From Centroscyllium fabricii (Eukaryota), in contig JBNRSN020000006.1 in the NCBI GenBank assembly GCA_051313645.2, forward strand, positions 223,262,001 to 223,326,000: DNA of 64,000 bases, given 5' to 3'. The notes beneath the pieces are model-generated. The model was given only the letters and a program-made list of their open reading frames with translations, was not told where the DNA came from and ran no database searches. A program made the translations under genes and the position numbers. Shown piece by piece: positions 1-64,000 of the stretch; position 1 is the first letter of the stretch, and every line of letters begins with the position of its first letter.

Positions 1-3000
1 AGTCTCCCTTGCTTCACAGTCCCACACAGCGGACGTCACCGGCTACTGCTCCGTCACGCTCACAGTTAGGGACTGCGTGTACCGTAAATTTAAATTGTAC
101 ATACTCAAGCAGTTGTGCGCCCCAGTCTTACTGGGACTGGATTTCCAGTGCCACCTTAAGAGCGTGACAATGGAGTTCGGCGGGACCCTGGCCCCCCTCA
201 CCGTCAGTAGCCGGGACAATCCATTCCTAAAGCGGAGCCCGACTTGCGGCCTCTCCACCCTGAAAGTCAACCCCCCCTCGCTGTTCGCCAACCTCGACCC
301 CAACTGCAAGCCCATTGCTACTAAGAGTCGGCGTTACAGTGCAGGGGATCGGACATTTATCAGGTCGGAGGTCGGGCGTATGCTGAAGGAGGGGATAATT
401 GAAGCCAGCACCAGCCCCTGGCAGGCCCAGGTCGTAGTGGTTAAGACTGGCGAGAAACAGCGGATGGTGATCGACTACAGCCAGACCATTAACCGCTACA
501 CCGGGCTCGACGCCTACCCACTTCCCCGCATCTCGGAAATGGTTAACCAGATCGCCCAGTACAAGGTGTTCTCCACAATCGACCTTAAGTCGGCGTATCA
601 CCAACTCCCGATCCGGAAAGCCGACCGCCCGTACACCGCCTTCGAGGCGAACGGTCGGCCCTACCACTTCCTCCGGGTCCCCTTCGGCATGACCAACGCA
701 GTGTCGGTATTCCAGAGGGAGATGGACAGCATGATTGACCAGAACGGGTTGCAGGCCACTTTCCCCTACCTGGACAACGTGACCATCTGCGGCCATGACC
801 AGCAAGACCACGATGCCAACCTGGCCAAATTTCTCCACACGGCGAAACGGCTTGATCTCACGTACAATAAAGATATGTGCGTCTTTAGTACAGATCGGCT
901 CGCCATCCTCGGATACGTGGTGGAAAACGAGGTCCTCGGCCCCGACCCACAGCGTATGCGCCCCTTACAGGAACTGCCCCTTCCTCACAACCCCAAAGCC
1001 CTGAAGAGATGTCTGGGATTTTTCTCTTATTACGCGCAATGGGTTCCCCAGTTCGCGGATAAGGCCAGACCACTCCTCAAGGCTGCCATCTTCCCCCTCT
1101 CGGTAGAAGCCCAAACGGCATTCGGCCGGATCAAGGAAGATATTATCAAGGCGACCATGCACGCCGTTGATGAATCCATCCCTTTCCAGGTGGAGAGTGA
1201 CGCTTCGGACTTTGCCCTTGCCGCCACCCTGAATCAGGCAGGCAGGCCCGTAGCGTTTTTCTCCCGCACCCTACAGGGACCCGAAATTCGCCACTCGGCA
1301 GTGGAAAAGGAGGCCCAGGCCATCGTGGAGGCCGTGCGCTACTGGCGTCATTACCTGGCCAGTAAGCGTTTTACCCTGCTCACCGACCAACGGTCGGTCG
1401 TGTTTATGTTTAATAATAAACAAAAGGGTAAAATCAAGAATGATAAGAATCTGCGGTGGCGGATCGAGCTCTCGACTTACGAGTACGACATTCTTTACCG
1501 ACCAGGCAAACTCAATGAACCCCCGGACGCACTGTCCAGGGGAACGTGCGCCAGTGCCCAGCTAGACCGGCTGAAGGAACTCCACGATCACCTCTGCCAC
1601 CCGGGTATCACCAGACTCGCCCACTTCGTTAAATCCCGTAGCCTCCCCTACTCCATCACGGAGATCAAGGCTATGACCCGAGAGTGCCCTGTTTGCGCCG
1701 AGTGCAAACCCCAATTTTACAGGCCAGACACGGCGCACCTCATTAAGGCCACCCGCCCCTTTGAACGTCTAAGCGTGGACTTCAAAGGCCCCCTCCCCTC
1801 CACCGACCGCAACTCATACTTCCTCACGGTCATAGACGAGTTCTCCCGCTTCCCCTTCGCCTTCCCCTGCCCAGATATGATGAGCGCAACGGTGATCAAA
1901 CACTTCACCACGCTGTTCGCCATTTTCGGTCTCCCCAGCTGCATCCATAGCAACCGGGGGTCGTCGTTAATGAGCGACGAACTGCGTCAGTTTCTGCTTC
2001 AGAAAGGGGTTGCCTCAAGCAGAACGACCAGTTACAACCCCCGGGGGAACGGCCAGGTAGAAAGGGAGAACGGGATCATCTGGAAGGCGGTCAGCCTGGC
2101 CCTGAAGTCTAGAGGCCTTCCAGTGTCCCGTTGGCAGGCAGTCCTCCCAGATGCGCTGCACTCGATCCGCTCTCTGTTGTGCACGGCTACCAACGCCACA
2201 CCTCACGAATTGCTCTTTTCCTTCCCCAGGAAGTCGACTTCGGGGACGGCCCTTCCACCATGGCTCACGATGCCGGGGCCGGTCTTGCTTAGGAAGCATG
2301 TTTGTGGACATAAGACCGACCCCCTGGTAGACAAGGTGCAGCTGCTGCACGCCAACCCACAGTACGCGTACGTGCAGTTCCCGGACGGGTGCGAGGACAC
2401 CGTCTCCATCAGGGACCTAGCGCCCGCCGGGAGCACCACAGCAGAGCCCCTGGTCGAGCCTCAGCCCGTCCAGCCACTACATTTCGACCACTGGCCGATA
2501 TACCACCCACAACCCACCAGAGGCTGGCCGTTACACACATACACACCGGAGCCCCCGTCACTACCAGCTGAGGACCAAGAACCCGACGACGCGCCGCAGG
2601 CACAGCAGCAACCGGAGGGCCCGGCCCCACCGCCACTACCAGCACCTACAGTACCGGCACCAGCGCCGCCGACACTACCGGCACCAGCGCCGCCGACACT
2701 AGCGACACCAGCGCCGCCGACACTGCAGGCACCAGCGCCGCTGACAGAGACCCGGTGGTCCTCAAGACAGACGCGACCGCCGGAGAAACTCATTATGAAC
2801 TACTCCGTCCATTCACCCCGCCGGACTTAATTTTCAAAGAAGGGGTGAATGTGGTAACCGTTATATATACTCTTTTACCACCATAATATTGCTGCCCAAT
2901 ATTAACCTGTATGTATAGCGGCCGGGTGCATGATACACTGCTTTGTATTGCGACACTGTCGCGGGGTCAGGTCAGCCATACCTCTAACTCCTCCCCTCAG

Positions 3001-3149
3001 GTGAGTGCCTTATAGGTGGGGTCTGACCTGCCCGCATCCATTCTGTACCTGATGTTCGATCGGAGCGTAGCTCCTTTGTAAGCTAATAAAAGCCTTTAGT
3101 TAAGGTAACTACGCGTCTTTGGTTTTATTAGACTATTGACGATACGTCA
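1..3149 (+). mobile_element. Gypsy element A (Mag-like lineage), 3' part; 5' end lies upstream of the window
   Basis: Open pol frame 2-2830 (PR C-terminus, RT, RH, IN), PPT AAAGAAGGGGTGAA, and 3' LTR 2850-3149 (TGTGG...CGTCA). Closely related to element D. Confidence 0.95.
2..2830 (+). CDS. Pol polyprotein of element A (5'-partial)
   Basis: RT motifs IDLKSAYHQ and YLDN, RNase H ESDASD, integrase HHCC and SVDFKG. The second integrase catalytic Asp reads HSNRG where siblings have HSDRG. C-terminal 24-bp PAPAPPTL repeats. Confidence 0.9.
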   Translation, partial: VSLASQSHTADVTGYCSVTLTVRDCVYRKFKLYILKQLCAPVLLGLDFQCHLKSVTMEFGGTLAPLTVSSRDNPFLKRSPTCGLSTLKVNPPSLFANLDPNCKPIATKSRRYSAGDRTFIRSEVGRMLKEGIIEASTSPWQAQVVVVKTGEKQRMVIDYSQTINRYTGLDAYPLPRISEMVNQIAQYKVFSTIDLKSAYHQLPIRKADRPYTAFEANGRPYHFLRVPFGMTNAVSVFQREMDSMIDQNGLQATFPYLDNVTICGHDQQDHDANLAKFLHTAKRLDLTYNKDMCVFSTDRLAILGYVVENEVLGPDPQRMRPLQELPLPHNPKALKRCLGFFSYYAQWVPQFADKARPLLKAAIFPLSVEAQTAFGRIKEDIIKATMHAVDESIPFQVESDASDFALAATLNQAGRPVAFFSRTLQGPEIRHSAVEKEAQAIVEAVRYWRHYLASKRFTLLTDQRSVVFMFNNKQKGKIKNDKNLRWRIELSTYEYDILYRPGKLNEPPDALSRGTCASAQLDRLKELHDHLCHPGITRLAHFVKSRSLPYSITEIKAMTRECPVCAECKPQFYRPDTAHLIKATRPFERLSVDFKGPLPSTDRNSYFLTVIDEFSRFPFAFPCPDMMSATVIKHFTTLFAIFGLPSCIHSNRGSSLMSDELRQFLLQKGVASSRTTSYNPRGNGQVERENGIIWKAVSLALKSRGLPVSRWQAVLPDALHSIRSLLCTATNATPHELLFSFPRKSTSGTALPPWLTMPGPVLLRKHVCGHKTDPLVDKVQLLHANPQYAYVQFPDGCEDTVSIRDLAPAGSTTAEPLVEPQPVQPLHFDHWPIYHPQPTRGWPLHTYTPEPPSLPAEDQEPDDAPQAQQQPEGPAPPPLPAPTVPAPAPPTLPAPAPPTLATPAPPTLQAPAPLTETRWSSRQTRPPEKLIMNYSVHSPRRT

Positions 3150-3417
3150 GATGTTTAACTGTTTTTTAAGTGATTCCCATTCAGAATTTTGACAAATCTA
3201 TGCGGAGAGACCTTCTTTGATTGGTTCCCCATGGCCCACGTGATCCCAGGGACGTTTGCGAACCGCCTGCACCCCTGGGATACCTGGGCCTCTGCACATT
3301 TCGTAGAACAGAGGCCCAGGATCAGAAGTCTCAGGAGCTACGGAGCCAGCAGGTAAGTTCGTAGATTTTTTCATCCCTAGGAAGCCTTCAGTCGGAAAAT
3401 CCGTCCCAAAAGAAACA

Positions 3418-4250
3418 ATTGGGGGGATTTCCACGGAGGTGCAGGAACCTGGCCTGGAATTGGTCGGGTTGGGTTTCTGTCCCGCTCGCCCAAGGGCCTG
3501 GAAACCTGACAACATTTTCCTAAAATTAATCAATTAAATCCCCGCGTGCGGGGAGCCCCTTGTAATTGCCTCAATCAAGTCGGCAATCAGGGAGCTCCAG
3601 CGGGGATCGAGCAGCTTGACAGACAGTTCCAGGGACTGTCTGTTGATGGTTCCTATGGAAACACTCCATTGTGACATTACAATGGAGTGCAACCAATCTG
3701 AAAGGCCAAGTGCTTTGAGTGACAGGTGGACGGGCGGGCTGCAAATCTTTGACAGCTAGGGAGTGTCTGTCAATGGAGTTGGTAAGATTTTTAAGATTTT
3801 GTCAAGGTAAGATTTTTAAGTTTTTTCCCCACAGCTGGTCTTCACCCAAGGGAATCACTTATACCTCCAGGGTGCTGAAGGCCTGGAAAGTATTCTGCTC
3901 TAGGTCCTTCAATACCTTGAAGGAGAAAGTGACCCAAGGCCACTGTGCTCCCTCTGGGTTTCACCAGCGGGATTTCAGAATGGCGGGGTTTGGGTGGGAA
4001 GGGGTGGAAAATAGGTGAGGGCCCTTAGAATGGCATTATCCAGACCAATTAAGGGCCCTCAATTACTTTAATGAGCATCCCCGCCGGCGGCGGGAGGGAA
4101 ATGGGAAAGTTTCGGGACGGCGGGATACGCCGCCCGAAACTTACAAGCTGGCGGCGATCCGGCGGTGGGGGGGGAACCACCCTGCTCATGATTTTAGGCC
4201 CCGCCCCACCGGAAAGCCACCCTCATGGACCGAGGAAAATCCCCCCCAAT
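3418..4250. mobile_element. Non-autonomous DNA transposon (MITE-like) with G/C-tract TIRs
   Basis: attGGGGGGATTT at about 3418 and AAATCCCCCCCaat at about 4240. Internal palindrome CACTCCATTGTGACATTACAATGGAGTG; a related palindrome lies at about 25064. Confidence 0.5.
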
Positions 4251-4311
4251 GGTTATGAACTGTTTTATAATTCTATCACATTTGGTACGTTGCTAAATCA
4301 TGTCACTGCAT

Positions 4312-5955
4312 CTTTTTTTATTCATTCACGGGATGTGGGTGTCGCTGTCAATGTCAGCATTAACTGCCCATCACTAATTTCCCTTGAGAAGGTGGTGGTG
4401 AGCTGCCTTCTTGAACTGATGCCATCTGTGTGGTGAAAGTACTCCCACAATGCTGTTCGGGATGGAGTTCCAGGATTTTAACCCAGTGATGATGAAGGAT
4501 CGGCGATATACTTCCAAGTCAGGATGATGTGTGACTTGGAGGGGAACTTGGAGGTGGTCGTGTTCCCATGCTCCTGTTGCTCTTGTCCTTCTCGGTGCAG
4601 AGGTCATGGATTTGGGAGGTGCTGCCGAAGGAACCTTGGCGAGTTGCTGCAGTGCATCTTGTAGATGGTACACACTGCAGCCACGGTACGCTGGTGGTGG
4701 AGGGATAGAATGTTTAAGGTGGTGGATGGGGTGACAATCAAGCAGACTGCTTTGTCCTGGATGGTGTCGAGCTTCTTGAGTGTTGTTGGAGCTGCACTCA
4801 TCCATCACACTCCTGGCTTGTACCTTGTAGATGGCAGAAAGGCTTTGGGAAGTTGGAAGTGAGTCACGCGCCACAGAATACCCAGCCTCTGACTTGCTCT
4901 TGTTGCCACAGTATTTATGTGGCTGGTCCAGTTAAGTTTCTAATCAATGGTGATTCCCCAGGATGCTAATGGTGCGGGCTTTGATGATGGTAATGCCATT
5001 AAATGTCAAGGGGAAGTGATTGGACTTTCTCTTGTTGGCGATGGTCATTGCCTGGCACTTGTGTGGCACGAATGTAACTTGCCACTTATCAGCTCAAGTC
5101 TGAATGTTGTCCTGGTCTTGCTGCAACCGGGCCTGGACTGCTTCATTATCTGATGAGTGGTGAATGGAACTGAACACTGTGCAATCATCAGCGAATATCC
5201 TCACTTCTGACCTTATGATGGACGGAAGTTCATTGATGAAGCAGCTGAAGATGGCTGGGCCTAGGACACTACCCTGAGGAACTCCTGCAGTGATGTACTG
5301 GGGCTGAGATGATTGGCCTCCAACAACCATGATCATCTTCCTTTGCACTAGTTGTGATTCCAGCCAATGAAGAATTTTCACCTGATTCCCATTGACTTCA
5401 ACTGGACGAGGGCTCCTTGATGCCACACTCAGTCAAATACTGCTTTGATATCAAGTGCAGTCACTCTCACCTCACCTCTGAAATTCAGCTCTTCAGTCCA
5501 TGTTTGGGCCAAGGCTGTAATGAGGTCTGGAGCTAAGTGGTCCTGTCAGAATGCAAACTGAGCATCGGTGAGCAGGTTATTGATGAGTAAGTGCTGCTTG
5601 ATAGCACTGTCGATGACACCTTCCATCATTTTGCTGATGATTGAGAGTTGACTGATGGGGCAGCATTTGGCTGGATTGAATTTGTGCTGCTTTTTGTGAA
5701 CAGGGCCAATGTTTCCCCTAATTTTGTTTGGCTGATGCGTGGCATGCACAGGATGTGCAGCCCATTCAAAGTTTTGCGCATGCGCTAAATTTTACATTTG
5801 AAAAGCCAGTTGAACAGGACATACCTGGGCAATTTTCAACTTTGTCGGGTAGATGCCAGTGTTGTAGCTGTACTGGAACAGCTTGGCTAGAGGCGCAGCT
5901 AGTTCTGGAGCTCAAGACTTCAGCTAGCCAGCCGGGATGTTGTTGGGGCCCATTT
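4312..5955 (-). mobile_element. CR1-group LINE (second family), decayed 3' part of ORF2 plus tail
   Basis: RT motifs GVPQGSVLGP and FADD, C-terminal KLDTIQDKA. Same family as 35000-35960. Confidence 0.85.
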
Positions 5956-5963
5956 TATCCTAA

Positions 5964-6987
5964 TGGGTACCGCAAGGTTCGGTGCTGGGGCCCCAGCTGT
6001 TTACATTATATATTAATGATTTGGACGAAGGGATTAAATGTTGTATCTCCAAATTTGCAGATGACACTAAATTGGGAGGCAGTGTGAGCTGTGAGGAGGA
6101 TGCTAAGAGGCTACAGAGTGACTTGGACAGGTTAGGTGAATGGGCAAATGTATGGCAGATGAAGTACAATGTGGATAAATGTGAGGTTATCCACTTTGGT
6201 GGTAAAAATAGAAAGACAGACTATTATCTGAATGGTGACAGATTAGGGAAAGCGGAGGTGCAACGAGACCTGGGCGTCATGGTACATCAGTCACTGAAGG
6301 TGGAAATGCAGGTATAGCAGGCAGTTAAGAAAGCAAATGGCATGTTGGCCTTCATAGCGAGGGGATTTGAGTACAGGAGTCGGGAGGTGTTGCTACAGTT
6401 GTACAGGGCCTTGGTGAGGCCACACTTGGAGTATTGTGTGCAGTTTTGGTCTCCTAACTTGAGGAAGGACATTCTTGCTATTGAGGGAGTGCAGCGAAGG
6501 TTTACTAGATTGATTCCCGGGATGGCCGGACTGACATATCAAGAAAGACTGGATCAACTGAACTTGTACTCTCTGGAGTTCAGAAGAATGAGGGGGGATC
6601 TCATAGAAACGTTTAAAATACTGACCGGTTTAGACAGGTTAGATGCGTGCAGAATGTTCCCAATGTTGGGGAGGTCCAGAACCAGGGGGCACAGACTAAG
6701 GATAAGGGGTAAGCCATTTGGGACCGAGGTGAGGAGAAACTTCTTCACCCAGAGAGTGGTGAACCTTTGGAATTCCCTACCACAGAAAGTTGTTGAGGCC
6801 AGTTCACTAAATATATTCAAAAGGGAGTTAGATGTAATAGTTACAACTAGGGGGATCAAGGGATATGGCGAGAAAGCAGAAATGGGGTACTGATGTAGCA
6901 TGTTCAGCCATGAACGTATTGAATGGCGGTGCAGGCTCGAAGGGCCGAATGGTCTACTCCTGCACCTATTTTCTATGTTTCTATGTA
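5964..6987 (+). mobile_element. CR1 LINE, 5'-truncated
   Basis: GSVLGPQLFTLYINDL, KFADDTKLGG, RPHLEYCVQFWSP. One in-frame TAG at 6315-6317. 3' tail ggtctactcctgcacctattttctatgtttctatgt. Confidence 0.93.
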
Positions 6988-7552
6988 GTGGTCGGACAAT
7001 CTACCCTATCTCCAACCCACAATTCCTTTGAACACAGCTCTCTGTTGGGAGTGCTGAGTTGGTGAATTTATCCTAATATCTCCTTCCTGGGCACTGTTCA
7101 TCGTTTTGGCATGAACACTGAATTTCATCTTTTCATTTACTATCTGACTTCCCAATTTTCTGCCTAACTCTCCCATTCACTCAGTTTTGAAGCTGTTTTA
7201 CTTACCTGTTGTGTCTCTAATGCTTCATCACAACTTTATATCTTTATATCTCACTTTTCACCCCTTTCCAGAATTTCAAAATCTGTTTACATGAGATTAA
7301 ACTATTCAGTGTTTCAATCTAAAAGTAGTTAGCAGCTAACATTTGACCTTTATCTTATTGTTCACAGAGATCATAAAGTTAAGTACAGATGCAGAAACCC
7401 ATTCAGCCCACAGCCTATCCTGACAGTGTAATAACCTACATTTCCCCACATCACAGTATCCGCCTCTGGAACAACTCGAGCTTTTGCCTCCACTACTCTA
7501 TCTGGAAGACCATCCCCGTATTAATCACTGACTTTGTGAAGAAGAGAGAAAA

Positions 7553-7750
7553 TAAAGAATTTACATTTATATAGCGCCTTTCATGACCTTAGGACATCCC
7601 AAAGTGCTTCACAACCAACGAAGTACTGTTGAATCGTAGTCCCTGTTGTACTCTACGGAACACAGCAGCCAATTTGCGCAATTGCAAAGTCCCACTCACA
7701 GCAATAATATAAATTACTAGATCATCAGTTTTAATTGTGTTTGTTAAGGA
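7553..7750 (-). mobile_element. Deu-domain SINE fragment (SacSINE1/AmnSINE-like)
   Basis: Reverse strand reads ...TGCGCAAATTGGCTGC...GCACTTTGGGATGTCC...GAAAGGCGCTATATAAATG. Same family as 56290-57385. Confidence 0.6.
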
Positions 7751-8044
7751 AAAAATGTAACTAACATAGGGAGAATTTTAACATCCTCTGCCCGGTGCAA
7801 ACCAGGAATTACAATCAAGCGCCTCTATTTGCTGATCCATTCCAATCCTGCAGCAGGTTTAACCCTGCTGTTTTGCCAGTGGCTGACATGCCTGCCTGAC
7901 TCAATTGGGAGTCTCATTAATATCTGCGAATTGGAATCCTATGACGTACCCTGATAGCATTTTAATGGCATACTGAGCGGGCAGCTGCGGCGGGCACCCT
8001 GGTCCGTAAAGCCTTTTGAGGAAGAAGCAGAGGCCCTAAAAGGT

Positions 8045-11000
8045 TGTGGCGGCACGCCCACTGAGACATCGAATCCGCCACAGGAACTCCGCGGAGCAAA
8101 GCCCCGCTCATCCGGGTGACGCGACGACGTCACCATGTCGGCCGATGCGATGACGTCACCAACCGCGGGACTGTTTAAATACGCTTGTTGGGAGTGGTTC
8201 ACTCTCTTTCTTGTTTTGTTTAGTATATTAAAGCTGTGTTTTCTCTAGCTCTGGCTCACGTGTGGTTCCTAGGCCCTGCCGGCGCTACAGTGGTGACCCC
8301 GAACTGGAACGACTTCCAGAGAAGAAAAGCTGCCGCAGGATCTGGGACCACCAGCCAAAGAACTTTTTAAATAAGAAAACATGGTAAACCCAAGGAACCA
8401 AGCTCCACAAACGCAAAGACTTGGCCAGAACGCCGGACGTGGACTAACTCTACCCGAGTTCTGGGAGCTACGGCCAGCGGCCTGGTTTATCTGCATCGAG
8501 ACCAGCTGCCGCACACATGGCATCCAGGGGGACAACCGCTATGACCTGGTGTTCTCAGCCCTACCACAGACGACGATCGATCGGATGTGGTCAAAAATAC
8601 AGCGTGTGCCCACCGCAGGCAGGTATGAATCACTCAAGGCCGCGCTTATAATTTTTTTTACCCCCTCTCAATTTGAGCGCGACTGCCAGCTCCTCGACCT
8701 CCCCGAACTCAGGGACGCAGACCCATCGGACCTCTTAGGTCAGATGCAAGCGCTCACACCCAACCAGGCCTCCCTCTTCTGCACCGTCTTCCTCCTTAAA
8801 CTGCCCCGCGCCATCAGACCGGCCTTGGCGGCCCTTGGCCAACGGAGCGATGACGAGCTCGGAGAGGAAGCCGACAGGCTCATGGAGGCGCAGCGCACCC
8901 GCTCAACCACGTGCGACCCTAACTCGGCATCGGTAGAGCGCAGCCAATCACCCCCCAGGCATAACTTTACGCCTGAACCTAGGACCCCGCGCCCACCTAG
9001 GCAAACGCGTCCCGCTAGCACCGGCTGGTGCTACTACCACACACGGTTCGATCATAAAGCGCACCGCTGCGTCCAGCCATGCGCGTTCAAGCCACGGCCC
9101 AACTCAGCCCCCACCATGTCTGTAGGCCACACAGGAGCACTGCTCTTTGCCACAGACAGCGGCAGAGGCCTCAGGTTCCTCTGCGACACAGGCGCGCAGC
9201 ACAGCATCGTGCCAGCCTCCCCTGCAGAAACCAAACAAGGCACCCGGGGCCCGCCACTAGCGGCGGCCAACGGCTCCAGTATAAAAACGTACGGCACCCG
9301 CAAGCTTACAATTACCCTTGCAAGCCACGCGTACACCTGGGATTTTGTAACAGCCCAGGTCACATCGCCCCTCCTCGGGGCAGATTTCCTCTGCGCCTAC
9401 GGCCTACTGGTCGACGTAACCCGGCGCCGCTTGGTCAACATAAATAATATGACGACCATCCCATGCTCCACAGGGCCCGCACTCCTGGCCCACGCGGCAG
9501 CCCAATGCCGCTCTCGGGACTCCGATGCCTACGGCACACTCCTGGCAGAGTTCCCCGCCCTAACCAACCCCACGTTCACCGCCCGCCAGGCCAAACACGG
9601 GGTGGAGCATTTTATAACGACCACAGGCCCTCCCGTCCATGCCCACGCCCGTAGGCTCGACCCGGCCAAGCAGGAGATAGCGCGCACCGAGTTCCGCACC
9701 ATGGAACAACTCGGTATAATCCGCCGCTCCAGCAGCCCCTGGGCCTCTCCGCTCCACATAGCCCCCAAGCCCGACGGAGGTTGGCGCCCCTGCGGCGACT
9801 ACCGCCGCCTAAACAACGCCACCACCCCGGATAGGTACCCCGTACCCCACATCCAGGATTTTTCCGCCAGATTAGCGGGCTGTACGATCTTTTCCAAGAT
9901 CGACCTGGTGCGTGGCTACCACCAGGTGCCGGTACACCCGGCGGACATTCCTAAAACGGCCGTTATTACCCCCTTCGGGCTCTTCGAGTTCCTTAGGATG
10001 CCCTTCGGCCTTAAAAACGCGGCCCAGGCCTTCCAGCGCCTCATGGACTCAGTCCTACAGGACTTGAAGTTCATTTTCGTCTATTTAGACGACATCCTCG
10101 TGGCCAGCACCTCCCCCCAGGAACACCTCCTGCACCTCAGGAGCCTGTTCCAGCGCCTTACCGAACACGGCCTTATCTTAAGCCCCACCAAGTGCAAATT
10201 CGGCCTCGAGACTATTGACTTCCTCGGCCACGGCATTTCCCAAACAGGGGCCATACCCCTGCCCTCCAAGGTGCAGGCGGTACAGGAATTACCCCGCCCG
10301 CACTCCATTAAAGGGCTGCAGGAATTCTTAGGCATGGTTAATTTTTATAACCGCTTTATCCCGGGAGCAGCCGCTCTCATGGCCCCCTTATACCAGGCCA
10401 CCCGCGGGCAGTCCAACAAGGCTGCGGTCGAGTGGACGGCCGACGCCGCCACCGCCTTCACCGCAACTAAAACCGCCCTGGCAAACGCCACCCTCCTAGC
10501 CCACCCTAGGCCCAACGCCAGAGTAGCCCTCACCACCGACGCCTCCGACTATGCGGTCGGGGCCGTATTTGAGCAGTGGACCGGCAACTCGTGGCAGCCC
10601 CTGGCCTTTTTCAGCCGGCAACTCAGGCCCCCAGAGGTTAAATACAGCGCCTTCGATAGGGAGCTACTCGCTCTCCATCTGGCAGTGCGACACTTTCGTT
10701 TCTTCTTGGAGGGCCGCCACTTCACAGCCTTCAGCGACCATAAGCCACTCACGTTTGCGATGGCTAAGGTTGCCGAACCCTGGTCGGCCAGGCAGCAGCG
10801 CCAACTCGCGGCCGTGTCGGAATTTACAACCGACATCCAGCACATTTCCGGCCGCGACAACGTGGTCGCTGACTGCCTCTCACGCCCCACCATTAACGCC
10901 GCCCAAATGGCGGTCGATTACGCCCAGCTGGCCGCGGACCAGCTGGCCGACCCCGACCTGCTCAACGCAGCAGCTAATCTCCCCGGCCTCCACTTGGCCA

Positions 11001-12495
11001 ATATCGCGCACGGCCCCGCGGCCACCGTCGTCTGCTGCGACGTATCCTTGCCGCAACCCAGGCCAGTCGTACCCCACGCTTGGAGGCGACACATATTTAG
11101 GACCCTCCATGACCTGTCCCACCCCGGCGCCCGCGCGTCCATCAAATTAATCTCGGCCCGATTCGTATGGCGTGGCCTGCGCAAGGACGTCCGCGCCTGG
11201 GCCAGCTCCTGCATAGCCTGCCAGCGCTCCAAAGTACATAAGCACATCAGGGCACCGCTGGAAACTTTTAAAGTGCCGGCCAGACGCTTTGACCACGTCC
11301 ATATCGATCTCGTCGGGCCACTACCGCCATCCCGGGGCCACACGCACCTAATGACCATGGTCGACCGCAACACTCGCTGGCCAGAAGCAGTCCCCCTCAC
11401 TGCCACCGGCACCACGGACTTGGCCAGGGCGTTCATCGCCACCTGGGTCGCCCGCTTCGGCGTGCCCACAGACATCACCTCCGACAGAGGACCCCAGTTT
11501 ACGTCGGCATTATGGGCGGCCATCGCCCGCGACCTTGGGGTGACACTACATCGAACCACTGCATACCACCCACAGGCGAACGGCCTATGCGAACGGTTCC
11601 ACCGCTCAATGAAGGCATCACTACGAGCCACACTAAAGGACGCATCGTGGACCGACCGCCTTCCATGGGTTCTCCTCGGGCTGCGCTCGGCAGTCAAGGA
11701 AGACCTAAACGCCTCGGCAGCAGAGCTCGTCTACGGCCAAACTTTAACGGTGCCGGGTGAGTTCCTGGCTGAGCCCAACGCTCCCTGGTCAGCCGACCAG
11801 TATTTAAAAGACTTCGCCAACCCGGCACGAGCTTTCCAGCCACTACCAGTGGCCCGGCACGGAGAGCCGGCAGCTCGGGTGCCGGACGACATTAAAAAAG
11901 CTAAATTTGTGTTCGTCCGGCGCGACGGACACCGATCTCCACTACAGCCACCGTACGATGGCCCCTACAGAGTGCTTCGGGCGGGAGCTAAAGCTTTTGA
12001 ATTACAAATGGGCAACAGGACTGACACTGTGACAATAGACCGGCTCAAGCCGGCGCACGTTATAGCGGGTGAGACAACGGTCCCCGCACAACCACCACAA
12101 CGCGGTCGCCCTCCCGCAACAAAACCCGCCCACACTCCACCGCAGAACCAGGAGCAACAGACACCATGGTCCGGCCGCATCATCCGGCCACCCCAACGGC
12201 ACACATAGACTCTGTCACTATTCCTCCCGGACGGATTCTGGGGGGAGCTGTGTGGCGGCACACCCACTGAGACATCGAATCCGCCACGGGAACTCCACGG
12301 AGCAAAGCCCCGCTCATCCGGGTGACGCGACGATGTCACCACGTCGGCCGACGCGTTGACGTCACCAACCGCGGGACTGTTTAAATACGCTTGTTGCGAG
12401 TGGTTCACTCTCTTTCTTGTTTTGTTTAGTATATTAAAGCTGTGTTTTCTCTAGCTCTGGCTCACGTGTGGTTCCTAGGCCCTGCCGGCGCTACA
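8045..12495 (+). mobile_element. Gypsy element B, CsRN1-like lineage, full length
   Basis: 245-bp LTRs at 8045-8289 and 12251-12495, 4-bp TSD AGGT, tRNA-Trp-type PBS TGGTGACCCCGA (8291-8302), PPT GGGGGGAG, and a single intact ORF. Confidence 0.96.
8381..12208 (+). CDS. Gag-Pol polyprotein of element B (1275 aa, uninterrupted)
   Basis: CHCC gag knuckle (CYYH...RCVQPC), PR DTGA, RT YLDD, RH TDAS, IN HHCC plus D-D35-E, and a GPY motif. Confidence 0.95.
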
Positions 12496-13017
12496 AGGTA
12501 AGTTTTAAATTTATCGTTGTGGTGCCAGGAGAATTTCTCCATGACCCACAAGGAAAGTCTGGGCCTCCGCTGCCCTGGGCTTCCATCCCTTTCTCACCGG
12601 CGAGATCCTACTAAACCTGTCCCCTCCGCAACTTAACTGAGTGACGGTCGGCCGTCTACAGATCATCTGATCTTTGTCTGCCGGCAGCCTTCCAGCTGCC
12701 GCTTTACATCTGTTCAGGTGGCCTACTGGCCAGTGGGATGTAAATGCAGCCCAGCAAATAATATCAGTTGGGTCACAGAGACTCCCAAGCGAGCAGCCCG
12801 CACGTCCCGCCGGCTTCTCGACCAAGGTTTAAATTTCCCCCTGTAGTAACAGTTTCAGAAGGGAGGAGACCTTCAGTCCATCTAGCCCACCGAGCCACAG
12901 TATTCCCTTGGCATACTTCTAATAACCCTGAATGTCATTTTTTGACAAGCACCTGATTAGTTCCTTCTTGAAATTGCCCAATATGTTGTCTTTTGTGATT
13001 TTAAAACATTTTAGTCT

Positions 13018-13423
13018 ACATAAACATAGACATAGACATAGAAACTAGGAGCAGGAGTAGGCCATTCGGCCCTTCGAGCCTGCTCCACCATTCAATGAGA
13101 TCATGGCTGATCATCCAAACCCAGTACCCCGCCCCTGCCCTCCCCCCAAATCCCTCGATCCCTATCGAGCCTGCATCGACACATATCCCACCCTATCCCT
13201 GTATATTCAATCCCCCTAACACTAAGGGTCAATTTATCATGGCCAATCAACCTAACCCGCACATCTTTGGACTGTGGGAGGAAACCGGAGCACCCGGAGG
13301 AAACCCACGCAGACACGGGGAGAATGTGCAAACTCCACACAGATAGTACCCGAGGCCGGATTTGAACCCGGGTCTCCAGTGCTGTGAGACAACAATGCTA
13401 ACCACTGTGCCACCGTGCCGCCC
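13018..13423 (-). mobile_element. HE1-type V-SINE, full length
   Basis: tRNA-derived head with A box TGGCACAGTGG and B box GGTTCAAATCC, V-domain GTGGAGTTTGCACATTCTCCCCGTGTCTGCGTGGG, and a CR1-like (ctatgt)n tail. Confidence 0.88.
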
Positions 13424-13459
13424 TCTAAACTATAGTTCACCTCTAAACTATACCCCCAA

Positions 13460-14990
13460 TTTTTGGTATTTATCTCCCCATTTCTTTTGTGAAGACTGTT
13501 GAAACATAACAGTTAAATACTTCAGTAATGTATCTATTTTCAGACACCAATTCCCTATTGTCATTTTTTAGAGTGCCAATCCCGCTTTGCGCCCTTTGTT
13601 TACTCGTGCCACACTTGAAGAATGCTTTATTATTCTCCTTTATGTTTTGAACTATATTTTCCTCAATTCCTTTTTGCAGCCCTTGGTTTCTTGGCATTCC
13701 TCAACTTATCTTTATAGATCTCCCCATCCTGTTCCTTTCCTGAACATTTAAACATTTTGGATTTTCCAAGCCCCGAGGAGGCAGGTTTGGAGGCGGGAGT
13801 GGTGGGAAAATTAAAGAATCGGGGGGCAGGAACCCACCCCGCCCCCAACCCGCCTCAGTGTCAATGTCCCAGGAGGTGGGTACCCGACCTGTGCTGGGAG
13901 CCACCTCCAGAGGTGGGAAGGGGATTAGTGCCAATTAACTGCCTGTAGCTAACAGGCAGTTTTTTGCCTAATCCCTATTTTTAGCCCTGAAGTGTGGACT
14001 GTCCAATGGCTCCGAACCACGGCAAGTTAGCGAGGCGCACCGTCAGTCTGAAGAGGTTGGAGGGGTTGAGATGTCCGATGTGCAGGTGCGTGATGGGTGC
14101 ATGTGTGCAGAGGTAAGTGTGTGAGGTAAGTGTAAAGTGTTTTAATAAGTTTTACTTACTTTTACTTTCTCCTGTAGGCTTCCTTCCTTCAGTTCTCGGG
14201 AGTCCCTCAGTTCACCAGCACAGAAAGCAGAATGGCTGCTGAAATATGAAAAGCTGCAGCATTCTGCTTTCTGGTCTGGAGAACTCTCTGAGTCTGAATA
14301 GAAGGACTCAAGTTAGTAGACAGATTGGCAGTAATTGACAGCTTCACAGAGCTGTCAAACGGTGATTTTTCATCTGTCAAAAGCTCTTGACAGATGAAAT
14401 GTCAATCACTGACATCACCAGTAACCAGGTGTCCCTTAATTGGCCTGCTGAGCCCGCTGGGCGGGCTTAACAAGGTCAATCAAGGGAAAATAGTGTGGGT
14501 TGGCCACAAGTCGATGGAGGCGGGACTACAACCCAAAAAGTGGGAGTCCCGCCTCCAAAAGCTCCCCATTGCCTTTCACAACTTTGTCAGTAAACCAAAC
14601 TGATCTTATTTGTTTATTTTGTCCTTGGGCTATTTTAGGAATAAATTAATTTTGCTTCTCAAAAACAACCCCTTTGAAAATATTCAATATTCTTTCCACA
14701 TCTTTTCCTTCCAGTATCTCTTCCAATTTTACCATTTCTATGTGTTCTCCCAGGATTAATATTTGACACTCATCTGTATTATTATATCTCACAAAAATGC
14801 ATTTGCTTCCCTTTGATTATTTGGTGGGCTGTAGTATATTCCTATTACTAACTAATTCCCTCTCCTGTCCATTAATTTTATCCAAAGAGACTCAGTACCA
14901 TTCCAGCAGCTAACTCCATTGTAACTAGTCCCTAACAATTAATGCCACCCCACTTTCTGCCTTACCTTCACGGTCCTTCCAAAGACACAA
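13460..14990 (-). mobile_element. Old CR1 ORF2 fragments (endonuclease and linker), split by a MITE-like insert at about 13757-14590
   Basis: KDREGKAESGVALIVRD (APE domain) and NIKENNKAFFK...IGTLKN linker motifs. Confidence 0.6.
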
Positions 14991-16214
14991 AGGGCCTCCG
15001 CAGCATGGCCTGGAGCCCCACTGGACCGCCGGGGATTGGAGTGCCGGCAAAGGAGCCAGGCACTTGAGGGAAGTGCCACGCTCATGGAGCACAGCCAGCA
15101 CTCCGCAGGGGGGCATTGGGGAAGGCCGGGAATGGCAGAGGGGGCAGGTGCTGGCAGGCGGCCAGCAAGAAAAATGGCTGCCCGGCACCCCCCTTTAAAT
15201 AGCGCTGGCTCGGCTGCAACTACGTCCCCCTGACCCTGTCGGTGACAGCGTCTAGCGCTAAGTCGGGGGCGTGACTGAAGTTCGAGGCCAGGGCGCGAGC
15301 GAGGCGCTGCTCATGGCGATGACGTCATCGCCAGCGGCGCAGCGCCACAGGGCACTACCGGCTACCGCCGCCGCCAGCACCCCGCTAAATATCATGGGAG
15401 GCACCAGCCCAGGCGCTAGGTGTCTTGCACCCCATTAGCAGCCCTCTTAGGGCGCTAACGGTTGGCACAAGCCACCCAATTTCCCCCCCGCAGTCTTTAG
15501 CCCTTAGAGCTCGACTGCCTTTAAAAAAACATCTAAAATAATACTGAATGAGCAGTCTTCAGCTCTTAAAGCAAAACTGCCTTCTGCACGTAAAAAAATG
15601 GTGAAAGTGCGTCAGTACTAACACAAACTGTTCAATAAGCCAGGCAAGGGTCACCTAGGGTCTCATACACAGCACTCAAGCTTTGTGCAGGGGTCAACAC
15701 TGCAAAAGAGGTCCTCTACCCACAGGGGGCCAGGAGGCCCTCCAGAAAGAAAGATGTGCGGCCAGATCACTGAGGCCGAAGCTTCATGACCTCAGATCAG
15801 TGGTCAGGGTCAGTGAATGCATCTTCAAAAGCTGTCTCCTACCAACTGCACCACTAGCCTCACACACTGCTCATTGCACAACTCCAACTCCACGCATCAT
15901 TCACTTACCAACAATCTGTACCAAACACGAGGCACACCTCACATTCCTGGCTTCACCTCACCCCCTTGGAGGAGACGGTACTGGCCATTCTTGGCAGGGG
16001 AGTGGCTGAGCCTGTGGCTAGCAGCGGGGCTGAAAGAATACAAGATACTGGTATCCTCATACATTGTCCTCCTTCTCAAATCCCACTTCCCCCTCATCCC
16101 ACAATCTCTTCTGATTTACAAGGTGTGCATGGTGTAAGCATGCAGCTCTTGCTTTCCCGCCCTCCCCTCACCAAAACTTCATGTCAAACACCCAAGGAAA
16201 GCAACCTGCCCCTG

Positions 16215-16900
16215 CATTCTTTCAAATCACCCCTTCCACAAAAAAACACCCTTCACTCCTCTGTCCTTGCAAACTACTGCTCATCACCAACCTACCGTTC
16301 CTCTACAAAGTACAAAGACCTCCCAAATCTGTGGCCCTCTTTCCCGCAATTCTTTAAATCTTTCCAATCAGTTTTCTGCCCTTGCCACAGCACTGAAACA
16401 GCCTTAATCATAGTAACAAATTAAATCAATTGTGACTGTGGCCATGCAGCATTATCCCTCCTCGTCCTTCTCAATGTCTCTCCAGCCTCTGACACGGTCA
16501 ACCACAATATCCTTTTCCAACGCCTCTCCTCCATTGTCCAGCTGAGTTGAACTGCCCGCAATTGGATCCACACTTAGCAATCCAGTAGTAGCCAAATAAT
16601 CTACTGCAGTGGCTTCTGTTCCTGCCCTCACACTGTTACCTCTGTAATCCCCCAAAGATCTATCCTTGGCTCCCACCTGTTCCTCATCTACATGTTTCCC
16701 CTCGGTGTCATCATCCGGGTCAGATTCCACATGTACGCTGACGTCCCCCAGCTCTCCTGCTCTACCTCTGCACAACCTCACTTGACCGTTCCACTGCCAC
16801 TGTGATGTCAGAATACTTGTCAGACATCCAGTCCTGGATGAACCACAATTTTCTCCAGATTTCCTCCAGTTAAACATTGGGAAGACAGAAGCTATTATCT
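16215..16900 (+). mobile_element. L2 LINE RT fragment, decayed
   Basis: FQSVFCPCHSTETALIIVTN matches the L2 FQSGFRxxHSTETAL motif. Degenerate YADD further downstream. Confidence 0.75.
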
Positions 16901-17940
16901 GGGAAAGGCTGTTCCCACTAGTTAATGGTACAAGACTAGGGGACACAGATTTAAAGTTTTGGGCAAGAGATACAAGAGGGATGTGAGGAAAAAGTTTTTT
17001 AAGCAGCGAGTGGTTTGGACCTGGAATTCGCTGCGGATGGAAGTGGTGGAAGCGGAGACACTTAGGCATAAAAATCCGGTTGCTTTGTGTCTCCCATTAG
17101 CGCCCTAAATGCGCTAATGGGGCACAAAGCAACTAGCGCCTGGGCGTGGCGCCGCCAATGCCTCCCGCGAAATTCAGCAAGAGATTAGCGGCGGCGGTAA
17201 CTGTTAGTGCCCCGCTGCGCTGCCAGCAATGACATGCGCAACACCCTGCTCGCGCCCTGACTGCGAACTTCATTAGCGCCCCCTGACTTACCACCGGACG
17301 CTATGTCCGATGGGGTCAGGGGGACTTACCTGCGGCCAGGGCGACGATAATTAAAGGGGAGGTGCCGGGCGGCCATTTTTGTTGCTGGCCGCCTGCCAGC
17401 ACCTGCCCCCTTTGCTGTCCCCGAACTCCTCCGCAGCCTCCCCGCAGGATGCCGGCTGCGCTCCATGAGCCAGGCACTTCTCTTGAGTGCCAGGCTCTTT
17501 TGCCGGCACTCTGGTCCCTGGTGGCCCAGCTGGGCCCTGGAAGCTCCTCCCCTTTAATAAGGGGAGGAAGGCCTGCAGTACCGTGGCGCGACATGCCGCC
17601 GCGACCATAGCGCCGCGATATTCACTTGCAGTGCCCCAAGAGGGAGGTGGGGTGCTTCCAGTAGCGCCCTGCCTCCATCTTGGGGCGCTACTGGTGAATT
17701 ACGGCTGCGGGGGTGTTAATTTGTCATGCCCCCCCCAAAGTTAGCGCCCCAAAGGGGGTGTGACCCAATTTTCCCCCCTCAATGCTTTCAAGGGGAGACT
17801 GGATAGGCAATTGAGGGAAATAAACTTGCAGGGCTACGGGAATAGAGCGGGGAAATGGGACGGACTGGATTGCTCTACAGAGAGCCGGCGCTGACTCGAT
17901 GAGCCGAACGGCCTCCTTCCATGCCATTATGACTATGACA
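16900..17940 (+). mobile_element. CR1 3' fragment interrupted by a GC-rich MITE (about 17064-17778)
   Basis: CR1 sequence resumes after the insert (tcaatgctttcaaggggagactggat). The insert is an inverted homolog of 14990-15490. Confidence 0.65.
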
Positions 17941-19402
17941 AGTTGTTGTTGTTGTTGTTGACACTGGCCCAGGCTGAGATCGCAGGTTCAGCTCATTAGA
18001 ATTTTGCTAGCTGGGACAAATGCACAAGTCCTGCCAACAATCGGTGCCCTGTGCGTGGGAGGCCCAAGAAATATGTGGAGGAACAGGAGAAAGTTCTTCT
18101 GAGGGCGCAGCTACATTTAAAGTTGGACTGCTCTTAAAGTCGAACCAGCTTGCATGAAGGTGTAAACATGGCTCTCAGGAACAAGCAGAAAAATTCTCAG
18201 AAGGTGATATAAATATTTTTCTTACTTAGCTTAGGCACGGGGAAGGGCTGCAATAGTGCAGTGTTGCCCAATAGAAATCATTGACTAGCCACAGCAGCGA
18301 CACCATTGTAACCACTTGCACTAACTTTAGTAGAAGACGCCTTAATGCAATACAGGTAAATGTACTTTACATGTGTATATTTATTTAACAAGTATCTACC
18401 ACTATTCAGTAATCAAGGAAGTAAAGAACTCACAACAACCAAAAGCACTCGCACACTCTGCGATTTGTTTTACAATTTTACCAACAAATGCAGAAAAAGA
18501 TTAAAGTACACATGCATTCACCATGCAAACATGAGTATTGAGTTTACATGCCCAATGACAATGTCTATTACACAATTTTTATTTACTAATCAGGTTTGCA
18601 ATTAGCCACATCTGGCTATGTTCTTGGGGTATAGGTAACACTGAAAAGACCACATTTATTGCAAATCCCGAGTGGCCCTGAGAAGGTGGTGGTGCCCTCG
18701 CCTTGAACCACTGCAGTCCTTGAGGTGATGGTGCTCCCACAATGGTGTTAGGTAGGGAATTCTAGAATTCTGATCCAGCGACAATGACGTCATCTCATGT
18801 TTTAGGGAATAGATGTTTATACTTATAACTTTATCAGTTATTCCCACAAGATAATAAAGTTTAAAGGCATTTATTGGCTTTAATTAGAATTAAGCATACA
18901 ATATTATTTTTAATAATAATTACTCATATACTTAAGATTACGATACTATGAATTACCGGAGGATTCATACGTTACAGATCTCGAGCTCGAGGGCATCAGC
19001 TGGCCAAGCCTTTTCAAATTCTGAAGTATCTATTCTAACACTCCTCTTTTTATACATTTCTTTCACACTAGCCAGGTGAAAATCCGCATGTTTCAAATAA
19101 TGGGCCAGAAATTAGGTTCCCCAACGCGTGAGTACGGACGGGGTACTCACGTGTGGGCCCATCGGAATTGCCGGTTTCTGGCATGCACCGCACATGCGCG
19201 CGAAACCGGCAATTCCGATCCCCTGAAAGAAGGGGTTAGGGGCCTCCTCCCATCCTTCCTCGTTTAACTCTATCAGCATAATCCTCTATTTCCTTCTCCC
19301 ACATACGCTTATCTAGCCTCCCCTTAAATACATCTATATTATCACTTCAACCATTCCCTGTGGTAGCGAATTCCACATTCTTGCCACTTTCTGGGTTAAG
19401 AC

Positions 19403-22400
19403 TGTGACCGAAATAACGACCTTGTGGACGAGTAGTTAAGAGGGTAAACAATTCGGCTTTTATTCACTAAAGGTGGACATGCACCAGCTAGTCGACCGTC
19501 CCCAGTAATGGCAGGGGGATGGGAGACGGCCGCTTATGTACCTGGCCCCGGGAGGGAGGAGTCGCAGGCGGAGCCAGCATGGGCATGTCCAGGTAATCGT
19601 ATACAATGAACTATGATACAACGTGGTGAATAGTACGATTACAACAATACATATATATACAAGACAGAGTGGATAGATATACATAGAAGAGTGGTTTACC
19701 ACATTCACCCCTTCTTTAAAACGAAAGTCCGGCGGGGTGAATGCGACAGTTCTTTCAATTTATAGGTTTAGTCTCTCAGGCGGCCTGGTAAGCCTGGTGG
19801 AACGGCGCACCGCTGGTGGTGTCGGCGGACGTGAAGTAGCCGGTTGTGTTGATCGCACCACTGGTGATGATATCAGTGGGCGTACGATAGCCGGTTGGGT
19901 TGGTTGTTTCCTCGTCGGTGCCCTTGCGGTGACAGTTGGCGGCGCGCTCTCCCCCTCGTCGTCTGACTCTAGAGGCCGTGCACTATGGAACCATGCTGGA
20001 GGCCATGCCGTGCTGCCTACAGGTGCCGGGCGGACGTACTGAGGTGCCTGATTCTCGTGCCGAGGAGCGTACCTTGGCGCCGGTGGCCCGGGAGGAGTGG
20101 ATGGCAGGCGCGGGGGCGCGGGCTGCTAGGCGGGGCTGGTTTTGGGGGCCCCCGCTGGTGCCAGGTCCTTGATGGACACGGTGTCCTCCCTCCCGTCGGG
20201 GTACGCCACGTAGGCGTACTGGGGATTGGCGTGCAGGAGGTGGACCCGTTCGACCAGGGGGTCTGCCTTGTGGCCCCTCACGTGCTTCCGGAGTAGGACT
20301 GGTCCCGGGGATAATAGCCACGATGGCAGCGAGGTCCCGGAAGCCGACTTCCTGGGGAAGGCAAAAAGTCGCTCGTGAGGGGTGGCATTAGTGGCCGTAC
20401 AAAGGAGTGACCGGATGGAGTGGAGCGCTTCGGGGAGGATGTCCTGCCAGCGGGAGACTGGGAGGCCTTTAGACCGTAGGGCTAACAGGATGGCCTTCCA
20501 GACAGTGGCGTTCTCCCTCGCTACCTGTCCGTTCCCCCGGGGGTTGTAGCTGGTAGTCCTGCTAGTCGCGATGCCTTTAGCTAGCAGGAACTGATGCAGC
20601 TCGTCACTCATGAAGGAGGCCCCCCGGTCGCTATGGATATAGCTGGGGTAGCCGAACAGGGAGAAAATGCTGTGGAGGGCCTTGATGACAGTGGCAGAGG
20701 TCATGTCCGGGCAGGGGATGGCGAAAGGGAAGCGCGAGTACTCGTCGATGACGTTAAGGAAGTACACGTTCCTGTTGGCCGAGGGAAGGGGCCCTTTAAA
20801 ATCGACGCTGAGTCGTTCAAAGGGGCGGGTGGCCTTGATCAGATGCGCCCGGTCTGGCCGAAAGAAGTGCGGCTTGCACTCCGCACAGACCTGGCAGTTG
20901 CTGGTCATGGTCTTGACCTCCTCGATGGAGTAGGGGAGGTTGCGGGACTTCACAAAGTGAACCAACCTGGTGACCCCCGGGTGGCAGAGGTCGTTGTGCA
21001 GGGTTTGGAGACGGTCTACTTGTGCGCTGGCACAGGTACCGCGGGATAGGGCGTCTGGTGGTTCGTTGAATTTCCCGGGCCGGTACAAGATCTCATAATT
21101 GAACGCTGAGAGCTCAATTCTCCACCTTAATATCTTGTCGTTCTTGATTTTACCCCGCTCTTTGTTGTTGAACATAAAAGCGACTGAGCGTTGGTCAGTC
21201 AGCAGGGTAAATCGTTTGCCGGCCAGGTAGTGCTTCCAGTGACGCACTGCTTCAACAATGGCCTGGGCCTCCTTCTCGACTGAAGAGTGACGGGTCTCGG
21301 GGCCCTGGAGGGTGCGCGAGAAGAATGCCACTGGTCTGCCCGCCTGGTTAAGGGTGGCGGCCAGGGCAAAGTCCGATGCATCGCTCTCGACCTGGAACGG
21401 GACAGACTCGTCCACAGCGTGCATCGTTGCCTTTGCAATGTCGTCCTTAATGCCGCAGAACGCCGCGCAGGCATCTGCTGACAGGGGGAATGAGGTTGAT
21501 TTAAGTAGTGGGCGAGCTTTGTCCGCATAATTGGGGACCCACTGGGCATAATAGGCGACGAACCCCAAGCATCTTTTGAGGGCCTTGAGGGAGTGGGGGA
21601 GGGGGAGCTCCAGGAGGGGGCGCATGCGGTCCGGGTCAGGACCGATGACCCCATTCTCCACAACACTGCCGAGGATGGCGAGGCGGGTGGTCCTGAACAC
21701 ACATTTCTCAGTGTTATAGGTCAGGTTGAGTGTTTTGGCGGTGTGGAGAAATTTCTGGAGGTTGGCGTCGTGGTCCTGCTGATCGTGGCCGCAGATGGTC
21801 ACGTTATCAAGATACGGGAAAGTGGCTCGCAGCCCGTACTGATCGACCATTCGGTCCATCTCCCTTTGGAAGACCGAGACCCCATTCGTAACGCCAAACG
21901 GAACCCTGAGGAAGTGATAGAGGCGGCCGTCAGCCTCGAAGGCCATATAGAGACGGTCCTCTGGGCAAATGGGGAGCTGGTGATACGCGGACTTCAGATC
22001 GATGGCCGAGAAGACCCGAAACTGCGCGATCTGATTTACCATGTCCGCTATCCGGGAAAGGGGGTACGCGTCCAACTGGGTGAACCGGTTAATGGTCTGG
22101 CTATAGTCCACTACCATCCGGTTCTTAGCTCCGGTCTTCACCACCACTACCTGCGCCCTCCAGGGGCTGTTACTGGCCTCGATAACCCCCTCCCCCAGGA
22201 GGCGCTTCACCTCGGACTTGATGAAGTCCATGTCCCCGGTACTGTAGCGCCTACTTTTGGTGGCGACGGGCTTGCAGTCCGGGGTGAGGTTAGCAAAGAG
22301 CGAGGGAGGGGCGACCTTAAGGGTCGAGAGGCCACAGGTAGCGCGCTGTGGATGCTGCAAGGAGCGCCGGTTTCAGACCGTGAGCGGGGGAAGGGGCCCA

Positions 22401-24039
22401 CCGTACGCCATGGTAACGCTTTGGAGGTGGCACTGGAAGTCCAGGCCTAATAATAATGGAGCGCAGAGCTGCGGCAGCACGAAGAATTTAAAATTATTAA
22501 AGTGCACGCCCCGTACCGTTAGAGCCACCGCGCAACGTCCGGAGACGTCCGCGGATTCTGATTTTGATGCCATGGATATCTTTTGGCTCGCTGGCATAAC
22601 CTTAAGGGAGAGGCGCCTTACTGTTTCTGGGTGGACAAAACTCACCGTGCTCCCGCTGTCGAAGAGGCACTCAACGTCTTGTCCGTTCACCTCCACCGTC
22701 ATCATTGACTTCCCAAGTGGTTGTGTCTTGTTTTGGTCCAGGGTGACTGAAGCTAGTACCAGATCGGTCGAGTCATCTTGATCCGTACAGTAGTCGTCTG
22801 CGGCCTGGTCCCAAGATGGCTGCCGCCATGTGGTGTACTGCGGAGGGGGTGGCTGAGACCAAAATGGCGTCTGCTGCCACACGGTGGGCTGTGTTGAGGA
22901 TGGCAGTGTCCGAGATGGCTGCCCCCACGTCCCACACGCGGCGCTGCCCGGTTTCGGTTGCGGTGCTGCAGTTGCTCTGCAGACTTTGGCATAGTGTCCC
23001 TTTCTGCCGCATTTCGAGCAGGCCGCATCTCTTGCCGGGCAGCTCCGTCTCGGATGCTGAGACTGCCCGCAGAAGTAGCATTTGGCCGTCTTAGAGCGAG
23101 CGGCTGCAGTCATTTCTTCCGCCGGCCTTGGCGCCGGCGATGTCCAATTTGTTGGGGCTGGGCCCGCGTAGTTTCCCGGGTATGAGGATAAATTCAGTGA
23201 TGCCGCATCCAGCGCGTTGCCCAGGTCTGCTGTTGCCTGCAGGTCAAGGCCGTTCTGCTCTAACAGCCTTTGTCTGATATAGTCTGACCTGAGGCCCGTC
23301 ACGTACGCGTCCCTGATCAGGCTGTCCACATGGACCTGGGCCGTTTGCGCTTTGCAGTCACAGGCCCGGGATATTAGTCTCAGCGCGCGTAGGAATTCCA
23401 CGCTGGACTCACCGGGTTGCTGTTTTCTGGTAGCCAATAGGTGTCTGGCGTGGACGATGTTGGGTGCCCGGTTGTACTCCGCTTTGAGGATCTTGATTGC
23501 ATCCAAGTACGATGATGCGTGTACGATCATGGAGTCTACCTGAGGGCCCACCCGGGCGTTGAGGAGCCGCCGTTTGTCTTCTTCGGTCCTGACGACCGTT
23601 GCGTTCGCCTTGATGAACGCATCGAAGCAGTCATACCAGTGCGAAAAGGTATTTGATGCGCCTGGTGTCCGGGGGTCCAGCTCGAACGTTGCTGGTTTGA
23701 GCATTGCGTCCATCGTCAAATTTAGTGAATAAAATTGTGACCGAAATAACGACCTCGTGGACGAGTAGTTAAGAGGGTAAAACAATTCGGCTTTTATTCA
23801 CTAAAGGTGGACATGCACCAGCTAGTCGACCGTCCCCAGTAATGGCAGGGGGATGGGAGACGGCCGCTTATGTACCTGGCCCCGGGAGGGAGGAGTCGCA
23901 GGCGGAGCCAGCATGGGCATGTCCAGGTAATCGTATACAATGAACTATGATACAACATGGTGAATAGTACGATTACAACAATACATATATATATACAAGA
24001 CAGAGTGGATAGATATACATAGAAGAGTGGTTTACCACA
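19403..24039 (-). mobile_element. Gypsy element C (Mag-like), full length, inserted in a CR1 tail
   Basis: LTRs at 23736-24039 and 19403-19703 with four differences, and 5-bp TSD AAGAC. The flanks rejoin as a CR1 3' fragment. Confidence 0.96.
19760..23713 (-). pseudogene. Gag-Pol of element C, one frame with two in-frame stops
   Basis: ATG at 23713, two CCHC knuckles, PR DSGS, RT YLDN and IN. TGA at 22373-22375 and TAG at 20126-20128 are in frame with the final RPPERLNL* at 19760. Confidence 0.85.
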
Positions 24040-24619
24040 AAGACATTTCTTCTGAATTCCCTATTTGATTTCTTGGTTACTATCTTATATTAATAGCCTC
24101 TAGTTTTTCTCTTCCCCACAATTGGAAACTCTCTTGCTATGTCCACTCGATCAAAAACTTTCACTCAAAATGTGTGGGTTCCCAGTGAGGTCGCTGGGGA
24201 AAAACACAGGGGGGGATTTTCAAGTCCCCGTGAGGTGAGGTTTTCAGCGGCCCGGCTGGCAAAATAGCAGAACCGGTAGGTCCCGCCCCTCCCCGCCGTA
24301 TCCCCGCCGCTTTCTCATTTTTGCCCACCCAGATTCCCCACCCCGAAACCTTCCCGCCGCCGACCGGCGGGGATGGGTTGTCACCTTGTTAAGGGCCCTT
24401 AATTGGCATCTTTAATGCCATTTTAAGGGCCCTCAGCCATTTTGCCCTGTTTCCCACCCTAACCCCGCCACCCACCTGGCGGGAGCACAGCGCTGGTCAT
24501 TACTGTTGGACTATAACCTGGTGTTGTGTGACTTCTTGCATTTATTACTTTCTCCTTCAAGGTGTGAAGGACATGCTGCCAAATGCTTGGCATGCCTCCA
24601 GCACCTTAGAGGAGTAAGT

Positions 24620-24915
24620 AACATAGAAACATAGAAACTAGGAGCAGGAGTAGGCCATTCGGCCCTTCGAGCCTGCTCCGCCATTCAATGAGATCATGGC
24701 TGATCATCCAAACCCAGCACCCCACCCCTGCCCTCTTCCCACATCCCTATCGAGCCTGCATCAACACACATCCCACCCTATCCTCGTAACCCCACATATT
24801 CAATCCCCCTCACACTAAGGGTCAATTAATCATGGCCAATCAACCTAACCCGCACATCTTTGGGCTGTGGGAGGAAACCGGAGCACCTGGAGGAAACTCA
24901 CGCAGACACGGGGTA
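24620..24915 (-). mobile_element. HE1-type SINE, 5'-truncated
   Basis: Closely matches 13025-13320. Confidence 0.85.
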
Positions 24916-26287
24916 ACTCTGCTCTGGCTGCAGCAGCAGCTCTGAGCAGAAACTGAGCAATCTCAGCTCTGAACATTTCCTCACAGCCGCTGCGAGCTGT
25001 GAGGGATTCTGAGCCCGCCCGCCCACCTGGCAGTCACCAGCACTTGGCCTTTCCCATTGGCTCCACTCCACTGTGATGTCACAGTGGAGTGTTTCCATTG
25101 GAACTGACAACAACCAGTGCTGGAACTGTCAATCAAACTGCTTGCAGCCCCGCTGCAGCCCGACTCGATTGACCTAATTACCTCCCGCTGCTGCCGATGG
25201 GGATTTAACAACCTAATTAAACTAAAATTGCGTGGCCTTCCCAGCTGTTTGGGCGGGTGGGACCGGAAGCCGCCCAGACCAATCCCCGCCAGGTTCCCGC
25301 CCTTCCGGCAAAATCCCCCCCACACTTTCCCACCCGACCCGTCACTGATCGCGCCCACTGACTGCCCCCCCCCCACCCTGCAAAATCCAGCCGAATGGCA
25401 CTGAAATTCTGCAGGAGTTCTCGATCTCCCATTGTAACGCTGGCAGAAGCCACAGGAAAAGGGTGTAAGTGGCTGGAATTATGGTGGGAGACCAGGAGAA
25501 CCCCTGTGCAATTCCAGGGCCTTTCGATCAAAAGTGACCACCCAGATTTTGCTGGAACAAGTCTGTTAGTTAGACTTGTTTCTGCGCGTTTAGGTTTTAA
25601 CAAATTTTGCCCAGATAGTTGCTGGAAGTGCGAGCTGATAATGGCACAGAGAGGACTATAGGTCATCTGGGTCCTTGGGAACAATGAGAGACAAACTCCT
25701 TAACCAATGAGGTTAAAGGATTGAGGAATAAACAGAGGAAGGACTGAGAAGGAGGGTGAATCAGAGTGGGTGAATTCAATGTCAAATCAGGTACAAAAAG
25801 AGAAATAAAGAGAGGGAAAGAAAGATTGGATTTGGAGAGAGAGAAAGAGATAGAAAGGAAAAGTAAGAAAAAAATTGAAAAATTAAAAAATTTACATTTT
25901 TAAATCTCCAACAATTTACAACCTGAAGGAATGAGACACTTATAATTGTTCACTTCTGAGCAAGAGCGGTTGATTGGCAGTCATTAACAATTATCATGTT
26001 GTTAAAAGGGTGCTTATGCTGTTAATTACTAGATACTTTCTGTGGCGTAAATGCAGCAACTTGATGAAAATCACGGGGTGGTTAAGTGCATTATGCAGTT
26101 TTCGCGAAGCAATTTGGGACGATTCGCAATTTTAATATTGGTTCCACCCCAAGTTCATGGGGCATAACGGGCTAGATAAAGGGGTGGAGGCACTGGGTTT
26201 CTGCCCATTTACACATGATGTGCATTTCAGCTGAACTCAGGGATGGATAAAAAAAACTGTGTAGTTCTCAGTACTTCAAGGTCCTAC

Positions 26288-26478
26288 CTTTGTGATTATC
26301 TTGGGATGAGGGTCAGTAGAATTCTCAGCAATTTCTATTTTCCCGGGTGACTTCCACAGATTCTCTTTTACATTAATCGTTACGGCAGAGGTCGTGCTCA
26401 GAGGCAAGAGGGCCATATCCTTTGCGGCAATTAACAGCCGATAGGAATCTTGCTTTGTCAGATCAAGTGAATTATATC
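26288..26478 (-). CDS. cdh17: Cadherin-17 coding exon (end of EC2, start of EC3)
   Basis: 191 bp, tttacag|GATATA...ACAAAG|gtagga. GYNSLDLTKQDSYRLLIAAKDMALLPLSTTSAVTINVKENLWKSPGKIEIAENSTDPHPKIITK. The ENxWK...ENSTDPHP stretch matches CDH17. Phase 1/0. Confidence 0.93.
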
Positions 26479-26699
26479 CTGTAAAAAATACAATTTTAAT
26501 AAAATATTTTTCTTCATGTGACCTTCATGAAGAGCTGGTTGACAATAAACCTTTCTTTCAATGGAGTAAGATGTGCATTCATCTTTTGATCACAGTGGCA
26601 CAATGATGTGTTTCTAATTGTGATTTTGGAAACAAATGTTTGGTGGAAACTTTTTCATAAAGACAACCGCTTTTAAAATCTGATGACACAAATTTAGTA

Positions 26700-27199
26700 C
26701 AGGTTGAGCACTGGTAATCCGGCACCCGATGGTCCGGCAGTTTCAGTGGTCCGGCACAATTGGAAATCGGCACTCTTCATTTTGCAGAGCAGCCGCTCGG
26801 CGGTGCCACCATTTCCCGGGAAGGGTGAGCAAGCGCCAAATGCGCGGGCGTTTGGGTTTCTGTTTTTTTAGGTTCTGTAAGTGTTCTATCCCCCGACTCC
26901 CTCCCGGGGAGTGTTCTACCGCACGCTCCGGGCCCCGGGGAGTGTTCTACCGCGCGCTCCGGGCCCCGGGGAGTATTCTACCGTGCGCTCCGGGCCCCGG
27001 GGAGTGTTCTACCGCGCGCTCTGGGCCCCGGGGAGTGTTCTACCGTGTGCTCCGGGCCCCGGGGAGTGTTCTACCATGCGCTCCGGGCCCCGGGGAGTGT
27101 TCTACCACGCACTCCCCCCGAACCTTCAGTGGTTCGGAATTTTCAGTGGTCCGGCACGGGCCTGGTCCCGAGGTTGCCAGATTAACGGTGCTCAACCTG
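26700..27199. mobile_element. Tc1/mariner-pogo-type MITE
   Basis: TA|CAGGTTGAGCAC...GTGCTCAACCTG|TA, i.e. TIRs plus a TA TSD. Confidence 0.85.
26903..27115. repeat. 31-bp GC-rich minisatellite, about 7 copies, inside the MITE
   Basis: Unit GGGGAGTGTTCTACCGYRCGCTCCGGGCCCC. Confidence 0.92.
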
Positions 27200-27995
27200 T
27201 ATCTATATACTGTAACAATCTGTACCCAGCAGATGTCCATTTAATGGTGGGCTTAAATGTGCAGTTAGCAAATATACAATTGATTTACATATGAACCAAT
27301 CTAAAGCAGTTTGATTCAATTGCTAAGCACCAATAAGGAACAAGTTCTTCCACTGTTTATGTCTGTTATTTTCCTTCTTCACTTAGGTTAATGTATGATG
27401 TAACAAAGATAATCAACAATTCTGAAAATATATCACACATTTTAACCATAAAATCAATTATTTAATTTTAGAAATGCCTGTAACCAGTTTTGGCCTACCC
27501 CACTGCCTAAAGCCTGGGGCTTGAGTTAGCAAATTCACATTGTTGTGGTACTGATGATTTCCAATTGCGGTGGATAAATTCAGTGTGTGCCAGTGCGTGT
27601 GAGAGTGTCTGTGTGAGAGAGAGAGAGAGAAATTGAAATAATGTACAATGACAACTAGGCAGAAAATGTATAATCAACTAAGCTCCAAGCAGTGGAAAAA
27701 CATCCTGCTGCTCTGGGACTACAGTACCCAGAATGTACCAGAACAAGTCACATCATATGACAAGCAAGTAGAAAGGGATTGGGTAGTTCTAGGGAGAGAT
27801 GGGATAGAAGGGAGCAGGAGCCGATGTGGCGGGGGGGGGGGGGGGGGCTGTGCAGGGAGTGGAAGACGGGAATAGGAAAGAAGAAAAAGAAAAGGGCTGA
27901 AAAAGATTGAGAAGGGGAAGGAGAGCAGACTATAGAAAGAAGTGAAAGGGGACTGGAGGGATACCAGAAAAAGAAAGCAGTGGGGTGGGGGGGGG

Positions 27996-30900
27996 TGACG
28001 TATCGTCAATGAATCAAAGACGAGTAGTTACCTCAACTAAAGGCTTTTATTCGCTTTACAAAGGAGCTACGCTCTGGTCGATCATCGAGTACAGAATGAA
28101 TGGGGGCAAGTCAGACCCCACCTATAAGGCACTCACCTGAGGGGAGGAGTTAGAGGTGTGGCTGACCTGACCCCGTGACAGTGTCGTAATACAAAAACTA
28201 TGTATAATGCACCCAGCCGCTATACATGCTGGTTTATAGTGTGCTTAACTATTACAGTGGTAATAACGGTTACCACATTCACCCCTTCTTTGAAAATTAA
28301 GTCCGGCAGGGTGAATGGACAGAACAGTTCATAATAAGTCTCTCCGGCGGTCGCGTCTGCCTTGAGGACCGCCGGGTTTCTGTTAGCGGCGCTGGTGCCG
28401 GTAGTGTCGGCGGCGCTGGTGCCGGTAGTGTCGGCGGGGCCGGGTCCTCCGGCTGCTGCTGTGCCTGTGGTGTGGCGTCCGGTTCTTGGTCCTCGGCTGG
28501 TAGTGGCGGGGGCTCCGGTGTGTGTGTGTGTGCATAGGCCAAAATCCGGTGGGTTGTGGTTGGTGTGTAGGCCAGTGGTCGGTAGGTAGTGGCTGGTCGG
28601 GCTGAGGCTCGACCAGGTGCTCTGCTGTGGTGCTCCCAGTGGGCGCTAGGTCCCTGATGGAAACTGTGTCCTCGCGCCCGTCCGGGAACTGCACGTATGC
28701 GTACTGCGGGTTGGCGTGCAGCAGCTGCACCCTCTCCACCAGGGGGTCGGTCTTATGGCCACGGACATGTTTTCTAAGTAAGACCGGCCCCGGCATCGTG
28801 AGCCATGGTGGGAGTGCTGTCCCCGAAGTCGACTTCCTGGGGAAGGAAAAGAGCAATTCGTGAGGTGTGGCGTTGGTAGCCGTACACAGCAGAGAGCGGA
28901 TGGAGTGCAGCGCGTCTGGGAGGACTGCCTGCCAACGGGACACTGGAAGGCCTCTGGACTTCAGGGCCAGGCTGACCGCCTTCCAGATGATCCCGTTCTC
29001 CCTTTCTACCTGGCCGTTCCCCCGGGGGTTGTAACTGGTCGTTCTACTTGAGGCAACCCCTTTCTGAAGCAGAAACTGACACAGTTCGTCACTCATGAAC
29101 GACGACCCCCGGTCGCTATGGATGTAGCTGGGGAGACCGAAAATGGCGCACAGCGTGGTGAAGTGTTTGATCACCGTTGCGCTCGTCATATCGAAGGCGA
29201 AGGGGAAGCGGGAGAACTCGTCTACAACGATGAGGAAGTACGAGTTGCGGTCAGTGGAGGGGAGGGGGCCTTTGAAAGGATGTACTTGCCCTGGAGGCAG
29301 TGCAGAGAAGGTTTACACGGTTAATTCCAGCGATGAGGGGATTGACATATGAGGAAAGGTTAAGTAGGTTGGGACTCTACTCTTTAGAGTTCAGAAGAAT
29401 GAGAGGCGATCTTATTGAAACGTATAAGATCGTGAGGGGCCTTGATCGGGTGGATGCGCCAAGGATGTTTCCAATGATCGGGGAGACTAGAACTAGGGGG
29501 CATAGTCTTAGAATAAGGGGGGGCTCTTTTAAAACTGAGATGAGGAGAAACTTCTTTACCCAGAGGGTGGTTAATCTATGGAATTCACTGCCTCAGGGAG
29601 CTGTGGAAGCGGGAACATTAAATAAATTTAAAACCGAAATAGACTGTTTTTTAGCAGACAAGGGAATTAGGGGTTACGGGGAGCGGGCAGGGAAGTGGAC
29701 CTGAGTTATGGTTAGTATAGTAAGACCTGAGTGATCTCCTGGACAAGTTTCGATCGCCTGGATTGGGGTCGGAGAGGAATTTCCCGGATTTTTTTCCCAA
29801 ATTGGACCTGGGTTTTTATCCAGTTTTTCGCCTCTCCCAGGAGATCACACGGTTCTTTGGGTGGGAGAAGGATGATAGTGGTATGAAGGTTAGGGTAGGA
29901 TCAGCAATGATCTTGATGGGTGAGGGGGAGGGCTCGGGGGGCCGATTGGCCTACTCCTGCTCCTATTTCATGGGTTCTTGTGTTCTTGTGTTCTTATGTT
30001 CAGCCATGAACGTATTGAATGGCGGTGCAGGCTCGACGGACCGAATGGTCTACTCCTGCACCTATTTTCTATGTTTCTATGTTTCCACGCTTAGACGTTC
30101 AAAAGGGCGGGTGGCCTTAATGAGGTGCGCCGTGTCTGGCCTGTAAAATTGGGGTTTGCACTCGGCACAAACAGGGCACTCTCGGGTCATAGCCTTGATC
30201 TCCGTGATGGAGTAGGGGAGGCTACGGGATTTAATGAAATGGGCAAGTCTAGTGACACCCGGGTGGCAGAGGCGATCGTGGAGTTCCTTCAGCCGGTCTA
30301 GCTGGGCACTGGCGCACGTTCCCCTGGACAGTGCGTCCGGGGGTTCATTGGGTTTGCCTGGTCGGTAAAGAATGTCGTACTCGTAAGTCGAGAGCTCGAT
30401 CTGCCACCGCAGGATCTTTTCATTCTTGAATTTACCCTTTGGTTATTGTTAAACATAAACGCGACCGACCATTGGTCGGTGAGCAGGGTAAAACGCTTAC
30501 CGGCCAGGTAATGACGCCAGTAGCGCACGGCCTCCACGATGGCCTGGGCCTCCTTTTCCACTGCAGAGTGGCGAGTTTCGGGTCCCTGTAGGGTGCGGGA
30601 GAAAAACGCTACGGGCCTGCCCGCCTGGTTCAGGGTGGCGGCAAGGGCAAAGTCCAAAGCGTCACTCTCCACCTGGAAAGGGATGGACTCATCAACGGCG
30701 TGCATGGTCGCCTTAATAATATCTTCCTTGATCCGGGCGAACGGCGTGTGGGCTTCTACCGAGTGGGGGAAGACGGCAGCCTTGAGGAGCGATCTGGCCT
30801 TATCCGCAAACTGGGGAACCATTGCGCGTAATAGGAGAAAAATCCCAGACATCTCTTCAGGGCCTTGGGGTTGTGAGGTAGGGGCAGTTCCTGTAAGGGA

Positions 30901-33583
30901 CGCATACGCTGTGGGTCGGGGCCAAGGACCCCGTTTTCCACTACATATCCGAGGATGGCGAGCCGATCTGTACTAAAGACGCACTTGTCTTTATTGTACG
31001 TGAGATCGAGCCATTTCGCCGTGTGGAGAAATTTGGCCAGGTTGGCATCGTGGTCCTGCTGATCATGGCCGCAGATGGTCACGTTGTCCAGGTAGGGGAA
31101 AGTGGCCTGCAACCCGTTCTGGTCAACCATACGGTCCATCTCCCTCTGGAATACCGACACTCCGTTGGTCACGCCGAAGGGGACCCGGAGGAAGTGGTAG
31201 AGCCGACCGTTCGCCTCGAAGGCGGTGTACGGGCGGTCAGCTTTCCGGATCGGGAGTTGGTGATACGCCGACTTAAGGTCGATTGTGGAGAACACCTTGT
31301 ACTGGGCGATCTGGTTAACCATTTCCGAGATGCGGGGAAGGGGGTAGGCATCGAGCCCGGTGTAGCGGTTAATGGTCTGGCTGTAGTCGATCACCATCAG
31401 CAGTTTCTCGCCAGTCTTAACCACTACGACCTGGGCCCGCCAGGGGCTGGTGCTGGCTTCAATTATCCCCTCCTGCAGCATACGCCCGACCTCTGACCTG
31501 ATAAATATCCGATCCCCTGCACTGTAATGCCGACTCTTAGTAGCAATGGGTTTGCAGTTTGGGTCGAGGTTGGCGAACAGCGAGGGGGGGTCGACTTTCA
31601 GGGTGGAAAGGCCGCAAGTCGGGCTCCGCTTTAGGAAGGGATTGTCCCGGCTACTGACGGTGAGGGGGGACAGGGTCCCGCCGAACTCCATTGTCACGCT
31701 CTTCAGGTGGCACTGGAAATCCAGTCCCAGTAAGACTGGGGCGCACAACTGCTGGAGTATGTACAATTTAAAATTACGGTACACGCAGTCCCTGACTGTG
31801 AGCGTGACGGAGCAGTAGACGGTGACGTCCGCCGTGTGGGACTTTGAAGCAAGGGAGATTTGGTAGTGCGTGGGCAGGATCTGCAGTCCGTAGCGCCGCA
31901 CTGTGTCGGGGTGAATGAAGCTCTCTGTGCTTCCGGTGTCGAACAGGCAGTTGGTGGTATGGCCGTTGACTTTAATCCCCATCATGGAATTTGATAGGGT
32001 GTGCGGCCTAGCCTGGTCGACCGTGGCTGAGGCCGAAGTGTGTGTGTGTGTGTGGGAGCCCTCCGCTAGCCGGGGCCATGCACAAGATGGCGGCGCCCGT
32101 GATTCGCACATGGCCGACCGCGGTGGACAAGATGGCGGCGCCGGGGAGTCGCACATGGCTGGCCGCTGAGGACAAGATGGCGGCGCCCGTGATTCGCACG
32201 TGGCGGGCCACTGTGGACGCGGTGGCAGTGCCCGTGGTTCGCACGCAGCGGGCCGCGGTGGCTGGGTTGGCGGCGCCCGTGATTCGCATGCAGCGGGCCG
32301 CGCTGGGCGAGATGCCGGCTTAGGGGGTCGCACATGGCCGGCCGTGGCCGAGTTTGGCGTGCCGTGTGCGCGGCCGGCCTCTGCCGTATCAGGGTGGGAG
32401 ACGGAGGCGCTTGTACTCTACACCCGGACCGTTGCTGGGTCGCGCTGCAACTGCAGCTTACCTGAGGCCAAGGGCCAGCGTTGGAGCTCTTGCAGGCCGC
32501 GCTGTTGTGTCTGGAGTTGGGCGCTGGGGCCGATTTGCAGGCCCTGGCGTAATGTCCCTTTTTCCTACATTTCTCGCAGGTCGCGGTTCTCGCGGGGCAT
32601 TTCACTCGCGGGTGTAGTCCCTGGCCGCAGAAATAACATTTTTTATCCTCCGACGTCTTCGCAGTTGCCGCTGCCGTTGTGGGGGTCTCGACCCGTCGTG
32701 GGGCCGCCCAGGAGTCGAAGGTGGCTTGTGGGCTTTGGCCGCTATACGCCTCTAGTCTGTGATGTGCTCCATCCACTGCGTTGGAGATGGAGATCGCCTC
32801 TTCCAGCGATAGTGTCTCTTTCTCCAGCAGCCGCTGGCGGGCCTGGGCGGACCTGATCCCCGTCACGTAGGCGTCCCGGACAAGGAGATTCGCCTCCTCC
32901 TGCGCCGTCCGTGCCTTGCAGTCACAGGCCCGGGCGAGGGAGGGCTTGGAGTGCCAACAGGTACTGTTCATTGGACTCACCAATTAGTTGTTGTCTGGTC
33001 GCCAGCACGTGTCTGGCGTAGACCGAGTGGACCGGGCGCACATAGCATGCCTTCAGTTTCTCCACGGCTTCTTTGTACGTTTTAGCGTCGCGGATGAAGG
33101 AATATACCCGGCTGGAGATCCTAGATGTGAGAACGTGGAGTTTGTTCCCGTCGGTTGTCGCCTTGGCGGCCTCTATGTAGGCCTCGACGAGGCTGAACCA
33201 ATGTTCAAATGCATTGGCGGCGGCTGGGTCCTGTGGACTGATGTCCAGCTTTTCGGGTTTCACAGCGCCGCTCTCCATTTTAATTTTAAAGCGAATAAAA
33301 TTGACGTATCGTCAATGAATCAAAGACGAGTAGTTACCTTAACTATAGGCTTTTATTCGCTTTACAAAGGAGCTACGCTCCGGTCGAACATCGAGTACAG
33401 AATGAATGGGGGCAGGTCAGACCCCACCTATAAGGCACTCACCTGAGGGGAGGAGTTAGAGGTGTGGCTGACCTGACCCCGCGAAAGTGTCGTAATACAA
33501 AAACTATGTACAATGCACCCAGCCGCTATACATGCTGGTTTATAGTGTGCTTAACTATTACAGTGGTAATAACGGTTACCACA
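27996..33583 (-). mobile_element. Gypsy element D (same family as A), full length, frameshifted, with a nested CR1
   Basis: 282-bp LTRs at 33302-33583 and 27996-28277. Flanks GGGGG/GGGGA within a purine-rich tract. gag ATG at 33278. ORF pieces 32922-33278, 32066-32983, 30756-32333, 30298-30852 and 28383-29189. Confidence 0.95.
29277..30083 (+). mobile_element. CR1 3' fragment inserted in the integrase of element D, with two tandem 3' tails
   Basis: QRRFTRLIP...GYGERAGKWT* followed by a 3' UTR. It splits the integrase SVDFKG codons; no TSD. Confidence 0.92.
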
Positions 33584-34208
33584 GGGGAAAGGGGAGAATT
33601 GGTGGAGGCAGAGGGAAGGGGTGTATAAAGTAAGGAATGCGAAGAGGGGGAAAGGAGGGGAGATGGGAGAGAAGATGAAGTGGGAGATAGGAGAAAAGGA
33701 AAGGGGAAGCGGAGTTGAAGACGGGAGGAGGAAAGGGAGGAGGAGGAGTGCAGGAGAGGGAAAAAGCAGGATTTGAGGGTAAAGAGGAGAGTAGAGAGGG
33801 GTTGAGGAGAGGTGAGAAGGGAAAGAGCTGAAAAGAGTGGGAGGGATACAAAGAAGAAAGTAACTTCAGTGTAAGTGGTGGAAAAACATTTCAAACAACA
33901 GCATAGTAAGTTTAAAATTCTGTGTTACAAATAGGAAGAACGTTTAGCGTAGGAAGGAAGGAAGAGCGAGCAGGTAAATAAAATACTTGCATCTGAAGCA
34001 AATATTATAAATCTATGAGGTTGTCAATGTATGCAGACAATGGGACAGAAGAGGTTTTGGGTAGGACAGATCCAGGTTCCTGTAGTCAGAAGGTTTACTA
34101 TTTGTTTAACCTGAGTCAGTGATATATTTCTTCAGTAAATTTGCTGTTTCACAGTGATGGGCAAACTGCTGTCATATTTATACTATGGCAGGGCCACAGT
34201 AAATAGTA

Positions 34209-34385
34209 TGGTTTAGAAATTCATCTTCAGTAGTAGCGCAAAATGGGTGGTATTGCCCCGGTCGCTCGTTATACACCCGCTCGATATTCAGTTCCATTGA
34301 CTTTACTATCAGGCGGGGTGTGTAACAGCCATTCGATGGGATAACCCCAAATTTTGCGCTACTTCATAAGATGAATTTCTACCCT
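34209..34385. mobile_element. Short palindromic MITE
   Basis: TAGAAATTCATCTT...AAGATGAATTTCTA and GTAGCGCAAAAT...ATTTTGCGCTAC inverted arms. Confidence 0.7.
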
Positions 34386-34722
34386 TAAAAATCCCACTAC
34401 CTGTGAACAACTTGACAGGAGATTAACTAGTCTTACTTCCAGTTACAGTGCTTCAGGCAATACTTAGCATACTGTTCATTAATTGTACTTTATACAATAT
34501 CACACATGTGTGTTTTAACATGAATTTATCTGAACTAAAGTGATACTTTAATAACATTTATATTTTAACTGTGATAACACAGTGACAAATACATTCCGAT
34601 ATCACAGTATCAGCACCTGTATTTAAGTGTAAATATGGCATTCTCAAAATTGATGATGTAGAAAAGTGTCCTGTGGTTTAAATTGCCATGTTGGTAGAAG
34701 AGAGATCTTATGGTCAACATAC

Positions 34723-34878
34723 CATCTTCAGTTGTGGAGATTGCCCCAGTTTCATTATCAATCTGGAAAAACATGGTATCCGTTTTTGGTATCTGCTGTG
34801 AGATGCTGTACTCGATTTTACCATTAGGAGTATTGGGGTCATCCAAATCGGTGGCATTTACATACATGAAAGGCTTGC
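34723..34878 (-). CDS. cdh17: Cadherin-17 coding exon (EC2, ATDLDD motif)
   Basis: 156 bp, tcacag|GCAAGC...GAAGATG|gtatgt. GKPFMYVNATDLDDPNTPNGKIEYSISQQIPKTDTMFFQIDNETGAISTTED(G) is close to human GKPFLYVNATDLDDPATPNG. Phase 1/1. Confidence 0.93.
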
Positions 34879-34999
34879 CTGTGAATAGCAAGAGACAATG
34901 AATTTACTTTATAAACATATAAATTTTACTCCCCCCCACCTTTGAAAGCTCTGCTTTGTACGGAGGTACAGTACCACAGATGCCAGCAACCCGGCAGTG

Positions 35000-35960
35000 T
35001 CCTAGGCCCAAATATTTTCAGCTGCTTCATGAATGGCCTTCCCTCCAACATTAGGTCAGAAATCGTGATGTTCACTGATGTTCAGTGCCATTCACAACTC
35101 CTCAGATAATGATGCAGTCCATGCCCGCATGCAACAAGACCTGGACGACATTCAGGCTTGGGCTGATAAGTGGCAGGTAACATTCGCGCCACAGAAATGC
35201 CAGGAAATAATTATCTCCAACAAGCGAGAGTCTAACCACCATCCCTTGACATTCAACGGCATTACCATCGTCGAATACCCCACCATCAACATCCTGGGGG
35301 TTACCATTGATCAGAAACTTAACTGGACTAGCCACATAAATACTATGGCAACAAGAGCAGGTCAGAGGCTAGGTATTCTGCAGCGAGTGTCTCACCTCCT
35401 GACTCCCCAAAACCTTTCTACCATCTACAAGGCACAAGTAAGGAGTGTAATGGAATACTCTCCACTTGCCTGGATAAGTGCAGCTCCAACAACATTCAAG
35501 AATCTCAACACCATCCAGGACAAAGCAGCCCACTTCATTGGCACCCCATCTACCACCTTAAACATTCATTCCCTCCACCACCGGCATACTGTGGCTGCAG
35601 TGTGTACCATCTACAAGATGCACTGCAGCAACTCACCAAGGCTTCTTCGGCAGCACCTCCCAAATCCGCAACCTCTACCACCTAGAAGGATAAGGGCAGC
35701 AGGTGCATAGGAACACCACCACCTCCAAGTTCTCCTCCAAGTCACACACCATCCTGACTTAGAAGTATATCACCGATTCTTCATCGTCATTGGCTCAAAA
35801 TCCTGGAACTCCTTCCCTAACAGCTCTGTGGGAGTACCTTCACCACACGGACTGCAGCAGTTCAAGGCGGTGGCTCACCACCACCTTCTCGAGGGCAATT
35901 AGGGATGGGCAATAAATGCTGGCCTTGCCAGTGACGCCCATATCCCATAAACTAATTTTA
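35000..35960 (+). mobile_element. CR1-group LINE (second family), 3' part
   Basis: ORF 35078-35710 (WADKWQVTF, ILGVTIDQKLNW, YKAQVRSVMEY) and a tail homologous to 4312-4600. Confidence 0.88.
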
Positions 35961-36650
35961 AAAAACCTTCCCGATACCTCGTCCAAGTGGCCAATCTATA
36001 GTGGGCAGCGGGCCTGCAATTTCCTGATATGCAGACCCAATGGGTGTGGCTCCTCACCAGTGGCACACATTTCTGAAGTCAGCCCCCAGTCTAATCCCAC
36101 CATTGTGCTCGCTCCCCTCTTTTTCAAGCAACGACCTAATTGTCCCTTTCAAAAAAATTCTGGACTTTGTTTTAACAAGTGTTTGTGGCAGATCATTCCA
36201 CAGTCTAACCAAGCCTGTGCGAAGATTTTTTTTCAAACCTCCCCTTTAATACTTTTTATGATTAACTTAAAATTGTGCCGTCTCATTATTGTTTCACTGA
36301 CAAGTGGAAACAATCTATTACACGAGCGAGCCCTGGTCTGAGGCTCAACTCCCCATCCTTCTGACTCTGATACAACCGTAATACCAACTGAGGTAAGCTG
36401 AATTTTGTTTCCTTCTGTGGCTTTGTTCTTGATACATCACAGAAGCAGTTACCAGCTGCATCTACTATTAGAGATGTTGGGGTAAATTGCGGCTTTGTGC
36501 GATAGTGTAAAACAGGTTGCCAATTCACGATCACCCGTTTTGCACTATCGTACAGTTAAAACCTACCCCACCTTTAGCGAAAAAAGTTAAAGCAATACAT
36601 ACATTTTAGTTCTGTAAAATTAGAATGACTTGCACCAATAAAGTATAAAT

Positions 36651-37421
36651 TAATGGCCCAGAAATTCCGATCGCCCCGGGTGAGTACGCGCTGGGTACTC
36701 ACCCGCAGGCACATCCGAAGTGCCGGTTTCGTGCATGCACAGTGCATGCGCGTGAAACCGGCACTTCCCATCCCCTGACAGAAGGGGTCAGGGGTTGGAA
36801 CGCGTGCGCATGCGCGGCAGCACGTGTGCAATGCACTTGCGATTTTTTTACAGGTTGTGTCTCTGGGTAAGTATGGAGAAAGATACGGCTCCTATTTTCA
36901 TGCGCAAAGACCCCTTTTCAGAAGGTAAGTGGTGAATTTATTCAATTAAAAAAAAAAATTCCACAGGTTTTTTATTTTTACATACTTTAAAGGAAGGTAA
37001 GGTTTATTTATAGCCCCATAAAAACTTTAATTCTTTTTTTCAAAATTTTTATTTTTTGTTTAAAATAGCTAATTTATGTAATTGATAGTTATTTTTTAAA
37101 ATGTGATTTCTTTTTAAATTTATTTGAAGATTTACTAACATTTTGGGGTTGTAGTATTCATAAGTTTGACAGGTCTTCCTGTCAAACTTATGAATGGAGC
37201 ATTCTGTGCTCCGATTGGCTCTCCGTGGTCCACGTGATCCTGCGTGATATCTCGCATTAACTGCGCCGCTCGGATCCGGGAGCGCGGCGCGCCTGCACTT
37301 CAGGAAGGCCCCATATCAGAATGCTATGCGGAGGCACAGCTCAACGGCCGGCGCGGTACGTCAGTGTAGGTTGGAGGCTTGCACTTGCGGGAAGTCTCCA
37401 ACACGAATTTCTGGGCCATTA
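36651..37421. mobile_element. Non-autonomous DNA transposon with 17-bp perfect terminal inverted repeats
   Basis: TAATGGCCCAGAAATTC (36651-36667) and GAATTTCTGGGCCATTA (37405-37421). A related truncated copy lies at about 19100-19250. Confidence 0.8.
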
Positions 37422-37546
37422 TTTTGTCCTTTCAGAATATGAGTAGTTTCCCCCATTAGTTAGTGGGTAAGTGGTGTTGGACTGAGCCATACAGATCAGA
37501 AGATCCAATGATTCTGAGTTCACACTGAATTAACTGATCTCAGCTG

Positions 37547-38268
37547 CAGCATCCCTGGGCTTGTGCAATGGACCCAGCATTCCTGGGCTGGTACAATGAA
37601 CCCAGCATCTCTGGGCTAGTGCAATGGACCCAGCATCCCTGGGCTGGTACAATGGACCCAGCATCTCCGGGCTGGTGCAACAGACTCCAGCATGGGCTGG
37701 TGTAATGGACTGCAGCATCCCTGGGCTGGTACAATGGACCCAGCATCTCCGGGCTGGTGCAATGGACTCCAGCATCCCTGGGCTGGTGCAATGGACTCCA
37801 GCATCCCTGGGCTGGTGCAATGGACCCAGCATCCCTGGGCTGGTGCAATGGACTCCAGCATCCCTGGGCTGGTACAATGGACCCAGCATCTCCGGGCTGG
37901 TGCAATGGACTCCAGCATCCCTGGGCTGGTGCAATGGACTCCAGCATCTCCGGGCTGGTGCAATGGACTCCAGCATCCCTGGGCTGGTGCAATGGACTCC
38001 AGCATCCCTGGGCTGGTACAATGGACCCAGCATCCCTGGGCTGGTGCAATGGACTCCAGCATCCCTGGGCTGGTACAATGGACCCAGCATCTCCGGGCTG
38101 GTGCAATGGACTCCAGCAACCCTGGGCTGGTGCAATGGACTCCAGCATCCCTGGGCTGGTGCCAATGGACTCCAGCATCCCTGGGCTGGTACAATGGACT
38201 CAGCATCCCTGGACTGGTACAATGGACCCAACATCCCTGGGCTGGTGCAATGGACCCAGCATCCCTGG
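37547..38268. repeat. 28/29-bp minisatellite, left block
   Basis: Unit CAGCATCCCTGGGCTGGTGCAATGGAC(T)C. Confidence 0.97.
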
Positions 38269-39435
38269 TCTGGGCCCTGTGCCTGAACATCTCCCTGTGC
38301 AGATGGATCCTTGACTTCCTGTCGGGCCGTCGCCAGGTGGTGAAGCTGGGCAGCATCACCTCCTCTCCACTGACCCTTAAAATGGGAGCCCCCCAGGGAT
38401 GTGTGCTCAGTCCTCTCCTATACTCCCTATATACCCATGACTGCGTAGCCATGCAGAGCTCCAACGTCATCATCAAATTCGCAGATGACACGACGGTGGT
38501 GAGCCTGATCTCCGACGGCGATGAGATGGCCTACAGGGAGGAGGTCAGAGCTCGGACACATTGGTGCCAGGATAACAACCTCTCCCTCAACGCCAACAAG
38601 ACCAAGGAGATGATCGTGGACTTCCGGAAGTGGGGAGGAACACACACCCCAATCACTATCGATGGAACTGCAGTAGAGAGGGTCAGCAGCTTCACGTTCC
38701 TCGGCGTACACATCACCGAAGACCTCACATGGACTGAACATATCGGAAATGTGGTGAAGAAAGCTCAACAACGCCTCTTCAACCTCCGTCGTCTGAGGAA
38801 GTTCGGCATGAGCCCCCGCATCCTTAGGTTGTTTTATAGCAGCACCATTGAAAGTATCCTGACTGGCTACATCACCGCCTGGTACGGGAGCTGCACTGCC
38901 CTCAACCGCAAAGCATTGAAGAGGGTGGTGAGGACAGCCCAGCACATCACTGGAGTTGAGCTCCCCTCCCTCCAGGACATCTACACCAGCCGCTGTCTGT
39001 TGAAGACCCGCAAGATCATCAGGGACTCCAGTCACCCAAGCCACAGACTGTTCTTGCTGCTACCGTCTGGCAGACGGTATCGCAGCATCAGGTCCCGGAC
39101 CAGTAGACTCCGGGACAGCTTCTACCTTCAGGCCATCAGGCTGCTGAACAGCTAACAATTGCTCATGGCTACAGCCCGGGCCAGCACCCCACAATTTACA
39201 CCCCTACCTGCACTCCACAAATTTGCTCATACCCACCTGGTATTTGTATTTATATTATATACGTACTAGTATATTTTGTAATGTGTATTTTGTAAATTGT
39301 AACTTGTAAATTTGGTGGTTGATTGTTTTTTGTTCTTCTGTTACTGCACTGTTGAGGAGCTATGCACATAAGTTTTTCACTCGCATTTATACCTGTATAT
39401 CTGTGATGTAACAATAAAATGAATCTGAATCTGAA
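38269..39435 (+). mobile_element. Rex1/Babar-type LINE, 5'-truncated, inserted in the minisatellite
   Basis: LCRWILDFL...[20 protein letters not shown]...KFADD...[12 protein letters not shown], frame open to 39155. Tail AATAAAATGAATCTGAATCTGAA. Confidence 0.93.
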
Positions 39436-41302
39436 CCTGGTGCAATGGACCCAGCATCCCTGGACTGGTACAATGGACTCCAGCATCCCTGGGCTGGTGC
39501 AATGGACTCCAGAATCCCTGGACTGGTGCAATGGACTCCAGCATCCCTGGGCTGGTGCAATGGACCCAGCATCTCTGGGCTGGTGCAATGGACTCCAGCA
39601 TCTCTGGGCTGGTGCAATGGACCCAGCATCTCTGGGCTGGTACAATGGACTCCAGCATCTCTGGGCTGGTGCAATGGACTCCAGCATCCCTGGACTGGTG
39701 CAGTGGATTCCAGCATCTCTGGGCTGGTGCAATGGACTCCAGCATCCCTGGACTGGTGCAATGGACTCCAGCATCCCTGGACTGGTGCAATGGACTCCAG
39801 CATCCCTGGGCTGGTGCAATGGACCCAGCATCTCCAGGCTGGTGCAATGGACCCATCATCTCCGGGCTGGTGTAATGGACCCAGCATCCCTGGACTTGTG
39901 CATTGGACCCAGCATCCCTGGGCTGGTGCAATGAACTTCAGCATCTCTGGGCTGGTGCAATGGACCCCAGCATCCCTGGGCTGGTGCAATGGACCCAGCA
40001 TCCCTGGACTGGTGCAATGGACCCAGCATCCCTGGGCTGGTACAATGGACTCCAGCATCTCTGGGCTGGTGCAATGGACTCCAGCATCCCTGGACTGGTG
40101 CAATGGACTCCAGCATCCCTGGGCTGGTGCAATGGACTCCAGCATCCCTGGACTGGTGCAATGGACTCCAGCATCCCTGGGCTGGTGCAATGGACTCCAG
40201 CATCCCTGGACTGGTGCAATGGACTCCAGCATCCCTGGGCTGGTGCAATGGACCCAGCATCCCTGGGCTGGTGCAATGGACCCAGCATCCCTGGGCTGGT
40301 GCAATGGACTCCAGCATCCCTGGACTGGTGCAATGGACTCCAGCATCCCTGGGCTGGTGCAATGGACTCCAGCATCCCTGGGCTGGTGCAATGGACTCCA
40401 GCATCCCTGGACTGGTACAATGGACTCCAGCATCTCTGGGCTGGTGCAATGGACTCCAGCATCCCTGGACTGGTGCAATGGACCCAGCATCCCTGGGCTG
40501 GTACAATGGACTCCAGCATCTCTGGGCTGGTGCAATGGACTCCAGCATCCCTGGACTGGTGCAATGGACTCCAGCATCCCTGGGCTGGTGCAATGGACTC
40601 CAGCATCCCTGGACTGGTGCAATGGACTCCAGCATCCCTGGGCTGGTGCAATGGACTCCAGCATCCCTGGACTGGTGCAATGGACTCCAGCATCCCTGGG
40701 CTGGTGCAATGGACCCAGCATCCCTGGGCTGGTGCAATGGACCCAGCATCTCTGGGCTGGTGCAATGGACTCCAGCATCCCTGGACTGGTGCAATGGACT
40801 CCAGCATCCCTGGGCTGGTGCAATGGACTCCAGCATCCCTGGGCTGGTGCAATGGACTCCAGCATCCCTGGACTGGTACAATGGACTCCAGCATCTCTGG
40901 GCTGGTGCAATGGACTCCAGCATCCCTGGACTGGTGCAATGGACTCCAGCATCCCTGGGCTGGTGCAATGGACCCAGCATCCCTGGGCTGGTGCAATGGA
41001 CCCAGCATCCCTGGCCTGGTGCAATGGACTCCAGCATCTCTGGGCTGGTACAATGGACGCAGCATCCCTGGGCTGGTGCAATGGACTCCAGCATCCCTGG
41101 GCTGGTACAATGGACTCCAGCATCCCTGGGTTGGTGCAATGGACCCAGCATCCCTGGGCTGGTACAATGGACTCCAGCATCCCTCGGTTGGTACAATGGA
41201 CCCAGCATCCCTGGGCTGGTACAATGGACTCCAGCATCCCTGGGTTGGTGCAATGGACTCCAGCATCCCTGAGCTGGTGCAATGGACTTCAGCATCCCTG
41301 GG
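39436..41302. repeat. 28/29-bp minisatellite, right block
   Basis: Same unit, roughly 65 copies. It accounts for all the long repetitive ORFs in this interval. Confidence 0.97.
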
Positions 41303-41954
41303 AATAGGTAGGGGCATAAAATCAGCAAGTGTTTCCACTCCTGATTGCAGTCCAGTGATGTCACAGGAAAGTGAGTGTACGTTAGGGCATCTAGTGAGAA
41401 CTTCAAATGATGTGCCTTCATGTCCAGCACCATGGATAGATAGCCTGCCCTACACTTAAGCTTGGATTTTCCACTGCAGCCTGTTTAATATTAGGGTGGC
41501 AATCAGGCAACATGATAACAGTCAAGGAATTTCATGTGTTCGACTATGGATAAAAAGTTGCACTAATATCGATAGAACCTCCACTTCAGCAGCCATCAAG
41601 TAGGGGGTCTGGTGGTGGGCAGCTCCGTCACTTGACTTGTACTTGCACCTTGAATTTCCATTCCCAACATTTTAGCATTGTTTCTTTGTCCTCTGGCCTT
41701 TAAGCCTCGGTTAAAATTGAAAATGGATTGAAATACCTTTTAAGGCTCTCCAAAAGCTTTTTGAATTTTTATCATTTTTTTAAATTGTCGCTATCCTTTT
41801 AAATTTTACTTCCGCACAATTCTCGCCTTCACTGGTGTGCTCCTACAGCTGTATAGATCTGCCCTGAAATTATGTTAATAAGCTGACTTCAAAATATTGG
41901 GTGCAAACATCACGCTTCCATTTGAGTCTGTCTAAAACCCACCAATAGTTAGTA

Positions 41955-42190
41955 CACCCAAAGATATGCAGGTTAGGTGAATTGGAGATACCAAAAAAAA
42001 AATTGCCCATGAGTATGATTGTGAGATATAGTTCTTAGAGTTGGGGGTGTCAGGGGATATGGGGATAGGGTAGGAGGGGGGTGCTGGGTTTGGATGATCA
42101 GCCATGAGCTCATCAAAATGGCAGAGCAGGCTCAAAGGGCCGAATGGCCTACTCCTGCTCCTATCTTCTGTGTTTCTGTGTTTCTGTGGA
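41955..42190 (+). mobile_element. HE1-type SINE 3' half
   Basis: ccaaagatatgcaggttagg...gggtttggatgatcagccatg...ggcctactcctgctcct(tctgtgtt)n. Confidence 0.7.
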
Positions 42191-43434
42191 TCTAAACCAT
42201 ATCAATTCAATTCAATTCAAATTGCTTTATTGGCATGACAAGATACATCTTATGTTGCCAAAGCACAGAAAAAGGACATATACAATTGAACATACAAATG
42301 CAGAACTAGACATACAGTGAATGGATAACTATGCAAACACATACATATATAACCACATATAAATCTCATATACTCTTCTTAGTATACCCCGCCTGACATA
42401 GAGTCATCCAGACTCGAATCATCTTTGGCTTGTTCTGCGATTTTCATTAAGAAAAATCCTTTTTTTTTTTAAATCATTCTGTGGGATTTTCACAGACAGC
42501 AGACTGTAACATTTGACCCAGAAATCAATACCAGAAAATCTAGGCCATTCTGTTTACATTTAATTTTGACAATGAGCAACTGGGTGAGGTTCAAAATGCA
42601 CTTACATATTTGACATTCTAGAACAGCTGAACACCTCAGAGTGAATGAAACATGTCTTCATACACTAAATATTTCAGTTATGCAGTTACAGTCTCACCAT
42701 CGTAAATATTGCAAGCAGGACTGACAACTTAATCAATTTTGCTGCCATCCTCGCTTCCTTGCATATTGCAACATTTAATAGCTAGGGTTTCTGCCTGTGT
42801 TAACAATTCTTGCACATAATGTGCAACACTCTCAGGATGCATGCTTAATAAAGATGGATGAGGCATTGGCATGTGACCCTACATTTTCCAATTGTCTGCC
42901 GTTCAAAATAGGCACTAAAGGCCAACAGCATTCTTGCCTGTGAGGAAGGAAGTCCTAAAAGATGTACAACTGTTTATTTCAAATTGTTATTTTGTTTTTA
43001 AAGCAACCATCATTTTAATGCTTGAAGTGGTGGAATTCACAGAAGGCATACCAGGAAGGTCAGCTGGTGCAAGAGCTGGACAGCCAGGACCCACCATTAT
43101 GTTACCAACTGTATCTGCAGACCCTGGCACTGATTAAAGGAAATTGCCTCTGCAGGGTCCGTGAGCAGGGAGGCAGTTTCCATGTACCATAAGGGGACCT
43201 GCAACCAACATACACCATAGAGTTACTATTGACACAGACAGTGAAAGTAACTTCCTCTCTCAACTGTTATGCCTGCTTTCAGGAAAGCATAAGGATCTTC
43301 TGTTTTCTCAGTCAAATTTACTGCCCGTAGATAGAGCCACCAATTAATTTTTTTGTTCAATGGGACCAGTACTTTAATCTCCTATCCAATGAATAACAAT
43401 AACAGCAAGATACGGATGCTCAATTTCAACACAC

Positions 43435-46400
43435 TGTTTATGGTCTACATTAATGATTTGGATGTGAATGTAAAAGGTATGATCAGTAAGTTTGCAGATG
43501 ACACGAAAATTGGTGGGGTGGTAAATAGCGAGGAGGGAAGCCTCAGTCTGCAGGACAATGTAGATTGGTTGGTCAGATGGGTGGAACAGTGGCAAATGGA
43601 ATTTAACCCTGAAAAGTGTGAGGTGATGCATTTTGGAAGGACTAACAAGGCAAGGGAATACACAATGAATGGTAAGCCCCTAGGAAAGACAGAGGGTCAG
43701 AGGGACCTTGGTGTGCATGTACATAGATCCCTGAAGGCAACAGAACAGGTGGATAAGGTGGTTAAAAAGGCATATGGGATACTTGCCTTCATTAGTCGAG
43801 GCATAAGAGCAGGGAGGTTATGATGGAGCTGTACAAAATGCTGGTAAGGCCACAGCTGGAATATTGTGTGCAGTTCTGGTCACCACATTATAGGAAGGAT
43901 GTAATTGCTTTGGAGAGTGCAGAGGAGATTCACCAGGATGTTACCTGGGCTGGAGCACTTCAGCTATGAAGAAAGACTGGATAGGCTGGGGTTGTTTTCC
44001 TTGGAGCAGAGAAGGCTGAGGGGGGACTGAGATACCTCAATTACGACTGAAGCGAGTTTCTTAATAAAGAGGCTTTTATTAACAAAGAACTAACCGTATC
44101 CCCGATGAGTCCGCCTAGTACAAAAGACAAGTGGGCGGAGCGTACTCCTTTATACTAGCACCCAGAGGCGGGGTCAGCCGGGACAGGTCACCACAGAAAG
44201 ATAAAGGCATTAACAGATATATAACAAGAAATATACAAACACATTAAATCGAACTATATACAATAACACACCAAAAGGTTCATCACATTCACCCCTTCCT
44301 TAAAAACAAGTCCCGTGGGGTGAATATCAGCACTGTGTTATAAGTCTCTGTGGAGGTTTAATAGTCTGAACAGATCAGCGAGGCAGTGTCGGTTCTGGCG
44401 AAGAAGCGGGAGTAGCTGTAATCGGAGAAGACGCTGACGGGGCTCCCGACGTGAACAGAGACTCCACTGGTGGAAGAGGTACCTCAGGCACGAGAAGAGC
44501 TGGTGGAGGTGTAGCAGCCCCTGGAAGAGCAGGCTGAACAAAGCGATGAGCTCCGTCGTGCATCGGAAGTGACGAGGGCCCCGATGTGGTGTGTGCAGGT
44601 GAATGAAAAGATGGCCCCTGTTGTGAAACTGTGACCTGGGAGGGCAAGGGCTCCGCCAACGACTCAGTGTGAACGTCTCCAGTGGGCGCAAGGTCTCTAA
44701 CCGAGACGGTATCCTCACGCCCGTCTGGGTATGCCACGTAGGCATACTGAGGGTTGGCATGCAGAAGGCGCACACGTTCGACAAGAGGGTCCGTTTTGTG
44801 GCCACGGACATGTCTTCTAAGCAAAACCAGCCCCGGGTTGGTCAGCCTTGTCGGCAGGGACGTTCCCAAAGTCGATTTCCTGGGGAAAGAGAAGAGTTTC
44901 CACGATTGCTTGGGCCTCCTTTTCCACTGAAGAGAGGCGGACTTCAGGGCCCTGCAGGGTACGGGAGAAGAAAGCGACAGGCCTGCCTGCCTGGTTAAGG
45001 GTGGCGGCCAGGGCGAAGTCGGAGGCGTCGCTTTCGACCTGGAAGGGGAGAGACTCATCAATGGCATGCATGGTAGCCTTGATGATGTCTTGCTTGATGT
45101 GAGAAAAAGCAATTTGGGCCTCTAACGGGAGTGGGAAGGAAGTAGCCCTGAGGAGAGGCCAGGCCTTATCAGCATAATGGGAACCCATTGTGCATAATAA
45201 GAGAAAAACCCCAGGCATCTCCTCAAAGCTTTGGGGGAGTGTGGTAGGGGCAGCTCCTGAAGGGGGCGCATATGTCGGGATCGGGGCCGAGGACCCCATT
45301 CTCAACCACGTAGCCGAGGATAGCCAACCGGTTAGTGCTGAAAACACATTTATCCTCATTGTAAGTGAGGTTCAGACGCTGGGCCGTATGGAGAAACCTG
45401 TCCAAATTGGCATCATGATCTTGCTGGTCATAGCCGTAGATCGTGACATTGTCCAAATACGGGAATGTGGCCTGCAAATCATACTGGTCAACCATTCGGT
45501 CTATCTCTCGTTGGAAAACCGAAACTCCGTAGGTAACCCCAAAGGGGACCCGGAGGAAATAAAAAAGGCGCCCATTTGTCTCGAAGGCAGTGTATTTACG
45601 GTCCTCAGCTCTGATGGGGAGCTGGTGATAGGCCGACTTAAGGTCGATGGTGGAGAAGACCTTATACTGGCCGATCTGATTGACCATGTCATTGATTCTA
45701 GGAAGCGGATAAGCGTCGAGGCCACTGTAGCGGTTAATAGTCTGGCTATAGTCGATGACCATGCGCTGTTTGTCACCAGACTTAACCACCACCACCTGGG
45801 CCCGCCACGGGCTGTTACTGGCCTCAATGATGCCCTCCCGCAACAACCGAGCAACCTCTGCCTTGATGAAGGTCCGGTCCCCCGCTCTGTATCGCCGACT
45901 CTTGGTTGCAATGGGCTTGCAGTCAGGGTCAAGGTTGGTGAACAGCGAGGCGGGGTCGATCTTCAAGGTAGACAGACCGCAAGAGGAGTGTGGTTGTGAG
46001 GCAGGGCAGTCGCGGCTGCTGACCGTGAGAGGAGGCAGGGGACCGCCGTACGCCATCGTCACGCTCTGCAGGTTGCACTGGAAGTCCAGGCCAAGCAACA
46101 CAGGGGCGCAGAGCTGTGGGAGGACGTACAGTTGTAAGTCGCGGTATGTCGACCCCTTCACGGTAATGGTGACTATACAGCAGCCAATGACATCCGCAGT
46201 CTGGGACTTGGAGGCGAGGGAGATTTTACGATGTGTGGGCCTAACCCTGGGGGAATAACGGTGCACCGTATCAGGGTGTATGAAGCTCTCCGTACTCCCA
46301 GTGTCGAACAGATATTGGGTGAGGTGCCCCTCCACCCGGATGGGCATCATCGATGACATGAGAGGATGAGGTAGAGACAGGTTGAGAGCCGTAGAGGCAA

Positions 46401-48379
46401 GTGTGGTGTGCGCGCTGGGGCCCTTGTGCCATGCAGGGTCCGGCGTTGTCAGGTCTGCGAAAGATGGCATGATTCACACGCGGCGGGCAGCGGTGGCGTT
46501 TTGGGCCGTTGGGAGGACCGCTGGGTGGGTCACCAAAGGGCTCGTGGCGCACAAGCGCCAGAATGCTGAATTGCCCCGGAGTTGCCTGTTGCTGCTGCCA
46601 GGATCGGTAGAGTTGCTCCTGAGCTGCCTGTTGCTGCTGCTGCCAGGATTGGTAGAGTTGACTGGATCAAAGATAGCGGCACCCTGGGCTGGGACTGGGC
46701 CACTGCTGCCAGGATCCGAGTTGACTGGATCAAACATGGCGGCGCCCTGGGCTGGGACTGGGCCGCTGCTGCCAGGATCCGAGGAGTTGACTGGATCAAA
46801 GATGGCGGCGCCCTTGGCTCCGCCCCTGGTTCAGACGGTGCCGGCGCTGCCAGGATCAAAGATGGCGCCCGCGTTTCGCACCAAACCGCCGATGGAGAAG
46901 ATGCCCGTGCCTCCAAAGATGGTGGAGCGCGGGAAACGACTGAGGAAGAAGGCGCCCGCGCCCCCAAAGATGGCGGAGCATGGGAAACGACGATGGTGGG
47001 CCACCGCTGAGTTGGGTGGGTGGCGATTGTTGCGAGGGCTGCTGTAGCGATGTCTGCGATTTCGGCGAGTTCTGCGAGGGCCGCGATTTCTGCGAGGGTT
47101 GCTGTCGGGGCGCGCTAGGTACCTGAGGCCACTCTGTGGCGTGGCCATCGCAGGCCACTGCCGTTTTCCGGGCTGATTCCGGGCCGATCGGCAGACCTTT
47201 ACAAAATGGCCCTTGTTGCCACATCTGGAGCATGAAGACGCCTTCGCTGGGCAGGAGCTTCGTGGATGGTGTTTCTGTACGCAAAAGAAGCATTTTGGAG
47301 GCGCTGGCAGGCTAGATGGCGTCGTGGCCACAACGGTCGCTGTCGAGGGCGTCGAACTCGAGTCCCAAGGCCCAGGGGAAACCGCATGGGAGCCGCGCCC
47401 CGTGTACGAATCTAGGCTCCGGAGGGCCCCATCCGCCGCGTTAGAAAGTTTCACCGCCTCATTAAGGGATAAGTTATCCTGCTCGAGCAGGCGGGTGCGG
47501 GCTGGGGCCAATCTGATGCCCGCCACGTAGGCATCGCGGACGAGGAGGTCCATGTGTTCCTGGGTGTTAACAGGGGTGCATCCGCAGCACAGAACAAGAG
47601 CTTGAAGAGCCTCCAGGTACTCCTCATTCGACTCACCATGCTGTTGCCGCCGCGTGGCGAGGAGATGGTGAGCATAGACTGCGTTGACTGGCTGGAGATA
47701 TCGAGCCTTCAGCAGCTCCATCGCTGCATCGTATTCCATGGTGTTCTTAATTAGGGAATACACCCTGCCACTCACGCAGGAGACCAGGACTCTTCTCTTG
47801 TGCGCATCGCTGACTCCGGCCACGACAAGGTACGACTCGAAACAGCTTAGCCAGTGTTCAAAATCATTTGATGCGTTCGGTGCCTGGGGGTTGAGGTCGA
47901 GAGGTTTCGGTTTCAGAATGATCTCCCACCTCTCCAATGCTGCTGGCTGCTGATTTTCATTCTGCAAGGCGCCCTGCTGCTGTTGGCTCATTTTAAAATT
48001 TTTGTTAATAAAATTGAGATACCTCAGTTACGACTGAAGCGAGTTTCTTAATAAAGAGGCTTTTATTAACAAAGAACTGAACCGTATCCCCGATGAGTCC
48101 GCCTAGTACAAAAGACAAGTGGGTGGAGCGTACTCCTTTATACTAGCACCCAGAGGCGGGGTCAGCCGGGACAGGTCCCCACAGAAAGATAAAGGCATTA
48201 ACAGATATATAACAAGATATATACAAACACATTAAACAGAACTATATACAATGACAGTACAGTGTGAATCACACCAAACAGTTCATCACAGGGACCTGAT
48301 TGAGGTGTACAAAATTATGAGGGGCATAGATAGGATAGATAGAAAGGAACTTTTTCCCTTAGTAGAGGGGTCAATAACT
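43435..48379 (+). mobile_element. CR1 LINE fragment split by Gypsy E (43435-44027 and 48291-48379)
   Basis: YINDLDVNVKGMISKFADDTKIGG. The frame resumes after E as DLIEVYKIMRGIDR. Confidence 0.9.
44028..48290 (-). mobile_element. Gypsy element E (Mag-like), internally deleted and frameshifted
   Basis: LTRs at 48015-48290 and 44028-44287, TSD GGGAC, gag ATG at 47991, RT YLDN. RNase H EAQAIVE is fused to the post-core integrase FSFPRKS at about 44898, a deletion of about 1 kb. Confidence 0.95.
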
Positions 48380-50395
48380 GCGCAATCTGATTCACCATGT
48401 CCGCTATCCGGGGGAGGGGGTATGCGTCTAGCTGGGTGAACCGATTGATGGTCTGACTGTAGTCTACCACCATCCGGTTCTTCGCTCCGGTTTTCACCAC
48501 CACTACCTGCGCCCTCCAGGGGCTATTACTGGCCTCGATAACCCCCTTCTTCAGGAGGCGCTGCACCTCGGACTTGATAAAGTCCATGTCCCCAGCACTG
48601 TAGCGCCTACTCTTGGTGGCGACGGGCTTGCAGTCTGGGGTGAGGTTGGTAAAGAGAGAGGGAGGGGCGACCTTAAGGGTCGAGAGGCCACAGGTAGCGC
48701 GCCGGGGGTGCTGCGCTGAGCACCGGTTGCTGACCGTGAGCGAGGGAAGGGGCCCACCATACGCCATGGTAACGCTTTGGAGATGGCACTGGAAGTCCAG
48801 ACCCAATAGTAATGGAGCGCAGAGCTGCGGCAGCACGAAAAAGCTAAAATTATTAAAATGCACGCCCTGCACCGTTAGGGCCACTGCGCAACGCCCAGAG
48901 ACGTCCGCAGATTCAGATTTAGAAGCCATTGAAATTCTTTGGCTCGCTGGCATAACCTTAAGGGAGAGGCGCTTTACTGTCTCAGGATGAACAAAACTCA
49001 CCGTGCTCCCACTGTCGAAAAGGCACACCACGTCCTGTCCGTTCACTCCCACCGGCATCATCGATTTCCCGAGCGATTGGGCCTTGTTCTGGTCAAGAGT
49101 CACCGATGCCAATATTGGGTCAGCCGATTCCTCTTGATCCGAAGAGTAGTCCTCCGGGGCCGGTCCCCAAGATGGCTGCCGCCATGCGGTGTACTGCGGA
49201 GGGGGTGGCTGGGTCCAATATGGCGACTGCTGCCATGCGGGGTGCGGAGTGGGGGATGGTTGAGTCCAATATGGCTGCTCCCATGTTCCACACGCGGCAC
49301 TGCCCGGTTTCGGTTTAGGGGCTGATGTGGTCGCCTTACAGACTTTGGCGTAATGTCCCTTTTTTCCACATTTTGAGCAGGCCGCTTCTCTTGCCGGGCA
49401 GCTACGTCTCGGATGCTGAGACTGCCCGCAGAAGTAACATTTTGCCGTCTTCGCGTGAGCGGCTGCGATCATTTCTTCCGCCGGCCGTTGCGCCGGCGCT
49501 GTCCAAGATGGCGGGGCTGGGCCCGTATAATTGCCGGAATACGACGAAAGATTTAGTGAGGCCACGTCCAGCGCGTGTCCCAGATCCGTTGTTGCCTGCA
49601 GGTCAAGGCCGTTCTGCTCTAACAGCCTCTGTCTGATATAGTCCGACCTGAGGCCTGTAACGTATGCATCTCTAATGAGACTGTCCACATGGAGCTGGGC
49701 CGATAGCGCTCTGCATTCGCAGGCCCGTGAGAGCACTCTCAGCGCTCTTAAAAATTCCACACTGGACTCACCGGGTTGCTGCTTCCTGGTGGCTAGGAGG
49801 TGTCTGGCGTGGACGATATTGGGTGCCTGGTTGTACTCTGCCTTGAGGATCCTGATAGCATCCAAAAAAGATGAAGCGTCCACGATCATAGAGTACACCT
49901 GAGGGCCCACCCGGGCGTTGAGGAGCTGCCGTTTGTCCTGTTCGGTCCGGACGACCGCTGCATTCGCTCTCAGGTACGCATCGAAAACATCATACCAGTG
50001 CGAGAATGTGTTTGATGCACCTGGTGTCCGGGGGTCCAGTTCAAACGTTGCTGGCTTGAGCATCGCTTCCATCTTCAAAATTTAGTGAATAAAATTGTGA
50101 CCGAAATAACGACCTCGTGGACGAGTAGTTATAAGGGTGAAACAATACGGCTTTTATTCACTAAATGGTGGACATGCACCAGGTAGTCGACCGTCCCCAG
50201 GAATGGCTGGGGGATGGGAGACGGCCACTTATATACCTCCTCCTGGGAGGGAGGAGTCGTGGGTGGAGCCAGCCTGGGCATGTCCAGGTAATCGTACAAC
50301 AGGTTAAACAGGTTATATACAAACATAGATATAAGCACGATTACAGAGATACATCATAGGGTGAGTATATACAATGGAAACAGTGGTTTACCACA
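48376..50395 (-). mobile_element. Gypsy element F (family of C), 3'-truncated
   Basis: 5' LTR 50096-50395. Open gag-PR-RT N-terminus from ATG 50072 to IADMVNQIAQ, joined to CR1 at an AACT microhomology. The right flank is an HE1-SINE tail. Confidence 0.93.
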
Positions 50396-50509
50396 CAGGG
50401 TACTGGGTTTGGATGATCAGCCATGATCTCATTGAATGGCGGAGCAGGCTCGAAGGGCCAAATGGCCTACTCCTGCTCCGTTCTTTTATGTTTCTATGTT
50501 TCTATGTTC

Positions 50510-50880
50510 TTGAACCACTGCAGTCTTATTGTTTTTCGTAGCGGTTGTTTACAACTGAGTGGCTTGCTAGGCCATTTCAGAGGCCATTAAGAGTCAACCA
50601 CATTGCTGTGGGTCTGGAGTCACATGTAGGCCAGACCAGGTAAGGACGGCAGATTTTCTTCCCTAAAGGACATTAATGGAGCAGATGGGTTTTTGCAACA
50701 ATCGACAATGGTATCATGGTCGCCATTACTAAGACTAACATTTAATTGCAGAATTAAATTGAATTGAATTTAAATTCCACCAGCTGCCGTGGTGGGATTT
50801 GAACCCATATCCTCAGAGCATTTGACTGAGCCTCTGGCTTACTAGTCTAGTGACATAACCACTACGTCACCGCCTCCCCC
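50510..50880 (-). mobile_element. tRNA-derived SINE (second family)
   Basis: Reverse strand begins GGGGAGGCGGTGACGTAGTGG (A box) and has GGTTCAAATCC (B box). Confidence 0.7.
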
Positions 50881-52359
50881 TGCCACTGGACACAATAGTC
50901 ACCCCCTCCACCACTGGCACACTGTGGCTGCAGTTTGTACTATCTACAGGATGCACTGCAGCAACTCACCAAGATTACATCAGCGCATCACTCCACCCCC
51001 ACTCGCCCACCTCCCCCCGCACCCCCCTCCCCCACAACACACCTCTGCTGCCAGGAAGGCCAAAAGCAGCAATGTCGTGGAAACACCATCACCTCCAAGT
51101 TCCCCTCCAAATCACCCACTACTTGACTTGAATGTACACCAACATTCCTTCATTGTCACTGGATCAATATCCTGGAATACCCTGCTTAGCACTATTGTGG
51201 GAACACCAAGGACTGCAGCAGTTCAAGCAGAATGCCCAGCACTACCTTCTTAGGACGGGTAAGGATAGGCAATAAATGTGGTCTTATCAGTGTCACTCAC
51301 GTCACAAGAACAAAACTTTAAAAAAAATAATGAATGTATTTAATTCATAAGCCACTAGGTTGAACCATGAATAAGATTTTTTTCTGCACTTTGCTCGCCA
51401 CTGCACTTACAACCTACTGGCATTTACAACCGATTGAGGATATTTTTAAGGAAATCTCACTGGATTCAATGCAAATAAGTGAATTAAAGTATTTGAAAGA
51501 TGCTGAACACACAGAACCATAACAAACTAAAATGTCTTACGTAAATGTGTTCACCACCTGGTGACTTGTCACTCTCTGATGTAGGTAAAGCAAGAATTGG
51601 TGTGCAGAAGCAATTAGATAGTTGCACTTTGTGCATGTTTTACAGTTTCAAGGCTTGTGACCAGAACATGGCCTTTCAAGTAAAGATTACCATGAACATA
51701 TTATGCAAGTACAGTATCAAAGAAAATAGCACAACAGAAAAATATCTTTACTTCCTTTTTAACTAAAAACACTGGGACAAACATCAGTCTTCGAGAGAAA
51801 CTCGAATGAATTGTCCAACCAGGGACCGGAAAATGGCTTGGAACCCAGTTCCGCTAGGAATCCATCCCATGTTTTCGTTCTGCCAATTTCTGGTGGTGGG
51901 GGGGGTTCCATGGGAAAATCCTTCTGCTACCTGCGCCCCCCCCCCGCCAACCAATCAAAGGGGCATGGCTGGGGGAGTTTGCAGGCTTTTCTGGGATATC
52001 CGCCCCATGTGCCTTCATGGAACTCTCACAGCTGAGAGCAGTCGTGAGTTGCCCTGAAGCCTTACAAAAGGCCCAAATCATCCTGCGGCAAAAGTTTATC
52101 AATCCCCGAAAGGTTCAATTAACCTCATTGGCTCCTATCAGAGCTGAAGTTACTCATCTTCAGTACAATTTGGCTCTCCCCAGGCCTCTTCTCCAATCCC
52201 GATTTCCCTGATGTATACCAATGACCTTACCCCTGTCACTTGGAACTGGGTGTGGGATTCTCTGCTCAACCACTCTTCCATCAGCAGAGAGCAGCCTTAT
52301 CAACATTTAGGGGCCATTTTCTCTTTGATTGTACCTTAAGTTATCAAAATGTTACATAC

Positions 52360-52498
52360 CAGGCCTGGAATTCTGGCGTACAACTCCTTCATACTGTTCT
52401 TGTGTAAATATAGGTAGATTGTCATTTATATCTTGAACTAAAATTGTCACAGTGACAGGTCCTTCGACTGTCTCTTGTTTTACATTTAGGCCTTCTAT
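52360..52498 (-). CDS. cdh17: Cadherin-17 coding exon (EC1/EC2 junction, DINDN motif)
   Basis: 139 bp, tttag|ATAGAA...GGCCTG|gtatgt. IEGLNVKQETVEGPVTVTILVQDINDNLPIFTQEQYEGVVRQNSRP(G) carries the cadherin DxNDN motif and the CDH17-like VRQNSRPG. Phase 0/1. Confidence 0.93.
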
Positions 52499-53714
52499 CT
52501 AAAAACAAAGAAACCATGACAACAATGAATTACAAAGTTCTGTTGACCAAGTGGATAAAAGCATGCAAGGAGACAATTCAAACCTGTCACTCCAGCACCA
52601 ATTGCCTTGGAGAGCTGCCCACTTACTTCCATTCCCCTGCCCTTTATTTATAAAATCTAGAATCCCATTGTTATTTTTTACAGTTTTATCAACTTGTTCC
52701 CCTACTTTTAATGTTCTGTGTATCTTAACAAGTCTCTCTGCTGTTCTACTTCTTTTAAAGTTTTACCATTAATAAAGGGAAGAGCAGACACAGAATCACT
52801 TTGGGTAGAATTAACAGATGGTAACAGAGGTAAACTATTACTCAGGGTATGCTCTAGCTCTAGATCCCACTCAGAGTCAAAGTAAGGACACAACAATAGT
52901 AATTTGAGATTTCAACTTAACTTGGACAATAATGGCCTTGGGTGGGAACGCAGCAAAGCGAACAGCTTGCACATCTGGGAGCAGAAGGCAGGCTAAGATG
53001 ATTAAAACCCACCTCTTTGACCAAGCTTTTGGTCAGCTGTCCTACTTTCTCCTCTGGTGTCAAATTTTGTTTCATATGGCCCCTGTGAAGCATCTTGGGA
53101 CATTTTTACTGCTATAAAGGTGTGATACAAATACAAGTTGGTGCTGGTGCTGGTGTTAACGGGCAGGCCACATGAGCATGCCGCTTTCGACTTCCCAACC
53201 AAAATGCCGGGAAGTCGGCGACAAGCAGTTGCCGCCTGTTAAAATTGATAAAGTCGGAGGCAGCGGCTGGGGACCCAGGGAATGGTCCCCAACACAAGGT
53301 AAGTGGCTGCAAGAGCTGTGGGAGGGGAATCGTGGTCGTGGGTGGGGGCGTGGGGGAGGGGCGAGGGAAGCCCAGCTCCAGGGTTCCTTGGGGGACCTGG
53401 AAGTGCAATGGGTGACAGGCTAGTGGAAGAATTGAATGAAAGTAAGTTCTCCAAACTCCAACGGCTAGCAGTTGCTCCCAATCTTCCAAAGAGGAAGGCA
53501 GTTAATTAGGATCATGATTATGATGGAGTCTCCATTTAAACCCAAAACAAACAATTAATTGGCCTTGAATTTCCTCCGTATTTGCACCCAGAGACAAGCG
53601 TAACCAGATTGTATATCAATTATGCAGCTTTAAAAAATGCAATATTTTGGGTGTAGGTGAGTCAGTGCGTAAGTAGAATGTACTCAAAGCTCCTCAATCT
53701 TTTATGGCCACAAG

Positions 53715-54350
53715 CACGGGATGATGGGTGAGCGGGACTTGGAGCGAGTTAGGACACAGGCAGCAGAGTTTTGGATGAACTCAAGATTACGTAACGTAGA
53801 ATGTGGGAGACCAGCCAGGAGTGTGTTGGAATAGTCAAGTCTAGAGGTAACAAAGGCATGGATGAGGGTTTCAACAGCAGATGAGCTGAGACAGATCTCT
53901 CTGCCTGAATACATCTCTGCCCATAATACTGGCTCCGCCCTCAAGTTACAGAGCCTCATATGCGAGGTTGCTGCAATTGCGTTTCCTCGAGGCTCTCTTA
54001 AAATTATGACCAGATTTTCAGGCAACAACAACTTGTATTTATATAGCACCTTTAACATAGTAAAACATCCCAGGGTGCTTTACAGGAGCGTTATGAAACA
54101 AAATTTGACACTGAGCCACATAAGGAGCTATTAGGGCAGAAGAGTTAGGTTTAAAGGAGTGTCTTAAAGGATGAAAGAGAGGCAGATAGGTTTGGAGAGG
54201 GAATTCCAGAGCTTAGAGCCTAGGCAGCTGAAGGTATGGCCACCAATGGTTAAGCGATTAAAATCGGGGATGCTCAAGAGGCCAGAATTGGAGGAGCGCA
54301 GATATCGCAGAGGATTGTAGGGCTGGAGGAGATTACAGAGATAGGAAGGG
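53715..54350 (-). mobile_element. L2 LINE 3' fragments
   Basis: ETLIHAFVTSRLDYSNTLLAGLP and APSYL...LRSS...KLWNSL motifs, and tail GGTGCTATATAAATACAAGTTGTTG. Confidence 0.8.
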
Positions 54351-54532
54351 GCAGGTTTTAATCGATATGATGGGGTGGGGTGGGGGGGGGCAGCATTGTG
54401 CGGAGAGGCCCCGAATGATATTGGTGCCCAGGGTTCCAAGAGTTCTTAATTTTCTATTTCTGTATCCGCAACAACATAAAGCAATGTTTCAATAATGAGA
54501 ACTTTCTTCTTCATAAATTAATTTCTGTTTAC

Positions 54533-54670
54533 CTGTAACTTGTAGACTGCTTGTTGCTCACGGTCCAGGGACTCGTTGCAATACAACCACCCATCCTGTT
54601 CAATGTGGAACATGTTGGCTGTGTCACCAGTCATTCTAAATGACTTCACATCAGTGTTGGTTGCCTGAAA
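54533..54670 (-). CDS. cdh17: Cadherin-17 coding exon (EC1, LDRE motif)
   Basis: 138 bp, catag|TTTCAG...TTACAG|gtaaac. FQATNTDVKSFRMTGDTANMFHIEQDGWLYCNESLDREQQAVYKLQ resembles human FKANPPAVTFELTGETDNIFVIEREGLLYYNRALDRETRSTHNLQ. Confidence 0.92.
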
Positions 54671-56016
54671 CTATGATGAAAGGAAACGGTATACCAGATT
54701 GTAGTTGGTGTGTGTTACAATCAAATATATAGTAAAGGGCCATCTTACTCTAGCACTGACAGTACAAATGACTAATGTGAAAATTCACTTTATCTGTACA
54801 AGTAGCTTAGTAGATAAATGCATTGCTCGGTGTGTTACTCAGGAAAGTTCCAGGTTGGATCTCTGGTCTGTGCTAATTTAGCTGACCTCAGCTGAGGGAA
54901 CAATTGGGGCATGACAATTGGGCACAGTCACCCTGGGATTAAAAAAAGAGAAAATTAAAAAATCAGCTAGGTTTAACACAGCAATGTGGAAATGCTGACT
55001 GCTTGTGACAGCAGCTAATTAACACTATGCATTCGTCCTGCAGGAGAAGACAGTGCACAGTGCCAGGCTACAGGAAGATGATATGCCAATATCCAGTAAT
55101 TGACCCCACATGTAAAGGAAGCATTGCCCATAATTGGCCTGCCAGTTGAGGATGGTGATGTGAGGGTTTCTGTGCCATCAATGAGTTTGTGAAAGCATAT
55201 ACCTTTTGTTTTTCATTCCTCAATCTCTTCACCGGCAATCACTTTCCTCATAAGACATCCACACAGTAGCTGATTAAGACAGAATGCAGTTCAAGGCACT
55301 CCACAGTTAACAGTATTGTTTTATCTTCCAGAGGCTGCAAGCCAGGATACAGCTTTCAAAAGAGCGAGACCTTAAAGTCCCTCCCCTCTGCCTCTAGAAA
55401 CACCAGCAATGGCTTGTGGCGGCGCTACCCAGGGAAGCCACCAGGGCTCCCCCTCTCAGGCATAATCCCCATGCAACGGTCGGTCCCGCCCCCACAGTCC
55501 GATTGGACAACTGGTTTGCCAGCCTCAGTCCCTCAGTGGCCTAAGGAACTGACACTCAGGTCGACTCATGCGCCCCAGAGTGCTTTGCGGATTCGCGGGC
55601 TTTTTCGAACAGTCTTACTGCTGCGCAAATGTAATAAAGTCGTGTTGAACCTGTGCGTCTTTTTACTTCGAAACGCGAGTAGGAAGTCTGCCGACTCCTA
55701 CAGGCTCACCCACCCTGTTATTAAACCTTTACCTTGAATTCAGCAGCCCAGGCACTCACACAAAGCAGTACAGATAGTGTGGATGAGAAAGTGATGTATG
55801 ATGACACAAAACACAAGGAAGCCAAGGGATGCAGTTTTGGAAGTGGGGCCTGATGTAGTTGAGTGGAGGCGTAAGACATGTCAGCTGACATGTCAGCCCC
55901 TGGCTGCACAGCGAACCCATTTGCTCATTTTGTTAACCCTTTTACTCACTGTTCACTGTTTAGAATTGTTTTTACATGATTTGAAACAATTTCAACCAAA
56001 ATTATAAGAGAGTTAC

Positions 56017-56118
56017 CTGATAAATCAGTAAAGGAAGAGAAGATGCCTCAAGAACGCTCAGATTCATTGACTTCAATGGGCCTTTGGGAAAGTCTACATT
56101 AGTTCCAGTGGTTAATAC
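56017..56118 (-). CDS. cdh17: Cadherin-17 coding exon (start of EC1)
   Basis: 102 bp, tgcag|GTATTA...TATCAG|gtaact. Translates VLTTGTNVDFPKGPLKSMNLSVLEASSLPLLIYQ, matching the human CDH17 exon ...FSGPLKPMTFSIYEGQEPSQIIFQ. Phase 0/0. Confidence 0.85.
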
Positions 56119-56289
56119 CTGCAGTTAATATAAAGAAATGAAATCATACATGTGCAGAAACTATTTCTATAGTGCCGTGTCAAGTGCATGCCCCTATTTT
56201 ATAAAGTAGACATCACACCCCTGTCACATTAGGATGCAAATGTATTTCTGTATTTCTGCAAGTTTCCCCCAATGACTACATTGGGAAAG

Positions 56290-57385
56290 AAAGAAAGACG
56301 TGCAGTTATATAGCACCTTTCACAATCTCAGAACGTCCCAAAGCTCTTTGCAGCCAATGAAGTATTATTGAAGTGTAGTTACTGTTGTAATGTAGGGAAA
56401 CGCAACAGCCAATTTGTGCACAGCAAGGTCCCACAAACAGCAATGAGATAAACAACCAGGTAATCTCTTTTAGTGTTTTTGGTTGACGGATAAATATTGA
56501 ACAGAACACAAAGGATAACTCTTCTGCTCATCTTTGAACAGTGCCATGGGATCATGTTCCGGTTCTGGCCGCATCGGCCGCCACGGAGGGGACCTCCTCC
56601 TCGAGGCAAAGCTAAATTGGCCACCATCCGTCCATGAGGAACGCCGGGAGGAGCCCGGCGTGGACGGTAGGATGAGGGAAGGCAGTCGGGAGCGAGCAGG
56701 GCAACGGGGAGCCCGGAGGACTCGGGGAGCCGGCAAGGCGCCGGGACGAGGGCTAGGCCTCAGGCCTCCGGGCGCTGCTCCCGGAGCTCGGCGGACTCGT
56801 GGGAAGCCAGCAAGCTGCATCGGCTGCCATGAAGGGGACCTCCTCGAGGCAAGGGGCCAGGGCCTTCGAACGCAGCCCCCGGAGCCCAGGTTCCGAGAGG
56901 TTTCGGGGGGAGCCCAAGAGGCAGGTCACAGGCCTCCGGGCGCTTCGGAGCTCAGCGGACTCGTGGGGAGGGGCCGGCATGGCGTCGCACCAAGGGGTAG
57001 GCCCAGTGCCTTCGAATGCGGCCCCCGGAGCCCAGGTTTTTCAAGAGGATGCAGAGTGAAACAACAGAAGAAGGTCAGCGAGTGAAACAACAGAAAGGAC
57101 TTTAAGAACTTTAAGGACTTTGCGTGCAGGAGAGGCCGGAGCGGTGCGAGAACGGGACTTGTGATTGATGGTGCTGGTGAGGTGGCTGCCGTCTCACGGG
57201 CTCCAGGCGTGTCGAGCAGCTTAGTGTTCTTTGTTACGCGGTGCGTTCAAACCGTGAAGAAAGCATTTCACTGTCTAGATTGCACTTGTTGTATTTTAGT
57301 ACATGTGACAAATAAAATTGAAATTGAATTTTACATCCATCTGAGAGAGCAGACAGAGCCTTGGTTTAATATCTCATCTGAAAGA
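56290..57385 (-). mobile_element. Deu-domain SINE interrupted by a 775-bp GC-rich insert (56554-57328)
   Basis: The SINE reads through as gtgccatgggatc|ttttacatcc when the insert is removed. Confidence 0.75.
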
Positions 57386-57859
57386 AATTAACTGGAGGAC
57401 ATTATGGCTTGTCCACGACTGAACGTCCAACAAATAGTCATCATCAGTTGGTGTCACCAAGGGGCAGCATGTAGATGTGCAAGAAGAGGGAGCTAAAGAT
57501 CTCTGGGGGACTCCAGAGGTAACAGTGTTGGGGTAGGAAGAGAAGCCATTGCTGGAGATGCTCTGGCTACGATTGAATAGGTAAGAGTGGAAGCAAGCAA
57601 AGGCAATCCCACTGAGCTGGATAATGGAGGAGAGGCATTGCAGGATCGAAGGAAGTTGTTCTGAAGGATGCAAATACAAGAATTAAAGCTGGACTGCACT
57701 TAAAGCAAAAAATGCAGAACCATTAATGAGAACTATTAAAAGATGAACTGTAAGCTTCTCAGAGTAAATTAATCATCTTACTGAAACAAGGCACTGAAGG
57801 GATGCAATTATGACAAGAGACTTATCAATACATAATAACAGTTTCAGGCATCCATCTGG

Positions 57860-58369
57860 GAACATAGGAACAGGAGTAGGCCATTCAGTCCCCCGAGCCT
57901 GTTCTGCCATTCAGTGAGATCATTCCTCATCTGTATCCCAACTCCATCCACCTGGTTTAGCTCCATATCCCTTAATACTCGTATTTAGCAAAATATTAAC
58001 TGAGCTAGCAGCTGCTGATTTTTGTGGGAGAGAGTTCCACACTTCTACCACCCTTTGCATGAGGAAATGTTTCCTAACTTCTCTTCTGAATGGTCTGGCT
58101 CTGATTTTAAGGTTTTGTGCTCTTGTCCTAGACTCCCCCACCAGTGGAAAATGTTTCTCTCTACCCTATCAATTCCTTTCAAAATCTTAAAAACCTCAAT
58201 CAAATCAGCCCTTAACCTTCTATATTCCAGGGTATACAAGCCCAGTTTATGTAATTTCTCCTCATAATCTAATCCTTGAAGCCCTGGTAACATTCTGGTG
58301 AATCTCCACTGCACTCCTTTCAAGGCCAATATTTCCGTTCTGAGGTGCGGTGCCCAGAACTGTACACAG
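57860..58369 (-). mobile_element. CR1 3' fragment, target of Gypsy H
   Basis: [12 protein letters not shown]...LIEVFKILKG...VWNSLP plus a tail. Broken at the CVQFW codons by the H LTR. Confidence 0.88.
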
Positions 58370-61300
58370 TGTAATGTTATTTAAAGATCAGACAGGAGGC
58401 CAACACTAAGTTTCAACGGAGCTTCTTTAATCAGGTCTTATACACTGCCACTCCAAGCCTCAACTGAAGCATGGCTAATATAGCATCGGCTCCCACCACT
58501 CGGATGTGACGTCAGACGTAAGTCAAGCCTGTGCTGTCTTTACGCCAGTCACAGCTATCCTTACATCTCACCCCATCAAGGAGTACATTGTACATAACAC
58601 TTAATTGTAATAACTCAATGAACACAACATATTTACAATAATATACATAGTCATTGTGACTTTCCATAGGAGCCCTTTTCTGGTACCCCTATAACTATTT
58701 ACAGTTCCTGTTTTTTATTACAAGTCCATTCTAATCACAAGTCCATTCTAATCACTGTCCTTCTGGTCCTTTGTGACCTTCTTGTCCTTTGTGACCTTCT
58801 TAGTGGAACCGGTATTTGTGGGGTATTTCCCATTCTGTCTTGTGTCCATCTCTGGACCACTCAGGTCCCTTGTTTCGTGCTCTGTCTGTGAGGTTTCCCT
58901 CATCTCTTCCTCTTCTTCTCCCCCTTCTTGAGGGCAAAATGTCTCACTTGCATTCAGAAGGTGCCTCCTGTTCCTGTGGTACACCTCTCCTGTCTCAGTT
59001 ATAACATTGTAGAATCTGGGAGCAACCTGCTGCAAGACTGTGGCCTTCTTTGACCATGACTCTGGTCCTTGAATCCGAACCATATCGCTTTCCTGTAATG
59101 GTGCTAATCTTGTAACAGTCCTGTCATGGTACGCCTTTTAATTTAATTGCAGCCTTCTGGCCTTGTCCGCCCACCCATCATTTCTTTGGTCTGGTGCAGC
59201 ATAGCAAGGTATTCTTGTTCTTATTTCCCTGCCCAATAAAAGCTCAGCTGGCGACTTGCCACTTGCCAATGGTGCCGCCTTGTATGACATTATTGCCAGA
59301 TACGGATCTGCATTACTGTTTTCTGCTCTTTTCAGTAGTCTTTTGACTATTTGCACCCCCTTTTCAGCCTTTCCATTCGCCTGGGGATAGTGTGGGCTAG
59401 AAGTTATATGTTTGAATTCATATTCAGAGGCAAATGCCCGGAAATCATGGCTGGCATATGGGGGTCCATATCTGATACCAGAGTCAAAGGGATGCCCTGT
59501 CAGAAAAAAATCAATTTCAAATGTGTGATCACACCTCTTGATGTGGTGCTAGGCAACAGGGCTATCTCTGGGTAATTTGAACAGTAATCGATGACGAACA
59601 AATAGTCCTTTCCCCCAAAATGGAACATATCTGTGTGGTAAACCACTAATCTGCCTGTACAGAACATGTCTAGGCATGCCTCAGCTGGCTCCACCCCTAA
59701 GTCCAGGTATAAAGGTGATTGACCTCCAGTCCCCCTGGCTTTAAGGATCGGTCTACCAGCAGAGGAATGCTTGTATTCTTTTGTTAATAAAAGCCTACTT
59801 GTTATAAGTTTAACTCTTAGTCTTTTGGGAGTTATTGATGGCACATCAATTTTATTAACAAAAAGTTTTGAAATGGAGCAAATCCTGAAACTGGAACGCC
59901 TGGAACTGGACCCTCAAACAGCGGATGCATCAAATAACTTTGAGCACTGGCTGAGCTGCTTCGAAGCATTCCTGCAGGCCTCCAGCACTACTGTCAGGAC
60001 CAAAGCTGACAAACTGCTGGTACTGAACTCACGGGTGAGCCAACAAGTATATTCGATTATCCGAGACGCTGCATCCTACACAGACGCTATCGCGATACTA
60101 AAAGAACAATATACTAAGCCAGTCAACGAGGTCTACGCTAGACATCTCCTGGCTACCCGCAAGCAGCGACCCGGGGAATTGGGTGATGAATACCTACAGG
60201 CACTGAGAGTCCTCGGCCAGGCCTGCAAGTGCAAATCGGTGATGGCCATGGAAAATACTGATGACCTAATCAGAGATGCCTACGTCGCCGGCATCAGGTC
60301 TAGCTACACTGGACAGAGACTGCAGAAAGCTGTGGCCCTTGCTAACTCGCTGGATGTGGCCCTCCGAAACATGGACGCCTACCCACCTGACCATGCGGCC
60401 CTCTCCGCCCCATGGATGTCACGGGGGCCGCCATCTTGGGACATGGTAAGGCCACAGGCCTGCGCCACACCACCACCGCCACAGCCCACCAGCAGCCCAA
60501 CTACAGCTGCGATGGCCAGAGGCCCAAAGTGCTATTTCTGCGGCCAGGTCAAGCACCCCAGACAACACTGCCCAGCGAAGGACGCGATCTGCTCCAAATG
60601 CAGAAAGAAGGGACACTATGCTAAAGTGTGCAGGGCGAAACCGACTCCCAACTCCAGCAGCACTGTGTGTGAGCCATGCAGGTCGCCATCTTGGACACCA
60701 CCAGCCGCGTGTGAGCCGTGCGGGCCGCCATCTTGGACATCACCAGCCACGTGTGAGCGGTGCGGGCCGCCATCTTGGATGTCACTTTGGGACCAGGCCC
60801 CCGACTCCCCCACTGCCTCGTGCAAGTGCAACAGCGACACCGACCTCAACGATGGCCTCCATCACCCTGGACCAATCCAGGCCTCACCAACTGGCCAGGT
60901 CCATGATGGACATCAAGGTAGACGGTCACGCAACAAACTATCTATTTGACTGCGGGAGCACGGAGAGCTTTATCCACCCCGACACGGTGCGACGCTACTC
61001 CCTATCAGTCATGCCCACACGCCACCGGTCTCTATGGCCTCCACGTCCCATACGGCGGACGTCGACGGCTACTGTGTAGCGACCCTGACAGTAATGGGCA
61101 CAGAGTACAAAGACTTTAAACTCCTTGTCCTGCCACAGCTCTGCGCTGCTGTGCTACTGGGACTGGATTCCCAGTGCCACCTAGAGAGTGTCACGATGGC
61201 GTACGGCGGGCCCCTGCCCCCACTTACAGTCTGCAGCTGGCAAAATTTAAAACAACCGCCGCGCACAATATGCAGCCTATCCACCCTGAAAGTCAGCCCC

Positions 61301-64000
61301 CCCCCCCCCCCGTTGTTTGATAACCTCGCCCACGACTGCAAGCCCATCGCAACAAAAAGCAGGCAGTACAGTGCCGGGGATAAAAGCTTCATTAAAATAG
61401 AAGTAGAGAGACTCCTGCGGGAGGGGATCATCGAGGGCAGTACCAGCCCATGGCGAGCCCAAGTAGTGGTCATGAAGACCGGCGAGAAACAGCACCTGGT
61501 CATTGACGACAGTCAAACAATCAATAGGTATACCCAATTAGACGCATACCCCCTTCCCCGCATATCTGATATGGTCAATCAGATTTCACAGTACTGTACC
61601 GGGTATTCTCTACCATTGACCTGAAGTCGGCATACCACCAACTCCCTATCAGGCCTGAAGACCGCCAGTATACTGCCTTCGAGGCAAACGGCCGCCTCTA
61701 CCACTTCCTCAGAGTCCCCTTCGGCGTCACCAACGGGGTCACAGTCTTCCAAAGGGAGATGGACTGGATGGTTGACCAGAACGCGCTGCAGGCCACTTTT
61801 CCCTACCTGGACAATGTCACCATCTGCGGCCATGACCAGCAGAACCATGACGCCAATCTAGATAAATTCCTCCGAACAACCCAGCGCTTAAAATTGACAT
61901 ACAACAAAGAAAAGTATATGTTTCGCACCACCCGCCTCGCTATCCTTGGCTGTGTGGTGGAAAACGGAGTCATCGGCCCCAACCCCGACCGAATGCGCTC
62001 CCTTCTGGAACTACCCCTGCCTCACTGCCTCAAAGCCCTGAAGTCTGGGGTTTTTCTCTTATTACGCCCAATGGGTGCCCAATTATGTGAACAAAGCCTG
62101 GCCTCTTATCAAGTCAACCTCCTTCCCCCTGGCAGCAGAGGCCCGTGCGGCCTTCACCCGTATAAAAGAGGACATTGCATAGGTTACAATGCACGCCATG
62201 GACGAGTCCATCCCTTTCCAAGTGGAGGGCAATGCGTCTGACTTTGCCCTGGCCGCAACCCTTAACCAGGCGGGGAGACCCGGGGCCTTCTTTTCACGAA
62301 CCCTCCAGGGCCTCGAAATTAGACACTCCTCAGTCGAAAAGGAGGCCCAGGCCATAGTGGAGGCTGTACGGCATTGGAGGCATTACCTGGCCGGTAAACG
62401 CTTCACCCTGCTCACTGACCAACGATCAGTAGCATTTATGCTCAATAACAAGCAGAGGGGCAAAATCAAAAACGACAAGATATTGCAGTAGAGGATCGAA
62501 TTATTCACCTACAATTACAATATCTTATAGCAGCCCGGGAAACTTAACGAGCCCGTGGACGCCCTATCCCGTGGAACATGTGCCAATGCACAGGTCGATA
62601 GGCTACGGGCCCTCCACAACAATCTCTGCCACCCGGGGGTCACCAGGTTTTTCCACTTCATTAAGGCCCGCAACCTGCCGTACTCCATCGAGGAGGTCAG
62701 GACCATGACCAGGAACTGCCAAGTCTGTGCCAAATGCAAACCGCACTTTTATAGCCCAGACAGGGTGCACCTGATAAATGCCACCCGCCCCTTCTTGCGC
62801 CTAAGCGTAGATTTTAAAGGGCCCCTCCCCTCCTCTGACCACAACACATACTTCCTCAACATCATTGCCGAGTACTCCCATTTCCCGTTCGCTATCCCCT
62901 GCCTGGACATGACCAGTGCCACAGTCATCAAATGTCTCAATGACCTCTTCGCCATATTCGGTTTTCCCAGCTACATCCATAGCGACAGGGGCTCGTCGTT
63001 CATGAGCGACGAGCTGCACCAGTACCTGCTCAAAAAAGGGTTAGGCACGAGCAGGACCACCAGCTACAACCCTCGGGGTAACAGACAAGTAGAAAGGGAG
63101 AACGCGACAGTGTGGAAAACCGCCATGCTAGCCTTAAAGTCCAGAGGCCTCCCAACCTCCCGCTGGCAAGAAGTCCTCCCCGATGCGCTTCACTCCATAC
63201 GGTCACTACTCTGTGCTGCCACGAACGCCACCCCTCACGAGAAAATGTTCATCTTCCCCAGGAAATCCACCTCGGGGACATCACTACCGCCATGGCTGAC
63301 GTCTCCAGGGCCCGTCTTGCTCAGGAAGCTCGTGAGGAGCCATAAAACAGACCCCCTGGTCGAAAGGGTCCACCTTCTCCACGCCAACCCACAATATGCA
63401 TACGTGGCGTATCCTGACGGGCAGGAGGACACGGTCTCCATACGAGACCTCGCACCCTCAGGTACCACCGAAAACACCATTACCCACTATCCATTACCAT
63501 TGCCCACTACCATTACCCACGACACACCCCTAGAAGGGAATCCACACCTAACCCAAGTAGACGGCAAACCAGGGCCCTGTGACCCACCCTTATACACCCA
63601 CCGACCCCGCACCCACGAAGACGACAGGAAACGGCCGCGGGAAAAGAACCGCCGCAGCCGGCACCACGACGGTCACTACGGCAGACAAGACCCCCAGAGA
63701 GACTTACCTATACGAACGTCTATGACACTTCACCCCGCCGGACTCATTTTAAACAAGGGGTGAATATGGTAAATCACTAATCAGCCTGTACACAACATGT
63801 CTGGGCATGCCTCAGCTGGTTCCGCCCCTGGCTCCACCCCTAAGCCCAGGTATAAAGGTGATTGACCTCCAGTCCCCCTGGCTTTAAGGATCGGTCTACC
63901 AGCAGAGGCATGCTTGTATTCTTTTGTTAATAAAAGCCTACTTGTTATAAATTTAACTCTTAGTCTTTTGGGAGTTATTGATGGCAGATCAATCTGTTCC
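58370..64000 (-). mobile_element. Gypsy element H (different family), 3' part, interrupted by element G and continuing beyond the window
   Basis: 3' LTR 58370-58565 (TGTAA...TTACA), PPT GGGGTGAGA, and decayed integrase (GTDMFHFGGKDYLFVIDYCSNYPE, SPAELLLGR, RNRRHL). Confidence 0.88.
59634..63991 (+). mobile_element. Gypsy element G (Mag-like), full length, decayed, nested in H
   Basis: LTRs at 59634-59848 and 63765-63991, TSD ATCTG, gag ATG at 59873, multiple frameshifts and stops, RT YLDN. Confidence 0.95.

Follow-up and report, generated by a model that had tools for sequence, protein, structure and literature searches.

Ty3/Gypsy retrotransposons of Centroscyllium fabricii that probably multiplied with asparagine in place of the third catalytic aspartate of reverse transcriptase

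Elements in the window

The window, the whole stretch of DNA analysed, is 64,000 nucleotides of the Centroscyllium fabricii genome (assembly GCA_051313645.2, contig JBNRSN020000006.1, positions 223,262,001 to 223,326,000). It carries six members of one lineage of LTR retrotransposons, A, C, D, E, G and F, the last without the region of reverse transcriptase (RT) motif C, and one element of another type, B (Table 1). The lineage elements are 4-5 kb long with LTRs of 215-304 bp, TG..CA ends, a polypurine tract and 5-bp target site duplications (TSDs).

Table 1. Elements, RT motifs and leader hairpins in the 64-kb window
Feature	Position	Strand	Details
Element A, start	left of window		5' LTR and TSD in locus L031
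Element A, pol frame	2..2830	+	protease end, RT, RNase H, integrase; open throughout
Element A, RT motif C YLDN (FPYLDNVT)	767..778	+	TAC CTG GAC AAC
Element A, polypurine tract	2836..2849	+
Element A, 3' LTR	2850..3149	+	TG..CA; 5-bp TSD; 97.7% identity to its 5' LTR
Element B, CsRN1-type Gypsy	8045..12495	+	YLDD at 10082-10093; tRNA-type primer site; outgroup
Element C, full length	19403..24039	-	~4.64 kb; LTRs ~304 bp, 98.7% identity; 5-bp TSD; gag-pol frame with one stop
Element C, motif YLDN	21803..21814	-	TAT CTT GAT AAC
Element C, leader hairpin	23721..23805	-	arm ~23792-23805 pairs with ~23721-23734, the latter starting 1 nt past LTR end
Element D	27996..33583	-	LTRs 33302-33583 and 27996-28277, 97.2% identity; frameshifts
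Element D, motif YLDN	31083..31094	-	TAC CTG GAC AAC
Element D, leader hairpin	33287..33364	-	14 bp
Element E	44028..48290	-	internal deletion and frameshifts; LTR identity 97.1%; 5-bp TSD
Element E, motif YLDN	45448..45459	-	TAT TTG GAC AAT
Element E, leader hairpin	~48001-48073	-	13 bp
Element F, 5' part only, C-like	48377..50330	-	breaks off before motif C; LTR left end unmapped
Element F, leader hairpin		-	same as in other lineage copies
Element G	59636..63993	+	LTRs 59636-59850 and 63767-63993, 96.3% identity; frameshifted; 5-bp TSD
Element G, leader hairpin	~59781-59865	+	14 bp
Element G, motif YLDN	61804..61815	+	TAC CTG GAC AAT

Pfam gives the domain order in A as RT, RNase H, integrase, with a protease before RT in the homologues P0002 and P0055. 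The order of pol, the Ty3-like RT described below, and the LTRs, polypurine tract and TSDs all fit a Ty3/Gypsy LTR retrotransposon, and we classify the lineage as such. Two features usual in that group are missing from the window lineage, the YxDD motif of RT and a tRNA primer-binding site, the latter being usual and not universal. Judged by a TGG start, no tRNA site of that type follows the LTR in the lineage elements.

With regard to age, the sequence-only reading had the lineage transposing recently, with near-identical LTR pairs and intact TSDs. This stands for the perfect 5-base TSDs of A, C, G and E (E by hand) and for window LTR identities of 96.3-98.7%, but the TSD of D matches at only 4 of 5 bases and no LTR pair examined is identical. 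Among 45 elements examined, LTR pairs were called automatically in 36, of which four are false pairs (73-81%); the 32 real pairs have 95.2-99.3% identity, with three at 99% or above. A perfect 5-bp TSD flanks 22 of the 36 called pairs (the four false ones included in the 36), and E by hand. The expansion thus appears recent in a loose sense only, young enough for clean element ends, and what we claim is past multiplication.

There are several other features of note. The integrase of D carries a LINE-like insertion of ~0.8 kb (29277-30083), and in that of A the second catalytic Asp has become Asn (~1950-1960), a residue that is Asp in 80 of 81 Asn-type relatives, so that we read the change as decay specific to that copy. 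The polypurine tract sits within a hairpin of 8-12 bp (2812-2851 in A, and likewise in C, D, E and G), and a TTCACCCC stretch ~20 nt upstream pairs with the 3' end of the tract in all five copies. Elsewhere there is a minisatellite array with a unit of 28-29 bp (37500-41500), broken by a LINE-type RT fragment (FADD at 38478), a second minisatellite with ~9 copies of a 31-bp unit (26872-27150), LINE-type RT fragments with FADD motifs at 5184, 5630, 6054 and 43491, and an imperfect palindrome of ~170 bp (34214-34381).

Asparagine at the third catalytic position

FPYLDNVT was confirmed in A, C, D, E and G. The five motifs have four codon spellings and use both Asn codons. The best match of the RT is that of Ty3 (4ol8), with E values of 5e-48 by sequence and 1.1e-20 by fold, the fold being that of an AlphaFold model (pLDDT 91) that is free of metal and substrate and was read at the level of the overall fold. 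YLDN aligns residue for residue with the YLDD of Ty3, with Asn at the position of D214 and the motif-A Asp intact. The alignment and the Ty3-like fold thus indicate that Asn replaces the third catalytic aspartate (D214 in Ty3, D211 in Ty1).

Element B had been put forward as the normal YLDD contrast. Its YLDD is indeed present, but its pol is only ~30% identical to that of A, it has a tRNA-type primer site, it falls in the outgroup of our tree, and its motifs are CsRN1-like (by eye, against the supplementary rows of PMC8220671). We therefore treat B as an unrelated lineage, and hence not as a within-lineage control.

Distribution among relatives and clade placement

The closest named proteins are from sharks and rays (75-81% identity). 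The nearest 120 proteins comprise 93 with YxDN, 26 with YxDD and one other, and among named homologues those of corals and a mussel have Asn and those of insects Asp. For a wider view a FastTree phylogeny was built from 246 RTs, with 50%-cluster representatives added and the trait residue masked. An ingroup of 195 RTs from sharks, rays, corals, a mussel and metagenomes has support of 100 and includes 121 with Asn, 71 with Asp and three others; the outgroup of 51 has 50 with Asp and none with Asn. Within the ingroup Asn and Asp sublineages are intermixed, with a minimum of 21 changes on the best tree, a figure that is approximate because many FastTree branches are weak; 9-13 independent Asp/Asn contrasts lie on supported branches. 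The deepest ingroup branches are mostly Asp, and on this topology Asp is probably the ancestral state of the clade, with repeated gains of Asn and reversals. The switch can be seen between close relatives, as sister RT-RNase H pairs with 74-86% identity differ in state.

At DNA level the motif was covered in 87 of 90 metagenome and MAG-contig loci, of which 58 are DN, 25 DD and 4 other, and the 58 DN loci have AAT in 46 cases and AAC in 12. Clade members were found in bacterial MAG contigs (L113-L118), which accounts for some protein records being labelled bacterial; this occurrence is probably host contamination. A search of viral contigs for relatives of the clade found none. Contigs of ~4 kb that overlap at their ends (L040, L050, L062, L113, L114, L116) amount to a single element unit assembled as a circle, which is either a one-LTR circle or a collapsed repeat.

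In the alignments that supplement PMC8220671, the rows for Cigr1 carry, by eye, SPWRAQ, DYSQT(I/V)N, SAYHQ, TAFEA, PFGVTNGV and PDPERLRPL, and also resemble our lineage in a Thr two residues past the motif and in RNase H and integrase stretches. In a comparison of clade columns these signatures set the ingroup apart from all outgroups. We therefore file the lineage under the Cigr-1 clade of Ty3/Gypsy, on the basis of this by-eye match. The rows with W-ATP... and ICGDYK, which we read as Mag-like, lack by eye the SPWRAQ and DYSQTIN of the ingroup, and the Mag-clade placement suggested earlier is replaced by the Cigr-1 one. The Cigr1 row itself reads YLDD, so that Cigr1 is like the window lineage in its RT and RNase H signatures and unlike it at the third aspartate. 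The clade founder is from Ciona intestinalis, and the clade is reported in molluscs (PMC6238403) and annelids (PMC8556966).

Asn as the likely working state

Exact 32-base patterns were counted over the 7.2-Gb C. fabricii genome. There are 210,040 matches for YLDN, about one per 34 kb of genome, and 284 for YLDD, a ratio of about 740 to 1. As controls for decay we used YLDS (439 matches) and YLGN (791), each of which needs a comparable single A-to-G change, and the second of which destroys an essential aspartate. YLDD is rarer than both and thus at or below mutational background, with the caveats that the D variant often creates a CpG and may decay faster, and that an exact pattern could miss a diverged helper. 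If most copies were near full length the YLDN density would mean ~1 Gb of this family, copy lengths and haplotype duplication being unaccounted for in this figure.

The 30 best protein hits of the lineage all have YLDN. Thirty YLDD copies examined are spread over several subfamilies. In a comparison with 50 sampled YLDN copies, 23 of the 30 lie no further, within 1%, from a YLDN copy than from their nearest YLDD copy; for the other seven the nearest copy is another YLDD one, by a margin of over 1% on all 50.

dN/dS between window copies (138 codons, with the stretch from E ending in a few frameshifted codons) is 0.04-0.20 in seven of ten pairs, dS being saturated in the other three, and we take RT to be under purifying selection between subfamilies. 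The carboxylates of RNase H and integrase are intact in nearly all Asn members (105/108, 101/103, 95/97 and 90/91; 86/86, 80/81 and 79/79). Loss of the Asp by decay after insertion is rejected on the 210,040 YLDN matches, the 30 of 30 best protein hits, the 93 of 120 homologues and the low dN/dS. A test of whether Asn arose from Asp through CpG decay gave p 0.03 with all 82 loci and 0.20 with the 43 left after removal of near-copies. The proposal that Asn is an inherited state thus holds up on genome counts, selection and clade-wide occurrence, and the Asn state is real, inherited and very likely functional.

Search for compensating residues

In Ty1 and Ty3 Asn at this position abolishes transposition, so that some compensation should be needed. 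Conservation in the clade is 100% for the first Asp of the motif and 98-100% for the Asp of motif A. The clade differs from the outgroups at many positions in fingers and palm; for example, Gln takes the place of a conserved Pro in SPWRAQ, and DYS has Ser instead of Arg and one inserted residue. Tests were run column by column in RT and in connection/RNase H, and then on independent pairs on the tree. Raw association picked out RNase H Asn411, found in 86% of Asn and 16% of Asp members and of interest because the Ty1 suppressors lie in RNase H, and a Thr two residues after the motif, found in 95% of Asn members, 63% of Asp members and none of the outgroup.

However, in 9-13 independent pairs none of seven candidates switches together with Asn (median p 0.25-1, with low power), nor do any of the RT columns among the rows listed (median p 0.5-1). 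The raw associations of Asn411 and of the RT Thr and Glu positions vanish in these pairs, and sister pairs that differ in state have the same residues at three listed candidates in nearly all cases. The expected compensating change tied to Asn was thus not found among these candidates at this low power, and the simplest reading would be a permissive background common to the whole clade.

The leader hairpin

One base past the CA of the 5' LTR begins a stretch of 13-18 nt whose reverse complement is found in the same LTR, in the region of the poly(A) signal. The complementary arm ends at A(A/T)TAAA(A), with a conserved GCC-like triplet directly after it, and when the leaders of C, D, E and G are folded this pairing forms their closing stem. 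The register is fixed: in every case the 3' end of the arm pairs 1 nt away from the end of the LTR, the position at which a primer has to stop.

At distant loci for which sufficient upstream DNA was available, a hairpin scan against shuffles is passed by 28 of 43 DN and 4 of 9 DD loci, a few of the passes looking like chance and a few of the failures showing a hairpin with a mismatch. In 22 distinct arm pairs, positions outside the AATAAA core are 99% paired, compared with 52% when arms are swapped between families; 13 of these are metagenome and MAG rows pre-selected for pairing, which inflates the 99%, and nine are unselected rows from the own genome. The register suits a primer, as it does in Tf1/Tj1, and the hairpin is likely to serve self-priming at the poly(A) signal, after a putative cut in the RNA.

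Asp members also carry the hairpin, so that Asn is not required for the putative self-priming, and the idea that Asn is tied to the unusual priming is not borne out.

Comparison with known systems

Tf1, Tf2, Tj1 and the Tf1/sushi chromoviruses are like the Cigr-1 clade in having no tRNA site and a primer site complementary to their own LTR. However in the Tf1 type the mRNA supplies the primer from its 5' end, released by RNase H-dependent cleavage, while the arm in the Cigr-1 clade is the poly(A)-signal region, ~60-70 nt after a TATA-like box, and hence probably tens of bases into R and off the transcript 5' end. A chromodomain on the integrase is typical of the Tf1/sushi group. The lineage described here differs, as Pfam found no chromodomain in A, P0002 or P0055.

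Natural YVDN is already on record for nematode BEL/Pao elements (Cer7-Cer12, Atlas virus) in PMC554778 and PMC9094657, so that the near-invariance of YxDD stated earlier for RTs is not supported among LTR retrotransposons. According to the latter these elements are intact with identical LTRs, and in the former their activity is termed undetermined. They have the same Asp-to-Asn state as the Cigr-1-clade copies, but belong to a different superfamily in which Asn is described as a fixed hallmark, whereas in the Cigr-1 clade it toggles among close relatives and its occurrence can be followed through some 210,000 copies. In supplement 4 of PMC8220671 several BEL/Pao rows labelled Dan also read YVDN, and four annelid rows from another Gypsy clade (LLGY63, 64, 108 and 153) read YLDN; we regard these as further independent Asn states.

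With regard to laboratory mutants, Ty3 D214N is reported to be active, of low processivity and lethal in vivo (PMC5371799), and Ty1 D211N keeps polymerase activity, with kpol down 223-fold, and is lethal in vivo, transposition being rescued to 5-10% by RNase H suppressors (PMC2148107). The earlier statement that the Ty1 mutant polymerises with transposition blocked is thus in agreement with that source. The corresponding Asp-to-Asn change is stated in PMC554778 and PMC2148107 to cripple HIV-1 RT. The Ty1 and Ty3 mutants have Asn at the same position as the natural elements and keep polymerase activity, but fail to transpose, whereas the natural Asn lineage has reached its present density in the genome.

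We found no description of Asp/Asn toggling, self-priming or shark expansion of the Cigr-1 clade in the accessible literature, beyond which lie subscription journals, Repbase/GyDB and the original Cigr-1 paper; the priming site may already be noted in either of the last two. The text YLDN is absent from the supplementary files searched for PMC6238403 and PMC8556966.

Interpretation

The reading we favour, and hold with good though not full confidence, is that these are Cigr-1-clade elements with Asn for the third catalytic Asp, and that their RT copied the family without outside help by means of the two aspartates still present. The aspartates essential in Ty3, one in motif A and the other first in YxDD, are conserved in 98-100% of the clade, and the third position is Asn or Asp. 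The metals would be bound by the two kept carboxylates, and the third residue would be an accessory one, involved, by analogy with the Ty1 and Ty3 work, in translocation and pyrophosphate handling. A palm and fingers background present across the clade may make Asp and Asn nearly interchangeable; it would have been gained before the toggling began, and the Thr two residues after the site is a candidate for part of it. Asp and Asn members alike have no tRNA primer site, the stretch after the LTR pairing with the element's own poly(A)-signal region, and a cut in the RNA just 3' of AAUAAA(A) would then give a self-primer in a Tf1-like geometry.

One challenge to autonomy is that YLDN copies are non-autonomous and mobilised in trans, the helpers being either scarce YLDD copies or members of a different Gypsy family. 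YLDD matches do exist, and seven of the copies examined lie closest to other YLDD copies, but YLDD is rarer than either decay control, the copies are scattered over several subfamilies with most having an equally close YLDN copy, and passive passengers would not show the purifying selection seen on RT, RNase H and integrase of Asn members. Mobilisation by YLDD helpers had been named as what would overturn the two-carboxylate reading; with 284 matches against 210,040 it fails, the lineage having multiplied with Asn, and we consider trans mobilisation extremely improbable. Recoding of Asn to Asp, by A-to-I editing of AAY or by deamidation, would give a working enzyme with three aspartates after all. 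Only a single A-to-G change separates AAY from GAY, and hardly any residue other than Asp or Asn is found at the position. However edited genomic RNA would be copied into GAY, yet YLDD is below background, which leaves editing confined to unpackaged mRNA, and Asn followed by Val or Ile deamidates slowly. Recoding is thus very unlikely.

Two other proposals concern what Asn and the hairpin are for. Asn may be adaptive and repeatedly favoured, if a slower or less processive polymerase suits self-priming, because RNase H then has time to cleave and a short strand transfer can take place, or if such a polymerase does less damage to the host. It is consistent with this that in our sample Asn is confined to the putatively self-priming clade (121/195 against 0/51), that partial rescue of Ty1 D211N by RNase H changes links the two activities, and that YLDD revertants have not expanded in this genome. 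On the other hand the same hairpin is found in Asp members, Asp is still present in 71 or more relatives, the founder Cigr1 among them, none of the RNase H residues switches along with it, and YxDN also occurs in BEL/Pao and Mag-like elements, and we give the proposal a small chance. The hairpin for its part may not be a primer at all and serve only to hide the 5' poly(A) signal, with another, unseen primer used. The paired arm does cover the AATAAA/ATTAAA signal, and its place downstream of the TATA-like box puts it probably off the transcript 5' end, but the fixed register 1 nt from the LTR end and the lack of a TGG tRNA site speak for priming, and hiding a signal and priming are compatible roles. 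A role in hiding alone is in our view rather doubtful.

The preferred reading, of autonomous replication with two aspartates, can be extended to a broader account that we offer tentatively, as one that is less likely right than wrong. This would be an old animal lineage with a two-carboxylate RT, in which the RNA is cut just past AAUAAA and a single hairpin thus shuts off the 5' poly(A) site and also provides the primer. The remodelling of RT and RNase H needed for this would have freed the third Asp, so that the Asn enzyme could build something on the order of a tenth of a shark-type genome.

Significance

The role of the third aspartate in RTs has been a question since the Ty1 and Ty3 mutants that polymerise yet cannot transpose. 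Judged by the copy counts, an RT with Asn very likely goes through the entire replication cycle, and natural sister enzymes that are 74-86% identical and differ at this site make the question directly testable. We take the Asn state to be a property of a wide named clade and not of this locus alone, with a precedent in another superfamily. What appears to be new is a Gypsy clade that toggles the third Asp, genome-scale evidence for replication of the Asn form, and likely self-priming at the poly(A) signal, which would give animals a second geometry for priming without a tRNA. Genome annotation that writes off YxDN copies as dead would be mistaken about a family whose motif is matched once in every 34 kb of this genome.
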